Position numbers and translations under genes: made by a program. The notes under the pieces are model-generated. The model worked only from the letters and a program-made list of their open reading frames with translations, was not told where the DNA came from and ran no database searches. From the NCBI GenBank assembly GCA_963675785.1, contig OY776562.1, forward strand, positions 1,472,001 to 1,536,000: 64,000 nucleotides of DNA. The letters run 5' to 3'. The stretch is from Anaerolineae bacterium. GTDB taxonomy: Bacteria > Chloroflexota > Anaerolineae > UBA1429. Shown in pieces: positions 1-64,000 of this stretch (position 1 is its first letter; each line of letters starts with the position of its first letter).

Positions 1-220
1 TCGGCGAGGTTGAATCGGAAATGTTCAAAATCACCAATCGCGGACCTACGCCTAAATAGGCATAGTTTCCTTCCACAAATACCCCAGACGAAGACCCCCC
101 TATTTGCCCTACTAGCTCTACATTCTCAGTCTCTTCTGCCACACTGACGCCGGGCAGCAGAGCAAAGAACAAAGCCATAGTAGCTATCACAAAGAACAAT
201 CGTCGGGTTGGGGTCATCAT
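1..220 (-). CDS. LVIVD-repeat secreted protein, N-terminal part (runs off the window)
   Basis: Manual translation from ATG at 220: MMTPTRRLFFVIATMALFFALLPGVSVAEETENVELVGQIGGSSSGVFVEGNYAYLGVGPRLVILNISDSTSP. It has a signal peptide and clearly parallels the N-terminus of the 436..2637 protein. Confidence 0.85.
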   Translation of the reverse strand, partial: MMTPTRRLFFVIATMALFFALLPGVSVAEETENVELVGQIGGSSSGVFVEGNYAYLGVGPRLVILNISDSTSP

Positions 221-359
221 GTCCCTTTCACTGCCTATTGAGTAAAATCGTTACTCTATTATCCTTATTATAGTCGTCTTTTAACGTATTACACGCTAAA
301 GAGCTAAAGGGGGCCTCTATTGAGCACTTTTTCCCCGATGTATATGCTTTTTGATAACA

Positions 360-410
360 AAAAAGAGGAGGAGCGTCAGCTCCTCCAGGGGCCTTGGCTC
401 CTCCTCTAAA
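360..410 (-). terminator. Intrinsic terminator after the LVIVD gene
   Basis: On the minus strand: GGAGGAGC-tgac-GCTCCTCC followed by a T-run. Confidence 0.65.
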
Positions 411-435
411 TACTGCCACCCTATCAGCGCTTCAC

Positions 436-2637
436 TCAGCGCAGAATCAGCGGGATAAACGCCTGTGATCCTGGCGTGGGTGTAGCCGTCGGTCTAAATA
501 TACTCGTCGCGGTAGCATTGGGCATAGTCGTAACATTTGGCATAACCGTGGGTGCAAAAGTAGCTGTAGGTACAAATGCCTCAGTAGCAGTTGCTGTAGC
601 TGTAGCAGTAGCAGTTGCTGTAAATGTGGCAGCAGTCGTCGCTGTGGCCGTTGCTGTAGACGTAAGTGTAAATGTAGCAGTAGACGTTGCTGTGGCAGTC
701 GACGTTGCCGTAGCAGTTGATGTAGCCGTAGGCGTAGGCTCATCCTCAGCCAAACGCAGAATCACCAAGCCTCCATCATAATCTAGCACATAGGCATAGT
801 TATCTAAAACCACCACGTCCATCGCGTATCCCGGTGTATCGCATACCGTTACTCGCGATGGGCGATAAGGATTGTTTACATCTATAACCACTAATCCCTC
901 GTGCCCATCAGCAACATAAGCGTATCCATCCGAAACAGCAACACCTTGAGCATCACCTTGAGTATCATAACGGCCGGTAAGTACGGGACTGTCCGGATGG
1001 CTCACATCACTTACGTCAACAATTATAAGGCCTGTGGAAATATCCGCCACATAAGCAAAATCCCCTTGTACGACGATATCCTTTGCCGCTCCCTCCGTAG
1101 CATACGTGCTTTTCCAACGCGGTGTAGTTGGATCGTTTATATCATAGATCCCAAATCCGCTTATCTGCGCAGCGCCATAGAGGTATCCGTTACTAATATC
1201 TAAACAACAACCACGAAATGAAGTCGGTGAATCTACAAAAACTGGCAAAGTCGGTTCACGTACATCTATAATCTCGGAAGCTTCTCCATAGGGGTCGTTA
1301 TATCCTGTTGCATAGATATAACCTTCAAACAGCCCAATTTCGCGTATAGGAAATGATGTACTATATACGCCCATCTGAGTTATCTCATTCGGATTACTTA
1401 TATCAAGTATCTCAAGATTAGAATCCTCACCAACATAAGCTCTAGTTTCATCTACTATTACGCAGGCAGCATATCCCAATGTATCGTAAGTTCCTAAAGT
1501 AAGAGGCATACTCAGGTCGCTCAAATCCATGATTTCAAGGCCATCGTAGCCCCTGGCAATATACATTCTATCTGCTGTACAAAATACACTCTGGGCACGC
1601 GATTTTGCTTCATAGCTTCCGACCAGCAAGGGTGTAACTGGATCATGTAAATCCACGACCTCAAGTCCCTGAAACAACCTAGCATCAGGATAAAGATCAG
1701 CAATTGCCACATACGCATGGTTATCTGAGTATGCCAACTCCCTTGCTGTACCAAAAGTAGAATAAAGTCCTATAGAAACAGGCATTGTTGGATCACTAAT
1801 ATCAATAATCTCAAAGCCATCTTGTCCCTCGACAACATAAGCATAGCTTCCGGCAATCGTTACATTGCTTGCCTTCCCCTCTGTATCACATGTCCCAACT
1901 ACATTTGAATAGTTATTAACATCAATTATACCCAAACCATCCTCGCCAAGAGCCAAATACGCGTAATTCTCATCAACAGTAACACTGCAAACGTTGTCCC
2001 AATTCGTCAGGTATGTAGGCCCAGATAGATTGGTCAAATCATACAAACCGATAACACAAAGTCCATATTGACCATCCACAACATACGCATGATAACCATT
2101 TACCGCGACATTTACTGCATAGCCTGATACTTCACGCGATCCTAGCTTGACCAAGTAATTTGGATTCCGAGCATTGAAAACCGAGAAACCCTGTCGCCCT
2201 TCCGCTATATAGACATAGTCATTTGCCACGAACACATCGTTAACTCCTACAGCAGTATCTGAGGTGGCATAATTACTGATAAAAGCCGGCTGACTTTTAT
2301 CGCTCACATCAAGAACGAAAAGTCCATCATATTCAGCAGCTATATATGCATAATCTCCACTCACTTGGATACTTATTCCCACACCCGGCAAAACTGGGGA
2401 TTCTCCTACTAGATAGGGTGAAGAAGGGTCAGAAATATCAAGGATAATTAGCCGAGGGCCTTTACAAACAAAAGCATAGTTCCCCACTACAGAAACGGCG
2501 TTAATATTCCCTCCCATCTGTCCCACTATTTCTACACTTCCGGCAGATGGTTCTGCGGCTGTCATCCCCTCTGGCAACAAAGTTGTTAGCAACATCCCAA
2601 GCAACAAGATAACTCCAATTTTTTGCCAGCTTGACAT
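436..2637 (-). CDS. LVIVD-repeat (beta-propeller) secreted protein with Thr/Ala/Pro linker and C-terminal FIPLILR tail
   Basis: Many YAYVA..GL.IIDIS.P repeats, a signal peptide (MSSWQKIGVILLLGMLL...), and a TATATAT linker. Start moved to ATG 2637, which follows a GAGGGGAG RBS. Confidence 0.9.
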   Translation of the reverse strand: MSSWQKIGVILLLGMLLTTLLPEGMTAAEPSAGSVEIVGQMGGNINAVSVVGNYAFVCKGPRLIILDISDPSSPYLVGESPVLPGVGISIQVSGDYAYIAAEYDGLFVLDVSDKSQPAFISNYATSDTAVGVNDVFVANDYVYIAEGRQGFSVFNARNPNYLVKLGSREVSGYAVNVAVNGYHAYVVDGQYGLCVIGLYDLTNLSGPTYLTNWDNVCSVTVDENYAYLALGEDGLGIIDVNNYSNVVGTCDTEGKASNVTIAGSYAYVVEGQDGFEIIDISDPTMPVSIGLYSTFGTARELAYSDNHAYVAIADLYPDARLFQGLEVVDLHDPVTPLLVGSYEAKSRAQSVFCTADRMYIARGYDGLEIMDLSDLSMPLTLGTYDTLGYAACVIVDETRAYVGEDSNLEILDISNPNEITQMGVYSTSFPIREIGLFEGYIYATGYNDPYGEASEIIDVREPTLPVFVDSPTSFRGCCLDISNGYLYGAAQISGFGIYDINDPTTPRWKSTYATEGAAKDIVVQGDFAYVADISTGLIIVDVSDVSHPDSPVLTGRYDTQGDAQGVAVSDGYAYVADGHEGLVVIDVNNPYRPSRVTVCDTPGYAMDVVVLDNYAYVLDYDGGLVILRLAEDEPTPTATSTATATSTATATSTATFTLTSTATATATTAATFTATATATATATATEAFVPTATFAPTVMPNVTTMPNATATSIFRPTATPTPGSQAFIPLILR

Positions 2638-2797
2638 GAAAGCTCCCCTCACCTGAATATGTGCCTTCGCAAACACCCTGATCAGATAGTGAAACGCAAG
2701 TATTATACTGCTTATCGTATTCTAAACAATGCTGTTGCTTAAATTTGCCTTAGTTATTTCAATTTGCATATAATTACTTTTTATCTGGTATTGCCCA

Positions 2798-2850
2798 CAA
2801 AAAAGGAGGAGCTTGCGCTCCTCCAAGAGCCTGCACCCCTCCTCTCTCCT
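2798..2850 (-). terminator. Intrinsic terminator after the heparinase-like gene
   Basis: On the minus strand: GGAGGAGC-gcaa-GCTCCTCC followed by TTTTTT. Confidence 0.7.
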
Positions 2851-2860
2851 GCCATTCCCC

Positions 2861-4744
2861 CTACGCCGGACGAACCACCAGCGTATAGGCCGCAGTATCC
2901 GCTTCTGTGTGCAGCGAGAACACCGCGCGATAGAGCGTATCGCCCCAGTCGTTGCGCATGATGGGGTCAACCAATGGCAAAGCCTCCAGGCGCACGTCCA
3001 GCAGAGCAGCGTCATAGCAGATGCGGCCGAATTCGCTGAGGGCCAGCACGCCAGGCTCCGCGACGGTCATGGGCAGTGGCGAATGCAGCCAGACATCCAA
3101 GTCGATACCCGACTGGCTACAGGCGATGGCATCGGTGATCGAAACAGAACGCGCCTCCCAATCGACCACCGCCGTGCGCACCAGCTTTTTCAGGTCCGCC
3201 TCAGCAGGGTACGCGCCAGCGATATCCTCGCTAAAGGTGTACACGCGCCCCCGGGGGTCATACACCACCTGGCTGGCGGCGTGCTCCGCGCCGGGGGCCT
3301 GCTCGCAGCCGTTCACCATGGGCACATTGTGGCCGCGCGAGCCGATATACCAGTGGGTATACCGCTCAGGGCCAAAGGTCGAGCGGGTGTAGGTTTCACT
3401 GCCGGGATCCACAATCAGGGGACGACTATCACTCATGACGATGAACTGGCCCACGTCGTTATGGTTGTGGTTTTCGCCGTTGTGGCCCCCCTTGATCGCA
3501 AAAACCAGCCCCTTGCCCCACTGCTCGAATTCGCGCAGCACCGCCACCTGCAGATCGGGCAGGTAGCGCTCGGTGGGCCGAGGCAGGCCCTGCGGTGCGG
3601 CATCGCCGGGTACCCAAAAGAGCTCTTGCAGGTGGAAAAGCAGGTCGCCGCCGTTAATGTTCTCCTGCAGTAGAGGCGAGACCTCGCCCTTGGGATCGCC
3701 TCCGCGCAGCACCATGCCAACCAGCTCTTGCATGAGGGCATTGCCGGTGCGGGTGCCAAAGTGGTACACGTTGCCCTCGCGAAAGCGTGGCTTGATGGGC
3801 GCATCGGCAAAGTTCACAAAGTAATCGGCATCCAGGTTGACGGTGACCATGTAATCGCCCATGGCCACGATAAGTGGTTCGCTATAAATATCGACGGCCC
3901 CATCCGTGGCGACGTACATGAACTCGAGCAGGTTGAACATGGCGCCAGCGGCCACGCCCCAATAGCGCGGTCCTTCATTGCAGCCGCCGTCGGGCGGATA
4001 GCGATCGATAAAGCGATCAGTGATGGTCATGAGCTTGCGCGCCATAGCCGCCACACGGTCGGCGTCCTCCCAAATGGCCAAGGCAGCGATGAGCGTGTTC
4101 GAGCAGCACCAGGGCGTCCAGTTGCCATTGCCGCTCATCCAGTGAATGTCCTCCCGTGCCTCGATGGGTTCCAACACTTGGACGTTCATCTGCTGGCGCA
4201 TACGCTCGGTAACCACCGGCGAAACCGCATCCAGTTGTGGCCCTACCAAGCGGTAGATCAACCCCAGGATCGCGGCAGTCTCGCAGGCAAAGAGATCCAC
4301 CGCTTGATTGGCCGTATCCAGGCTGGGCAGCACACCCTCGGACCCCTTGGTGCTGTGCGCCGGAATGATCCAGGTGGTCTCTTCACAAATAACCCAAATG
4401 CCGTTGATGATCTCGTCGATAAAGCGACCCTTCATCTCAAAAGCTTCGGCCAGCACCAGTACTGCCAAGCGCTGTCGCCGCTCAAAATAGGGCTCTTCAT
4501 AATCGCGACGGTTGCCGTTGCGCCCGAAATCCATATAGCGTTCGGCGGGCAAGAACGGCCAGGGCTGCCCCAGGGCGGCTTCGGCACGGGCCACCAACCG
4601 CGCCTTGCGCGCCTGATTCAGTGGATGAGCCAGCAGCCCCTCCCAGGCAGCGCGGTCAGCGGCCGGCGGAAAGGCAAACCAATCCTGCGGACTGCGCAGG
4701 CTGGCACAGATGTCATCGACAGTGTAACGCTCAAGCAGTTTCAT
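2861..4744 (-). CDS. Heparinase II/III family polysaccharide lyase-like protein
   Basis: Motifs NWTPWC, DGGCNEGPRYW, KGGHNGENHNHNDVGQF, DPGSETY and HNVPMVNG; GGAGG-like RBS. Confidence 0.85.
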   Translation of the reverse strand: MKLLERYTVDDICASLRSPQDWFAFPPAADRAAWEGLLAHPLNQARKARLVARAEAALGQPWPFLPAERYMDFGRNGNRRDYEEPYFERRQRLAVLVLAEAFEMKGRFIDEIINGIWVICEETTWIIPAHSTKGSEGVLPSLDTANQAVDLFACETAAILGLIYRLVGPQLDAVSPVVTERMRQQMNVQVLEPIEAREDIHWMSGNGNWTPWCCSNTLIAALAIWEDADRVAAMARKLMTITDRFIDRYPPDGGCNEGPRYWGVAAGAMFNLLEFMYVATDGAVDIYSEPLIVAMGDYMVTVNLDADYFVNFADAPIKPRFREGNVYHFGTRTGNALMQELVGMVLRGGDPKGEVSPLLQENINGGDLLFHLQELFWVPGDAAPQGLPRPTERYLPDLQVAVLREFEQWGKGLVFAIKGGHNGENHNHNDVGQFIVMSDSRPLIVDPGSETYTRSTFGPERYTHWYIGSRGHNVPMVNGCEQAPGAEHAASQVVYDPRGRVYTFSEDIAGAYPAEADLKKLVRTAVVDWEARSVSITDAIACSQSGIDLDVWLHSPLPMTVAEPGVLALSEFGRICYDAALLDVRLEALPLVDPIMRNDWGDTLYRAVFSLHTEADTAAYTLVVRPA

Positions 4745-4865
4745 GCTCTTATTCCTCCTCGGTTCCAGCAGACGGGGGCATTGTGCACGGGGTTTGTGGC
4801 GGGGTCAAGGGGAAAACAAAATTTACGCAAAAGCCTTTCCTTGACGTTTTTTTACGCTATCTGAC

Positions 4866-4894
4866 TTGAAATGTTTAGATATATCGAATAAATT
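4866..4894 (+). promoter_or_regulatory. Possible sigma70-type promoter for the Rhs locus
   Basis: TTGAAA-17 nt-TAAATT in the AT-rich intergenic region before ATG 4949. Confidence 0.3.
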
Positions 4895-4948
4895 CGTTTT
4901 ATCAGGGATATTTAACAATATGCTACATACATCGCCAAAGGGGGCATT

Positions 4949-7900
4949 ATGTCACTTCAAAGAGTTCTTTTATCTCTCGTGCTCATCCTCTCTTTCCTAG
5001 TAAACCCCATATCCGTGATTGCTGATAATAACCAACCTTCTGAAGAATCTATGAGTATTGCAAGCCCGACTGTGGATCCACAAGATACAGAAACCGCCCC
5101 TGAGCAAATACCCGCAGAATTCGATGACCTACCAGAGGATATAATAGCTCCTACTGATCAATCCTCATGCGACGCGACCCTCAAGCTAGAAGCCTCTAGC
5201 ACCACGGTAACGCCAGGAGATACCATCGAACTTTCTTTTGGCCTCTCCTTTGTAACCGAAACCACCCCTGGACAACTAGAAATTGTGCTTCCTAAGGGTG
5301 TATCTGCGAAAGAGCCCTTGATATGGGACATCTCGGAAGATTACGCGCAAACGGTTCAAGTCCAGATAACTGAGGATATCCTCGATCTTGACGAGTTATC
5401 GCTTACCTTTACCCCCAACGACTATGCCTGGCAGCTCGAAGAATCGATCTATTTGACCTGCCTAGGTGAACGTCAGAGTTACATCTTGCAGGATCAAAAG
5501 TCAGTCACCACATCCAATGATCGTTTGGGCGTAGATTTTGGCAAAGCCGATCTTGCCGACTTGTACGTAGAGGTACAGCCTCTTTCCATCGCTCCCTATT
5601 CGGCGCAAACCTCTGATGAAATGCTCTATACCGTAGAGGTAGATGCCTGGTCGTCGGGAGAAAAGGACGCTGCGCTGACCTCTTTTGAGACACCCGTCAC
5701 AATGCGCATCAATATGGATGGCATTGTCGATATTGCCGATTTGCCCACTTATCAGGCCATATTCGCTGGCTATCTCGATGAGGAAACGGGTAAATGGGAG
5801 ATCCTTCCTGCCCACCGCGAGGGCAATACAGTCACCTTTGAGACTAACCACTTTTCGATTTTTGGCGTGGGTACGGTGGACGTGCCAACTACGGGCTGGG
5901 CTCTGGCTTATAACGAGCCTCAGGTCTCGTTGTTCAGCGGCGGCATGACCTATTCCTATCCCATTGAGCTAGTAGCAGGCCGCAACGGCGCCACACCGGA
6001 TGTAACCCTCACCTACAACAGCCGACGTGTCGATGGCATCCTCACCTGGGTGCAGAGCGACTGGGTGGGCATGGGCTGGACGCTCGATACGATGGAGATC
6101 GTGCGCAAGATCACGCCAGACTATGCGCCCGCTTCTTCCAACTATATGGATTATTCCTGGTTGTGGGGCTACACCTACTGGGAAAACGAGTTCGTGCTGA
6201 TGTACCAGGGTACGGCGTACACCTTGATACCACAACAAAGTAATCGTGCTTACGGATTGTACTCTTGCGAAGACGAACAGTTCCTCAGGATTCAGCGCTT
6301 TAGCAACGTTACCGGATGTACTGGAAGCTCGGCTAACGCAACCGGTGAATACTGGATCGTTACGACAAAAGATGGCACTCAGTACCAATTGGGATACAAC
6401 GCTGACTCTGAACAAACAGTGAGCATGAACTCCAGCATCTATCAAGTACCCGCCAACCCCAACGAAAGCAACTATGCTGGCCAGGTTAGCGGCAAAGTGA
6501 CCTATCGCTGGCGGCTGGACAAGATAACCTATCTCAATGGAGAACGCATCACTTACGAGTACGCCGAATCAGCTATTACCAGCGGCAGCGCCCAGCGTGA
6601 ATACGCCAGCTATTTGACTGCGATTCGCTACAACTATACGAACTCTACCAGCTACAACAACAGCGTGCTCTTTGACCGCGCCCTGCGCAGCAGCGATAGC
6701 GTTGGCGATACCGATACCAGCACCGATTACTACTATCAGGATTACTATTTACGGGGCATCCGGGTGCAATCTTGGAATACCAGCACCCAGGGCTATGAAA
6801 CGATACGTGAATACCGCCTCAGCTATCAAAAGCAGGCCGTCAACTCGGGAGAGCACGATCCCCATCTGCGCCTGCTGACCAGCATCCAGGAATACGGACG
6901 CGGCGGATATGGAAGCAGTTCGTCTTTGCCCGCCACAACCTTTAGCTACACGCGATACGAGAACAAGACAGCCTGTTCCACCTGTACCCACTGGTTCGTG
7001 CCCACGCAGGAATGGCAACAAGAGTGTTTCCGCTATAGTCGACTGACTGCCATCAACAACGGCTATCATGGGACGACAGAGCTTGGCTATGAAACACCCG
7101 ATAGTGGTTGGTGGCATGCCCAAAACTATCGTGTCATAACGACGACCGTTAGCGACGGTCAGGGGGGCGGCTATCGGTACGCCTACTGCTATCCCTCCGC
7201 GCTGACTGACAGAGGTTACGACCTCGATGATACCTATGGATGTGACTATTACTCCTCCGGTGAGGAAACAGGAGACACACTCGTAGGTTATCATTGGGTA
7301 ATAGTGGATACGCAAGATATCAGTGGAAATACTTTGAGTAAATCCTCAACCGAATTCCGTATGAACTCTACGGCGAATCCAGATCGTTCAGTAGGAAGAG
7401 TTTATGTACTTATCGACTATGTTGAGACTGCTACAGGCTGGCTGACCTACAACAAGCAGATCAACACTTACACGACAAATACAACAACTTTCTCGAGCGG
7501 TGCCAGCTCATATTTCGTTGGACAATCCCAAGCAACGTATTATCGCTATGACGATGGATCTGAAAGGCACTGGGCCACACAATACTGGTACGACAATTAC
7601 GGAAATGTATCACAAATCCGCGAGTACAGCGACTTTGACGTCGAAACCCTCTATCGGTGCACGTATATCAATTATGCCTATAACACGGGCAGTTGGATCG
7701 TCTCGCTACCCTGTTCAACCGAAGTGTTCAACGGTTTCATGTCCCAGATCAGTGGCACCTATATCTATTATGACAACACTACCACTCTAGGTGCTGCTCC
7801 TAGTCAGGGTTTGGTAACCAAGACCGCTCGCTGGAATGGTACAGTACAACAGCAAACTACTGAACAGATACGCTACATTACCGTAGCTGGAGGCATCTCG

Positions 7901-10900
7901 GTTCCAGACCGTACGACAGATGCCCATGATAAACACACCACCGTAACCTACGCCCGCGACGGGTTAATCGTCACCAGCATCACCAACTCGGAAGGGCACG
8001 TCACAACTTATTCGTACGATCCAGGCACCATGCAAGTGACGAGGGTCAACGGGCCCAATACCGATGACAGCAACTGGGAAGCCAATCGCACTACCGCGCA
8101 TCTCCATGATATCACCGACTATCAATACGATGTCTTTGGACGACTGACGGCCATTATCGAACCTGGTGATACGCCATCCTACCCGACAAAGGTTATTACC
8201 TATAACGACACTGCGAACCCCTTGACGATTCGCACCTATCAGCGCATTGATTCCAACAGCTCTGCCACTTATAGCACCATCAGCGTCTACGATGGCCTGG
8301 GGAGGCTCATTCAGGAAAACAGCATCCCCTCAGATAACTCTAGTGCCATTGTTCATGCCTACACCTACTCACCCCTCGGGGTTGCCCGAGAATACGAACC
8401 TTTTTCCGCCAGTTACTCCACTGGCAAGATCACCATTCCCTCTGGCACGGCCTATACCTCGTACACGTATGATGATCTAGGACGGGTGACGGAGATCGCG
8501 TCTCCAGACGGCACCTCCACCACCTATGCTTACAAATCGACGAACACCACTTTCAAGACCATCTGCATCGATGCCAACGGCCATCAAACCATGACCGAAC
8601 AGGACATCTGGGGACACACAGTAGCCAGTCATGAGTATGAGGGAACATTCTCCACCCCTAACTGGAGCGCTAGCGCCTACAATACTGTGACCTATACCTA
8701 CGATGCGCTCGACCACCTTCTCAGTTCCGATGATGGCCCATCGGAAACGACCATGGAATATGATGATCTGGGGCGCAAAATCATGCTAGTCGATCCCGAT
8801 TTGGGGACATGGTACTATGCCTATGACACAATGGATCGCCTTATTGGCCAAGAGGATGCTCGAAATCAATGGACCTATTACTATTACGATGATCTAGGGC
8901 GTTTGATAGGGGAATATTGTCCACCTAGTACGCCGTCTCCCACTCTATTCAATCAAGGGAACTACAGCAATTCGCAGAGTCTCTGCACTGTAACATACCA
9001 TTACGACAACAATGATCCCGGGAATATGGGTGTGGGGCAATTACACTATGTAGAAAATGGGGATGGCTCTCACAGCTATGAATACGATGGCCGTGGTCGA
9101 GTGCTTACTGAGACAAGAGTCACTTACGACAGTAATCATAATGACGAATCTTCTCTATCTCTTAGAAGATTGCTTAACTCGGCTAACCAAATAACTTGCA
9201 AGCTGTTCACTGATCACTTTGATAGTCGTGCTTATATTTTTAACTTGTTCTACACCTATGATAACTACGGTCGTCTGGACACCATGGCGGACTCACAGTC
9301 AACCCCGGGTACCTCCAGCGCCGCCTACAATGCTTACGGACTCTTGGATACCCTTTCGGATTCGAAGACAATCTCTATCTCCAGCACCGATGATTACGAC
9401 GCTTACGCACGCCTAGTTCCCCCCCAACCGACTTCGACAATCTATGTCTCCAATGCTGATTATGACGTTTACGGACGCCTGACCAGCCTAGTCTACGGCA
9501 ACGGTACCAGTACAACATACACCTACAACAGCCCAACGGTAGACGGCGGACGACTGGCCTCCATCACCAGTGTCAAATACTTCCCAAGCACTTCCATTCA
9601 AAATCTAGTCTACGACTATGACAACGTCGGCAACGTCACCCAGATCATCAATCATTGTGCGCCCGGCGGTACCCAAACCACCAACTACACCTACGATGAA
9701 CTGGATCGACTATCAAGCGCCGTAGCTACCGGTGGCAGCAATACTTATAGTTATGCATGGACCTACGAACAGAACGGCAATATTGCCTCTCTGAATAGCA
9801 GTGCATGGAGCTACAACGCTGACCCTGACCACGGTGTCTCCACAGCCCAGGCAAGTAGTGCCAATTTTTCTCAGATCAATTATGGCTATGATCTGAACGG
9901 TAACGTAGTTTCCAGAAGTGTCCTTGCGACTTTGGGTGGAACAACTACCACCTACCAGTACAGCTATGACGAACAGAACGAGCTGGAGAGTATAACACGT
10001 AACAGTGCTTCTCTTGCCGCCTTTGGGGTGTTGGAGGGCGAATTACTCAAGAGTACTGTCAATGGCACCACCACCTACTATATCGGCAGCGATGCCGAAT
10101 ACAGCCAAGGCAGTAGCCTTGTTCGAACATACAATTGCTACTTTGGCGACCAGCTGGTGGCTGTGCAAGAGGTGGTCGGAAATCCTATATTCCCAAGTAG
10201 CACCAACCTCACCTATCTCTACCATGATCACCTGGGCTCCACCACTGTAGCCATCGACGCCACCACCAGCAAGGCCCAATACCTACCTTACGGCGGCCGC
10301 CTGGACAGCGTCGACCTGGGAACCAGCTACACCTACACCGGTCAACAAGCCCTCGACGGCCTGGACATCCTCAACTATGGTGCCCGCTGGTACGATCCCC
10401 TCACCGGCCGCTTTTTGCAGCCCGATACCATTGTGCCCCAGCCCTTCAACCCTCAGAGCTTGAATCGCTATGCGTACTGCTTGAACAACCCAATCAAGTA
10501 CACGGATCCTACGGGGCATGGTCCCTTCGAGGTGCTTGAGACTTTGGTGGGTGAGATAAACTACCTTGGAGTCGAAGAATATGAGATATTTGACATTATG
10601 AGTGATGGTGATCTTGCACTGGCTTCTCAGATCTTCTCTCTAGTAGAAGCCGCCGGCCTTGAGCAAATGACAAACTGGTACCTATCTAGAGATAGTTTAG
10701 CACGATCCCAATTGGGATGTGCCCTGTTTACCTACATCGCTTTCGGAGAAATGGGGAAACGAGCATCTTCTGCCAGTTTAGTATTCTGTGGCTCATTGGT
10801 CAGAGGTGCCGATGGTGGGCGGATTGCTGAAGAAAACCCCTGGGTTCCTGTGGGCACAATTGCGTTTAACGACAGATTGATTGAAGGAGAATTAGCCTCT

Positions 10901-11146
10901 GGTGCTTTCGAAACTCTGTTTAGAACGATCGCACACGAGTTGCAGCACTTAGCAGATTGGACGTTCATTGTTCCTTCCAAAAAGACCGGGTATATTTCGG
11001 ATGAGAATATGGAAATCTATTCGGGATTGCGAGAATCCTATGTAAATCCTAATGAGCAGCCATATGAGGCATATCGGACACAATTAGTCGAATCTAGAGC
11101 CTGGGATAACGAAGATATCTGGATGGAAAGTACCTTTGGTCACTAA
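4949..11146 (+). CDS. Rhs/YD-repeat polymorphic toxin with signal peptide, SpvB/TcB-like N-terminal region and C-terminal HExxH metallopeptidase tip
   Basis: Signal peptide; VSLFSGGMTYSYPI..P.VTLTYNS..GMGWTL (SpvB-like); many YDxxGR repeats; Rhs core YGARWYDP..GRFLQPD..PQSLNRYAYCLNNPIKYTDPTG; tip with HELQH and a downstream E (ESRA). Confidence 0.92.
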   Translation: MSLQRVLLSLVLILSFLVNPISVIADNNQPSEESMSIASPTVDPQDTETAPEQIPAEFDDLPEDIIAPTDQSSCDATLKLEASSTTVTPGDTIELSFGLSFVTETTPGQLEIVLPKGVSAKEPLIWDISEDYAQTVQVQITEDILDLDELSLTFTPNDYAWQLEESIYLTCLGERQSYILQDQKSVTTSNDRLGVDFGKADLADLYVEVQPLSIAPYSAQTSDEMLYTVEVDAWSSGEKDAALTSFETPVTMRINMDGIVDIADLPTYQAIFAGYLDEETGKWEILPAHREGNTVTFETNHFSIFGVGTVDVPTTGWALAYNEPQVSLFSGGMTYSYPIELVAGRNGATPDVTLTYNSRRVDGILTWVQSDWVGMGWTLDTMEIVRKITPDYAPASSNYMDYSWLWGYTYWENEFVLMYQGTAYTLIPQQSNRAYGLYSCEDEQFLRIQRFSNVTGCTGSSANATGEYWIVTTKDGTQYQLGYNADSEQTVSMNSSIYQVPANPNESNYAGQVSGKVTYRWRLDKITYLNGERITYEYAESAITSGSAQREYASYLTAIRYNYTNSTSYNNSVLFDRALRSSDSVGDTDTSTDYYYQDYYLRGIRVQSWNTSTQGYETIREYRLSYQKQAVNSGEHDPHLRLLTSIQEYGRGGYGSSSSLPATTFSYTRYENKTACSTCTHWFVPTQEWQQECFRYSRLTAINNGYHGTTELGYETPDSGWWHAQNYRVITTTVSDGQGGGYRYAYCYPSALTDRGYDLDDTYGCDYYSSGEETGDTLVGYHWVIVDTQDISGNTLSKSSTEFRMNSTANPDRSVGRVYVLIDYVETATGWLTYNKQINTYTTNTTTFSSGASSYFVGQSQATYYRYDDGSERHWATQYWYDNYGNVSQIREYSDFDVETLYRCTYINYAYNTGSWIVSLPCSTEVFNGFMSQISGTYIYYDNTTTLGAAPSQGLVTKTARWNGTVQQQTTEQIRYITVAGGISVPDRTTDAHDKHTTVTYARDGLIVTSITNSEGHVTTYSYDPGTMQVTRVNGPNTDDSNWEANRTTAHLHDITDYQYDVFGRLTAIIEPGDTPSYPTKVITYNDTANPLTIRTYQRIDSNSSATYSTISVYDGLGRLIQENSIPSDNSSAIVHAYTYSPLGVAREYEPFSASYSTGKITIPSGTAYTSYTYDDLGRVTEIASPDGTSTTYAYKSTNTTFKTICIDANGHQTMTEQDIWGHTVASHEYEGTFSTPNWSASAYNTVTYTYDALDHLLSSDDGPSETTMEYDDLGRKIMLVDPDLGTWYYAYDTMDRLIGQEDARNQWTYYYYDDLGRLIGEYCPPSTPSPTLFNQGNYSNSQSLCTVTYHYDNNDPGNMGVGQLHYVENGDGSHSYEYDGRGRVLTETRVTYDSNHNDESSLSLRRLLNSANQITCKLFTDHFDSRAYIFNLFYTYDNYGRLDTMADSQSTPGTSSAAYNAYGLLDTLSDSKTISISSTDDYDAYARLVPPQPTSTIYVSNADYDVYGRLTSLVYGNGTSTTYTYNSPTVDGGRLASITSVKYFPSTSIQNLVYDYDNVGNVTQIINHCAPGGTQTTNYTYDELDRLSSAVATGGSNTYSYAWTYEQNGNIASLNSSAWSYNADPDHGVSTAQASSANFSQINYGYDLNGNVVSRSVLATLGGTTTTYQYSYDEQNELESITRNSASLAAFGVLEGELLKSTVNGTTTYYIGSDAEYSQGSSLVRTYNCYFGDQLVAVQEVVGNPIFPSSTNLTYLYHDHLGSTTVAIDATTSKAQYLPYGGRLDSVDLGTSYTYTGQQALDGLDILNYGARWYDPLTGRFLQPDTIVPQPFNPQSLNRYAYCLNNPIKYTDPTGHGPFEVLETLVGEINYLGVEEYEIFDIMSDGDLALASQIFSLVEAAGLEQMTNWYLSRDSLARSQLGCALFTYIAFGEMGKRASSASLVFCGSLVRGADGGRIAEENPWVPVGTIAFNDRLIEGELASGAFETLFRTIAHELQHLADWTFIVPSKKTGYISDENMEIYSGLRESYVNPNEQPYEAYRTQLVESRAWDNEDIWMESTFGH

Positions 11147-11161
11147 CAGGCCTGAAGGAGA

Positions 11162-12331
11162 GTGGAAGTGAAAACGAGAAGAATCTTACTCGTTCTAGTG
11201 CCACTAGTATTTGTTATCCTTATTACTCTCAATTTCAATATCGGAAAACTGAGCTGGAAGCTGGCCTCGCGCAATTTCGATGGCTGGGATATCGACGCCA
11301 CCAGCGAAGACAACATCGTTCTGGTAGGCAACCGCATCTTGCACTACAACGGCCTCTTTTGGTATAGAGGTCGCTCCCTCTCTGGTCGTGCTATTGGCCA
11401 TAAACCTGTTCTTTCTGAGTATGCTCAAGAAATGAATTTTGATTGGCCTACCGTACAGTGGTTTGAGCCCTATCTGAATGATGTTGATACATATGATAAC
11501 AATCATATCTATGCCGTAGGTAAAGCGGGTATCCTGCGCTACAACGGCTTCTGGTGGTCGTCTATGCCCGTCGCTGAAGGTCTTGATCCTCATCCTTACG
11601 AGATTTGGGCACAGAGTCCCGATAGCATCTATGCTCTCGATGAAGAACTGGGTGCCCTTTATTGGGATGGAAAGCAATGGGATACGCTGTCCTTTCCCAT
11701 CCAAGGTGAAATCGACATCGCCGCCATAGGCGGTACAGACGAGTGTATGATCATCACCGGTAGCTACAAGGCTTTAGAAAACTCGGATAGTTTTGTCCTG
11801 ATCCGGGAGAACGACATCTGGCATAGCGCGAATATCTCTTCACTGGAGGCTGGAATTGAGCTGAGTTCCTACAACGATGGCTCTTTGGAATTTGATCATG
11901 TTTGGGGGCTGGAAGATGGAAGAATCGTCGTCAGCCTTGCTGAGCCTCTCCGATTCCCTCCATTTTTGGATCTATCCTGTAGGAGACTGCTGTGCTACGA
12001 CCAAGGTGTGTGGTCTTTCTTTGAAGCGCCAGACAAGACCTTCTATAGCGCCTGGTGGTTTAGGCCCTTATATGTGTCTACTGACGAACAAGATTGTTTG
12101 CTCGTCTGCACGGATTACAGCGAACGAATGCGCCAGATCACGGACGAAAATGGCAATCTCGTCTGGCAGTCCATTGATGATGAGAACACTCTTTTTAGCG
12201 GCGTAGGCACACTACTGGATAATGAGAATTTACTCATCTATGGAGGAGAATCGGAAAGAGTCATAAGCACGGCGGGGACTCGCCTAATCGAGCCTCCTTG
12301 TTATGTAAATCACATTGAGCTAGCCTGGTGA
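11162..12331 (+). CDS. Membrane-anchored beta-propeller-like protein, paralog 1 (probable cognate immunity protein of the Rhs tip)
   Basis: Starts 15 nt after the Rhs stop. One N-terminal TM helix, repeats ILHYNG..W / IYAVG..GILRYNG..W / IWAQSPDSIYA..LYWDG..W, and an ELAW end. Confidence 0.8.
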   Translation: MEVKTRRILLVLVPLVFVILITLNFNIGKLSWKLASRNFDGWDIDATSEDNIVLVGNRILHYNGLFWYRGRSLSGRAIGHKPVLSEYAQEMNFDWPTVQWFEPYLNDVDTYDNNHIYAVGKAGILRYNGFWWSSMPVAEGLDPHPYEIWAQSPDSIYALDEELGALYWDGKQWDTLSFPIQGEIDIAAIGGTDECMIITGSYKALENSDSFVLIRENDIWHSANISSLEAGIELSSYNDGSLEFDHVWGLEDGRIVVSLAEPLRFPPFLDLSCRRLLCYDQGVWSFFEAPDKTFYSAWWFRPLYVSTDEQDCLLVCTDYSERMRQITDENGNLVWQSIDDENTLFSGVGTLLDNENLLIYGGESERVISTAGTRLIEPPCYVNHIELAW

Positions 12332-12356
12332 TAAGGGGCACTCTCTTTTACCAAAT

Positions 12357-12389
12357 CAAAGGGCAGCCATGAATTGTGGCTGCCCTTTG
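12357..12389 (+). terminator. Stem-loop (copy 1 of a repeated intergenic element)
   Basis: CAAAGGGCAGCCAT-gaatt-GTGGCTGCCCTTTG. Confidence 0.55.
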
Positions 12390-12476
12390 GCTATTCGCAA
12401 TCATTGAAGCCACGCCCCACAAGGGAACCAATAAAACCATAATCTCATCCCAAAATACCATAGTAAAAGGAGGCAT

Positions 12477-12815
12477 TTGATGATTGATCCATATGAGAAG
12501 GCACTCGCAGCGCTGAATACCCTGGGCGAAAGCTTGTTCTATGATCAATCGATCGAAGAAGCAATTGAGAGCCTCAAGCATCTCTGTGCCGATGAGAGTG
12601 ATCCGGTTCACGCAATGAGACGAACCTCCTGGGATGACCTCGTCGATCACATGGACTATGTACTCAAGAACTGTGATGATGCGACTCTGAATGAGCTTAT
12701 GGAAAAATACTTTGGTCTCTACTCCAATCGTTACATAGGGGGCGGGCGGGCGTTTTTCCAAATGGTCCAACAGGTCATGATTGATGCCTTGGCGGATAGG
12801 CGAAGCAAATTCTAG
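12477..12815 (+). CDS. Small acidic helical hypothetical protein (candidate orphan immunity protein)
   Basis: Strong AAAGGAGG RBS; 112-aa ORF inside the toxin locus. Confidence 0.65.
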   Translation: MMIDPYEKALAALNTLGESLFYDQSIEEAIESLKHLCADESDPVHAMRRTSWDDLVDHMDYVLKNCDDATLNELMEKYFGLYSNRYIGGGRAFFQMVQQVMIDALADRRSKF

Positions 12816-13076
12816 CGTTGCCGTCTGTGCCTGAGCCATGACGGTGAATCGTTTGTGATTCGCCGTCTGGTGCAAAGCTCAGTTATAGTGTGCCCGAGGG
12901 CTAGTTGTCTATATCGCTGGCCCTCTCTAGTCATCACGTTTCGGAAACAGCATGGAGGACCTTCGCCTAAGTGTTCGTGGATGGCGTCTAGGGAATATGA
13001 TCGCATCTGGTCAGTTGAGTTCCAACAAAGAATTGGCTAATTGGATGGCCTTCAACGTGGCGGGAGATTGATTTCG

Positions 13077-13625
13077 ATGAGAATCAAGTTAGATACTCAA
13101 ATTGAGAAGCAGAAGTTGCCTACATGGCGTATTGTGTTACAAGGCGCCTGGCTAGGTGTAGTTGGCGGAATAGTCGCATCACTTTTGATCTCAATCGCAG
13201 TGCTAGCCTGGGAAAGCTTGGGGCTGAAGGGAGATTCTAATTTTTTAGATATAATAGAGTCGATACTTGTTTTTACTGTTATCTTTTCCTTTCCCATCGC
13301 GTTCATTATCATCTCGCCCTTTTCATTATGTGCAGGAATTACCATCGCTTTGTTGCTTGAAAAAAAACCTCTAGAGAACCTACACAAGATTGGAATCCGA
13401 ATCGGAGCCATCGTCGGAGCTGTATTCGGTTTAGTCAGCTTTGGCACTGTAGAAGCTGGATTATGGAAGGATCAGGTTCTTAGCTTTACGGCCGGAACTT
13501 GGTATTCATTCTTTTCGCCTCTCTCGTTGTTGATTTTCATAATCGGAGCATTGACAGGAGGAGCTCACGGTTGGCTTACTGCTCGCTGGCTAGAGAAGAA
13601 ACGTGCTTTGCAAGAGCCTACATAA
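13077..13625 (+). CDS. Four-TM membrane protein (candidate orphan immunity protein)
   Basis: Hydrophobic Gly-rich helices; ATG 13077 follows GGGAG. Confidence 0.7.
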   Translation: MRIKLDTQIEKQKLPTWRIVLQGAWLGVVGGIVASLLISIAVLAWESLGLKGDSNFLDIIESILVFTVIFSFPIAFIIISPFSLCAGITIALLLEKKPLENLHKIGIRIGAIVGAVFGLVSFGTVEAGLWKDQVLSFTAGTWYSFFSPLSLLIFIIGALTGGAHGWLTARWLEKKRALQEPT

Positions 13626-13648
13626 ACCAATACCCTTGTACCATGAGC

Positions 13649-13704
13649 AACTCATATAGAGCACAGTCCTCAGCTAACGCTGAGGACTGTGCTCTATATG
13701 AGTT
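13649..13704. repeat. Perfect 26-bp inverted repeat with a 4-nt loop
   Basis: AACTCATATAGAGCACAGTCCTCAGC-taac-GCTGAGGACTGTGCTCTATATGAGTT. Confidence 0.9.
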
Positions 13705-13801
13705 TATCTATACAAAATACATATTATGCTTGCTAGCTCAATACAACTATGTTAACATTTCACATCACGCTAAAAATATGCTCAAAGAGGAGCCTCCTCT
13801 C

Positions 13802-15007
13802 ATGGCAGACACATCCACACCTAACAAACGCCACTGGTGGTTGGTGCCGCTTGCTTTAGTAATGCTTGCCGCCCTACTTGTGGCAGATATCTATCTCCTC
13901 AAGCCAACTATCGAAAAGCTGAGCTGGAAGCTGGCCTCGCGCAATTTCGATGGCTGGGATATCACTTCCACCAGCGAAGACAACATCGTGCTGGTAGGAA
14001 GTCACATTCTGCACTACAACGGCCTATTCTGGTATCGCGCACCTTTTCCTTTGCGCCTTGTCACAGGAGAACGTCGCGGGCAAGTGTATGAGTACGAAAA
14101 CCCTGATGAAATAGAATGGCCTACATTTCGAGCCTATTCTCCCTATCTTGAAACCGTTACTGCGTATGATAACACGCATATTTATGCCGTTGGCGCCGCA
14201 GGTATTTTACGCTACAACGGACTTTGGTGGGCCTCTATGCCAGTTGTCAAAGGGCTCGATCCTCACCCTTACGAGATCTGGGTGCAAAATCCAGATAATA
14301 TCTATGCTCTCGATATAGAACTCGGTGTACTCTACTGGAACGGTCAACAGTGGAATACCCTATCATTGCCGGTTCCGGAGAGTTTCCAAGCTTATGCCAT
14401 CGGAGGTACTGAGGAGACTCCCGTGATTACCGGCCTTTCTGGCACATACTCATACGGAAAAGCTGATGAACGCGTACAAGCCATACTGATCAAGGAAGGA
14501 GATACTTGGAGCAGCATAGATATCACGTCCTTCTTTGAGGATTTTGAACCCGATGATGATGGCAGCGCTCTAGTACCTCTTTACGTGTGGGGACAAGACG
14601 ATGGGAGAATCATCATCGGCATTTACGAACCTATCCATATAACACCCTATATATATCGGTTATGCAGATACATGCTCTGCTACAATGAAGGAATGTGGAC
14701 AGATATCGAACCACCAGACCTAACTCTCTATAATAGCTACCTTGCAACACTTACACATGTCTCTAGTGATCAAGAAGGATATCTGCTAGCCTATACCAAT
14801 TACAGAGAGCAAATGCGGCAAGTTCCGGATCTGGCCGCAGATAGCGAGATTTACTGGGAGTCGACTACAGAGTCCATTCAAAATAACCTGGGGGCATATG
14901 TTTTTTTGAACAACGAACAAATGATCATGTACGGTGGTGAGATTGATCCGCAAGGATTGTATTCGCACGGCCCTTGTGCAGTTTATTCCTATGAACTAGC
15001 CTGGTGA
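13802..15007 (+). CDS. Membrane-anchored beta-propeller-like protein, paralog 2
   Basis: MADTSTPNKRHWWLVP start after AGAGGAG; same repeats as paralog 1; YELAW end. Confidence 0.85.
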   Translation: MADTSTPNKRHWWLVPLALVMLAALLVADIYLLKPTIEKLSWKLASRNFDGWDITSTSEDNIVLVGSHILHYNGLFWYRAPFPLRLVTGERRGQVYEYENPDEIEWPTFRAYSPYLETVTAYDNTHIYAVGAAGILRYNGLWWASMPVVKGLDPHPYEIWVQNPDNIYALDIELGVLYWNGQQWNTLSLPVPESFQAYAIGGTEETPVITGLSGTYSYGKADERVQAILIKEGDTWSSIDITSFFEDFEPDDDGSALVPLYVWGQDDGRIIIGIYEPIHITPYIYRLCRYMLCYNEGMWTDIEPPDLTLYNSYLATLTHVSSDQEGYLLAYTNYREQMRQVPDLAADSEIYWESTTESIQNNLGAYVFLNNEQMIMYGGEIDPQGLYSHGPCAVYSYELAW

Positions 15008-15118
15008 AAGCCACAGAAGCCCCAATCACCAAATCCGCCCGCCTGATCATCATCAAGGGTTGACAGAGGGAGGATCAACCTAAAGGCGGTAGAGTTAGTG
15101 TAGTTCGAGCAAAACCTA

Positions 15119-15149
15119 AAGGGGCAACCATAAAATATGGTTGCCCCTT
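15119..15149 (+). terminator. Stem-loop (copy 2 of the repeated intergenic element)
   Basis: AAGGGGCAACCAT-aaaat-ATGGTTGCCCCTT. Confidence 0.55.
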
Positions 15150-15239
15150 GCTATTAACAATATTGAAGCCATATCTCACACGATAACTGATCAAACCATA
15201 ATATAGCTATAAAAATAGTTCACCAACTCAGGGGGAAAC

Positions 15240-16181
15240 CTGCCTTACGGCGGCCGACTGGACAGCGTCGACCTGGGCACCAGCTACACCTACACCGGCC
15301 AACAGGCTCCTGATGGCTTGGACATACTCAACTATGGCGCCCGCTGGTACGATCCTCTTACTGGCCGCTTTCTGCAGCCTGATACCATCGTGCCCGAGCC
15401 CTTTAATCCTCAGAGTCTGAACCGCTATTCGTACTGCTTGAACAACCCAATCAAGTATACGGATCCGACGGGACAGGAGTATAGCGAAGATGTAGGAAGT
15501 CCATCAGGAACCACACTTGATGATCTCTACAGATTGACAGACACATTCGAAGTAACAGGTATGTTGATGGCCGGAGGAACTTCGTCTTTGGCGCAGTTGC
15601 GGGCAGCTCAGAATCTTGTAGGAGCATTTAGAAACATGGGTTATGGTACTGCACTTGATTGGTATATGAACACAACCGATCACTACAGGGATATGCTTGC
15701 AGGAGCTCTATTAGTATGCTTCACATATTCATCATGCGGAGATGCCGTATTCGACATTCACCTTCAAAGTCAGAACCCTAGGCCTACTCACCTTTGCTCG
15801 GGACTTTACTCTCACGAAGGAGACCCTACGAATGGAATCGGACCTCGAACCTTTCGATTATCAGCTTATCTCACCCAAGGTGATCTCACTGGTACAATCA
15901 GCAATCCATCATACTCTATCAGCCCCTCGTATCTTGAAGAGCTCGTACGTACTACGAGCCACGAGCCATCACATATGGCAGATTGGTTATCAGTAGAAAA
16001 CAGCATCCAGATAGCCGGCAGTGTAGAAAATATGAATTCTAATGATATCTCACTGTGGGAATCGCTCCAAACACAGGGCGGTAACAACAATGAAAACTAT
16101 GACGCGTATCGCGCCTCGATCACCGAGGAAAGAGCTTTCGCGCGAGAAGATTCGTGTTGGCATTCATTTTTCTATCGCTAG
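15240..16181 (+). CDS. Orphan Rhs core fragment plus alternative HExxH metallopeptidase tip (probably a silent cassette)
   Basis: 15240-15473 closely matches 10282-10515 (LPYGGRLDS...YTDPTG). The tip has HEPSH and YDAYRASITEERA. An in-frame TAG at 15216 lies upstream and no ATG precedes the core. Confidence 0.85.
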   Translation: MPYGGRLDSVDLGTSYTYTGQQAPDGLDILNYGARWYDPLTGRFLQPDTIVPEPFNPQSLNRYSYCLNNPIKYTDPTGQEYSEDVGSPSGTTLDDLYRLTDTFEVTGMLMAGGTSSLAQLRAAQNLVGAFRNMGYGTALDWYMNTTDHYRDMLAGALLVCFTYSSCGDAVFDIHLQSQNPRPTHLCSGLYSHEGDPTNGIGPRTFRLSAYLTQGDLTGTISNPSYSISPSYLEELVRTTSHEPSHMADWLSVENSIQIAGSVENMNSNDISLWESLQTQGGNNNENYDAYRASITEERAFAREDSCWHSFFYR

Positions 16182-16197
16182 AGAAGTGGAGTAATTT

Positions 16198-17355
16198 ATG
16201 AACCGACACAGATTTTTCCGTTTCCTATTTCTTTTTATTTTACTATCTTCTTTTTTCTTCCTTGTTACGCAACTAGATAGATTAACCTGGTTCTGGGCTT
16301 CGCGTGATTTCGTAGGCTGGGACATCAGTGCAACTAGTCAAGACGATATCTATGTCGTAGGCAGCCATATCCTGCATTACGATGGGAAATGCTGGTATAG
16401 AATGGATTATGACGCTGTCGATCGAGTCTTTTCAGAGAATGAGGAAGAGAGCCACTCTTTTCTAGGGCTTTTCGAACTGCCTACTGCTTGGGGGTGGGCA
16501 CCTCCTGATTTTTATGACGTCGAGGCATATGATGCAAAGCATATCTATGCGGGTGGCGCAGCAGGCATTTTGCAGTGTGATGGCGAGAGATGGTCTGCGA
16601 TGCCAGTGCTCGATGAACTTGAGCTTTATCCATACGACATCTGGGTACAGAACCCAGATAGTATCTATGCTGTAGATGGTACACACGGCTTATTCTCCTG
16701 GGATGGACAATCATGGCGTCTTGAATCCCAGGATGTAACTTTTAACAGGCGTACCATAGAGACCTTGCATGTAGGGCTATTAGGCGGAAACGATGAATCT
16801 GTAGTAGCAATAGGTGATGGGCTGACGCTTTTGCTCAACTCGGGAGATGGTTGGCAGCAGGTTGACATCGCCCCACTGCTCGAAAACATCGAACTGCACG
16901 AACGCGCCAATGATAGCTATGGGTTGCAGCTCAACGGCGTGTGGGGACTCGACGATGGCAGGATTCTCGTTGGAGTTTGGGAGAACGTCTTTCTCACACC
17001 AAGAGTTCTATACAACTGCAAGTGCCTATTGTGCTACCAAGACGGTACTTGGACGGTGATTCCCACGCCCGACTATTGGCATCCATGGGAGATCCTCATC
17101 GATAGCCACGGCAACCTCGCTTCTCTCAATGAGTACGGTGAGCGTTATCAATATGTAACGAATGAGAACGAAGCAAACCCGATCTGGCAGCATATTGATG
17201 AAGAAATGAATCGTTATTGGGGACCATTTATCTTCTTGGATAATTCTAGCCTGCTGGTCTATGGTGGTGAGCTCTATACTTATGCGAGTTGTTCAGACTG
17301 CCCTGCAATGGTGAGCATCCCCTGTCGCGTAGAGTCATATGAGCTAACGTGGTGA
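16198..17355 (+). CDS. Membrane-anchored beta-propeller-like protein, paralog 3 (probable immunity protein for the orphan tip)
   Basis: 16 nt after the orphan tip stop; family repeats; YELTW end. Confidence 0.85.
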   Translation: MNRHRFFRFLFLFILLSSFFFLVTQLDRLTWFWASRDFVGWDISATSQDDIYVVGSHILHYDGKCWYRMDYDAVDRVFSENEEESHSFLGLFELPTAWGWAPPDFYDVEAYDAKHIYAGGAAGILQCDGERWSAMPVLDELELYPYDIWVQNPDSIYAVDGTHGLFSWDGQSWRLESQDVTFNRRTIETLHVGLLGGNDESVVAIGDGLTLLLNSGDGWQQVDIAPLLENIELHERANDSYGLQLNGVWGLDDGRILVGVWENVFLTPRVLYNCKCLLCYQDGTWTVIPTPDYWHPWEILIDSHGNLASLNEYGERYQYVTNENEANPIWQHIDEEMNRYWGPFIFLDNSSLLVYGGELYTYASCSDCPAMVSIPCRVESYELTW

Positions 17356-17369
17356 AAGGATTCCACACC

Positions 17370-18524
17370 ATGACAGATACATCAACACCTCGCAGACACC
17401 GCTGGTGGCTGGTGCCGCTTGCTTTGGTCGTACTGTCTAGCCTACTCGTAGCAGATACCTATCTCCTCAAACCAACTATCGAACAACTGAGCTGGAAACT
17501 GGCCTCGTGCAATTTCGATGGCTGGGATATTGCAGCCACTAGCGAAAATAACATCGTTCTGGTAGGCAACCGCATCTTACATTACAACGGCCTCTTTTGG
17601 TATCGCGCGCCCTTTTCCTTCTTTCTCGCCGATGAGGAGGATCAGGCACTACAAGGCAAGCAAAACTCAGAACCCACTCTGCGGCGGAGCTATGAACCTC
17701 CTTTATCCGTTGTTGTGGCCTATGATGCCACCCATATTTACGCAGCAGGAACAACCGGCATCTTGCGCTTCAACGGCCTATGGTGGTCGCAAATGCCTGC
17801 TGCCAATGGACTAGATGCCTTTGCAAGAATGCTTTACGTTCAGAATCCCGACAGTATCTACGCTATCACGCGAGACAATGAGGTGCTTTATTGGAACGGT
17901 CGGCTCTGGGACAACTTGGTTTTGCCAGAACAATTCCATGCTTCTGCCGTAAGCGGCACAGATGACCACGTCGTTATAGTCGGGCGAAATCAAAAGGCCT
18001 TCATCCTAACAAATGGTATCTGGCAAGAGGTAAACATTCCCGAACTCGTCTCTGCTCTAGAACTTTCACAGTACGCCGATCCAGATTTTGGTCTTCAGCC
18101 CTTAACAGTCTACGGCCTAGATGATGGCCGGATTATCATTGGCATTTATGAGTACATTGATTTAGGAGTGATCGAGGCTAGCGTCAGTCGGCTTTTGCTT
18201 TGCTATAACGGCGGAGATTGGTTCACTGTTGATGTGCCCGAGGGCCAAACTCTGCTTGATATCAATGTGGATGATACAGGACTTTTGATTGCCTTTGATG
18301 TTTTCGGCAATAGATACAAGCAAATCCACACTGGTGAGAGCCTATCCTGGGAAAGAATCGATGATTCGGCGGCTCCATACTTTTGGGGGGCCTATACTTT
18401 CCTTGATTCTGGAGAAATGTTTGTGTACGGTCAAATACCCACTCGCATAGAACAACCCTGTTTCGACTGCTTGCCCGAGATCAAGCCGCCCTGTTCTGTA
18501 GAGCATTACGAATTGGCCTGGTAG
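17370..18524 (+). CDS. Membrane-anchored beta-propeller-like protein, paralog 4
   Basis: MTDTSTPRRHRWWLVP start after AAAGGA; family repeats; YELAW end. Confidence 0.85.
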   Translation: MTDTSTPRRHRWWLVPLALVVLSSLLVADTYLLKPTIEQLSWKLASCNFDGWDIAATSENNIVLVGNRILHYNGLFWYRAPFSFFLADEEDQALQGKQNSEPTLRRSYEPPLSVVVAYDATHIYAAGTTGILRFNGLWWSQMPAANGLDAFARMLYVQNPDSIYAITRDNEVLYWNGRLWDNLVLPEQFHASAVSGTDDHVVIVGRNQKAFILTNGIWQEVNIPELVSALELSQYADPDFGLQPLTVYGLDDGRIIIGIYEYIDLGVIEASVSRLLLCYNGGDWFTVDVPEGQTLLDINVDDTGLLIAFDVFGNRYKQIHTGESLSWERIDDSAAPYFWGAYTFLDSGEMFVYGQIPTRIEQPCFDCLPEIKPPCSVEHYELAW

Positions 18525-18536
18525 AAAAGAGGGCAC

Positions 18537-19751
18537 ATGGCAGACACATCCACACCTCGCAAACGCCGCTGGTGGCTGGTGCCGCTTGTTTTCGTAATGC
18601 TTGCCGCCCTACTCATGGCAGATACCTATCTCCTCAAACCGGTCATCGAAAAGCTGAGCTGGAAGCTAGCCTCACGCAATTTCGATGGCTGGGATATCGC
18701 TGCCACCAGCGAAAACAACATTGTGCTAGTGGGAAGCCACATTCTGCACTACAACGGCCTATTCTGGTATCAAGGGCGCTCTTTCTTTGGCCATGCCGTT
18801 GGCCAAAATCCTGAAATACCTGAATACGCCCAAGAGCGAAATATCGATTGGCCAACCATGCAGTGGTTTGATACCTATCCGAATGGTATCTATACCGATG
18901 TCTATGCTTATGATTCAAGACACATCTACGCTGTAGGGACCGCGGGTATTTTGCACTACAACGGCTTGTGGTGGTCATCTATGCCTACTGCCTGGAGACT
19001 TGATCCTCATCCTTATCAGATTTGGGCACAGAGTCCTCGCAGTATTTATGCACTAGATCGGCAATTGGGTGTGCTTTACTGGAATGGGTGGCGCTGGAAC
19101 ACACTATCGTTGCCCATTCAGGGAGAACTCGAGTTCTATGCCGTAGGTGGCACCGAAGAACATGCCGTCATCACAGGCGCCTATGAAACAGCAGCAGACC
19201 GGGGACGTTTCCTGCTCATACAAGAGGGCGATAAGTGGATCAACGTCGATACCTTGCCGCTTGCAGCCGGCATCCCCCCCGATCCAGACAAGAGTGGCCC
19301 TTTACAGCTCGATCATATTTGGGGGTTGGATGATGGAAGAATCCTCGCCAGCCTCTCCGAACCAATATCATTCAGCATTTCCCAGTTTTCATCCTGCAGG
19401 CGACTTTTGTGCTACGAACAGGGCGAATGGTCCGCGATCGAGGTGCCTGATAGCAGCCTTTATACTCTTGAGTATTGGGAGCCTCGTGACATCCTTGCTG
19501 ATGAACAGGGGAACCTGCTCGTTTGTACGGCTTTCGATGACCGGATGCGCCAAACGCGAGATGAAAGCGGTGCTCTAGTGTGGCAGGCAGTAGATGAAAC
19601 AGATGACATCAATAGCGGGCTCTATACCTGGATAGATGCTCAGAACCTACTCGTCTATGGCGGAAAACCTGTCCGTCAAACGGGCTGCCTGGATTGCTGG
19701 CCTATTGTCAAGCCGCCTTGCTCACTGGAAAGATACGAATTGGCCTGGTAG
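18537..19751 (+). CDS. Membrane-anchored beta-propeller-like protein, paralog 5
   Basis: MADTSTPRKRRWWLVP start; family repeats; YELAW end. Confidence 0.85.
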   Translation: MADTSTPRKRRWWLVPLVFVMLAALLMADTYLLKPVIEKLSWKLASRNFDGWDIAATSENNIVLVGSHILHYNGLFWYQGRSFFGHAVGQNPEIPEYAQERNIDWPTMQWFDTYPNGIYTDVYAYDSRHIYAVGTAGILHYNGLWWSSMPTAWRLDPHPYQIWAQSPRSIYALDRQLGVLYWNGWRWNTLSLPIQGELEFYAVGGTEEHAVITGAYETAADRGRFLLIQEGDKWINVDTLPLAAGIPPDPDKSGPLQLDHIWGLDDGRILASLSEPISFSISQFSSCRRLLCYEQGEWSAIEVPDSSLYTLEYWEPRDILADEQGNLLVCTAFDDRMRQTRDESGALVWQAVDETDDINSGLYTWIDAQNLLVYGGKPVRQTGCLDCWPIVKPPCSLERYELAW

Positions 19752-19763
19752 AAAAGAGGGCAC

Positions 19764-20944
19764 ATGGCAGACACACCCACACCTCGCAAACGCCGCTGGT
19801 GGCTGGTACCGCTTGTTCTCGTGGTGCTGCTAATCGCTGGCGTGTTGATCTACCGTACCACACACCTAGAGCAGTGGAGTTGGTTTTGGGCTTCACGCAA
19901 CTTCATCGGTAATGACATTGATGCCATCGACGAAAACAATATCTATGTTGTGGGTAACTTTATCCTACACTACGATGGCATGCGCTGGTCACGTGTTGAT
20001 TACATTTTTGAAGATGGTATCTCGGGTGGCACAGGTGCCTCGCTAATACCCGCAAACGCTGGAAAATTCCTGGGACTGTTCTACAGACCAAGGCTCGCCT
20101 ATAGTTCGCAGAGTTTCAACTTGAACGACGTGCAAGCTTTCGATGTCAAGCATGTCTATGCTGTAGGCAAAGCCGGTATCTTTCAGTGCGATGGGGAGAA
20201 CTGGTCAGTCATGCCTATCGCCAACGGATTGACGCCGCAACCCGACAAAGTCTGGGTGCAAAATCCCACCAGCATCTACGCATTAGATGACGAATGGGGA
20301 GTGCTGCATTGGGATGGCCAGATTTGGGACGTATTGCCCTTACCCGCTAGTTTCAAAGCCAATGACATCGGCGGTACCACGGAGCATGCCATCATTACTG
20401 GCGATGGTCCTACATTATTGATGGAAACAGACGGTGTATGGGAACAAATCGATATCACCCCTCTTATCAGCGACATAGATTTGCATGAGCAGGCTGATGC
20501 AAGCTATGGTCTTCAGCCACGCAGAATATGGGCCCTATATTACGATGAGATAGCAGTCGAAATCTGTGAATACACTGTAGGCTCCCCTTTATCCCTCGAG
20601 GCAGAATAGGCTACAACACTAGAGCCTTGCTTCTGTACAATGATGGCGAATGGAACAGAATCGATGCCCCCGAGTGGTGGCAACCAGATGAAATACTATC
20701 TTGCCCTGGCTCCTGTCTGACCGCCTATGACTTTGGTGGAATATGGTACCAATACGTTGAAAAAAGTGACGGCAATGGTCGAACCTGGCAGATAACGTAT
20801 CCGTGGTTATGCACAGTGTTTGGCGGATATACTGCTTTTATAGACAGCGATCATCTTGTTGTCTATGGCGCAAATCTCGATATCTATGGCAACTTTGTGT
20901 CTCATTGTAGGGTTGAATATCTGGAAATCACACATTGGCAATAA
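19764..20944 (+). pseudogene. Paralog 6, split by a single-base frameshift near 20585
   Basis: The ORF stops at 20609, but a shifted frame reads PFIPRGRIGYNTRALLLYNDGEW..., matching YNTRALLLYQNDEW of paralog 7. One extra C in the CCCC run would restore the frame. Confidence 0.75.
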
Positions 20945-21020
20945 GAAGTATGTCAGCTCATGGACGCAAGTGAACCTTTTCGTGATCGAGTAAAACATGC
21001 TCAAAGAGGAGCACCCTCCC

Positions 21021-22202
21021 ATGGCAAACACATCCACACCTCGCAAACGCCGCTGGTGGCTGGTGCCGCTTGCTTTCGTGCTACTGCTAACCACTGGTGT
21101 GCTAGCTTACCGCTCTACACACTTAGAGCAGTGGAGTTGGTTCTGGGCTTCGCGCAACTTCATCGGTGCAGATATTGATGCAACCAGCGAGGATAACATC
21201 TATGTCGCAGGCAACTTTATCCTACATTATGACGGCACGCGCTGGTCGCGTGCCGTCTACCCTTTTGAAAAGTATGACCTTGATAAAACACTGGAGCTTT
21301 GTTGCCCCAGGGGATATCGCAGTTTCGCAGGGCTTTTCGTGAGACCTTGGCAAGAATTTTACTGCACCTCTCAAGTCAACGATATCGAAATTTACGACGA
21401 AACTCATGTCTATGCTGTAGGACGTGCAGGTATTCTCCAAAGCGACGGCGTAACGTGGTCGGCCATGCCCATTGCCGAAGGGCTAGTGCCTTCTCCCTAT
21501 GGGTTGTGGGTGCAGAACCCTAACAGCATCTACGCCCTAGATAGCGATCTGGGCCTCCTGTACTGGGATGGCCAGATTTGGGACGTATTGACCCTGCCTT
21601 TCAGCTTCAAAGTCAATAGCGTCGGTGGCACAACGGAACATGCCGTCATCACCGGTGAAGGCCCGACCTTATTGATACAGAAAGACGGGAGCTGGGAGCT
21701 GGTAGATATTACCCCATTCATCGACGACATTGAGCTCCATCAAACTGTCGAAGAAGACTACGGCCTTCAACCCTATATGGTTTGGGCACTAGAAAGCGGC
21801 GATATTATTGTAGAGATCAGGGAGCAAGTTTATTATTCTCCTCTGTGGATTGGATATCGTATGACTACCTATAATACGAGAGCATTGCTTCTCTACCAGA
21901 ATGACGAGTGGTCTAGGATCAATACGCCAGAATGGTGGCAACCGCTAGAGATTCAATCCTACGATGGAGATACCTTTATAGCGTACCAAAATGTCGGCAA
22001 TATCTGGTACTACTTTAGCAAAGCCGCGGGAACTAGCTATCAAAACTGGACTGCTTGCAGCCCTAGAATATATCCAGAGCTTTATGGATTTCTGCGTTTC
22101 GTCGAACAGGGTCATCTTGTAGTATATGGCGGTGAAATAGATGCTTATGGTAACGGAACAACTCCTTGTCGCGTAGAGTACTATGATAGACTGCTATGGT
22201 GA
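21021..22202 (+). CDS. Membrane-anchored beta-propeller-like protein, paralog 7
   Basis: MANTSTPRKRRWWLVP start after AGAGGAG; closest to paralog 6 (shared THLEQWSWFWASRNFIG). Confidence 0.85.
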   Translation: MANTSTPRKRRWWLVPLAFVLLLTTGVLAYRSTHLEQWSWFWASRNFIGADIDATSEDNIYVAGNFILHYDGTRWSRAVYPFEKYDLDKTLELCCPRGYRSFAGLFVRPWQEFYCTSQVNDIEIYDETHVYAVGRAGILQSDGVTWSAMPIAEGLVPSPYGLWVQNPNSIYALDSDLGLLYWDGQIWDVLTLPFSFKVNSVGGTTEHAVITGEGPTLLIQKDGSWELVDITPFIDDIELHQTVEEDYGLQPYMVWALESGDIIVEIREQVYYSPLWIGYRMTTYNTRALLLYQNDEWSRINTPEWWQPLEIQSYDGDTFIAYQNVGNIWYYFSKAAGTSYQNWTACSPRIYPELYGFLRFVEQGHLVVYGGEIDAYGNGTTPCRVEYYDRLLW

Positions 22203-22205
22203 AAT

Positions 22206-22242
22206 GCCAGGCCCTCGGTTATATCGAGGGCCTGGCTTGTTT
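22206..22242 (+). terminator. Intrinsic terminator
   Basis: GCCAGGCCCTCG-gttatat-CGAGGGCCTGGC followed by TTGTTT. Confidence 0.7.
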
Positions 22243-22271
22243 ACGAATCGCTCAAAGAGGAGCATCCTCTC

Positions 22272-23420
22272 ATGGCAAACACGTTCACACCTCACAAACG
22301 CCGCTGGTGGCTGCTGCCGCTTGTTCTCGTGGTGCTGGCCGGCCTCGTCATTGTCCTGCGTCCCACCATCACCCAGTGGAGCTGGGAGCGAGCTTCTTCG
22401 CGTGAGTTTTCTATTTATGACATGGATGCCACCAGCGAAAATAACATCGTCCTCGCCGGGGCAGGTATCCTGCGTTACAACGGCCTTTGGTGGCAACACA
22501 TCACTTATCCCCAGTGCCAGGAAGTTACCCAGGCAGAGGAAAACGTCTCTGCCGATCCTATCATAGTGGTTGAGGATATCGAGATTTGGAATCGTACCCA
22601 CATCTATGCTGCCTGCGGAACGCAAGGTATTCTGCGTTACAATGGTCTGTGGTGGCAGTTTATGCCCATCGCCAGAAACTATAGCACACACTGCTATCAA
22701 CTTTGGACTCAAAGTTCAAAGAGCATTTACGCCATTGACGAGATGCTAGGGTTATTGCATTCCGACGGTCGGATATGGAACAAGGTCTCACTCCCTGATG
22801 GCTTCAATCCCAGCTACGTGGGCGGAAACGATGAATACGTCGTGGTCCTCGAAGAAAATCAGGAAGGACTACAAGACATCCTAGTCCAATCAGATGACGT
22901 CTGGAATCTTGTAGATATCCAGCCACTTCTCATGGATGTTGAACCAGACAATGACTGTATCAACGCATCTTATTGCGAATACAGTCTATATCCCAACAAG
23001 GTATGGGCGCTCGAAGATGGCAGAATTATTGTGAGAGTATGCCAAGAAATTAGGCTAGGCGTCGTAACTCTCCGCTCCTGTCCCCTCTTGCTCTGTTACC
23101 AGGATGAAGATTGGTCAACGATTGAATCCCCTAATGATTCCTTTTATCCGACGCACATCATGGCAGATGATCAAAGAGGCTTGCTAGTGTACGGGGCAGA
23201 GGGAGACCGCTATCGTCAGATAGTTGCAGAGGAAGGCAGTGGCTGGGCGTGGCAAGAGATCGAAGGTAAGTGGCCAGGACGTATTCTGGGGTTCTCCACA
23301 CTCCTCGATACCTCCAACTTGTTGGTATACGGTGGCGAACCCATCCCAACTGACGCAATAGATATCCCATACACACTAGAAAAACCCTTTGAATTAGAAC
23401 ACTATGAACTAACTTGGTGA
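22272..23420 (+). CDS. Membrane-anchored beta-propeller-like protein, paralog 8
   Basis: MANTFTPHKRRWWLLP start; family repeats; YELTW end. Confidence 0.85.
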   Translation: MANTFTPHKRRWWLLPLVLVVLAGLVIVLRPTITQWSWERASSREFSIYDMDATSENNIVLAGAGILRYNGLWWQHITYPQCQEVTQAEENVSADPIIVVEDIEIWNRTHIYAACGTQGILRYNGLWWQFMPIARNYSTHCYQLWTQSSKSIYAIDEMLGLLHSDGRIWNKVSLPDGFNPSYVGGNDEYVVVLEENQEGLQDILVQSDDVWNLVDIQPLLMDVEPDNDCINASYCEYSLYPNKVWALEDGRIIVRVCQEIRLGVVTLRSCPLLLCYQDEDWSTIESPNDSFYPTHIMADDQRGLLVYGAEGDRYRQIVAEEGSGWAWQEIEGKWPGRILGFSTLLDTSNLLVYGGEPIPTDAIDIPYTLEKPFELEHYELTW

Positions 23421-23478
23421 TAAGGGGCACTCTCTTCAACCAATCCAACTGGCAGACAGGTGTATCTCGGGGAGAAAC

Positions 23479-23949
23479 GTGCTCAACGGCACCACCACCT
23501 ACTATCGCGGCAACGATGCCGAATACGACGGCACCAATTGGTCGTACTATTACTACTTTGGTAGCCAGCAGGTGGCCGTGCGTGAGGGTTCCAACCTCAC
23601 CTATCTCTATCAGGATCACCTGGGCTCCACCACTGTGGCCATCGACGCCACCACTAGTAAAGCCCAGTATTTGCCCTACGGCAGCCGCCTGGACAGCGCC
23701 GACCTGGGCACCAGCTATACCTACACCGGTCAACAAGCCCTTGACGGCCGGGATATCCTCAACTATGGCGCTCGCTGGTACGATCCCCTCACTGGCCGCT
23801 TTTTGCAACATGATGGTATCATGCCTGATACCATCGTGCCCGAACCCTTCAATCCCCAGAGTCTCAATCGCTATTCGTACTGCTTGAATAACCCATTGCG
23901 CTATACTATCCCAAGGCAAATGCCCACTTGGGTCAGTAGTAGGGGGTGA
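23479..23949 (+). pseudogene. Second orphan Rhs core fragment, toxin tip lost
   Basis: NGTTTYY...DHLGSTT...YGARWYDP...YCLNNPLRYT matches the main Rhs core; the DPxG motif is disrupted and the frame ends 13 codons later. Confidence 0.8.
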
Positions 23950-24416
23950 TCGTCATGACTAGAAAAATTTCCTTAATATCTATCATATTCATCCTTATTT
24001 TAATAGCCATTCTATCGTACTGTTCTAAAGGAGACAATCAACAAGATAGAGAGGAGACAAATGATATGCTTGAAAGCCAATTAGTTACTGAGAATAATGC
24101 GGTTGTATCTCCGTCAGGACTGTATGTTCTTGAAATGATAGTCGGCAAAGTAGATGATGTATCCTCATTTAGTTTTTGTATCAAAGATGTAAAAGATAGC
24201 TCAGAAGTTTTCGTAAGCAATGATTATTACAGATTAAGAGATACTACTTATCTTTTATGGGGAGAAGATGATACCGTATGGGTATACAGTGGCGATCTAG
24301 GGACATTTTATTGGGAAAAAGAATCTGATAGCTGGCAAAAGAAAACTTATGCCGATAATATAGGCAAAGAAGTTCCACAAGCGCTAGAAGAATTAAGGCC
24401 TGATTATTTTAATTAG
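23946..24416 (+). CDS. AT-rich membrane-anchored or lipoprotein-like hypothetical protein (candidate immunity protein of the lost tip)
   Basis: N-terminal hydrophobic stretch ending ILSYC; overlaps the orphan core stop. Confidence 0.7.
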   Translation: MIVMTRKISLISIIFILILIAILSYCSKGDNQQDREETNDMLESQLVTENNAVVSPSGLYVLEMIVGKVDDVSSFSFCIKDVKDSSEVFVSNDYYRLRDTTYLLWGEDDTVWVYSGDLGTFYWEKESDSWQKKTYADNIGKEVPQALEELRPDYFN

Positions 24417-24480
24417 TTATAGTCAAAAAAACAGCCGTCAAAAGTATACCTAGACGACTGCTTTTGCTTCTTTAAATGCG

Positions 24481-24832
24481 TCTGGTGCACATTATCAATA
24501 TGTAGCAAGTAAAACGGAGCAGATCCGTTGTTCTGCCAATACATTGACAAGACGACGAATCGCTATTGGGGACCGTTTGTTTTCTCGGATACTTCTAACT
24601 TGTTGATCTATGGCAGAGAACTTTGCACCTATGCGCGCTATTCAGACTGCCCTGCAATGGTGAGCATCCCCTGTCATGTAGAATCTTTCGATCTAGCATA
24701 GTGAAAGGATTCCACACCATGGCGGACACATCCACATCTCGCAAATGCCGCTGGTGGCTGGTGCCACTCATCCTGGTGGCGTTCGCCACCCTGCTTGTCG
24801 CAGATGCCTATCTCCTCAAGCCAGTTCAATAG
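24481..24832 (+). pseudogene. Degenerate relic of a paralog-3/paralog-4 junction
   Basis: 24541-24720 resembles 17191-17370 (RYWGPF...DCPAMVSIPC..GTGAAAGGATTCCACACCATG). It is followed by the truncated ORF MADTSTSRKCRWWLVPLILVAFATLLVADAYLLKPVQ*. Confidence 0.75.
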
Positions 24833-24893
24833 CCCGACCGACCAGTGACGCTGAAGAAGAGCCAATCGAGGTACCTCGTCCAGTTCCTGCTTT

Positions 24894-26009
24894 TCAATCA
24901 AGGGCCAATAACACTGCCGCCAGCACCACTAACGCCGCCAAGTTGGTGAGCGAGAACCAAAGCATAAAAGTGCGCGAAGGATACTCGCGGGCATAGAGTC
25001 GGTAAGAGATGAGGCTCGCCAATGAAGCAACGAGCGTGCCCAATCCCCCGACCGAGACCCCCAGCAGCAGTTCCCGATAGAACGAGGTAAAGCCAGACAG
25101 GAGCACAGCCGCCGGCACATTGCTGATGACCTGCGACAATCCCGCCGAGATCAGCAGTACACTTTGCGGGGTGTTTAGCAGTGCGGAAAAGAACGCCTGG
25201 ACCTGTTCCATACCAGTGAGTCCATCCACCGCTAAAAAGAACAACACAAAAGTGCCCAGCAGGTAGAAATCAACTCGCAGTAAAAGGCGGGGCGCCAGCA
25301 GGCCAAAGACAACCAGCGTGATAATTAGTACCAGGCGATAGTCCACCACGCGCAGCACTGCAAGAACGTTCAAGGCAAAGACCAGGAGCGCTCCCCACAG
25401 CAAACGCCGGTTGGTGATGGTCGGCACATCTGGCTTTAAGCTGTATGCCTCGCCTCTCACCAGTAACAGCGTCATCATGATCAACAACCCTGCTCCCAAC
25501 AAGCCAAAAGGCAGCATTGTCTCAAAGAACTCGGCAGTGGGTATGTCGTAATAGCTAAAGAGGTATAGGTTCTGGGGATTACCAAAGGGCGTAAGGGCCG
25601 AAAACACGTTCGCAGAGATGGTCTCTAGAATCACTAGAATGGCTGGATCGCGATCGCTGGCCCGAGCCATGAGGAGCGTCAGCGGCACCATGGTCAACAG
25701 GGCCACATCGTTGGTAATGAACATGGAAAGCAGCCCCGTCACGCCAACCATGGCAAAAGCGAGGCGACGAGGTGTCTTAAAAGCCCCCAAAGCCAGGGCC
25801 GCCAGCCGTGAAAGAAGCTGGCACTGCTCCCAAGCACGGCAAACCGCCATCAGCGAAAAAAGCGTGCTGATGACGCTCCAGCGTACCGCCGAAAGATGCG
25901 GCAGCGAAAAGATGGAAACGCCTGCCGTAACCAACAGCGATAGCGCAAAAAGGGGTTCTTTGGCAAAAAAAGAGGCGGCTCGATGAGCCGCGGACCGCGC
26001 CAATGCCAT
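24894..26009 (-). CDS. SLC13/ArsB/CitM-type anion permease
   Basis: Motifs FITNDVALL, TPFGNPQNLYL, SQVISNVPAA and GGLGTLVASLASLI; multiple TM helices. Confidence 0.85.
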   Translation of the reverse strand: MALARSAAHRAASFFAKEPLFALSLLVTAGVSIFSLPHLSAVRWSVISTLFSLMAVCRAWEQCQLLSRLAALALGAFKTPRRLAFAMVGVTGLLSMFITNDVALLTMVPLTLLMARASDRDPAILVILETISANVFSALTPFGNPQNLYLFSYYDIPTAEFFETMLPFGLLGAGLLIMMTLLLVRGEAYSLKPDVPTITNRRLLWGALLVFALNVLAVLRVVDYRLVLIITLVVFGLLAPRLLLRVDFYLLGTFVLFFLAVDGLTGMEQVQAFFSALLNTPQSVLLISAGLSQVISNVPAAVLLSGFTSFYRELLLGVSVGGLGTLVASLASLISYRLYAREYPSRTFMLWFSLTNLAALVVLAAVLLALD

Positions 26010-26151
26010 AATCCCATTGTCCCCAATGTTCAGCCAAATGCGATAGCTTCCATTATATGCACTCGCACCTGGCTGCCAACGCAAACACTCCTTTATGCAA
26101 AAGAACAAGCCGAACAGCTAAAGACTGCTCGGCTTGTTTGAAGTCAACACT

Positions 26152-26529
26152 CTACGCCAGCTTGTTAGCCCCGCTGTACACCGCCTTGACCTTGAGCACC
26201 GCCACGGCCTCGCGCGGCAGGGTGTCTTTGACCCAGGTCTTCATGGTTTCAAAGATGGGCCCCTCGGTCACATAGTCAATCTCACCCTTGAACTGGAAGG
26301 ACTTGCCTTCTTTGGTGATAAAGACGATAGCGCCCTTGGAGCCAGACATGATGTTAGCACGGGTCTTGTTGAAAAAGTTGTCGCAAACGGCGACGCTCTC
26401 GTCGTCCAACATATTGACGCAGGTAGCGTAAATGGCGTTGGGCATGCCCTCGGCATCCACTGTGGTCAGAACCACAGCGCCATTACGATTCTCCCAAGCC
26501 TGTTTGACCTCTGCAGGAATGATAGCCAT
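26152..26529 (-). CDS. Pyridoxamine 5'-phosphate oxidase-like FMN-binding protein
   Basis: LTTVDAEGMPNA, DNFFNKTRANI, FQFKG. Confidence 0.85.
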   Translation of the reverse strand: MAIIPAEVKQAWENRNGAVVLTTVDAEGMPNAIYATCVNMLDDESVAVCDNFFNKTRANIMSGSKGAIVFITKEGKSFQFKGEIDYVTEGPIFETMKTWVKDTLPREAVAVLKVKAVYSGANKLA

Positions 26530-26619
26530 GATGCAGCTCCTATCTATGTGTATTGCGCCGTCAACAAAAACGGCACAGCCTCAACGACTGTGCCATTCTA
26601 TCCCCCCTGAGCAGATGCG

Positions 26620-26934
26620 TCAACGTGTAGGCAGTGTTTCCTTGTCCTCTTTTTCGGCTTCGGGTTCTTGAACTTCCCACACCACCGGGCGCGTATCCAC
26701 GCCGCCGTGAGTTTCAACGCGCTCATAATGCCGCGAAAGCAAGTCCCAGCCAGCAGCGGTAAGCAATCCAAAAGCAAAAGCGGATACCACCAACTGCATC
26801 TCGCGCGTTGTTTGCACAAAAACGCCCGAGACGATAATTAAAAACATTGTAATGAGCATGGCATAAGCCACGAGTCGCAAGGCGTGCATCTTTTTCATCG
26901 TTAGGCTCTCTCCTACCAACAATCCCCAAACCAT
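26620..26934 (-). CDS. Small two-TM membrane protein
   Basis: Two hydrophobic segments and a charged tail; start codon uncertain. Confidence 0.5.
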   Translation of the reverse strand: MVWGLLVGESLTMKKMHALRLVAYAMLITMFLIIVSGVFVQTTREMQLVVSAFAFGLLTAAGWDLLSRHYERVETHGGVDTRPVVWEVQEPEAEKEDKETLPTR

Positions 26935-27006
26935 GATAGGCGGTTATGGTATATAGAAAGTAACAGAGAGATTACTAATACATAGCTAGCTTCTCTTGTG
27001 CAGAGC

Positions 27007-27035
27007 TTGACGGCCGCTGCAGGAAAAGTCAGAAT
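27007..27035 (+). promoter_or_regulatory. Possible sigma70-type promoter for the sulfatase
   Basis: TTGACG-17 nt-CAGAAT upstream of a GGAGG RBS. Confidence 0.35.
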
Positions 27036-27073
27036 GCGCTCAGACTGATTGTACAAGCTTATGGAGGAGACCC

Positions 27074-28483
27074 GTGCCAGACAGCAGACCCAATATCCTG
27101 TTCATCATGTCCGACGATCACGCGGCCCACGCCATGAGCTGCTACAACAGCCGCATCAACACCACGCCCAACCTCGACCGCATCGCTAACGAGGGTATGC
27201 GTTTCGATAATTGTTTCTGTACCAATTCCATCTGCACCCCCAGCCGCGCCGTAATTTTAGCCGGTACTTACAACCATGTGAACGGCGTGACCACCCTGGC
27301 TTCCCGATTGGACGGTCGGCAGGATAACGTGGCCAAGCAGCTTCGGTCCGCCGGTTATCAAACGGCTGTCATCGGCAAGTGGCACCTGGGGCACGGCGGC
27401 AATGCCAACCCCACAGGCTTTGATTATTGGAGCGTGCTGCCCGGGCAAGGCCTCTATTACCACCCCATTTTCATCGAGGAGGACGGTGAGCATCGCGAGG
27501 CCGGTTACGTCACCGACCTCATTACCGACAAGAGCATTGACTGGCTGGAACAGCGCGATCCAGACAAGCCTTTCTTTTTGATGTGCCACCACAAGGCGCC
27601 CCATCGCCCCTGGGAACCCGACGCCGCGCATCTGCACATGTACGATGAGGTGGACATTCCCGAGCCAGAGACGTTTGAGGACGATTACAGCAATCGCGCC
27701 GCTGCCGCTGCCGCGGCCAAAATGCGGGTCAGCCGAGACCTGACGGCCACTGACTTGAAATTTGATCCCCCCGAGGGCCTCAGCGAGCGCGAACTGCTGC
27801 ACTGGAAATATGAGCGCTATATCAAGGATTACTTGGCCTGTGTGGCCTCAGTGGACGACAACGTGGGGCGCCTGCTGGATTACCTCGATGAGCAGGGCCT
27901 GACCGAGAATACAATCGTTATGTATACTTCTGACCAGGGCTTTTTCCTCGGCGACCACGGTTGGTACGACAAGCGTTTCATGTACGAGGAGTCGCTGCGT
28001 ATGCCCTTTGTGATTCGCTACCCGCGCGAGATCGCGGCTGGCTCGGTGTGCCAGGACATGATCCTCAACGTGGACTTTCCCGCTACCTGGCTGGATTACG
28101 CCAATGTCGCTCTGCCCGACCGCTTTCAGGGCACCTCGTTCCGCGAATTGCTCAACGGCCGCCTGCCCGAGGATTGGCAGACCAGCATGTACTATCGCTA
28201 CTGGATGCACCTCGCGCATCACCACGTCTATGCCCATTACGGCCTGCGCACACTGCATTACAAGCTCATCTATTACTATGGCGATGCCCTGGGCCAACCC
28301 GGCGCCATCGACGACCCGCGTGACCCCGAGTGGGAGCTGTTCGATCTGGACCAGGATCCCCACGAGCTAATGAACGTCTACGACGACCCCACTTATGCCG
28401 AGGTAGTCAAGGAACTGACAGACGAGCTGCATCGCCTGCAGGCCCAACTCGGCGATGAACGCTATTGTCTGGATGTAGAGTAA
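27074..28483 (+). CDS. Sulfatase (Cys-type; N-acetylglucosamine-6-sulfatase-like)
   Basis: PNILFIMSDDH, CTPSR formylglycine motif, GKWHLG, SDQGFFLGDHG..DKRFMYEES. Confidence 0.93.
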   Translation: MPDSRPNILFIMSDDHAAHAMSCYNSRINTTPNLDRIANEGMRFDNCFCTNSICTPSRAVILAGTYNHVNGVTTLASRLDGRQDNVAKQLRSAGYQTAVIGKWHLGHGGNANPTGFDYWSVLPGQGLYYHPIFIEEDGEHREAGYVTDLITDKSIDWLEQRDPDKPFFLMCHHKAPHRPWEPDAAHLHMYDEVDIPEPETFEDDYSNRAAAAAAAKMRVSRDLTATDLKFDPPEGLSERELLHWKYERYIKDYLACVASVDDNVGRLLDYLDEQGLTENTIVMYTSDQGFFLGDHGWYDKRFMYEESLRMPFVIRYPREIAAGSVCQDMILNVDFPATWLDYANVALPDRFQGTSFRELLNGRLPEDWQTSMYYRYWMHLAHHHVYAHYGLRTLHYKLIYYYGDALGQPGAIDDPRDPEWELFDLDQDPHELMNVYDDPTYAEVVKELTDELHRLQAQLGDERYCLDVE

Positions 28484-28488
28484 AAGAT

Positions 28489-28519
28489 AAAGGGCCTCGA
28501 CAATATGTCGAGGCCCTTT
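28489..28519. terminator. Bidirectional terminator between convergent genes
   Basis: AAAGGGCCTCGACA-ata-TGTCGAGGCCCTTT. Confidence 0.75.
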
Positions 28520-28565
28520 CTGCATCACAAGCTCCGTCTCACTAACCACGGTCAACCAGAGGTAA

Positions 28566-29012
28566 TCAACTCTCATCCTCAATCAGATAAAATCCCTCAG
28601 AATCACTACCATAAAGAGAAAAATTGTACACCTGCCCATAGTCAGCGTCTATTGCCAGGGGCTCACCAGCAGAACTCTCTTGGCCATCCTCAAGAATCAC
28701 AAAAACTTCTGTTCTAAATGCGGATAAATCCGAGTCTTCCGGAAAGTACGCCGCGATAAAATCTTCTGACAGCACATCGTTTTCCCTGATAGGTTTGTTC
28801 GAGGCATAAGTGACGAATCCTCCGCCAATCGGTTCTTCGCCCAAATAGTACTCATAGTGGAGTCCATAAATCTCGGAATCGCACTGGTTTGCTATCGAGA
28901 CGTAGAACGTATTCTCATCGGGCTGCAACTCACCGCTGCTTCCACAAGCAGCGAGCATAACAGAAGCTAATACAGTAATAAACACACACGCAAATCTTCT
29001 TTTCATTATCAT
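28566..29012 (-). CDS. Lipoprotein, unknown function
   Basis: Lipobox LAAC; GGAGG RBS. Confidence 0.75.
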   Translation of the reverse strand: MIMKRRFACVFITVLASVMLAACGSSGELQPDENTFYVSIANQCDSEIYGLHYEYYLGEEPIGGGFVTYASNKPIRENDVLSEDFIAAYFPEDSDLSAFRTEVFVILEDGQESSAGEPLAIDADYGQVYNFSLYGSDSEGFYLIEDES

Positions 29013-29079
29013 CCTCCATCATGAATTCTGTAAATAATCTTCACTGGAGCATCTATGACGCGTGTGCTTCGGCTTTTGT

Positions 29080-30507
29080 TCAATCAATCCGCTTCAAATC
29101 CCACAAATCCACCTCGCGCCAAGGCTCCCAATTGGGATTGCGCACCGGCATCTTGGCCTGCACCTTCTCTCGCCAATCTGCCAACATCGCCCGTAGCTCC
29201 GCCACCCTCTCGGGTTCACGCTCAGCCAGGTTGTGGTGCTCCCCCGGATCGTCACGTAGGTTGTAAAGCTCCAGCCGACCATCCTCGAAGAACGCGATGA
29301 GCTTCCAATCACCCGCCCGCAGCGAGGACCCCGGCGTGCCGCCCTGATTGCCATAATGGGGATAATGCCAATAGATGGCCTCACGATCGAGCGAATCGCG
29401 CTCTCCCCGTAGCAGCGGCGCCATCGAGAGGCCATCCGTATGCTGTTCGGGGCGCGGCAGTAACCCTGCCATCTCTAGCAGGGTGGGGTAAAAGTCGGGG
29501 CTGGTGACTGGCTCCTCACAAATGGCGCCGGCCTGGGTAACGCCCGGCCAAATGATGAACAGCGGCTCGCGCGTACCGCCCTCGTACATCCAGCCCTTGC
29601 CCTCGGCCAATGGCGTGTTGCAGGTCGGCGAACCTTCGGCAGTAGCCAACCCGCCGTTATCCGAAGTAAAGATGAACACCGTATTCTCAGCCTGGCCCGT
29701 CTCCTGCAGCACCTGCCACAGCCGCCCAATGTTCTCGTCCACGCTGTCGATCATGGCCGCATACACTGCATCCGATTGCAGCAGCCGCCGGCGAATGCGC
29801 TGGTCCTTTTTGTGCTCACAGGGGAAATAGTCGCCCTCCTCAAAGGTAGGCTGCACATCCAGGCCCAACGCATGGGCTTTGCGCTTGTACTTGGCCACCT
29901 TTTCCGGTTTGGCCTGGATGGGAATATGCACCTGGTAATACCACAGATTGAGGAAGAAAGGCCGCTCATCGTCGTGCTGACGAATCAGGCGGATGGCCTC
30001 GTCAGTCAGGTGGTCGGTCAGGTACTCCCCTTTCGGCCTCTCGGGCAGCGTCTCAATGTGCCAAGGGCTGAAATAGCCATCCTTGGGGTGTCCCCAGGCA
30101 CACCCACCGATATTCACCTCAAACCCGTGGCGATCGGGATAATAATCACGCGGCCCCAGGTGCCATTTTCCCACGTGCCAGGTGGCATAGCCGCCCATGG
30201 CCAGTGCCGCAGCCAGCGAGGTCTCTTCCAAAGGCAGGTGATCGATATAGGGCGCATCGATGAGCTTGCCCCGCGCCTTGCCCCCGATATAGTTGGTCAC
30301 CCCCACCGAAGCGGGATATTTGCCGCTCATGATACTGGCGCGAGTAGGCGAACATACCGGACAGGCGGCATACGCGTTGGTAAAACGCACCCCTTGAGCG
30401 CACAGACTGTCGATATTGGGCGTCTCATAGAAGGTGCTGCCGGTGCAGCCCAGGTCTTTCCAGCCCATGTCGTCCATGAGCACGAATACGATATTGGGTT
30501 GAGACAT
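29080..30507 (-). CDS. Sulfatase (Cys-type arylsulfatase/GalNAc-sulfatase-like)
   Basis: PNIVFVLMDDMGW, CSPTR, GKWHLG, SDNGG, GKGWMYEGGTR. Confidence 0.93.
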   Translation of the reverse strand: MSQPNIVFVLMDDMGWKDLGCTGSTFYETPNIDSLCAQGVRFTNAYAACPVCSPTRASIMSGKYPASVGVTNYIGGKARGKLIDAPYIDHLPLEETSLAAALAMGGYATWHVGKWHLGPRDYYPDRHGFEVNIGGCAWGHPKDGYFSPWHIETLPERPKGEYLTDHLTDEAIRLIRQHDDERPFFLNLWYYQVHIPIQAKPEKVAKYKRKAHALGLDVQPTFEEGDYFPCEHKKDQRIRRRLLQSDAVYAAMIDSVDENIGRLWQVLQETGQAENTVFIFTSDNGGLATAEGSPTCNTPLAEGKGWMYEGGTREPLFIIWPGVTQAGAICEEPVTSPDFYPTLLEMAGLLPRPEQHTDGLSMAPLLRGERDSLDREAIYWHYPHYGNQGGTPGSSLRAGDWKLIAFFEDGRLELYNLRDDPGEHHNLAEREPERVAELRAMLADWREKVQAKMPVRNPNWEPWREVDLWDLKRID

Positions 30508-30678
30508 GGCTTACTCCTGCGTTGAAAATGGCTAAAGATGGTATAGCCCAAGCACGGGGTCAGGGCAATCCCTCTAAATAGAGACACCCCGCGTTAGCGG
30601 GGTGCCCCAAAAAGGAGGAGAACAGGAGATGCTGCACAATCCAATGGATCTCTCCTAGGATTGAAGAATGATAGCGGT

Positions 30679-31074
30679 CTATTCGACGCTGACCGCAAGC
30701 GTATAGGTCTCGATAGGAGGCACACTTTCCCAAATGCGCATATAGCCCAATTCGAGATCGACTTGCCCCGCTTCGAGTGCCTCAAAGGTAAAGGTAAAAG
30801 TACCCCCCGAACCCACGATATCCTCATCCGTCTCATCGGCTACGTACTCGGGATCATCCGCATGGCCCAATACCGGCTCAGTGTTCGTCATTAACAGCCA
30901 CTGGTAACCCGTCGTTGGGTTACCCGCTAACGAGATTTCGAGCGTGTCGCCAACGTTGAGGGTAACCTCGCTACCATTGTCATCGGCACCCAAGGTCGTA
31001 GCAGAGGCCCCGCAACCAGCGCACAAGGGCACCAGCAAAGCAACCAATACCACCAACCCTATTGCGCGATTCAT
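30679..31074 (-). CDS. Chagasin/I42 protease-inhibitor family lipoprotein
   Basis: NPTTGYQW, VGSGG and Y.R.WE motifs; lipobox CAGC. Confidence 0.88.
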   Translation of the reverse strand: MNRAIGLVVLVALLVPLCAGCGASATTLGADDNGSEVTLNVGDTLEISLAGNPTTGYQWLLMTNTEPVLGHADDPEYVADETDEDIVGSGGTFTFTFEALEAGQVDLELGYMRIWESVPPIETYTLAVSVE

Positions 31075-31149
31075 ATGATCACCTCAACTGCTTTATGGCT
31101 TCATTCCCAAGAACGGACAAGCTGTCCAAAAAGTTCCCAGAAAGCAGCG

Positions 31150-31476
31150 CTATTTCTTTGCTGTCCCATGCCCCCTATGTTCACTAAGTAATTCATCGGT
31201 CTTCGTTATTATCTCGCCCGTCACTGCATCTTTTACGATTTCAATGTATCTATCATTAGCACGGTCCGTCTTTCGATACACTTCAACCTGCCTGCCATCG
31301 CTTGCATTGAAGCGCTCAATGAATCTAAGCTCTTCGTACTCGGTGGCATGACCTTTTGAATGAAAGGTGGGATCGCGTTTCTTGATCTTTATACACTCTA
31401 ACGCATGGATTTTCTCATCAATAATCACTTGTTTATCACTGGATATTTCAATGTCCTTGTTATCAAAGTCTTTCAT
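31150..31476 (-). CDS. Hypothetical protein
   Basis: 108-aa charged ORF with a GGAGG RBS in an AT-rich patch. Confidence 0.6.
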   Translation of the reverse strand: MKDFDNKDIEISSDKQVIIDEKIHALECIKIKKRDPTFHSKGHATEYEELRFIERFNASDGRQVEVYRKTDRANDRYIEIVKDAVTGEIITKTDELLSEHRGHGTAKK

Positions 31477-32313
31477 GGTGAATAATTCCTCCCCAATAAA
31501 GTGCTGGTTTCTAGGAACCGCCTTGCTCCCGCTTTACCGATTCTCCCCTGTGCACAGCTAGGCTTCCTGAAGCAACACCAATGACAGTGCCAAGTACAGC
31601 ACCAACGGCTGTATCAAATCTATCATACAAAGCCAAAACAGCTAGAACATACGCAGCCACTATTGCTATTACTACTCGACCAAGATCACCCTGTTCGAGC
31701 ATACGTTCTTTAATGGAAACTATCCATATCCTTTATGCGCAAGTTAAGTCTCTTACTGCTATCAAACAAGGATCTACTATTGGATTGACTAATCTTTTCC
31801 ATCATTGAAAAAATCCAAGGAAAAGCAGGACAACATAGCAAATAAGAGGTTTGGGCCAAAATTACACACAACATCCCATTGCCTATCAGCAAGATGCGAT
31901 GTCTGGGGAGCGCATAAAACGAGGATTAGAAATATGGCGAAATATACTTTGACAAACCGATAGGGATCACTAGAGCCTTTGTTCATTATGGACCTCCAAA
32001 AGATTAGGTGGTTTCCATAACCAATCTCCTTTCTTCTGTCAACATTCTTTAGACGTTGATCTAATGTTGAATCATACTGGAACTTATGATCTGCCAATAT
32101 CACATCCATCAAACGAAAGATATTATAGCACACAATAAACTACATGTCAATATCAGTAACCATGATATTTGACAATCTTACAACTATAAAACAGGAAAAA
32201 ACAAGTGCCAGTGGCTTATTATAGGTATTTTTGAATGCGGAGGCTCAAAACACCTGGGGTTCATATGACAGAATAAACCACCCTGCCACTTGGTCTGACA
32301 GGGTGGTCAAAAT

Positions 32314-33075
32314 CTAGTGAAGGATCTTGCTCAAAAACTCGCGGGTGCGCTGTTCGCGGGGATTATCATAGAGCTCCTCGGGTGTGGTGTCTTCGACGAT
32401 GGTGCCGCCATCCATAAAAAGCACGCGATCGGCAGCATTGCGGGCAAAACCCATCTCGTGACTGACTACCACCATGGTCATGCCCTCTTTGGCAAGCTGG
32501 AGCATGACGTCCAGCACTTCTTTGATCATCTCGGGATCGAGTGCACTGGTGGGTTCGTCAAAGAGCATGATCTGGGGACGCATCGCCAGAGCACGAGCGA
32601 TAGCCACACGCTGTTGCTGCCCACCAGAGAGCTGGCCCGGGTAGGCTTCCGCCTTTTCGTGAATACCCACCTTGTCCAGCAGGTCGCGCGCAATGGATTC
32701 GGCCTCAGCGCGACTCTGCTTGCGTACCACACGCGGCGCCAAAGTAATATTGTCCATCACACTAAGGTGCGGGAACAGGTTAAACTGCTGAAAGACCATG
32801 CCGGTCTCCATGCGCACCCTGTTAATATTCTCGGCCTCGGTAAGGGGCACGCCATCCACCACGATCTCGCCCGAATCTGGCACCTCGAGGTGGTTGATGC
32901 AGCGCAGCATGGTGCTCTTGCCCGTGCCGCTGGGCCCAATGACCACCACCACTTCGCCGCGGCTGATGGTCGTAGTGACGTTGTCCAGAGCGACAATGCG
33001 CCCGTGGTTGAATGTCTTGGATAGATTGCGAATCTGAATGATGGGATCAGCAGCCGGAGCGGCTATTGTTGTCAT
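32314..33075 (-). CDS. glnQ: Polar amino acid ABC transporter ATP-binding protein
   Basis: [42 protein letters not shown]. Confidence 0.93.
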
Positions 33076-33093
33076 GATTTGCCTCCTCTCGGC

Positions 33094-34575
33094 CTAGCGC
33101 TCTGCCTTGGAGCGCGATTCGATATACTCGACGATTCGTGAAGCGAACAATGTCAGCACCAGATAGCACAAGGCCACCAAAATCCAGGTCTCAAAGCTGA
33201 GAAAGGTGCGCGACATGTATTCGCGTCCGCGACGGGTGAGATCGGATACGGCCAACACCGATACCAGGGTCGAGTCCTTGAGCAGAGCGACGAACTCGTT
33301 GCCCACCGGCGGCAGGATGACACGAATAGCCTGGGGCAGGACGATGTAGCGCATAGCCTGAAAACTGGACATGCCCAGGGAGCGAGCGGCTTCCAACTGG
33401 CCTGAATGGATACTGGCGATGCCGGCACGAAAGACCTCACTGCCGTAAGCGCCGTAGCAGATGGTCAAACCGACCACCGCAGCCGTAAAGGCATCGAGCC
33501 GCAGCTCAAGAAAATAGTTGGCAGCGCCCTCTAGCGAGGGTGATATGGCCAACAGAGCATTGCCAATGCCATCGAACACCTGCGGTAGTGCGTACCAGAT
33601 GAACAACAACTGGACGAGCAAAGGAATGCCGCGGATGACCTCGACATAGAGTGAAGAGATGCCATAAATGACGGAATTCTTGCTGAGCCGCCCCAGGCCG
33701 CCCAACAAGCTGACCACCAAAATAAAGGCAAAAGAGACGACCACCAGCTTGAGCGTAACAACGATGCCATCCGAGATGAACAACCAGATATCATAATAGG
33801 GATGCGGCATAAAGCGAGCCAGCAGCCAGATGGTAAGAGCTGCCACAAAGACCAGCACCCACCAGCTAAAGACCTTGCGATTGGTAAGACGCGGCAAATA
33901 GAACAGTGCAGCAGCGGCAGTTAGGACGGCACCGGCCAACCAGATGTAGAAAGAGGGCGTGGGAGCCAGGCGACCATCCAGTGGCAGCAGGTCCATGTTG
34001 AAATCGATGGTTTCGAGCCAGGCAAAGGGCACGGCCAACAAAGCCAGCAGCGCAAGATAGACCGCCGGCTGAATCAGCTTGTGGGGAAAGGGCACCCCTT
34101 GAAATACCGCCCTGGCCGTAGGAATACCAATGAGCAGTCCGGCGGCAAGCGGCACCAGCAGCCACAACATAAAGCTCCAAAGCTGCAGGACCTGTGAACT
34201 GATGACTGCCTGAACAAACCAGGTGAGCGGCGCCCCCCAATGGCCGCGCACGGCAGCCACCACGATGGAAAGACGTTTGAGGCTCTCGCCCACTGTCGGT
34301 GCTTCGTCTTGCTCATAGTGCTGATTGTGCACCAGCACGTCATAGGTGCTGCTTATCACGGTATCGTCGCTAAAATGCGAGATAGCCCGAGTTACGCGAT
34401 CGGGGAAAACGGGCAGCAGCATACCCACAAGCAACAGAACACAACCTGCAAGCAAGAATTTGAGCTGCCATGGAGCCGGCCGAGTCTCATCCATAGAACT
34501 ACTCCTAAAGCGAACGGGGCCAGGTGGACGCCGAATTCGGCGCATCACCAGGCCCCTTTGCTTGATGCTTTTCAC
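33094..34575 (-). CDS. Polar amino acid ABC transporter permease with long N-terminal membrane extension
   Basis: YVEVIRGIPLLVQL, GQLEAARSLG, PQAIRVILPP..NEFVALLKDS. Confidence 0.88.
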   Translation of the reverse strand: MKSIKQRGLVMRRIRRPPGPVRFRSSSMDETRPAPWQLKFLLAGCVLLLVGMLLPVFPDRVTRAISHFSDDTVISSTYDVLVHNQHYEQDEAPTVGESLKRLSIVVAAVRGHWGAPLTWFVQAVISSQVLQLWSFMLWLLVPLAAGLLIGIPTARAVFQGVPFPHKLIQPAVYLALLALLAVPFAWLETIDFNMDLLPLDGRLAPTPSFYIWLAGAVLTAAAALFYLPRLTNRKVFSWWVLVFVAALTIWLLARFMPHPYYDIWLFISDGIVVTLKLVVVSFAFILVVSLLGGLGRLSKNSVIYGISSLYVEVIRGIPLLVQLLFIWYALPQVFDGIGNALLAISPSLEGAANYFLELRLDAFTAAVVGLTICYGAYGSEVFRAGIASIHSGQLEAARSLGMSSFQAMRYIVLPQAIRVILPPVGNEFVALLKDSTLVSVLAVSDLTRRGREYMSRTFLSFETWILVALCYLVLTLFASRIVEYIESRSKAER

Positions 34576-34622
34576 AACACCCGATTTAGCACATGAACGC
34601 TACATACGGGCAATAACCAAGA

Positions 34623-35384
34623 TCAGACGGGCATCCACTTGTTATAGATCTCTTCGTAGGTGCCGTTGTCCTTGAGAATCTGCAACCCCTCGTTGAACAT
34701 CTCCAAGAACTCGGCATCCTCGCCCTTGCGGACGAGCGCACCAAAGAACTCGTCAGTGATCATGTCACCAACAACTGTGAGCTTGCCAGAGAACTCTTCA
34801 GAGGAGAGGGCAAAGTCCACGGCCACGGGCATATCACAGATGACGGCGTCGACGTTACCATTGACCAGGTCAAGCAAGGCCAGATCGACGTTGTCGTATT
34901 CCTTGAGCTCGGCAGTGGTCATATCCGTTACAGCAAAAGCACCCGTGGTGCCAATCTGGGCGCCCACAACCATGCCTTCCACCAAATCCTGAACACCTGT
35001 AATATTCGTCTCTTCGGTACGAATGACGACAGACTGACCGGCGTTGATGTAGGGATCGGTGAAATCGTACAGTTCCTGGCGATCTTCGCGGATGGTCACA
35101 GCCGACATGACAACGTCATAGTCGCCCGCTTCGAGACCAGCGAAAATGCCATCCCAAGCCGTGTTCTTGAACTCGACCGTAAAGCCCATCTCATCAGCGA
35201 TGGCGTTCATGAGGTCGATGTCGAATCCGACGATTTCTTTGTCATCATCGACGTACTCGAACGGAGGCCAGGCGGCGTCGCAAGCGACGATGTAGGTGTC
35301 GTTGGATGCAGACTTGCTGCAACCAGTGAGGACGGTGCTGGCAAGCAAGAGTGCTACCAACACAAGCGCAACGGTTCGTTTCAT
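34623..35384 (-). CDS. Basic/polar amino acid ABC transporter substrate-binding lipoprotein
   Basis: Start MKRTV after GGGGGA; lipobox LTGC; PPFE..GFDIDL, VGAQIGTTG. Confidence 0.92.
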   Translation of the reverse strand: MKRTVALVLVALLLASTVLTGCSKSASNDTYIVACDAAWPPFEYVDDDKEIVGFDIDLMNAIADEMGFTVEFKNTAWDGIFAGLEAGDYDVVMSAVTIREDRQELYDFTDPYINAGQSVVIRTEETNITGVQDLVEGMVVGAQIGTTGAFAVTDMTTAELKEYDNVDLALLDLVNGNVDAVICDMPVAVDFALSSEEFSGKLTVVGDMITDEFFGALVRKGEDAEFLEMFNEGLQILKDNGTYEEIYNKWMPV

Positions 35385-35620
35385 GAGGTCTTCCCCCTGT
35401 GCAAAATAGTGCATCTGACGACAAAGTACATCGTCATGATGCGAACAGCACACTGCATCTTCATCGACGGGTAGGGCCTCCGGGCAGGAGGATACCGTTT
35501 CCCAGGCAGCATTGACCGGGAAGACCAGGGCCATATTGACTGATTCGCAGATTATACGCGCGTTGGCCTTCAAGAGGCAAACTGTTAAGCGAGAGCGTAA
35601 AGAGGCCTCAGCCGCCAAAC

Positions 35621-37210
35621 TTAGCGATCAACGCAATAGACGATGCCATCGCCCAGTCGGGCAAGGGGCTCAATGTTGACGATAGTTTGCAGCTCGGCAG
35701 GGGTGTAGAGATAGCTACGGCCAGCGTTGTCGAACCATACGAGCAGAGCTGGCGAGCTCTCTGGCCAAGTATTGGCAAGTTCATCCAAGGTATTGAGCAC
35801 CAGTGAAGATCGCCCCGCAGTTTCCTTTGGGCTAAATAACGTAGGACGATCCGCCAAGATATATGTTACATCAGGCGCGTTGGAAAAGGTTGGTCCGTCA
35901 AAAGAGAGCGACCGCAGATAGGCGACGGTCTCACTGGTCTGCCAGGAATCGGTTGCATATCCCCCCGCGCCTTCAGTAAGACACTTGGTCAGCCGATATC
36001 CCGAGACTATCCCGCCATAGAGAATAAAGACCACGACAAAGAGCGTCAGCGGCAAATGCCGTAGCCAGGTTCTCCCCTGCCAGCGTTGAGCGAGCCGAGC
36101 CATCAACACAAGCACGAGCCAAAGCAATGGCACGAATAGAGGTGACATCAGTCGCGAATCGATGACATCAATGGCCGCAGTGCTGGCACTGATGACGAGA
36201 AACAGGCCATAGATACAAGCGAACAACAAGGCAGAAAACGTCTCGTGCTGTAAAAGATGCACAGCACAATGTAACAAGGTGCCGCGCAACGCCCTATGCC
36301 GAGCCCATCGAACGAGCAGTATGACGGCAGCAGCAAGCCCTGCAGCCAATGCACCCACCGCCAGAGCCAGAGATATCTGAGGAAAGAGTTTGTAGGGCGT
36401 GATCCAGGAGACGAGCGCAGTAAAGGCTAACACGAGATTACACCCCAAACCATCGACCGAGGGAGCCCTACTGCCCATGAAAGAACCACACACAATCCAA
36501 TTCCGCCAGAGCCAAAGGGCCAACGGCAGAGCCGCCGCAAGAGAGAACAGCACACCCTGGCGCATCCGTACCATCCAACGCTGGCGGTCATCAAGCAGGA
36601 CGAGCACCAAGCCAGTGGCGATGAGGGTAACACCAATATAGCGCGTAAGAGCTGCCAGCGCCGCCACGATACACATACTCACCAGGGAACCCCATCCAGC
36701 GAAGCGTCGCCAACGTTGGGCAAACAGCAGAAAAAGCACCACCCACAGGATGAATAGCAGCTCGCTCAAGGCCATGCGTGAAACCGACAAGAGAGGCTCG
36801 GCGAGGACCAGAGCAATCGAACCGAACAAAGCAAATGGGCGTCCCCCGCATTCTGAACGGACGAACAGCAACGAGCCCGTCCCCGCAATCAGCCCAAAAA
36901 GCAAGGTATTCACCCATGCCGCGGAGTACAGTGGATCTACGCCAGTGAGCCAGTAGACCGCGGCCAGCAGGGCGGGATAGAGCGGCGGCCAGTTGACCAT
37001 GGGCTCGCCCAGATACGTGGTCAGGGTACCATCCGTAACCAAACTGCGGGCCGCGCTGATATAGCCCACCGAATCGGAAGAGAGGCCCGCCCCATAGCGA
37101 CTGGTAGCCAGCAAAACCAGGGCGCAACCAAGCAGGCCCGTGCAAACTGGCAGCAGCCAATCGTGTCGGTGGTGCATACAAGTATCGGAGAGGGGTATTT
37201 CCATGCCCAT
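35621..37210 (-). CDS. GT-C (ArnT/PMT-like) membrane glycosyltransferase
   Basis: DSVGY near the N-terminus, WPPLYP, LSELLF, ALTRYIG; more than 10 TM helices. Confidence 0.8.
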   Translation of the reverse strand: MGMEIPLSDTCMHHRHDWLLPVCTGLLGCALVLLATSRYGAGLSSDSVGYISAARSLVTDGTLTTYLGEPMVNWPPLYPALLAAVYWLTGVDPLYSAAWVNTLLFGLIAGTGSLLFVRSECGGRPFALFGSIALVLAEPLLSVSRMALSELLFILWVVLFLLFAQRWRRFAGWGSLVSMCIVAALAALTRYIGVTLIATGLVLVLLDDRQRWMVRMRQGVLFSLAAALPLALWLWRNWIVCGSFMGSRAPSVDGLGCNLVLAFTALVSWITPYKLFPQISLALAVGALAAGLAAAVILLVRWARHRALRGTLLHCAVHLLQHETFSALLFACIYGLFLVISASTAAIDVIDSRLMSPLFVPLLWLVLVLMARLAQRWQGRTWLRHLPLTLFVVVFILYGGIVSGYRLTKCLTEGAGGYATDSWQTSETVAYLRSLSFDGPTFSNAPDVTYILADRPTLFSPKETAGRSSLVLNTLDELANTWPESSPALLVWFDNAGRSYLYTPAELQTIVNIEPLARLGDGIVYCVDR

Positions 37211-37302
37211 TACAGCAAAACAACCGGCAGAATGAGGCGCGAGACGTGCGCGATATCGTAAAAACTGGTACTACCTCGCTCGATGATGTAGGTTTTGTTC
37301 AT
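37210..37302 (-). CDS. 30-aa small ORF translationally coupled to the glycosyltransferase
   Basis: GGAGG RBS; MNKTYIIERGSTSFYDIAHVSRLILPVVLL*; its stop overlaps the next start (TAATG). Confidence 0.5.
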   Translation of the reverse strand: MNKTYIIERGSTSFYDIAHVSRLILPVVLL

Positions 37303-37608
37303 GAGGGCCCTCCGTATGTGCTGCGGGTATGTTAGCGCGAGGTGCGGTGAGGGGTCAAGAGGAATAACGCGGCAAACTGAAATCCATCACTGAAACAAAA
37401 CACGACAGAGGGTTTTAACCCCACGAGCACTATGGACACCCAACCCTACCAGTACACGCGCACAAACCCTCTGAACGCAGCATTACCCGACAAGCCTGTG
37501 GAACACGTCCGGATGGACCGAGTTATCGCCGTCGTGGCCTCCGGGGTTTGCCAGCTTATCCATTAATAAGCAGTTGGGCTTCTTTAAAGAGACGTACAAG
37601 CGCTAGAT

Positions 37609-37797
37609 CTACTTTTGCTTTACCGCATCAATAACTCTTATAAAAGCACCGCAAACGGCACCGAGAAAAGACATCGCCATTCCCAACAAAATATAACGAT
37701 TATCCGTTACCATGTATCCCCATAAAGCGAACATGCCAAGTACTACCAAAAAGTGGATGAATATCTTGTGACTCAATACAGAACGAAGCGTCTTCAT
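37609..37797 (-). CDS. Small two-TM membrane protein
   Basis: 62 aa, two hydrophobic helices, GGGGG RBS. Confidence 0.55.
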   Translation of the reverse strand: MKTLRSVLSHKIFIHFLVVLGMFALWGYMVTDNRYILLGMAMSFLGAVCGAFIRVIDAVKQK

Positions 37798-38071
37798 CTC
37801 GATACCCCCAAAATTACCAGCCTGACAAATACTCTTCCCCGATTAGCTCGTATCATCCACAATTCATTGTGATTAACCCGAGTTGATATGTCAACAGAGT
37901 CTCTCAAAACCTGCTTTACCTATCGAAAAGCAAACACGCCTTACGGCAAAAAAAGGCCTCTGGAAGCATCATGATGCATACCACCCTTTTGGGGGACGCG
38001 TTTGGGGTGCATTTTTAGAAGTGAACTTTCATCACTAATACGACATAGTTACCAATCTGTTCGTATTCCCA

Positions 38072-38551
38072 TTACTCTGTGTGAAGATCACTTTTCGCAA
38101 TTAGGATTATTGCATCTAGAGCGTCGCGATAAGCTTTATAATTCTCATTGTATGCGCTCCATAAATCCTTCTCCCAATCAGGATCGGGGCGTTCTATAAG
38201 TGTTTTGATGACTTGGCTGGCATCTTCTCGAACATAATAGTTGCCGGCATAATACGCCTTCTTGACTCTACGAATAGCCTGGCGCCAAAGGATATCCACC
38301 TTCTTATCTGATTCAGGTTCATCTGCCGAGCTCAAACACCTCGCCTGTTCGACTTCGCAATACTCCAAAAGATCAGTCAGCGCTTCCACAATAGCATCAT
38401 AGGCTTGTGCTCTACGCTCCCATCTTTTCTCAGAATAGAATTGGCGAAGGCCAGATCTAACAGCGAAAAATGAACCTATACCTGCAGAAATAATGCCGAG
38501 AAGAAAAGTAATTCCGAATTCAGCTGCTGTTTGAAAGGATCCCGTCGGCAT
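38072..38551 (-). CDS. Hypothetical protein with N-terminal TM helix
   Basis: AAGGAG RBS; one TM helix followed by a helical domain. Confidence 0.7.
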   Translation of the reverse strand: MPTGSFQTAAEFGITFLLGIISAGIGSFFAVRSGLRQFYSEKRWERRAQAYDAIVEALTDLLEYCEVEQARCLSSADEPESDKKVDILWRQAIRRVKKAYYAGNYYVREDASQVIKTLIERPDPDWEKDLWSAYNENYKAYRDALDAIILIAKSDLHTE

Positions 38552-38622
38552 GGTCTCTCCTTAACGAATTCAAGACCTTGGAGCAATAGGCAACTACAAA
38601 AGAGCATTCTACCAAAACCTCC

Positions 38623-39186
38623 CTACGCCCCCACCCCTCGCCCCAGCGCATACGCCGCCTCAATCGCCTCTGGCTTGGCCATCAAATCATCCAGACAATC
38701 CACCTCCGTCACCGAAAGGCTACCCACGGGCGTAATACCCAAGTGCCCGTAATAATGCGCGATAGAGGCGATGATATGCTGATTCTCTCCCTCAGAGGAG
38801 CCAGCCCGCAAAGCAATAGCCAGCCCCACCTTGCCCGCAGGCACCAGTGGATGATTGGGGTTCGTGTTGCAATAGGGCGTGTTGCGGTCAAAAAACACCT
38901 TCAACTGGCCGGTCACGTCGCCCCAATATGAGGGCGAAGCGATGAGCACGATATCAGCGGCCAATAAGTCAGCCATGATGGTATCCATGTCGTCGTGCTG
39001 CACACACTGGCCGCCCGGCTGGTAGCAGGCCTTGCAGCCGCGGCAATAGGCGATGTGCGCCTTTCCCAAACAGTAGCGGCTCACCTCGTTCACCCCACCA
39101 TCGCGCAGGCCAGCAATCGCCTGATCAACCAGGTGTGCCGTGCTGCCGTTATCGCGGGCACTGCCGTTGATACAAATTGCGCGCAT
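38623..39186 (-). CDS. Flavodoxin-like iron-sulfur flavoprotein / NADPH-dependent FMN reductase
   Basis: INGSAR..GST, CRGCKAC..C..HDDM, ASPSYWG...LKVFFDR. Confidence 0.88.
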   Translation of the reverse strand: MRAICINGSARDNGSTAHLVDQAIAGLRDGGVNEVSRYCLGKAHIAYCRGCKACYQPGGQCVQHDDMDTIMADLLAADIVLIASPSYWGDVTGQLKVFFDRNTPYCNTNPNHPLVPAGKVGLAIALRAGSSEGENQHIIASIAHYYGHLGITPVGSLSVTEVDCLDDLMAKPEAIEAAYALGRGVGA

Positions 39187-39230
39187 AAAACCCTCCCGAG
39201 GTTACGTTGACTCCCCCACAAAAAGCCGTT

Positions 39231-40589
39231 TCACAATCGGGCTGGGCTGGGAGCCAGGCGCCCCGGTAGTTCGCCCATACGCTTCACCAACGCTGAGAGC
39301 GAGTGCTCGTAAAAACTGGATAGGCCAAAACGAATCTCGTCGTTGAAGGGATCCACCCAGCGATCCTCGATGCCCTCCAGCCCAAACCACACGCCCAGCA
39401 GAGAACCGGCCGTGGCACCAAAGCTGTCGGTGTCGTTGCCCTGCATCACCTGCAAACACACCCCATGCCCCACATCCGCGGCGTGGTGCAACGTGTTGAT
39501 CAGCGTGCCCACCTCTTGCAGCACCTGGCAGTGGCCGTAATCGCCATAGGCCGCATGAATGGCCATATAGGTTCCCAGCCAGCTTCCCCGGGTTCGCACC
39601 ATTTCCAGGCAGCTAAACACACTCTCGGCAAAGCGGCTGCGCTGAGGGATATACTGGCTGGCGATCTCAAAGGCCTCAATGGGCTGCGAGACGCAGTACA
39701 TGCTGGCAATGGCCGCTGCAATGTACATGGTGGCATAAACCCCGGTACGATTGTGAGTCAGCGAGGCATCGGCAAAGGCCAACTTGGCAGCCAGGTCGGG
39801 CCGACCCGGTGTGGCATAGCCGTAAGCATCGGCGCGAATGGCGGCCCCGCACAGCTCGTCGCCGGGGTTCCACACTGCCGCCCACTCGTCATACACATCC
39901 TCGGAATAATCGTCCCTGTTGTAAGCCAGGCGAGCCAGCGCCATGCGCGCAAAAATCGTGCGCTCGGGGCCAAACACCCAACTCAAGCCCTGATGCTCCT
40001 CCCAGGTGCGCCGCACGCCATCACGAGTCAGATCCAGCCCATAGCGCTCCAGGGCCAACATGCCCAGCACGTCATAGTGCAGGTCATCGTCGGCGGCCAC
40101 GTAATGAATGTGCCCGCGCGTAGTTTCCGCCCACGAGTTGTGCCGCCGCCCCAGCGCCTCCAGAAAATCGACCGTAACGTAATCGTTCAACGGCCACTCG
40201 CCCACGGCTGCGCCAGCGGCTTCCAGCTCAGCCAGGCTGGGAGAAACCTCCAGGGGTTTTCCCAGGATGCAGCCTATCACCGACCCCACAAACCCCGCCT
40301 TGGCCCTTTCCGCAGCTCGACCGAGATCGATTGGCTCTAGCGGCCGGCCCACCAGGCGCATCGGGGCCATCTCGGCTTCCACCTCGTCCCAGCGTATCGG
40401 TTCCACATAGGGCCAATCCGGGCGCAGGGGCAGTTCGGCCAAGCGGTGGGCAAAGGCGTCCAGAACATCGTAACTATCGGGCAACGCCGCCAGCTCTTCT
40501 CGCACCCCCGCCACCTCAACCCCCTGGCGCTCCTTATCGTTAATCGCCTTCCTGAGAATACTACGCAACGTATCGTATTGCAGGAACAT
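39231..40589 (-). CDS. ADP-ribosylglycohydrolase family protein
   Basis: G..IGCILGKPLE, DDDLHY, GAAIRAD, GNDTDSFGATAGS. Confidence 0.88.
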   Translation of the reverse strand: MFLQYDTLRSILRKAINDKERQGVEVAGVREELAALPDSYDVLDAFAHRLAELPLRPDWPYVEPIRWDEVEAEMAPMRLVGRPLEPIDLGRAAERAKAGFVGSVIGCILGKPLEVSPSLAELEAAGAAVGEWPLNDYVTVDFLEALGRRHNSWAETTRGHIHYVAADDDLHYDVLGMLALERYGLDLTRDGVRRTWEEHQGLSWVFGPERTIFARMALARLAYNRDDYSEDVYDEWAAVWNPGDELCGAAIRADAYGYATPGRPDLAAKLAFADASLTHNRTGVYATMYIAAAIASMYCVSQPIEAFEIASQYIPQRSRFAESVFSCLEMVRTRGSWLGTYMAIHAAYGDYGHCQVLQEVGTLINTLHHAADVGHGVCLQVMQGNDTDSFGATAGSLLGVWFGLEGIEDRWVDPFNDEIRFGLSSFYEHSLSALVKRMGELPGRLAPSPARL

Positions 40590-40669
40590 ACTCTCGCTCC
40601 TTGTACTCTAGTTGCAGCGAGCATATCCCAAGCCGCAACACCACGCAAGCCCAAAGCTGTCCAAGTATG

Positions 40670-41245
40670 CCTGCCCGCAGGGCAGATTTTGCTAAGCCTC
40701 TGTCGTGGAGAATCGGTGGCCCGATTCTCCTAAACCGAACCTGCGGTTCGGTCGTTAGCCCTCGGTGCTTGCGCAACGCACACTAGAATCTACACAGCCA
40801 GGGACTGAACGCCGTAGACGGCGTCTGACGTCTCCTGGCTAGGATTAGCGCGTCCTGCGGACGCCTCCGCTCAACACACAGCCTCCGCCAAAGTCGCCTA
40901 TCCTAGGCCCGCACCAGAGGTGCGCCGAGGCGTAGGCGGTCAGACGACCACAAGTCCTAGCCAAAGCAGTACAAAGCCCTGCCCGCAGGGCAGATTTTGC
41001 TAAGCCGAGGGCTTTAGCCCTTGGCCACACGACGAACTAAAAATCTCCGCGCGCACGTCTGTTCTGTCAGCGTGGGGTTTCAACCCCACGCGCCCAGCAG
41101 AACTAAACATCGCAAACGCGCAAGTCCTGGCCAAACATCACCCCATCCTGCCCGCAGGGCAGACCTTGCTGAGCCGAGGGCTTTAGCCCTCGGTTCCCCC
41201 CCCCCACAACACAAAACCCCCGCCCTATAAAGGACGGGGGTTCTT
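40670..41245 (+). repeat. REP/BIME-like mosaic hairpin cluster A
   Basis: Three CCTGCCCGCAGGGCAGA units plus CCGAGGGCTTTAGCCCT(C/T)GG, GCGTGGGGTTTCAACCCCACGC, GGAGAATCGG-n4-CCGATTCTCC and ACCGAACCTGCGGTTCGGT. Confidence 0.85.
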
Positions 41246-41255
41246 TCACCTCACC

Positions 41256-42602
41256 TTACCTGCGCTCACCCAACGGCACATAGTTGCGATGCTTCACCAC
41301 GCTCTTGTAGGCCGGACGCATGATCTTACCGCCGACAATGATCTCCTCCAGACGGTGAGCACACCAGCCGGCCACGCGCGATACAGCGAAAAGCGGCGCA
41401 TAGAGATCCGAAGGAATGCCCAGAATGTCATAGACAAAGCCAGAGAAATAGTCCACATTGGCCGAGATCACCTGATCGGTGTGCTTGACCTCATGAAAGA
41501 CCTCGGGCACAAGGCGCTCTACCAGCAAGTAGAGGTCCATCTCGGCGGTACGCCCCTTTTCAGCAGCAAGCTTGATGGCCATGTCGCACAGCAACACAGC
41601 ACGTGGATCGCTGGCGGTGTAAACGGCGTGGCCGAAACCATAGATGAGCCCGCTCTTATCAAAGGCCTCTCCATTGAGCAGCGCCTTGAGGTAATCACGC
41701 ACGGCGTTCTCGTCAGTCCAATCCTCCACACTGGCCTTGAGATCGGCCATCATGCGCGCTCCCGCTAGTGTAGCACCGCCGTGTCTGGGACCTTTGAGCG
41801 AACAAATGGCTGCGGTAACGGCCGAGTACGTGTCCGTGCCAGTGGTCGAGACCACGTGGGTGGTAAAGGTCGAGTTATTGCCGCCACCATGCTCGGCGTG
41901 AATCATCATCATCACATCGAGGGCATGGGCCTCTAGCGTCGTGTATTCGCTGTTATCCCGCGTCAGGTGCAGCAGGTTCTCGGCATGAGAAAGACAGGGA
42001 TCAATCTGGTGGATGACCAGGCTCTGGCCCAAATAATAGTGGCTCTTCACCTGGTAGCCATAGGACGCCATAACCGGCATGCGCGCGAGCAGAGCAATGC
42101 TCTGGCGCACCACATTCTCGACGCTGTTATCGTCGGCATTGTCATCATAGGCATAGAGAGACAGCACGCTGTGGGCCAGCTTGTTCATCAAGTCGGGGCT
42201 GGGCGTACGCATGATGTTGTCTTCCAGCAGGCTGCCGGGCAGCTCATAGTAAGAGGCCAACAGCTTTCTGAACGCTGTCAATTGATCAACAGTCGGGAGT
42301 TGGCCAAAGAGCAGCAGAAAAGCAATCTCTTCAAAGCCCATACGCCCTTCGGCAAAAGCCGCGGTGACCAGGTCTTCCAGATTATAGCCGCGATAGAGGA
42401 GCCTGCCGGGCACGGGCACGGGCTCGCCTTCGTCAATCACGTAACCGTGCACCTCGCCGATCTCTGTAAGGCCCACGAGCACACCGGCTCCGTTATCGTC
42501 GCGAAGGCCGCGCTTGACCTGGTAGAGCGAATAGAGATCGGGCGCAATCTGGTTGTTCTGCCTCACCAATGTAGACAGCTCTTGCATAAAATCAGTCGTC
42601 AT
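41256..42602 (-). CDS. gltA: Citrate (or 2-methylcitrate) synthase, copy 1
   Basis: LLYRGY, HAEHGGGNNSTFT, GPRHGGA, GFGHAVY..DPR, NVDYFSG, RVAGWCAH. Confidence 0.9.
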   Translation of the reverse strand: MTTDFMQELSTLVRQNNQIAPDLYSLYQVKRGLRDDNGAGVLVGLTEIGEVHGYVIDEGEPVPVPGRLLYRGYNLEDLVTAAFAEGRMGFEEIAFLLLFGQLPTVDQLTAFRKLLASYYELPGSLLEDNIMRTPSPDLMNKLAHSVLSLYAYDDNADDNSVENVVRQSIALLARMPVMASYGYQVKSHYYLGQSLVIHQIDPCLSHAENLLHLTRDNSEYTTLEAHALDVMMMIHAEHGGGNNSTFTTHVVSTTGTDTYSAVTAAICSLKGPRHGGATLAGARMMADLKASVEDWTDENAVRDYLKALLNGEAFDKSGLIYGFGHAVYTASDPRAVLLCDMAIKLAAEKGRTAEMDLYLLVERLVPEVFHEVKHTDQVISANVDYFSGFVYDILGIPSDLYAPLFAVSRVAGWCAHRLEEIIVGGKIMRPAYKSVVKHRNYVPLGERR

Positions 42603-43007
42603 GTGGTCATCCTTACTTGATAGTACGTGTGATTACTCGGCTCAAGCTCAGCGAGCAAGAGGGGGGTGATGGTGCAAGTTTCGCGGGATCGTGGTCGTAC
42701 AAAAGAGGGTAACTTTTCTAGTATACAATAAAAAGGAGACTTTCGCAAAGACTGTTATCTCGCCAAGTATAGCATACTGTTAAATTTAGCAGTCAGACAA
42801 TAAAAAAAATAGATTCGACACCCCAAAGAAATGCATACTGCTGAGATCGCCACAGAAACAAGCCGTGATTGCCAAGATCAAAAGTGTAGCGGAAAATCTA
42901 GCACAGTACACTTGAAAAACTATCATATTCGAGTTATCATCAACCATAGAACATAGAAATTGAAAACGGAGTATAATTGAGTCAAGATTAGAGAAAGAAG
43001 GACAGCG

Positions 43008-44177
43008 ATGTCTGGGCATGTATTACGGCGCCGGAGCAGCCTTCTTGCATTAGCACTGGCCGTCTGCCTTGTCTTGACAGCCTGCCAGACCCCCACACTT
43101 GCCACAACCACCCCACCACCCGACGCGAGTTCCACCCCAACAAGCGCACCAACGCCAACAGTGATGCCATCAAGTAACGCCGAACCTCTCCTCACCCAAG
43201 GCCTGCCCGTGCTGTACGTTCGCGATGGCGACCTGTGGTGCTCTGACCTGAGCGGCACAGAAACCCTGCAGCTCACCCAGGATGACGCCCTCAACATTAT
43301 GGAGCCCGCCCCCATAGAAGGCGCAGTCGGGGCCCTGAACGCCTACTATCGTCCCAATCTCTCGCCCGATGGCCGCTGGATCGCCTTTTATCACCATTCC
43401 AATTACGGCTTTCTCACCATCGCCCTGCCCCTGGCAGAGGATGAAACCCGCCAGCTCATCGATAACACCTGCTACGGCGTCTGGTCTCCCGATGCCACCC
43501 GCCTGGCTTATGCCCCCAATATGCAAATGACCCAAAACCTGAACCGTACGCCCGTGGTTTGCGTCTACGATGTGACCACGCGCACGCGCAAAACTTATTA
43601 CCCGCCAGAAGGTCAGGATTGGAGCGACCTTGGCAGCAGCCACAGCGCCATTCTCTGGGCAGCCGACGGCCAGTCGATCACCTTTAGGTGTCGGGCGGAG
43701 GCCAGTAGCGCCGCAGAGGATCAGTACGAAACGGATGTGGTGCGCTTGGATCTATCGAGCGGCCTGAGCGAAATCGTCGGCCATGCCACCTGGGTTTCAG
43801 AGAATCAAGCGGTGTTTTGCTTGGATAGAGCCGGCGAATTCACCACCGATGCCGCCCTGGCCGCAACCTGTTCGACGGATGAGGAGAGCCCTTACACGCC
43901 CGCCGATGGCCGTCAGGTAAGCATCACCACCCTTGCCGGCACCGCAGGTTCGATCATCACCATGCGAGACGCCGAGGGCGTCGTACTTTGGGTCAACGAG
44001 ACCGGGATCACCGTGAACAAGGTGCTGTGGTCGCCCAATGACGCCTGGTTGCTGCTCGATGACGATACGGACATGGATACGCCCATCTGGCGCTTGTCCG
44101 CCGATGGCAGCGGTGAGCCGGAACAGATCGTGGCCGAGGGCTATTTATACGCAGTGGTGCCCGCCTGGGCTGAGTGA
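43008..44177 (+). CDS. TolB/PD40-like beta-propeller lipoprotein
   Basis: Lipobox LTAC, PT linker, SPDGRWIAF / WSPD repeats. Confidence 0.82.
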   Translation: MSGHVLRRRSSLLALALAVCLVLTACQTPTLATTTPPPDASSTPTSAPTPTVMPSSNAEPLLTQGLPVLYVRDGDLWCSDLSGTETLQLTQDDALNIMEPAPIEGAVGALNAYYRPNLSPDGRWIAFYHHSNYGFLTIALPLAEDETRQLIDNTCYGVWSPDATRLAYAPNMQMTQNLNRTPVVCVYDVTTRTRKTYYPPEGQDWSDLGSSHSAILWAADGQSITFRCRAEASSAAEDQYETDVVRLDLSSGLSEIVGHATWVSENQAVFCLDRAGEFTTDAALAATCSTDEESPYTPADGRQVSITTLAGTAGSIITMRDAEGVVLWVNETGITVNKVLWSPNDAWLLLDDDTDMDTPIWRLSADGSGEPEQIVAEGYLYAVVPAWAE

Positions 44178-44210
44178 CGGGCCCAAAAGATAGCTAAAAC
44201 AAAAAAGAGG

Positions 44211-44285
44211 CGGCGAGGGTTTAAACCCTTGCTGCCAAAAATGCTGCTAAAGGTCAGCGTGGGGTTTCAACCCCACGCACCTGCA
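44211..44285 (+). repeat. REP-like hairpin pair B
   Basis: GGCGAGGGTTTAAACCCTTGCT and GTCAGCGTGGGGTTTCAACCCCACGC. Confidence 0.8.
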
Positions 44286-44382
44286 CGGCTCTCGCACAAC
44301 GCAAGTCCGCATCAGATATTTGCAATAACACCCTTGTACCAGGCGCCTTTCAAGGATTATTGAACAGCGAAAGAGGGAGATT

Positions 44383-46527
44383 ATGTCACTCAAAAAATGC
44401 TATTCGGCGCGCTTGCGCAGAACTCTAGCATGTATCCTCTGTAGTCTGCTGCTGAGCGCCTGCCAGCAAACCGTAACCGTTACGCCCATCCCAATAAAAG
44501 CTCTGACCAGCGAGCCAACAGCCACAACCGCAGTTGAGGCGACGAATACCCCTTCACCTACAGCCACTGCTGAGGTCGCCACAGCGACACCCGCCAGCAC
44601 CAGCGAAACACTCGTCACCGCCAGCAGACCCCTGCTGTATGCCAGTGGTGGCGACCTCTGGTGCAGCGATATGTCCGGTGAAAACCGACTGCAGCTCACT
44701 CATGATGACGCCCTCAACCTGGTCGCGCCGCCGCCGTCAAGTGGTGTAGATGTCGCCCTGAGCTGGGGCTGTGCACCGACCGTCTCCCCCGATGGCCGCT
44801 GGCTCACCTATTCTCTCCAATCAAGCTGGATGCGAACCCTAATGGTGATGTCGTTGGAGGACGGCAGCCTGCAGGAAGTGGATAACACCTGCTACGGCAT
44901 CTGGTCACCCGATTCCACCCGTCTGGCTTATGCAGCCAACCTGGATTCGCCCGCCAACGAGGGTCTGGAGCCAGTCCTTTACGTCTATAACGTCCTCACC
45001 CAAGAGCGCATCACCTACTATCCGCCGGATGACGAGAATACCTGGGAATTCGCTTCCGCTATTCTCTGGGCACCCGATGGCAATTCCCTGGCCTTTCGGG
45101 GCACATCGGAAATCATCTATAAGGATGGTGAATACACTGGCGAAGGACTGTGCAACGTCATCAAACTGGACCTGCTGACGGGAGAGAGCACAGTTGTAGG
45201 CACTGTGTGGACGGCGATCGCCAGCAGCCAAACCTTCTGCTTGGATAGCGAGGGTAACTTCACCACCGATAGAGAACTCGGCGTGGTCTGCTCGAGAACC
45301 TATACCAGCTATACCTCTCCCAACGGCCTGTGGACCTATAACATTTCCACAGAAGCCTCAAATTCTACGGTCAGTATGCTCGACGCTGAGGGTGATCTAA
45401 TCTGGAAGCGTGCTCTTGATTTTAGCATCTCGCCTGACAGAATTCACTGGTCTCTTGATGGAACATACTTGCTAATCGATGACTATAACATGACCACGCC
45501 CATCTGGCGCCTGGCCGCCGATGGCAGTGGCGAGTTGGAACAAATCATCGAAGAAGGCTATCTGCTCCAAGTCGTCTCCCCGTGGGATACAGTGGCCCCA
45601 ACCGACGAAACCGAAAACACGCTCGCACCGCCCACAGCCGCACCCGCCAGCGCCAGCCAAGCACTCATCACCAGTGGCTTGCCCGTGCTCTATGTCGATG
45701 GCGGCGATCTGTGGTGCACTGACATCTCTGGCACAAAGACGCTACAGCTCACTCAAGAGGACGCGCTCAATCTGGTAGCGCCACCTCCCGCGGGAAGCAG
45801 CGTAAGTGGAATACTCTCCTCTGATTGCGGCCCCAACGTCTCTCCCGACGGCCGCTGGATCGCTTATTATCCCTACTCGGAATGGATGCCAACTTTGATG
45901 GTCTTGTCGCTAGAGGACGGCAGCGTGCAGGAAGTGGATAACACCTGCTACGGCCTCTGGTCGCCCGATTCCACTCGCCTGGCTTACGCCCCCAGCTTGG
46001 ACGCCCCCTGGAACGAAGAACTAGAGCCCGTGGTGTACGTCTACAACGTCCTCACCCAAGAACGAACCGCCTATTACCCACCGGATGACGAGAATACTTG
46101 GACTTATGCATACCGCATCCTCTGGACACCCGATGGTCAATCGTTAGCTTTTCGGGGAACTACGGGGCCAGAGCAAATAGATACAGAGTCTGGTATCGAG
46201 TATTACATGTGTAACGTCATCAAGCTGGATTTGCAGATGGGTGCAAGCACAGTAGTAGGGGCTGTGCGAACGAGTATAGCCAGTGAGCAAGCTTTCTGCC
46301 TGGATAGCGAGGGCAATTTCACCACCGATATAGACAGCGGCGTGGTCTGCTCCAAACATTACACCCCGCAAGAGGCGACAACCTCTCCCGATGGCCGTTA
46401 CGTGCTGGTGGATGATACCGACATGACCACCCCCATCTGGCGGCAGGCTGCCGATGGCAGCGGTGAGCGGGAGGTCGTGGTAGATGAGGGCTATCTGCTC
46501 CAAGTCGTCTCCGCCTGGGCAGAATGA
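44383..46527 (+). CDS. TolB/PD40-like lipoprotein with an internally duplicated propeller domain
   Basis: Lipobox LSAC; two copies of the GDLWC..LQLT.DDALNL..SPDGRW..EVDNTCYG.WSPD..FCLDSEGNFTTD unit. Confidence 0.85.
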   Translation: MSLKKCYSARLRRTLACILCSLLLSACQQTVTVTPIPIKALTSEPTATTAVEATNTPSPTATAEVATATPASTSETLVTASRPLLYASGGDLWCSDMSGENRLQLTHDDALNLVAPPPSSGVDVALSWGCAPTVSPDGRWLTYSLQSSWMRTLMVMSLEDGSLQEVDNTCYGIWSPDSTRLAYAANLDSPANEGLEPVLYVYNVLTQERITYYPPDDENTWEFASAILWAPDGNSLAFRGTSEIIYKDGEYTGEGLCNVIKLDLLTGESTVVGTVWTAIASSQTFCLDSEGNFTTDRELGVVCSRTYTSYTSPNGLWTYNISTEASNSTVSMLDAEGDLIWKRALDFSISPDRIHWSLDGTYLLIDDYNMTTPIWRLAADGSGELEQIIEEGYLLQVVSPWDTVAPTDETENTLAPPTAAPASASQALITSGLPVLYVDGGDLWCTDISGTKTLQLTQEDALNLVAPPPAGSSVSGILSSDCGPNVSPDGRWIAYYPYSEWMPTLMVLSLEDGSVQEVDNTCYGLWSPDSTRLAYAPSLDAPWNEELEPVVYVYNVLTQERTAYYPPDDENTWTYAYRILWTPDGQSLAFRGTTGPEQIDTESGIEYYMCNVIKLDLQMGASTVVGAVRTSIASEQAFCLDSEGNFTTDIDSGVVCSKHYTPQEATTSPDGRYVLVDDTDMTTPIWRQAADGSGEREVVVDEGYLLQVVSAWAE

Positions 46528-46540
46528 GCAAACTCGTCCC

Positions 46541-46590
46541 CTTCCCGCAGCGCAGATATTACCGAGCCGAGGGGCTTTTAGACCCCGGAT
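46541..46590 (+). repeat. Degenerate REP-like unit C
   Basis: CTTCCCGCAGCGCAGATATTACCGAGCCGAGGGGCTTTTAGACCCCGG resembles cluster A modules. Confidence 0.6.
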
Positions 46591-46711
46591 TTTGCCCCAG
46601 GCTTTGTACTAATCCTATTGTCCGCTTGTACGCTCTCGAGTAAGGAGTGCGAACAAAAGTATAACAAATGAGAACTCTTATCCTCGAAAAAGTGGAGGGG
46701 GTTACAGAATC

Positions 46712-47239
46712 ATGAAAAGATGGATTTTACTTCTCATGTTAGTGGTGTTTCTGATGCCTTCCCTATCGGCTTGTTCAAAGGATACAACTGTCGGACGGGA
46801 TAGGAACCTGCAATTGGAGTTAGTGTGCTCCCAGTCTGTCTATGATTCGAATGAACCGATAGATTGCACAGCGATTTTATCCTATATAGGTGAAGAGGAT
46901 TCTCTTGATTTTTACACAGGTGATCCTGCTGTAATGTTTGCAATAGGTGGTGGTCAATATTTCAATGGGCAGAGGGATTTACTACAGAGACACTCACTTA
47001 ATCAACATACAATTGAGAAAGACCATCCTATAGAGTACCCCTTTATAAAGTATATGGGAACACACTCGAATAAAGATCAAGATGCTGTTGATTTCTGGAA
47101 CGAGTTCCTTGCAAAAGATGAATTTCTGTTAGAGCCTGGAGATTACGAAATATTTGCGGCAATTTCGTACATGTTAACTCCTGGTACTGGTGATACCTCT
47201 TCTACCATCATTGTTAGCAAGACGATTACTGTGGAATAA
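46712..47239 (+). CDS. Lipoprotein, tandem copy 1
   Basis: Lipobox LSAC; GGAGG RBS. Confidence 0.85.
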   Translation: MKRWILLLMLVVFLMPSLSACSKDTTVGRDRNLQLELVCSQSVYDSNEPIDCTAILSYIGEEDSLDFYTGDPAVMFAIGGGQYFNGQRDLLQRHSLNQHTIEKDHPIEYPFIKYMGTHSNKDQDAVDFWNEFLAKDEFLLEPGDYEIFAAISYMLTPGTGDTSSTIIVSKTITVE

Positions 47240-47442
47240 CAGAAAAGTAACATCATGTTTCGTTTTTACAGCAATCAGCACAGCCTTATACAAACTCGAT
47301 TCTGGTGTGGCCCCAGTTGTAGAGAGACTGAATCAAAATCATCCATGTGGCAAAGTCCGCTTGTGCGCTCTCAAGGAGTGCGGACAAAAAGTATAACGAC
47401 GAGAACTCTTATCCTCGGAAAAGTGGAGGGGGTTACAGAATC

Positions 47443-47958
47443 ATGAAAAGATGGATTTTACTTCTCATGTTAGTGGTGTTTATGATGCCTTCCTTATCGG
47501 CTTGTTCAAAGGATACGAGACGGGATAGAAACCTGCAATTGGAGTTAGTGTGCTCCCAGTCTGTATATGATTCGAATGAACCGATAGATTGCACAGCGAT
47601 TTTATCCTATATAGGTGAAGAGGATTCTTTTGATTTTTACACAGGTGATCCTGCTATGATGTTTGCAATAGGTGGTGGTCAATATTTCAATGGGCAGAGT
47701 GATTTACTACAGCTAGACGTATTTAATCACTTTACCATTGAGAAAGACCATCCTATAGAGTTCCCTTTTGTAAAATACATGGGATTCCACTTGGGTAGAG
47801 ATCAAGATGCTGTTGATTTCTGGAACGAGTTCCTTGCAAAAGATGAATTTCTGTTAGAGCCTGGAGATTATGAAATCTTTGCGGCAGTTTGGTATGTCTT
47901 AACTCCTGGTGACAAAAGTTCTATCATCACTGTTAGCAAGACGATTACTGTGGAATAA
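47443..47958 (+). CDS. Lipoprotein, tandem copy 2
   Basis: Near-identical to 46712..47239, including about 90 bp of upstream sequence; true start MKRW at 47443. Confidence 0.85.
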   Translation: MKRWILLLMLVVFMMPSLSACSKDTRRDRNLQLELVCSQSVYDSNEPIDCTAILSYIGEEDSFDFYTGDPAMMFAIGGGQYFNGQSDLLQLDVFNHFTIEKDHPIEFPFVKYMGFHLGRDQDAVDFWNEFLAKDEFLLEPGDYEIFAAVWYVLTPGDKSSIITVSKTITVE

Positions 47959-48131
47959 AAGCCGTATATTCTACATTTGAATGCTTTCCCCCGCTCTCCC
48001 TCCTGCCTGTAGGGCAGATTTTACTGAGCCAAGAATCGCAGGAATGACCGTGAAGGCATTCCGTTGATTCTCCAACAATAAAAATCCCCGCCCCCAACGG
48101 GGGCAGGGATCGTCTCTCCAAAAGCTGCTCT

Positions 48132-48503
48132 TTACTTGCAAACAGCGACCACTTCCACTTCGCAGCGAAAACCGAGCGGCAAATCCTTGACCGCAATACA
48201 GCTGCGAGCCGGTTTCCCTGTAAAATATCGCTGATAGATCGCATTAAACGCGGCAAAGTCATTCATATCAGCCAGAAAACAAGTCGTTTTGACCACATCC
48301 GTAAACTGAACGCCGGCCTCCGCTAATATGGCCGCAATGTTTTTCATGGTCTGCTCTGCCTGGGCTTCCAATCCCGAAAGCACTCGACCGTCGGCGGGAT
48401 CGATACCCCCCTGTCCGGATAGGAACAGAAAGCCATTGGCTTTGATCGCCTGCGAATACGGCCCCACTGCCTTTGGCGCGTTGCTCGTGCTGATTACTTC
48501 CAT
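48132..48503 (-). CDS. ridA: RidA/YjgF family enamine deaminase
   Basis: APKAVGPYSQA, SGQ, DVVKTTCFL.DMNDF, PARSC..LP..EVE. Confidence 0.92.
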   Translation of the reverse strand: MEVISTSNAPKAVGPYSQAIKANGFLFLSGQGGIDPADGRVLSGLEAQAEQTMKNIAAILAEAGVQFTDVVKTTCFLADMNDFAAFNAIYQRYFTGKPARSCIAVKDLPLGFRCEVEVVAVCK

Positions 48504-48683
48504 GTGTAACTCCCTTTAAGTAAACCGACGCAATGCATTTTACTCTATCCAATATATCGTCCAGTGCTATGTTACAGCAAAAAAAGTATTGCCCACAATT
48601 CTGCAATCGTCAAGCCCTATCGCCCAGCAAAAGATCTACGCCCAAACCGCAGAAAACGCTCAACCTAGTCTCAACCACACCAA

Positions 48684-49076
48684 CCCTGCCCTCAGGGCAG
48701 ATTTTGCTGAGCCTCTGCCGTGGAGAATCGAGTCACCAATTCACCTAAACCGAACCTGCGGTTCGGTCATTACTCCTCGGCCACACGACCAACTAAAAAC
48801 CTCCGCGCGCGCCTTTTCTCTGTCAGCGTGGGGTTTTAACCCCACGCGCCTAGCGGTCGGAACGACTGCAAAACTTGACCCCACTCGCACTCCCTAGCCT
48901 CCGACCATAGATCGGAGGGTTCGCAAACCTAGCATTAGGGTTTAGCCTAATGCGCTGCATGGACACACCTCACGCGCCACACATGCCTCCGTAGATTGTA
49001 CCTAACCTAGGCCGAAAACAACATTCAACCCTGCCCGCAGGGCAGATCTTGCTGAGCCGAGGGCTTTAGCCCTCGG
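48684..49076 (+). repeat. REP/BIME-like mosaic hairpin cluster E
   Basis: Same modules in the same order as cluster A, plus a CTCCCTAGCCTCCGA...GGTTCGCAAACCTAGCA module. Confidence 0.85.
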
Positions 49077-49103
49077 TACTTTCCCCCACCACACACACCA
49101 ACC

Positions 49104-50450
49104 TTACCCGCGTTCAGCCAGCGGCACATACTCGCTGCGCTCAACCACGCTCTTGTAGGCCGGACGCATAATCTTTCCGCCGACGATGACCTCTTCCAAC
49201 CGATGGGCGCACCAGCCGGCCACGCGTGAAACAGCAAACAGCGGCGCGTACAGGTCAGAAGGGATGCCCAGAATATCATAGACAAACCCACTGAAAAAGT
49301 CCACGTTGGCCGAGAGCACCTGATCTGTGTGCTTGACCTCGCGGAAAACCTCGGGCGCCAGGCGCTCTACCAGCAGATAGAGGTCCATCTCGGCGCTGCG
49401 GCCCTTTTCCTCGGCAAGCTTGACGCCAATCTCGCTAAGAAGCACGGCACGAGGATCGCTGGCGGTGTACACCGCATGGCCCACGCCATAGATGAGGCCG
49501 CTCTTGTCAAAAGCCTGCCGGTTGAGCAGCGCCCTTAGATAATCACGCACGGCGTTCTCGTCGGTCCAATCCCCCACACTGACCTTGAGGTCGTCCATCA
49601 TCCGGGCCACTTCCAGCGTCGCGCCGCCATGCTTGGGCCCCTTGAGCGAGCCAATCGCCGCAGTGATGGCCGAATAGGTATCGGTGCCGGTGGTCGAGAC
49701 CACGTGCGTGGTAAAGGTCGAGTTGTTGCCGCCGCCGTGTTCGGCGTGAATCATCATCATCACGTCGAGGGTGTGCGCCTCGAGGTCGGTGTATTCGCTG
49801 TTATCGCGCACCAGGTGCAGCAAGTTCTCAGAATGCGACAGGCGCGGATCAATCTTGTGGATGACCAGGCTCTGGTTGAGGTAATAGTGGCTCTTCACCT
49901 GGTAGCCATAGGCGGCCATCACCGGCATCCGCGCGATGAGGGCGATGCTCTGCCGCACAATATTCTCGACGCTGTTATCGTCAGGGTTGTCATCATAGGC
50001 ATAGAGCGAGAGCACGCTGTGCGCTAACTTGTTCATCAGGTCGGGGCTGGGCGTGCGCATAATGTTGTCTTCCAGCAGGCTGCCGGGCAGCTTGTAATAG
50101 GAGGCCAACAGTTTCTTGAATTCCTCCAACTGCGTAGCGGTAGGCAATTGCCCAAACAGCAGCAAAAAGGCGACCTCTTCATAACCCATGCGCTTTTCGG
50201 CGAGTGCGGCGGTGACCAGGTCTTCCAGGCTATAGCCGCGATAAAAGAGCTGGCCGGGTACTGGCACACGTTCACGCTCGTCAACAAGGTATCCGTGCAC
50301 ATCGCCGACCTCGGTAAGCCCCACGAGCACGCCGGTGCCGTTTTCGTTACGCAGACCTCGCTTGACCTGATAAAGCGTATAAAGCTCGGGCGCTATCTGG
50401 TTGTTCTGCCGCGCCAATGTGGATAGCTCTTGCATGAAATCAGTCGTCAT
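49104..50450 (-). CDS. gltA: Citrate (or 2-methylcitrate) synthase, copy 2
   Basis: Same length (448 aa) and mostly identical to 41256..42602. Confidence 0.9.
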   Translation of the reverse strand: MTTDFMQELSTLARQNNQIAPELYTLYQVKRGLRNENGTGVLVGLTEVGDVHGYLVDERERVPVPGQLFYRGYSLEDLVTAALAEKRMGYEEVAFLLLFGQLPTATQLEEFKKLLASYYKLPGSLLEDNIMRTPSPDLMNKLAHSVLSLYAYDDNPDDNSVENIVRQSIALIARMPVMAAYGYQVKSHYYLNQSLVIHKIDPRLSHSENLLHLVRDNSEYTDLEAHTLDVMMMIHAEHGGGNNSTFTTHVVSTTGTDTYSAITAAIGSLKGPKHGGATLEVARMMDDLKVSVGDWTDENAVRDYLRALLNRQAFDKSGLIYGVGHAVYTASDPRAVLLSEIGVKLAEEKGRSAEMDLYLLVERLAPEVFREVKHTDQVLSANVDFFSGFVYDILGIPSDLYAPLFAVSRVAGWCAHRLEEVIVGGKIMRPAYKSVVERSEYVPLAERG

Positions 50451-50636
50451 CTGGATCCATCCTTGCCTGATGGTGCGGGTGTGCTGCTTGGATCAATCTC
50501 TGCATGTGAGAGGTGCGCGGCATCGCGCAGGATCGCGGTAGTGCGAAAGAGGTTACTTATTGTGCATAGTATATAACAGATGGGGTGCGTTTGAAAAGGG
50601 GCATTGTGAAGGGTGTCGTAACGCCCCTGCCCCAAC

Positions 50637-51110
50637 CTATTCTACCAGCCCACAGCGCAGCAGAATCAACACACGATCCTCTTCAGGAGCAGCGAGCATC
50701 TGCACGCTCATACCATCTTGCTCCCAAACGATGAGTCCGCCAGCAAAGCTGGAATAGACATCCAGCGCCTTGTGCCAATCCCCAACAGGCGCATACTCGC
50801 GATAATAGCCAAATACCTCAGAGCAGGTAGCATCAGCTGTGTAGATGGCCAGATCGCCATCCGCTACGCCCGAGTTCATCGCCATTTGCTCGATAAACGA
50901 GACCAGCTCGGCGGGGTCGCGCTCTGCCGTCACCGCGTCAGGGTAGACCGGAACCCCCTCCAAACAAGTAGGCACGGGGGTAGGCGTAGGCATGTGGGTA
51001 GCGGTGGGTAACGGCTCGACAGCAGAAGCAATCGGTGAGGAAATCTCGGGGCCATTGGGTGTGCAGGCAGCCAAGAGCAGCAAGCAGACAAGAATCGCAA
51101 TCGTCTTCAT
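50637..51110 (-). CDS. Lipoprotein with Pro/Thr linker
   Basis: Lipobox LAAC; GGAGGGAG RBS. Confidence 0.78.
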   Translation of the reverse strand: MKTIAILVCLLLLAACTPNGPEISSPIASAVEPLPTATHMPTPTPVPTCLEGVPVYPDAVTAERDPAELVSFIEQMAMNSGVADGDLAIYTADATCSEVFGYYREYAPVGDWHKALDVYSSFAGGLIVWEQDGMSVQMLAAPEEDRVLILLRCGLVE

Positions 51111-51333
51111 GATCTCCCTCCCCAGAGTCGCAATGCGAAACTGTGGCTGCTATCAGCAGGGGCCATGAGCTATCGACGCTGCTTGTTATTCCATTCTAGA
51201 ACATGCAGTAGCAAAGGTCAATGGGCGATAGAAAGGGGCTAACCGCCGCAGGCGGCAGCCCGAAAGCCAGCGGTACGCGATTCGTATTGCCTTCTCTATG
51301 CAACATCCTATAATCGGGCAAGAGAGGAAGGCG

Positions 51334-51789
51334 ATGGAAGAGCACTTGTTCACAATTGGTTACGAGCAACTCGACACAACACGTTTGATCGCCGAGCTGC
51401 GCGCTTGTGGTATTCATACCCTGGTCGATGTGCGCGAGCTGCCTCTTAGCCGCAAACCCGGGTTGAGCAAAAACGGCCTCAAGCAGGTTCTGGCCGAAAA
51501 CGGCATAGCTTACTGGCACCTTCGCGCTCTGGGCTGTCCCCGTGAAATTCGCCACGCCTATCGCGCCGATCACGATCGCCAGCGTTACACCAGCGCTTTT
51601 CTCGCCTACTTGGCCACCCAGCAAGAGGCCGTCGACGAACTGGCCCAATATGTCGTCAATCATCGTTGTGCACTATTGTGTTACGAGGCCGACGCCGCCA
51701 CCTGCCATCGCAGCTATATCGCCGATGCCGTCCAACAGGCGCTGGCTCCCCAACCCCTACAGATCGTCCACCTCCGCCCGCAGGCATAA
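51334..51789 (+). CDS. DUF488 family protein
   Basis: FTIGYE, LVDVRELPLSRKPG, LG.P, LLCYE....CHR. Confidence 0.88.
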   Translation: MEEHLFTIGYEQLDTTRLIAELRACGIHTLVDVRELPLSRKPGLSKNGLKQVLAENGIAYWHLRALGCPREIRHAYRADHDRQRYTSAFLAYLATQQEAVDELAQYVVNHRCALLCYEADAATCHRSYIADAVQQALAPQPLQIVHLRPQA

Positions 51790-52036
51790 TCAGTCAAAAA
51801 ACCTACCTACATCACCATGAACGCAAGATGCGTAGGTCTCAGGGCCTGCGCAAATAACACCGCCTGTACTCGAACAAACCAAGATCCCGCTTTGCGCAAT
51901 CTCCAACGAGCCTTCGTCCATCGCCAGCACGTTACCATAGCGTTTGCTGATCTACTCGTACTGAACAGCTGTAGAAGGAATATGTGAAGAAGTCATTTGG
52001 AGGAGTAAGCAACACACATGAGCAAATCACTACGGA

Positions 52037-52909
52037 TCAGGAGGCGGATTGATTAGTTCTATTACGGCGCAAAGCCATATAGGATATGTAAATCTTACGA
52101 AGCAACATAAGCAGAAATAAGTAAAAAAAGATAAATATAAAAAATGAAATAAAAAATAAAAATAGCAAATTGACGGAAAAACCAGATATAATAAATCCCT
52201 TTATAGAGCTAGGAATATCCGGATTCTTCACCCACTCTGCAGACAAAGTTTTTGCCTGAGTCAGTATGCTAGACCCATCAATACAATAGAGAAGAGAGCT
52301 ATGTATAGCCGCTAGCCCAATTCCACCAATCAGGATGTTGTTTGCTGCTTGATTATCTTCCTGATGTATCTGTCGCTTGGCCATCAAAGCTTCATTAGAT
52401 CCCTTATTACCGAAACCTATTTGAGGCACAGCCACTTCTCCGTCACAGATACACTTGAGCTGAATTTGTTTGCCAGGTAACATCGTATTGAAATTGACTA
52501 CCACTTTATCTTGATCTACTTCAATGACGATATCCTTATGCTCCGCTTCTGCACCATCAAGATATGCATCAAGGAATCTAGTTTCGGTCGAGAATTCTAA
52601 AACTAGGGGGCAAAGCCCTTGATAGTCATTTATGGGAAACTCGCGATGATTTTTCAGTTGACACGAGAAAACAAAAGGATCCGACACCCTTTCACCATCG
52701 AAAAACATTTCTAAAGCCCCATCTTCTTCAAAAGATGGTTTTGTTTCAGCAAGGACGCCCAATTCGAATGGAGCATCAAAACTATACAGAAGCACGGCAT
52801 CCCGACGGCTTCTATAATTTTTGATCTTTATTTTAATTAAATAGATAAAATATAGAAAAATAACTAGCAACAATAGTAACAGAGATACATCATCAAATGA
52901 AAGAGTCAT
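52037..52909 (-). CDS. AT-rich membrane protein (TM, Ig-like beta domain, TMs)
   Basis: Same architecture as 52951..53718 and weak similarity to it. Confidence 0.65.
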   Translation of the reverse strand: MTLSFDDVSLLLLLLVIFLYFIYLIKIKIKNYRSRRDAVLLYSFDAPFELGVLAETKPSFEEDGALEMFFDGERVSDPFVFSCQLKNHREFPINDYQGLCPLVLEFSTETRFLDAYLDGAEAEHKDIVIEVDQDKVVVNFNTMLPGKQIQLKCICDGEVAVPQIGFGNKGSNEALMAKRQIHQEDNQAANNILIGGIGLAAIHSSLLYCIDGSSILTQAKTLSAEWVKNPDIPSSIKGFIISGFSVNLLFLFFISFFIFIFFYLFLLMLLRKIYISYMALRRNRTNQSAS

Positions 52910-52950
52910 AAAAATACCTTTACTATTTTCAAAGATTATCTAGTGGATGA

Positions 52951-53718
52951 TCAATCAATATCGTTTTTTTTATTGATAGAGGAAAGAACAAAACCTATCA
53001 AGTTACCAAAATCTGAAATCAAGCCAAATCCCAAGAAAAGAAATAAAAATAAATAAATTATAAAATAAGGAATAAGATCTCTACCAAAAACGCATATAGA
53101 AAATATTCCGACCAAACCTCTACAACCAATGTATATGAAAAATGTAAGGATCAAAGAAGCAAAAAAACTCAAGATGGGGTCTATAGTTATAATTGGTCTA
53201 CGAACTCGATACCCCCATTGCATTTTCACAAGCTTTCGAATTTTTCCCATGTGAAATTTGATTTGGGGAATAGTTATAGGTCCCTCACATACAAGAAGAA
53301 GATAAAACCGATTTCCTGGATTCAACAAAGGAAAATCTACAGTAACGTCATTAAGATCAGAGTTTACAGTGACTTTCATACATTCTGGTATCTTTTTTAC
53401 CAGACTCACGTCGAGAAGTCGAACACCTAGAGGGAATTCAAGAGTAACGGGTATAGATATTTGTTCTTTTGTAATATCTGTATTACCGATGTTTTCTAGT
53501 CTGCATTCGAAAACAAAAACGTTCGATACTTCTTGTCCTTTATATTTGACAACAAGAGACGATGCTGCCCTCAAAGATTGATCAATCCGATGCTGTGAGA
53601 TGAGTTCAACTTGCTCACTGAAAGCATATGCAAGAGAATCCCTGGGGTGTTTAAATACTTTCAATGCTTCTGGCAGGAGAGCAGCCAATATTGTTATAAT
53701 AAGATCATGTATATTCAA
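52951..53718 (-). CDS. AT-rich membrane protein (beta domain plus two C-terminal TMs)
   Basis: LENIGNTDI..PVTLEF..FPLLNPG; AAGGTG RBS. Confidence 0.68.
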   Translation of the reverse strand: MNIHDLIITILAALLPEALKVFKHPRDSLAYAFSEQVELISQHRIDQSLRAASSLVVKYKGQEVSNVFVFECRLENIGNTDITKEQISIPVTLEFPLGVRLLDVSLVKKIPECMKVTVNSDLNDVTVDFPLLNPGNRFYLLLVCEGPITIPQIKFHMGKIRKLVKMQWGYRVRRPIITIDPILSFFASLILTFFIYIGCRGLVGIFSICVFGRDLIPYFIIYLFLFLFLGFGLISDFGNLIGFVLSSINKKNDID

Positions 53719-53826
53719 TAGAAATCACCTTAATAATGTTTTTTTATGAATTTAAGCATATTGGTAAGAAAGTAGTCAGTAAAGTGGGTTAACGTTAGTA
53801 TATTCACATGAATTCAGCGGTCACCT

Positions 53827-54057
53827 TAGCGCATCGGGTTGAACCCCGATGCCACCCAACGAACCCTGGCCCTGCGGACAGGCTCAACCCCACACTCCCT
53901 AGCCTCCGATTTATCGGATGGTTCGCAGACCTAGCACCCAGCCTTGCAAAGCAAGACAGTTCAGCCTGGTGCGTTAATCCCCTGCTTTACCTCCGAAGGA
54001 GGTGCCTATCCTAGGCCGGCGACGCAAGGCGTCGCAGACGCCAAGTCCCGGCCAAAT
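53827..54057 (+). repeat. REP/BIME-like mosaic hairpin cluster F
   Basis: GCATCGGGTTGAACCCCGATGC; CTCCCTAGCCTCCGA.. module shared with 48890; GCTTTACCTCCGAAGGAGG..CCTATCCTAGGCCGG..CGCAGACGCCAAGTCCCGGCCAA shared with 56159. Confidence 0.8.
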
Positions 54058-54089
54058 GGCATAATGAGACCCATCGCGACAAGAAAAGC

Positions 54090-54710
54090 TCAATTCACCA
54101 ATTCTTTCACCTTAGGATTAGCCAGTTCTTCAAAGATTTGATCTGCTCCCCATGCTTGTGCAGCTGCAAAAGCGCATCTACGTTCTTGGTCATATGTCAA
54201 TTTGCCTGCCGCCTTATAAACCAAATCATGGTTGGCCTCAGCCCAAGCATGCTGAAAAAGCGTAACCACTTGAAGCTCAAAAAACTCGGGCTCCTCTACT
54301 CTGAATCGCTTCTTGACACGAGGGGGAATAAGGAACACAAAATGTTTACCCTCATACCCAAATTGCCAAGGACACTCTATGATATGCTCGTTGTCTTCAA
54401 TTGGGTTATAGTAATCACACAATGCATTTCGTATTGTATCAACATCAGACTTGTAAAAGACTATGACCCTAGCACCTATTTGATCCTGTATCTGAATTAA
54501 TGGATGGGAATACTTCGGAATACCGGGAGCTTTTTGTTTTTGCGCCTTTTCAAGAAATCTATCAACGCTCTTAGCGCGTGCACAGATACGGTCGATATGA
54601 GAAAAACCATTTAGCTGCCGCTTTAAATCAGCCTCAAGACGCTCAGCCACCGGAACCAACACATCCTCAAAACGCCGCGAATAGGTTTCTTCCAGATTTT
54701 CTGAGCTCAT
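54090..54710 (-). CDS. Small alarmone synthetase (stand-alone RelA/SpoT domain)
   Basis: RAKSVDRFLEK, IQDQIGARVI, GYEGKH, ELQVVTLFQHAWAEANHDLVYK. Confidence 0.88.
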   Translation of the reverse strand: MSSENLEETYSRRFEDVLVPVAERLEADLKRQLNGFSHIDRICARAKSVDRFLEKAQKQKAPGIPKYSHPLIQIQDQIGARVIVFYKSDVDTIRNALCDYYNPIEDNEHIIECPWQFGYEGKHFVFLIPPRVKKRFRVEEPEFFELQVVTLFQHAWAEANHDLVYKAAGKLTYDQERRCAFAAAQAWGADQIFEELANPKVKELVN

Positions 54711-55711
54711 AGTCGCTTAACCAGCCTTTGCCGAACTATATGCCCTGTCGTCGTATATTGGACAAGCCCTTCCTGAAGGTTGACTATCTCCTTTTTAAAG
54801 GCTTCATTGAAATCCTGGGATGTGGCACTCAAGTATGCGCCATTATCGAGTATGACCCGAACATATGGAAGATATTTTTCAAGCGTTTCCTCGTCAACCT
54901 CAAAATACTCGTCAGCTATATCGGAGCTCTCCAGACAACTAATAACGAGATCAGAGGTTTCTTCCTCAATACCATACTGCTCAAGTACTCCACGAATAGA
55001 GATTGTCTTCCCTTTAAGACTGGGCAAGAGCAAAGCCATACTGACTAATTGATCCTGGATGTCAGGATCTTTAGCAAGTGCTGTCGCTTCCCTAAGAGCG
55101 TCCGTAAGGATAATCGTACCATCCACAGAAGTCGTTTGTCTCACTGAAGAGAGAAATTCTTGGGACCAGTAATCTGCTATACCAGACTGCTGACGATCCT
55201 GGGCTTTTCCAGTCCAAAAGCTCCCCAAGATCGCCAAACCCTGATATACAGCTGATTTGTAGTGCTTTGAATTCTTCATGAAAACCCGTTCAACAAACTG
55301 AACGCTAAGGCTATCTTGATCAATATCAGCCAAAACACCTTGATCTGCCGGAAAACGCGAAAACATGACCTTATGTTTTTCCCCATCGCAACCATGAACG
55401 AGAAAGAGCAAACCTAATTTAGAGCGACCCGTCGTGTAGGAACAAAGACGTCTAGCTATAGGCTCTGAAGTTAAGCCGCTAGGACTAGAAACAAAATCCA
55501 GAATTAACCCACGAGCCTCGTTAGATTGAGTGCCGTCCTCTGATTTAAACATAATCGAGATATTACAGTCGTGTTCTGCTTTGTCGTAGATATCTTTGAG
55601 CATCTCAAAGAGCTGTCCCGACAACGGGATTTCAGTCCCTCGCAGTGGCTCAAGATCCTTCTCCCCTTTTCCCGGCGGAACCAGATAACTGAAAATGTGA
55701 TCGATGTCCAT
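54707..55711 (-). CDS. Hypothetical protein, possibly related to the nucleoid-associated NdpA/YejK fold, coupled to the alarmone synthetase
   Basis: AGGAG RBS; 4-nt overlap with the SAS gene. IARRL..GLLFLV and YKSAVY..QD....DYW..EFL are reminiscent of that fold (weak evidence). Confidence 0.7.
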   Translation of the reverse strand: MDIDHIFSYLVPPGKGEKDLEPLRGTEIPLSGQLFEMLKDIYDKAEHDCNISIMFKSEDGTQSNEARGLILDFVSSPSGLTSEPIARRLCSYTTGRSKLGLLFLVHGCDGEKHKVMFSRFPADQGVLADIDQDSLSVQFVERVFMKNSKHYKSAVYQGLAILGSFWTGKAQDRQQSGIADYWSQEFLSSVRQTTSVDGTIILTDALREATALAKDPDIQDQLVSMALLLPSLKGKTISIRGVLEQYGIEEETSDLVISCLESSDIADEYFEVDEETLEKYLPYVRVILDNGAYLSATSQDFNEAFKKEIVNLQEGLVQYTTTGHIVRQRLVKRL

Positions 55712-56019
55712 TTCAAGTCACTCCTGCGCTAGAAAAGTGTATTCATCACACAATATCAACGCCGAGAAAAGCTATACATAACATAGAAGGAGTATAACAA
55801 TAAACCAGAGATTTTCAATGGGAAGCCTCCAATAACGCGCATCTATACTGGCAATTTCGAACCATACCAAGCTAAACCAGAAATTACACAGGCCAGGCAT
55901 TCCCCTCCCCTCCCAACTCCACCTCTTTCCACCTTCACCCTCTACCAACAGCACCTCCTCTCCGCACACACAAGAACGCCAAACACCCAGGTTCAAAGAC
56001 CTGCAATCAACAAAAGCAT

Positions 56020-56302
56020 CTGCCCTCCGGGCAGATTTTCCTAAGCCGAGGGCTTTAGCCCTCGGGCAGTAAAAACGGAGAGGGTTTGAACCCTCTCCGC
56101 GCGCATTTCTGTCTGTCAGCGTGGGGTTTCAACCCCACGCGCGACGTCCCCACGCCCCGCTTTACCTCCGAAGGAGGCCTATCCTAGGCCGGAGACCCCA
56201 GGCGGTCGCAGACGCCAAGTCCCGGCCAATTGCCCCCACTTTAAGCGCAGCCCTGACAAAGCCAAAGGCTTTGTCAGAGAGAATCGGTCTACCGATTCTC
56301 CC
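56020..56302 (+). repeat. REP/BIME-like mosaic hairpin cluster G
   Basis: CTGCCC..GGGCAGATTTT, CCGAGGGCTTTAGCCCTCGG, GGAGAGGGTTTGAACCCTCTCC, GCGTGGGGTTTCAACCCCACGC, CTGACAAAGCC..GGCTTTGTCAG, GAGAATCGG-n4-CCGATTCTC. Confidence 0.85.
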
Positions 56303-56355
56303 ACAAAAACCCCTCCCCTCCACGTGGTACCTCAACAGAAAGGAGGAACCCCACC

Positions 56356-57501
56356 TTGACCCTCTGGCAACAACGCCTCGCCGACCGCCTCTTTGGCAAA
56401 ATCATCCAAGAACGCATCACCCAGGCCGTCAAGGCCGTCGACGACGCCCAATGGCGCGCCGTCAACACCCCGCCCCTCGGCACCGATCGCCCCTGGCACG
56501 AGCACATCCAAGAGCTCGAACGCATCGAGCGCCTCTGCCACACCAACCCCCTCGCCAGCCGCATCATCTCCCTCACCACCGATTTCGTCGTCGGTCGCGG
56601 CGCCACCCTGCAGGCGCCCCAGCACCTTCACGATTTTTGGCATCATCCCCAAAACGACCTCGACCGCCGCCTCTACCGCTGGTGCGACGAACTCGCCCGC
56701 AGCGGAGAGCTCTTTCTCGTGCTCAGCCGCGTCCCCGGCAGCGGACTCTCCTACATCCGCGAGATCCCCGCCCGCTGCATCGACCGCATCGAAACCAACC
56801 CCCACGATCTCGAAGACGAGCAGCGCTATCACCAGCTCACCGCAAATGTCGATGGCCGCTGGTGGCCGGCTGCTGCCCGTCCCGGTCGCCCCCTCTGCCC
56901 CGATGACCAGGTCATGCTCCACTACGCCGTCAATCGTCCCCTCGGGGCCCTGCGCGGCCGCTCTGATCTGGCCCAACTCACCGACTGGCTAGAGCACTAC
57001 ACCATGTGGCTAGAGGATCGCGTGCGCATCAACCGCTACAAATCCGCCTACCTCTGGCACGTCACCATCAAAAACCCCACCCGCGGCGCCATCCAGGCCA
57101 AACAATCCCAATACGCCCGACCGCCCCAGCCCGGCAGCATCATCATCAGCGATGACAGCGAGATCTGGGAAGCCCTCAGCCCCCACATCGACGCCCCCTC
57201 CGTCGAGGACGACGGCCGCGCCCTGCGCCTCATGATCGCCGCTGGAGCCGGTGTGCCCCTTCACTACCTGGCCGAAACCGAATCCGCCACCCGCGCCACC
57301 GCCCGCGAACAGGCCGCCCCCACCTTTCGCCATTTCGCCCACCGTCAGGCCCTTTTCAGCCGCATCATCGAGGACCTGCTCCGTGTCGCCAGTCGCCGCG
57401 CCGGTCATCCTGAAACCGCCAGTGACCCCGACATCCACGTATCCTTCGAGCCCGTCGAGACTACCGAGAATGCGGACACCTCAGGAGACGAGCATGACTA
57501 A
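56356..57501 (+). CDS. Phage portal-like protein
   Basis: AAGGAGG RBS before TTG; NPLASRII..DFVVGRG, ELARSGELF, RGRSDL, IAAGAGVP.H.L are typical portal segments. Confidence 0.78.
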   Translation: MTLWQQRLADRLFGKIIQERITQAVKAVDDAQWRAVNTPPLGTDRPWHEHIQELERIERLCHTNPLASRIISLTTDFVVGRGATLQAPQHLHDFWHHPQNDLDRRLYRWCDELARSGELFLVLSRVPGSGLSYIREIPARCIDRIETNPHDLEDEQRYHQLTANVDGRWWPAAARPGRPLCPDDQVMLHYAVNRPLGALRGRSDLAQLTDWLEHYTMWLEDRVRINRYKSAYLWHVTIKNPTRGAIQAKQSQYARPPQPGSIIISDDSEIWEALSPHIDAPSVEDDGRALRLMIAAGAGVPLHYLAETESATRATAREQAAPTFRHFAHRQALFSRIIEDLLRVASRRAGHPETASDPDIHVSFEPVETTENADTSGDEHD

Positions 57502-59371
57502 CGATCCGCTCTCCGACCCTCATCGCGTCACCCTCAGCGGCGAGCTACGCCCCCGTTCGCCCGGCTGTTACACCGCTCTGCTCATCCGCGCCTGCACCGC
57601 CAACGGCCTCACCTTTGGCCCCCAGGTGCTGCGCCTGGCCGCGCCCCTCTTTGAGGGCGTCCCCGCCTTTGTAGATCACGCCCCGGGCGGCCGCTCCGTC
57701 CGCGATATGGCCGGCCTCTTCGACGCCGTCTACTACGATGACGACGCCCAGGCCGTCTATGGTCGCCTCAAGCTCTTCCCTCAGGCTGCTTGGCTGGGCG
57801 AGATGGCCTCCGAGGTCGCCAATCCCGCCATCTTGGGGCTTTCCGCCGTGCTCTGGGTTCAGCGCGATCGCCAAAATCCGGCTCATGTGGCCCGTATCGA
57901 ATCCGTCGAATCCTGCGATATCGTCGTGCGCCCCGCCGCTGGTGGAGCCATCCTAGCCCCACAGCCCACACCGCCCGCACCCGCCGCCTCAGCCCTTGCC
58001 CAAGGAGAAGTTATGTCAACAGAAAACCCCGCCGAATCCGTCCCGCAGCAACCCGAAACCGACGCCCTGCGTCAACTCGCTCGTGAGAACGCTCGCCTCA
58101 AGATCGAGGCCAGCGGCCTGCCCGAACCCCTGCGCGTCCGCCTGCAGCTGCGCTATCTGCCGCCCCAGTCGGTCCAGGGCACGCCCGAACCCGCCCAACC
58201 CCTCGATGCCGCCATCGCCGAGGCCCGCGAGGCCCTGGCTGCCGCCACCGAATCCCAAACCGTCCGCCACTTGGGGCCTCTCTCCACCATGCGCACCCCG
58301 CTGGATCGCATCGAGGCCGCCTTTGGTCAGCTCATGGGCCTCCCCCAAACCACTTCCGAGGCCGATGTGGCCCATCTCAGCGGCATCCGCGAGCTCTACG
58401 ATACCCTCACTGGCGATTGGGAGCGCCGCGGCCTCTTTGTGCCCCAGCGCGTCACCCTGGCCAACGCCACCACCACAACCATGGCCGAAGTCACCCGCAA
58501 CGTCCTCAACAAGGCCCTGCTCCAGGCCTACAACCGCCGCCCCCACTGGTGGCAGCCCCTCGCCCACGAGGAAGATTTCGCCACCCTCCAGCCCGTGCGC
58601 TGGATCGGCCTGGGCGGCTTTAGCGATCTCTCTCCCGTCGCCGAAGGTGCCGCCTACACCGAGCAAACCTGGGACGACACCGCCGAGACCGCCAGCTTTG
58701 TCAAAACCGGCAACTACATCGGCATCACCCTGGAAATGATCGACCGCGACGACGTGGCCGCAGTGCGCGCCATCCCCCAAAAGCTCGGTCTCGCCGCCTG
58801 GCGAACCCTCAGCAGCGCCGTCTCTGCCCTCTTTACCGCCAACGAGGGCCTCGGCCCCGTCCTTAGCGATTCCCACAACCTCTTCGATGCCGCCCATCAC
58901 GGCAACCTGGCCAGCGCTGCCCTCTCCGCCGATAACTGGCAGGCCACCACCGAGGCCATCTTCAAGCAGAGCGAGTACGGTTCGGCCAAGCGCCTCGGTG
59001 TGCGTCCGCGCTACTGCCTCATCCCCATCGAACTCGAGCGCACCGCTCTAGAAATCTTTACCTCCGACGTGGTACCTACAGAGAGCGCCTTTTATCGCAA
59101 CGTGCTCCGCCGCGGCGCAGATAGCGTCATCGTCGTGCCCGAATGGACCGATGCCGTCAGTTGGGCTGCTGCCGCCGATCCCGCCGATCTCGAGAGCGTC
59201 TGCATCGGCTATCGCTACGGTCGCGCCCCCGAGCTTTTTGTCGCCGATTCGCCCCTCATGGGCAGCATGTTCACCAACGACGAGATGCGTATCAAAGTGC
59301 GCTTTGTCTACGCCCTGGGCGTAGCAGACTATCGCGCCCTCTTCAAGCACAACGTCAGCAGCGGATCCTAA
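57494..59371 (+). CDS. Prohead protease-like domain fused to a Mu gpT-like (HK97-fold) major capsid protein
   Basis: AGGAG RBS, overlaps the portal stop. N-terminal FVDH..GLS..SCDIV..PAAGG (prohead protease-like). C-terminal V.EGAAY, G..IGITLEMIDRDD, PRYCLIP.ELE, KVRFVYALGVADYR (gpT-like). Confidence 0.82.
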   Translation: MTNDPLSDPHRVTLSGELRPRSPGCYTALLIRACTANGLTFGPQVLRLAAPLFEGVPAFVDHAPGGRSVRDMAGLFDAVYYDDDAQAVYGRLKLFPQAAWLGEMASEVANPAILGLSAVLWVQRDRQNPAHVARIESVESCDIVVRPAAGGAILAPQPTPPAPAASALAQGEVMSTENPAESVPQQPETDALRQLARENARLKIEASGLPEPLRVRLQLRYLPPQSVQGTPEPAQPLDAAIAEAREALAAATESQTVRHLGPLSTMRTPLDRIEAAFGQLMGLPQTTSEADVAHLSGIRELYDTLTGDWERRGLFVPQRVTLANATTTTMAEVTRNVLNKALLQAYNRRPHWWQPLAHEEDFATLQPVRWIGLGGFSDLSPVAEGAAYTEQTWDDTAETASFVKTGNYIGITLEMIDRDDVAAVRAIPQKLGLAAWRTLSSAVSALFTANEGLGPVLSDSHNLFDAAHHGNLASAALSADNWQATTEAIFKQSEYGSAKRLGVRPRYCLIPIELERTALEIFTSDVVPTESAFYRNVLRRGADSVIVVPEWTDAVSWAAAADPADLESVCIGYRYGRAPELFVADSPLMGSMFTNDEMRIKVRFVYALGVADYRALFKHNVSSGS

Positions 59372-59383
59372 GGAGGTAGGTTC

Positions 59384-59557
59384 ATGGAACTGTTTACCGG
59401 CACCTGGTGGCAAGAGCTCCTCGTCCAGTTGGTCATCGCCATCCTCACCACCGTGGTGGGCATGCTCACCTACGAGGCCCGCGTCGCCGCCCCGCGAGAT
59501 CAGCAGCGCCAGGAGGAGATCGACTCCCTCACCCGCCGCACCGATCACACCCTCTAG
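59384..59557 (+). CDS. 57-aa single-TM protein (holin-like or membrane anchor)
   Basis: AAGGAGGT RBS overlapping the capsid stop; MELFTGTWWQELLVQLVIAILTTVVGMLTYEARVAAPRDQQRQEEIDSLTRRTDHTL*. Confidence 0.7.
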   Translation: MELFTGTWWQELLVQLVIAILTTVVGMLTYEARVAAPRDQQRQEEIDSLTRRTDHTL

Positions 59558-59727
59558 CCCTCCCCCTCTCCTCAGCGTCCGGCTGCCCCCACAGCCGGAC
59601 GCTCCCCTTATCGCCAACATCCTCGCCGCCCAACAAAACACGGACCCCGAACGCCCATCAGCGTCCAAGGTCCGTGTAATGTTATTCTAGTTGTAGGCGG
59701 CGAGTTCCCTAATGCCGCCCCCTCTCC

Positions 59728-60975
59728 TTAGGGAAAGTTCTCCGGGTCGACTCTATCGGTGCCCACCGTGCCGCCAGCCACGCCGTACAGCGTAACCTCC
59801 CAGGCGGTGTACTGGGTCGAAGTCGTCTCAAAGGGAATCGTGGTGTCCATCTTTTGGTAGCTGGCGTTCCGCGTAAAGCGATACGTCTCCGCGCTGAAAT
59901 CCTCGCCCTTGCTGTAAAAGAGCAAATAAGTCCCGTCGACGATGCCGGTCATGTTGAATGACTCTCCGGCCCGAATATAGGCCGTCTTCACCGCCGCCTC
60001 ATCCATATTGGTGAGAATCACCAGCGCATCCGAGTCGGTGCCATTCTTGATGAGCAGTTCACCGGCGCCGCCAGGTGCATTGTCCACCAGCATCCCTGTA
60101 CCCGGCCTAAAGGGCGGCAGGGGTGTATTCGTCGGTTCCGGCGTAGAGGTCGGCGTCGGGCTGGGCCCCGGCGTCACGGTTGGCGTTGACGTCGGTGTAA
60201 GCGTCGGCGTCGGCGCGATCGCGGTCAGGTGCGCCACCTCGGCAGCCATGTCCGCTGCATCCTGAAAGACAACCTCGCTGTACGTAACAGGCTCGCCGTT
60301 GCCGCGCGTGGCCAGCCCGATATAGCCCTCGCGATTGATATCTGGCCCGAGCGGCGCCCTGGCTACCAGTTGCCGATCGATGAAAAGCCAGGCCTCGTCA
60401 TCCGTCACCCGAATGGCCACCAAACAGCTGTCGGCCACCATGAGCAGCTCCTCGTTCTGCACCAGCCACGCAACCTCGGAATCATCGATCGAATTGGCAC
60501 AGATGGCCTGCCCGTACCCGCCTATATCAAAGATCAGGCACCCGGGCGACCACCCCTCTCCGTCGCCGTAGGCCACAATGATCGCCTCGCCGCTGCCCAG
60601 CCAGTCGCTCTCCACGGTCGCTTCAAGGGTAAATGGCCCTTCGACGATCTGCTCCGACCAGGCGAAAGCCTCATCCTCGCCCTCGGTAGCGTAGGTGCTG
60701 TCCTCGTTGGTCCACAGGCTGCCACCCGTATTAAAGGACAGCGAACCAGATTGGGCCACTTCCGGCGCCACCGTAGGTTCCGTTGTCGCAGTGGCAACCC
60801 TCTTCTCCGCCGTAGGCTGCGTGGTAGCTGTGACGGCTCTGTCCACCACTGCCGTTTCGCCACCAGCATCACAGCCGGTCAGCATACCAAGCAGCAGGCC
60901 CAGCATCATGAGCTGGACGAGCGCGCGCCTTGTTAGCACGCCCCGCCAATGGCAAGAGAGTTTTGGCATGGTCAT
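59728..60975 (-). CDS. Two-domain lipoprotein with Pro/Thr linker
   Basis: Lipobox LTGC, lectin-like beta domain, PTPTLTPTSTPT linker, C-terminal beta domain. Confidence 0.75.
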   Translation of the reverse strand: MTMPKLSCHWRGVLTRRALVQLMMLGLLLGMLTGCDAGGETAVVDRAVTATTQPTAEKRVATATTEPTVAPEVAQSGSLSFNTGGSLWTNEDSTYATEGEDEAFAWSEQIVEGPFTLEATVESDWLGSGEAIIVAYGDGEGWSPGCLIFDIGGYGQAICANSIDDSEVAWLVQNEELLMVADSCLVAIRVTDDEAWLFIDRQLVARAPLGPDINREGYIGLATRGNGEPVTYSEVVFQDAADMAAEVAHLTAIAPTPTLTPTSTPTVTPGPSPTPTSTPEPTNTPLPPFRPGTGMLVDNAPGGAGELLIKNGTDSDALVILTNMDEAAVKTAYIRAGESFNMTGIVDGTYLLFYSKGEDFSAETYRFTRNASYQKMDTTIPFETTSTQYTAWEVTLYGVAGGTVGTDRVDPENFP

Positions 60976-61205
60976 GGCCTACCTTATCCTGTCTGTGCGG
61001 TTGTTCCCTGTTCGTAGCCGGTCATTCCCTTGGCCCGATAGCACGAGCCTCCGAGATACTAGCGCTTGAGCCGAGCCGAGTCAATACCGAGCGCCATGCC
61101 CTGCACCAGAAAACCTTAACTTTAACGTGGTTTTTATAGAGCACTTCTTATCGCAACCTGCTCCGTCGAGGAAGTGAGTGCGGCGGTGACTTGCGGGGCT
61201 TCAGA

Positions 61206-61529
61206 TCAGGCTCGGCGATAGGTCGCGCCTCTAGTGAATAAGGGATCATCAGGTGTCGGAGTGGGTTCCCCGTCAACAATGACGTATCCCTGAGCCTCCA
61301 TCACCTGCCTGATTAAATGCCCCGTGAATAGCCTGACCCGATGCTGCTTGACAGGCTCGCCACAGATAGCCAGCAGCAACTGTCCAACGGCCCCAGCAGC
61401 GGGCTGTCTGGCGTCTGAAGCATCTGTCATCCTTTTGACGATATCAGGCCAAGTGAGGAATGCCCAGAGTCGATCTCCCCATTCGGGTGCTACATCAGTA
61501 AAAGAAGCAATGTCATAATCGTAAGTCAT
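61206..61529 (-). CDS. Hypothetical protein
   Basis: AAGGAG RBS; 107-aa ORF. Confidence 0.65.
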   Translation of the reverse strand: MTYDYDIASFTDVAPEWGDRLWAFLTWPDIVKRMTDASDARQPAAGAVGQLLLAICGEPVKQHRVRLFTGHLIRQVMEAQGYVIVDGEPTPTPDDPLFTRGATYRRA

Positions 61530-61613
61530 CGTGCTGTTTACTCCTTTTGCTTTTCTCTGCTCAACCCGAGCAAAGCGTCAGACAATCTCGTCAATATGCC
61601 AAGTACAAAAATC

Positions 61614-64000
61614 CTAATCAGATGATTCGGATGTAGCAGGTGGGGGAAAAAATGCGTCGCCACAAATGCAGTAGAGCCGATTTTTGTCAGAGTTAAACTT
61701 CAAAAGTTTTCCGCACGAACAACAGCAGAAAAGCTTGGTAAATTCGATAAAATTTTCCCAAACGTACTTCACATCACCAATGGCTGGCCACGCGTAAGGA
61801 TTGGCTTGATAGTGGCTGTAGTAATTTATGATCGAAACAGCCGACAGCCGTTTATATGCGTTTGAAGTAAATACAATATCCTTGAATCTAGGATTCAGAG
61901 TCTTTACCCGTGTAAGAAATGGTTCCCAATAGTCAAAGAGAGTACGCTGATAGTCGTGAGGCCCTCTTTTATGAGGGGTATATGCATCGTACTTCGCACA
62001 CATTTCGTCAAACCAATCTTCCATATACTGTCGAACTGCATTTCCAGCGATCTGTGAGTCCCCATCGTTTATAAGCCTAGAGATCTCATCACAGGTAACA
62101 ATCTCGGACTCCCTCCTTGGGCCCAGATCGAACTCATAACCTGTAATCCTGTCGAAACGCCAGTTTTCGCTCTGGAGTCTTTGTTTCAAATGTGTGAAGA
62201 ATCTTTCATCGTGAGTAGTGAGAAAAATCTGGAATCCCTGCATATACTCGGCTAACAGATCTACGATTCGGGCTCTGTTATCGGCATCGTATGAAGACAC
62301 GATGTCATCCAGAACGAGAAATGGAAAAGTCTTGTTGAACCGGCGCACAGCACTAAGGAAGAGAGCCAAACCAAGCGTGTTAATCTGGGATTCACTTAGG
62401 TATCCGGCTGGTGGAACAACACGATCATCGGAATGGAAGCTCACTCGAAAAGTCAGATCCCTTTTTGCCGCATCTATCCCAATATGAACATGAGGAACTG
62501 CTTCATCCGGATATATTTGCTTATATATGTATTCCACCTCACTCCTGAGTAGCGCCACAGCATCTTCCGTAAGTGCTTTCGCCTGCGTACGTATTTCGTC
62601 GGCGACTTGTCCAAACTGTTGTTCCACTTCCCTGACTGCCGCTTCACGTCTTTGTAGTGTTTCAATCTTTTGAATCGCTTCATTCAGAGCCTGTAGGTTG
62701 GCGATTGAGGTACCAATCGGCAAAGTAACTTGAGAAGCCACCTCTTCAGGCATGCTATCCAACGCTTGCGGTATCTGTGTATGCACAAACTGATCACAGG
62801 AAGAGTAGAAGTTAGTGAATTGCGAAGTCAGTTCCTGCAAATTTTTGTCGCTCTTCATCATCTGTTCACAAGTAGTATGAAGCTGTGAAGCTTGACTGAC
62901 AACCTGAGGGAGCGAAAGAGTTTCAGCCAATTGATTGACCTGTAGTAGCCCACTGTCAAGAGCTGTAAGTGTATCTTGCAAGTTTTTCCGTTCCGTCAAG
63001 CATCGTTTACTGACAGCCTCGAATTCAGCCAATTCGTCCAAGCTAACGGAAAGAGCAACGCAAGCATCATCAAGTGAGCCTACTTTAGTTTTCTCCCAAG
63101 GAGTCTGACACACAGGACAAACCTTAGGCTTTTCAGAATTCAACAAGTCTTGGGCAGCTTGCCAGACTTCCCGAAACACGCTTTGACTCGCTTCGCTTTG
63201 GGCCTGGTCTCTATCCTGTTCAGCCTTTAGACTTTGAGAAAATGTGGATTCAAGCTTGCGAATAATACTAGGGAGTGCGCCAGCTTTTTCCCCTAGTTGT
63301 CTCTTTGTTTGAACAGCCCTAGCACCCTTAGATTGCTGAACGATCTCTTCTCGGCGCTTATTTAGCAACTCGATCAGTTCAGGAATTGTCTTCGCCACAT
63401 CCTGAGGCGTAAATTTCTCTAGATGCTTTTCAGCTTCTGCCGTGCACCAGTTGAGAATTCCCTGCAAGTCAAAGGTCGAGACAGCTTCCAAAGTATGAGA
63501 ACGGATGCTATCTAGATGCTCTGAAATCTCCCGATCTAATCCTGCGTTTTTTAGCGTGTTTTGCGTTGTTTTCAGATGTGTAAGTATGTTATCAATATCC
63601 TCTATACCTATCCATTGAGAAAACTCGCTGAACTTCTCGCTGGGTGACATATCCACAACAAAATGGCGAAGGTCATGTTGACGTAAGATATTGTAGGCAG
63701 GAGCTTGCGCTAGGACTGTATCAATCTCTCCCGGTCTAGGATCAACCCTACCCGTTTGAATAGGACGTTTTGCGAATAGTCTGTCTCGGGTTTCCGTATT
63801 AATGAATTCGATAGATACCTCTGGAGCTATGCCCTTTTCTTCTGCCAACACGTGAGGGATTGCATGTTTTCCACCAAGTTCACTGTCCGCCCCTCCCTTT
63901 CCAAGATGCTTGACCTCGCCATCAAGCGAGAACATGTACTCAATGGCATCAGCATATCCACTTTTTCCGCATCCATTTGGACCAAAAATCGCAATTGAAA
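61614..64000 (-). CDS. SMC/Rad50-like ABC ATPase with Zn-hook and C-terminal HEPN-like/Zn-ribbon region (5' end outside the window)
   Basis: The frame extends to the window edge: SIAIFGPNGCGKSG (Walker A). CPVC in the coiled coil, YLSESQ signature, LVLDD Walker B, LTTHD; C-terminal NYYSH and CCSC..CICG. Confidence 0.85.
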   Translation of the reverse strand, partial: SIAIFGPNGCGKSGYADAIEYMFSLDGEVKHLGKGGADSELGGKHAIPHVLAEEKGIAPEVSIEFINTETRDRLFAKRPIQTGRVDPRPGEIDTVLAQAPAYNILRQHDLRHFVVDMSPSEKFSEFSQWIGIEDIDNILTHLKTTQNTLKNAGLDREISEHLDSIRSHTLEAVSTFDLQGILNWCTAEAEKHLEKFTPQDVAKTIPELIELLNKRREEIVQQSKGARAVQTKRQLGEKAGALPSIIRKLESTFSQSLKAEQDRDQAQSEASQSVFREVWQAAQDLLNSEKPKVCPVCQTPWEKTKVGSLDDACVALSVSLDELAEFEAVSKRCLTERKNLQDTLTALDSGLLQVNQLAETLSLPQVVSQASQLHTTCEQMMKSDKNLQELTSQFTNFYSSCDQFVHTQIPQALDSMPEEVASQVTLPIGTSIANLQALNEAIQKIETLQRREAAVREVEQQFGQVADEIRTQAKALTEDAVALLRSEVEYIYKQIYPDEAVPHVHIGIDAAKRDLTFRVSFHSDDRVVPPAGYLSESQINTLGLALFLSAVRRFNKTFPFLVLDDIVSSYDADNRARIVDLLAEYMQGFQIFLTTHDERFFTHLKQRLQSENWRFDRITGYEFDLGPRRESEIVTCDEISRLINDGDSQIAGNAVRQYMEDWFDEMCAKYDAYTPHKRGPHDYQRTLFDYWEPFLTRVKTLNPRFKDIVFTSNAYKRLSAVSIINYYSHYQANPYAWPAIGDVKYVWENFIEFTKLFCCCSCGKLLKFNSDKNRLYCICGDAFFPPPATSESSD

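Follow-up and report, generated by a model that had tools for sequence, protein, structure and literature searches.

GTAs are known experimentally from a handful of lineages, and RcGTA, of Rhodobacter capsulatus and other Alphaproteobacteria, combines extra loci with the sigma-like activator GafA. In satellites of the cf-PICI type, a single contiguous island carries integrase, regulators and replication genes, and the tails are borrowed. Encapsulins are not known to possess a portal, an adaptor, a terminase or any tail component. The GTA literature surveyed, as far as the sources extend, is almost wholly concerned with Alphaproteobacteria, and the definition and GC pattern of GTAs used here follow parts of PMC11841831 and PMC7360931.

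Here we analyse a stretch of 64,000 nucleotides (the window) from the genome of an Anaerolineae (Chloroflexota) bacterium, G000. The original prediction for this window was a stand-alone three-gene phage-head operon without terminase or tail. This three-gene look arises from an insertion and from the edge of the window: the functional unit comprises at least nine genes in three places, with adaptor, spike-like and hub genes 6.4 kb 3' of the head genes, past the window end, and a large terminase about 46 kb beyond. We read the gene set as a host-maintained, multi-locus, GTA-like particle system of phage origin, and give this reading about an even chance. Such a virus-like particle maker in Anaerolineae looks so far undescribed in Chloroflexota.

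The head genes

The features of the window are collected in Table 1; its three head genes form locus A. Most of the portal protein (residues 18-364) matches PHROG 10963 'portal protein' with an E-value of 3.6e-29. Its score against Pfam Phage_portal_2 is 23.9 bits, below the cut-off of 32.9, and no solved structure was matched by sequence. A portal homologue with 53-64% identity (best tblastn segment) lies directly 5' of the capsid gene in 11 of 12 relatives' loci, the twelfth being cut by a contig end.

Table 1. Features of the window (window numbering)
Feature	Position	Strand	Remarks
Cluster of short GC-rich hairpin repeats, 5' of portal	56010..56312	.	families D8, D10, D18; hairpin I3
Portal gene	56356..57501	+	381 aa; TTG start; AGGAGG 8 nt upstream
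Scaffold/HK97-type capsid fusion gene	57494..59371	+	625 aa
57-aa protein gene	59384..59557	+	one predicted membrane helix, charged tail; AGGAGG upstream
GC-rich inverted repeat, 3' of 57-aa gene	59575..59602	+	read from sequence; no T-run
Secreted or lipoprotein-like ORF, first of inserted block	59728..60975	-	415 aa; signal peptide ending LTGC
ORF of inserted block	61206..61529	-	107 aa; no family matched
SMC-like ATPase resembling Lamassu LmuB, inserted block	61614..63935	-	773 aa; GC3 0.43 (low)

The capsid gene had been listed as an ORF at 57251-59371, a frame of 706 aa. We rejected this start in favour of the ATG at 57494, which has AGGAG 6 nt upstream and lies 8 nt inside the portal 3' end (ATGACTAA), so that the two genes are translationally coupled. 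The three genes are thus intact and coupled, each with a ribosome-binding site, as first proposed. The capsid fusion has a conserved N-terminal domain (residues ~25-150), a variable linker (~160-300) that is Pro/Ala-rich, helical and scaffold-like, and a capsid domain (~300-625). Its C-terminal half is an HK97-type capsid protein by its match to Pfam PF25209 Phage_capsid_4 (E 8.5e-30; 105.3 bits against a gathering cut-off of 27; residues 408-699 in the numbering of the 706-aa frame). The fusion protein also matches PHROG 4523 'major head and protease protein' (E 1.1e-44) and, far under the equivalog cut-off, NCBIfam scaf_prot_MCP2 (E 6.6e-47). An alignment of 11 sequences has a mean column identity of 60% and no internal stops, and G000 holds only one capsid-fusion match.

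The portal and HK97-type capsid of the original prediction are borne out by these matches, but its protease label is not: no protease family of Pfam, PHROG or NCBIfam and no solved structure was matched by the N-terminal ~150 aa. The NCBIfam 'prohead protease/major capsid protein fusion' models align with the scaffold and capsid part only; NF045541 scores 160 bits against a cut-off of 525, over model positions 226-632 only, leaving the protease part unmatched. An Asp-His and a Gly-Leu-Ser invariant in all 11 aligned sequences are the sole grounds on which the N-terminal domain is a candidate prohead protease.

The 57-aa protein matched no family in Pfam, PHROG or NCBIfam. Homologues of its gene lie 3' of the capsid gene in L034 (48%), L045, L048 and L054 (tblastn). 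The inverted repeat that follows is possibly the end of the head transcript, judging from its letters; it is absent from the plus-strand list of the terminator scan.

Composition and flanks

The repeat cluster directly 5' of the head genes, noted from the start, consists of units that recur elsewhere in the genome, among them a 35-mer found in 3 copies (allowing up to 3 mismatches) whose 20-mer occurs 18 times. The cluster also holds one copy (56155-56232) of a direct repeat of about 80 nt whose other copy lies at 53980-54058. The C-rich codon usage reported for the head genes is likewise real, with C at 59-66% of third positions in portal and capsid and a GC skew of -0.23 to -0.29. Head and tail genes together reach a GC3 of 0.78-0.86, which places them at the 99.6th percentile or higher among 939 long ORFs, and their codon bias does not track that of tuf, groEL and rplB (r = 0.08). 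The gene set has excess GC in 12 of 12 relatives. A raised GC3 could reflect a foreign or mobile origin; some apparently cellular operons of G000, identified by eye only, reach 0.75-0.82.

Tail-tip genes and the inserted block

Locus B (genome positions 1537917-1540697) encodes an SU10-type adaptor of 209 aa, a 72-aa spike-like protein and a 647-aa tail hub. The statement that no other phage genes lie nearby therefore holds inside the window and fails beyond its end. The adaptor matches Pfam SU10_adaptor PF24175 with 36.4 bits against a cut-off of 27, its residues 4-180 aligning with positions 2-181 of 194. The AlphaFold model of the hub (pLDDT 85.7, pTM 0.83) displays an N-terminal beta-propeller, which is sialidase-like. 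In Foldseek, the C-terminal part of the model aligns with VgrG, eCIS hubs, Mu gp44 and T4 gp27 (E 1.3e-17 to 1e-9, ~330 aligned columns), and the hub also matches BFVD models of viral 'tail protein' and 'protein D'. At the level of the predicted model, this is the tail-hub fold of gp27, gpD, Mu gp44 and the N-terminal part of VgrG. The arrangement recurs in relatives, with the adaptor 3' of the portal-capsid pair in 8/8 loci and the spike-like and tail-hub genes after it in 7/8.

Between capsid and adaptor genes lie insertions of 0.3-6.4 kb that vary by genome. The 6.4-kb block of G000 contains the lipoprotein-like ORF, the 107-aa ORF, the LmuB-like ATPase and a TPR protein. The lipoprotein gene 3' of the head genes is as originally described: the LTGC at the end of its signal peptide is presumably lipobox-like, and its product matched no family and had no homologue in the 15 relatives' loci searched. 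The ATPase matches PADLOC LmuB (E 5.8e-31), its scores for Pfam SMC_N and AAA_21 are under or close to the respective cut-offs, and no LmuA effector, the Lamassu partner, was recognised beside it; the gene stands outside the phage-derived set. Across genomes, defence genes repeatedly land in the cluster.

The terminase locus

Locus C lies ~46 kb beyond locus B on the opposite strand (genome positions 1586714-1589317). It encodes, in this order, a 147-aa ORF, a large terminase and an ECF-like sigma factor, and this three-gene operon is present in 12/12 loci. The large terminase matches PHROG 38 (E 5.8e-9) and, along 72% of its length, shares 33% identity with that of Bacillus phage vB_BboS-125 (E 5e-36). 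Its score against Pfam Terminase_6C, 19.5, is below the cut-off of 22.6, and PF03354, PF03237, PF04466 and PF05876 gave no match. In Foldseek, the top matches of its predicted model (pLDDT 75) are the large terminases of T4 (gp17), HK97, Sf6 and D6E, and separate ATPase and nuclease domain entries are matched as well; the modelled protein thus has the N-terminal ATPase and C-terminal RNase H-like nuclease folds of a large terminase. Its invariant positions include what we take to be Walker-type and nuclease motifs. The 147-aa ORF is possibly the small terminase, a weak lead. The sigma factor shares the operon of the terminase, a gene order only suggestive of particle production under host regulation.

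In each of five contiguous assemblies the terminase is unlinked to the head-tail genes, at distances of 10 kb (G008), 46 kb (G000), 52 kb (G020), 132 kb (G019) and 141 kb (G014). This spacing of 10-141 kb in 5/5 genomes is no more than an indirect pointer to particles that would package host DNA at random and would not transfer their own gene set. In G000, where 46-60 kb separate the terminase from head and tail genes, cellular genes lie between; the 43 ORFs in and beyond the gap belong to cellular families, no phage family being among the 25 listed of 59. Loci A, B and C are a head module, a tail tip and a packaging motor spread over at least three chromosomal places.

Distribution and inheritance

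Of the 24 other genera in the family, 19 have the capsid fusion, its identity of 52-64% being close to the RpoB identity of 67-73% across the same genera. In these 24 genera, capsid and terminase occur together in 17, the capsid alone in 2, the terminase alone in none and neither in 5. Among 401 sampled genomes of the class, the capsid fusion is present in 83 and the terminase in 71 (both 53, capsid only 30, terminase only 18, neither 300), an imperfect co-occurrence at this level that speaks against the GTA-like reading. The best 80 of 181 genome-contig matches to the capsid fusion are all titled Anaerolineae or Chloroflexota. Closest homologues in complete prophages would have counted against the original prediction; among the matches listed, they lie in equally small clusters instead. 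Its proposed checks come out mostly in its favour: the unit is intact in 19/24 genera with non-phage flanks, it is under purifying selection, and orphan tail-tip and terminase genes exist elsewhere in G000. A domesticated portal-bearing capsid, not a simple remnant, is accordingly supported in part, while the stand-alone premise falls.

A mobile element, that is a phage satellite or degenerate transferable phage that spreads horizontally in the class, retains a base composition of its own and depends on a helper for what it lacks, is unlikely, though several observations point to it. Beside the GC3 far above that of the genome in G000 and the excess GC in all 12 relatives, the G000 locus has low-GC neighbours and lies where the genome is variable and rich in defence genes. 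In one genus, the capsid, the terminase and both flank genes are missing from 2/4 species. G004 has a second, diverged copy in which the terminase is ~3 kb from the capsid gene. In IMG/VR, 212 related contigs are called viral; the 80 of them that were fetched are all at most 35 kb long and have the same small architectures. In contigs of three other runs, the sequence passes directly from the hairpin cluster, 291 nt 5' of the portal, to a point 16 nt past the hub stop. This joint is possibly an empty site, but its matched sides are short (25-39 nt) and the left one is a repeat. In run X6, head and tail genes are covered at a summed depth 5-10 times as high as the flanks, and near relatives therefore carry these genes with other flanks.

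Against mobility stands the lack of recombinases: across the whole G000 genome there is no serine recombinase, and the only 2 matches to tyrosine recombinases each lie at a distance of over 330 kb, in line with the absence of an integrase in the original prediction. None was found among the 19 PHROG families matched in the Leptolinea locus or among the listed flank families of relatives either. The terminase is unlinked in all five contiguous genomes, no donor above 65% identity was found among 185,579 species genomes, and the flanks are collinear within two genera. Where both trees are resolved, that of the capsid agrees with that of RpoB: G000 and G008 are grouped (90/91), a split of the RpoB clade of 8 is recovered (98*), and no starred conflict appears. 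With respect to vertical inheritance as in GTAs, we thus find dN/dS values of 0.06-0.27, tree congruence and collinear flanks, together with the GC3 excess, the absence within a genus and the possible empty site. Since its genes are 10-140 kb apart and recombinase and replication genes are lacking, the set should be unable to move itself as a unit, and so would behave like a GTA or another host-owned phage-like particle. The contiguous genes, recombinase, terminase beside the portal, and lysis and replication modules of an intact temperate prophage were not found together, and no lysis gene was identified in G000.

It is improbable that the capsid serves the host in a role apart from DNA transfer, be it as a portal-bearing protein compartment, as a particle for killing or delivery, or as a decoy or interference module that fends off phages of its own type. 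The tail reduced to hub and spike with its sialidase-like propeller would suit such a use, as would the defence-type genes beside and inside the G000 cluster (a RelA_SpoT cassette and the LmuB-like ATPase) and the defence families Abi_2, Eco57I and PemK in a pool of 79 ORFs from the flanks and inserts of six relatives. No phage family occurs in the 25 listed of the 64 families of these ORFs. Defence neighbours, however, are nothing unusual in variable regions and change from genome to genome, and the complete large terminase, retained and co-occurring with the capsid, argues for DNA packaging. Of the three options first offered, a new nanocompartment, a split GTA and a phage-interference module, the best fit is the split GTA; with a conserved, co-occurring terminase that has both ATPase and nuclease folds, the set is unlikely to be a nanocompartment that packages no DNA.

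That the genes are an inert relic, old prophage pieces surviving in many lineages without function, is highly improbable: the gene set is incomplete for a phage, is interrupted by the 0.3-6.4 kb insertions, has been lost in 5/24 genera and shows a split portal match in one relative and two TGA codons in a partial capsid-fusion match in another, but full-length frames persist across genera with RpoB only 67-73% identical, the capsid fusion has a dN/dS of 0.056-0.27 in 13/13 closest pairs, the capsid and terminase alignments each keep 150+ invariant columns, overlapping start and stop codons are retained in loci A and B, and the unlinked loci co-occur.

Proposed mechanism and significance

For the GTA-like reading, we propose that a signal would turn on the sigma factor, which would turn on the loci. 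The fusion protein would assemble a procapsid on the portal, after which its N-terminal part would be removed, and the terminase would pack DNA into the head. The adaptor would seal the portal and bear a very short tail made of a hub trimer and the spike, with the propeller of the hub as binding domain. The full proposal, an independently domesticated, minimal GTA-like particle of Anaerolineae with a fused scaffold-capsid, a portal, an SU10-type adaptor, a hub-plus-spike tip with a sugar-binding-type propeller, and a motor in its own operon with an ECF-type sigma factor switching the dispersed loci, is plausible, at slightly less than an even chance.

If true, Chloroflexota, whose filamentous bacteria abound in sludge, sediments and the subsurface, would have their first system of this kind, and viruses would have been domesticated independently once more, across a class whose members dominate ecologically though most are uncultured. 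Genes could then be exchanged by this route in anaerobic digesters, sediments and mats, and a very small head-plus-tail-tip design would be open to expression and imaging. Virus-prediction pipelines count these clusters as viral, as with the 212 in IMG/VR, which may inflate prophage counts in Chloroflexota.

Comparison with known systems

Encapsulins resemble the Anaerolineae set in that a bacterial chromosome encodes a shell protein of HK97 fold; here a portal, an adaptor and a terminase are present as well and conserved, and tail parts are present too. Among cultured phages, the capsid half is matched best by Microcystis phage Mae-JY22 (35.7% identity over 52% of the query), and is 28-30% identical to the protease-scaffold-capsid genes of lambdoid and Pseudomonas phages. 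None of 109 cultured-phage records covers 80% or more of the capsid fusion, its N-terminal domain and linker being unmatched. With the head-to-tail adaptor of podophage SU10 (Kuravirus), the locus B adaptor shares family PF24175 over nearly its whole length. This likeness concerns one component only, the hub having the gp27/gpD fold, which is typical of long-tailed phages and contractile systems and not of the podovirus nozzle.

Capsid-encoding satellites, cf-PICIs included, are small gene sets with a portal, protease/capsid, adaptor and terminase but no full tail, much as here. Unlike them, the Anaerolineae set has no integrase or other recombinase nearby, is dispersed over several loci, and has a hub and a spike-like gene of its own.

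RcGTA-type systems and the Anaerolineae set both consist of phage-derived head and tail genes in the chromosome, in several loci and without integrase or replication module, which for the Anaerolineae set agrees with the definition of a GTA. Both are under purifying selection, have a family-wide but patchy distribution and show raised GC. For RcGTA regions, PMC7360931 describes a rise in GC1 and GC2 and none in GC3, whereas GC3 is raised in the Anaerolineae set. Unlike in RcGTA, the terminase of this Chloroflexota set lies outside the head cluster, in its own operon with a sigma factor, and the candidate protease, scaffold and capsid are fused in one gene. Compared to the siphovirus-type tail of RcGTA, the predicted Anaerolineae tail is reduced to adaptor, spike and hub.

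Head genes in the window and tail genes beyond it

Three genes on the + strand make up the head region of the window, 56356-59557 (see table). As originally predicted, they form an operon with strong ribosome-binding sites and overlapping genes, use C at 59-66% of third codon positions in portal and capsid, and have a cluster of hairpin repeats upstream of the portal. Their description as a stand-alone unit did not survive, as adaptor, 72-aa and hub genes sit just beyond the window and a terminase is encoded elsewhere in the genome.

Features of the head and tail loci and their surroundings (positions in the window unless marked as genome)
Feature	Position	Strand	Description
Citrate synthase	49104-50450		ordinary gene
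Two paralogous ORFs	52037-53718	-	290 and 255 aa
RelA_SpoT-domain protein	54090-54710	-	206 aa; Pfam E 5.9e-13; PADLOC candidate PDC-S33, E 2.4e-10
Second cassette ORF	54707-55711	-	334 aa; no family
Portal	56356-57501	+	381 aa; PHROG 10963, E 3.6e-29, nearly full length
Capsid fusion	57494-59371	+	625 aa; ORF listing starts at 57251
57-aa protein gene	59384-59557	+	one hydrophobic helix
Inserted block			lipoprotein-like ORF, 107-aa ORF, LmuB-like SMC ATPase (low GC3), TPR protein
LmuB-like ATPase	61614-63935	-	773 aa; Lamassu LmuB models, E 5.8e-31; GC3 0.43
Head-to-tail adaptor	first gene of tail locus		Pfam SU10_adaptor, above cut-off
72-aa beta-rich protein	second gene of tail locus		extra C-terminal domain in relatives
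647-aa hub	third gene of tail locus		high-confidence predicted structure, pLDDT 85.7
681-aa ORF	genome 1435559-1437604	+	no known family; GC3 0.82

The portal scored under the cut-off of the Pfam lambda-type portal model, and a sequence search against solved structures returned no match. For the capsid fusion, the alignments of relatives and the sequence itself favour the ATG at 57494 as the start; it overlaps the last codons of the portal and is preceded by AGGAG. The fusion comprises a conserved N-terminal domain of about 150 residues, in which Asp-His and Gly-Leu-Ser are invariant in the alignment, a variable linker that is proline/alanine-rich and helical, and a C-terminal half forming an HK97-type capsid domain (Pfam Phage_capsid_4, 105 bits versus a cut-off of 27). 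The 'protease/major capsid fusion' families of NCBIfam and PHROG match the protein via the scaffold and capsid parts only. Family and structure-profile searches matched the N-terminal domain to no protease family and no solved structure; for this reason we only infer its protease role, from its position and the two invariant motifs, and call it a candidate protease. Among solved structures, the capsid-fusion profile matched no better than a capsid chain at E 0.07. Cultured phages are distant from the fusion: the closest is 35.7% identical to it, across half of its length.

In relatives, three further conserved genes come after the portal-capsid pair, in the same orientation. Their homologues in the host genome lie at 1537917-1540697, 1.9-4.7 kb beyond the window end, and are tightly coupled, with every start codon overlapping the stop before it. 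The 72-aa protein is a putative spike, which we take to be of the gpV/gp5 type. The model of the 647-aa protein displays an N-terminal beta-propeller and a C-terminal half matching tail or baseplate hubs (VgrG, eCIS hubs, Mu gp44, T4 gp27 and phage protein D). Within the adaptor gene, whose coding sequence is otherwise 65-70% GC, about 100 bases (genome 1538160-1538270) are AT-rich and stay in frame.

The 57-aa gene is separated from the adaptor gene by 6,359 bases, which hold the four opposite-strand genes of the inserted block. The capsid-side/adaptor junction carries 0.3 to 5 kb of different DNA in other genomes, and is therefore a recurrent insertion point, at which the insertion described here is the largest seen. 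The LmuB-like ATPase has no recognisable LmuA partner; upstream of it lie about 700 bases of 41% GC DNA, and then the TPR gene.

A separate terminase operon

None of the four Pfam terminase ATPase families matched anywhere in the host genome. A search with Terminase_6C gave a single, sub-threshold match at 1587.4-1588.9 kb, where a 490-aa protein fits PHROG 38 'terminase large subunit' and shares 33% identity over 72% of its length with the terminase of Bacillus phage vB_BboS-125. Its model matches the large terminases of T4, HK97, Sf6, D6E and P74-26 in both domains; its sequence profile had no match among solved structures. Orphan terminase and tail genes, which the original prediction had suggested seeking in the genome, are both present, outside the window.

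The terminase operon was the same in all 12 loci examined, consisting of a 130-190-aa ORF, the terminase and a 210-270-aa protein. In the host genome this third protein has a sigma-70 region 4 domain, and language-model features place it among ECF-type sigma factors. No family matched the upstream ORF. By features, the named clusters closest to it are small-terminase-like, at low scores that provide a lead only. In the five genomes with capsid and terminase on one contig, the two are 10, 46, 52, 132 and 141 kb apart. As for a promoter motif common to the portal, adaptor and terminase operons of the host genome, no 8-mer ties the portal region to the others. By eye, a GGAAC-N15-CGTT string can be made out ahead of the adaptor, and counts as a lead only.

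Distribution and architectures

We searched 40 relatives, representing 24 other genera of the same family and 16 other families. The capsid fusion was found in 19 of the 24 genera and in one of the 16 families; of 12 genomes fetched, 11 have the portal next to it. Co-occurrence counts are affected by relatedness and MAG incompleteness: 17 of the 24 genera have the terminase, each together with the capsid, the five capsid-less genera having no terminase either, and a class sample of 401 genomes contains 53 with both, 30 with the capsid only, 18 with the terminase only and 300 with neither. Of 181 genome records that matched, the best 80 all bear the title Anaerolineae, Anaerolineales, Anaerolineaceae or Chloroflexota, with Leptolinea tardivitalis YMTK-2 and Brevefilum among them.

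Three architectures are observed, in step with sequence similarity. The nearest group (46-65% identity) has the order portal-capsid-adaptor-spike-hub with the terminase elsewhere, the middle group (42-51%) has the terminase after the adaptor, and the Anaerolineaceae group (33-37%) has terminase-portal-capsid, the canonical phage order. Among 212 related contigs in IMG/VR, 80 were fetched; none of these exceeds 35 kb, and they display the same architectures. The Leptolinea locus also bears endolysin-type genes, with no integrase among its 19 PHROG matches, and has only terminase, portal, capsid and adaptor in common with the host genome. Candidate counterparts of its extra genes were rejected: the remaining matches are to paralogous families at other sites in the genome and are unrelated. 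One relative, G004, carries a second, diverged copy (C264:39024-45196; capsid 42% and terminase 51% identical to those of the host genome), in which terminase and capsid genes share a strand and lie only about 3 kb apart; it may be a genuine prophage of the ancestral kind.

Evidence for and against long residence

Several observations favour long residence. Identity to the host genome is 67-73% for RpoB, 59-67% for the terminase, 55-65% for the portal and 52-65% for the capsid, all of similar magnitude. The RpoB tree contains few well-supported groups (the host genome with its relative G008, and a clade of eight), which the capsid tree recovers or does not contradict; the portal and terminase trees lack resolution. 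Flanking genes are collinear in both same-genus pairs tested with blastn and ORF-tblastn. A tblastx flank comparison was discarded because compositional matches in high-GC DNA swamp the signal. The capsid dN/dS ranges from 0.056 to 0.27 across the 13 closest pairs, which were used because synonymous sites are saturated between genera (GC3 0.8-0.95), where values of 0.3-0.75 are not usable. Serine recombinases are absent from the host genome, and its only two tyrosine recombinases both lie over 330 kb away. For the 43 ORFs within and past the gap between its loci, the 25 families listed out of 59 are ordinary cellular ones, and the flanks of six relatives hold cellular and defence families among the 25 listed; a weak phage family may rank below these in either scan.

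Other observations argue against long residence, and bear on the first rival explanation, a mobile satellite or phage-like element, which we consider unlikely. In one genus, two of four species have neither capsid, terminase nor either flank gene. Contigs of three other runs contain a joint that skips 12.6 kb, running from within the upstream hairpin cluster to 16 nt past the hub stop. This joint (4065 to 16713 in L144, a stretch of the host genome whose position 3805 is window 55805) is ambiguous, its matched sides being just 25-39 nt and the left one a three-copy repeat; all runs consist of contigs, and uncovered parts are uninformative. Seven segments of the host genome, which has 53.6% GC overall, are at least 1.75 kb long and reach a GC of 0.63 or more; the head and tail loci rank highest among them (0.650 and 0.676), and the GC3 of these loci, 0.78-0.86, lies at or above the 99.6th percentile. 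Adaptation of codon usage to host expression was rejected as an explanation, there being no correlation with tuf, groEL and rplB. The other GC-rich segments, considered as hidden parts of the system, look by eye like cellular operons; one carries the 681-aa ORF.

In X6, another sequencing run, summed contig depth is 31-89 on the head and tail genes (L144:3805-9510 and 13949-16484; window 55805-61510 and past its end), whereas the left flank has 6-9 and the inserted block 11-14. Several near relatives (at least 85% identity) in the X6 sample bear head and tail genes in other surroundings.

Neighbourhood of the head operon

GC content in the window swings from 33% to 68% over a few kb, for instance between 52-54 kb and 56-59 kb, giving an apparent mosaic of islands with citrate synthase as an ordinary gene nearby. 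The paralogous ORFs lie in a stretch of 33-38% GC with many A-rich repeats and have no match in Pfam, PADLOC or NCBIfam. A two-gene cassette of low GC (45%) occupies 53980-56232 on the - strand, bracketed by a direct repeat of about 80 nt (53980-54058 and 56155-56232). Contigs of X6 and of a further run, X9, contain a joint skipping 54029-55995, and the cassette may be absent from related strains. Its RelA_SpoT protein may represent a small-alarmone-synthetase toxin-type defence gene directly upstream of the capsid operon.

Proposed assembly and comparison with known systems

Portal, self-scaffolding capsid protein and adaptor would form the head of a coherent minimal particle, with hub and spike as its tail tip and the propeller as the likely binding domain. 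The terminase would serve as a complete packaging ATPase-nuclease, and the dedicated sigma factor is the obvious candidate switch. Because purifying selection acts on this dispersed set and mobility genes are lacking from it, we read it as working like a gene transfer agent (GTA) or a related host-owned phage-like particle, a reading to which we give about an even chance. The 'split GTA' of the original prediction fits this set; its three-gene stand-alone unit and its nanocompartment do not, and any other host use of the capsid seems to us distinctly improbable. An inert relic is the least probable reading of all.

No account of a system of this kind in Anaerolineae or Chloroflexota turned up in our literature search. 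Membership of the GTA class, which entails host-DNA packaging and particle production, cannot be claimed. The GC excess of these genes, counted above against long residence, recurs in 12 of 12 relatives, irrespective of their own genome GC. For the GTA of Rhodobacter capsulatus (RcGTA), PMC7360931 describes a GC excess in GC1 and GC2 only. The head and tail genes of the host genome have their excess in GC3, and the likeness to RcGTA is therefore only partial.
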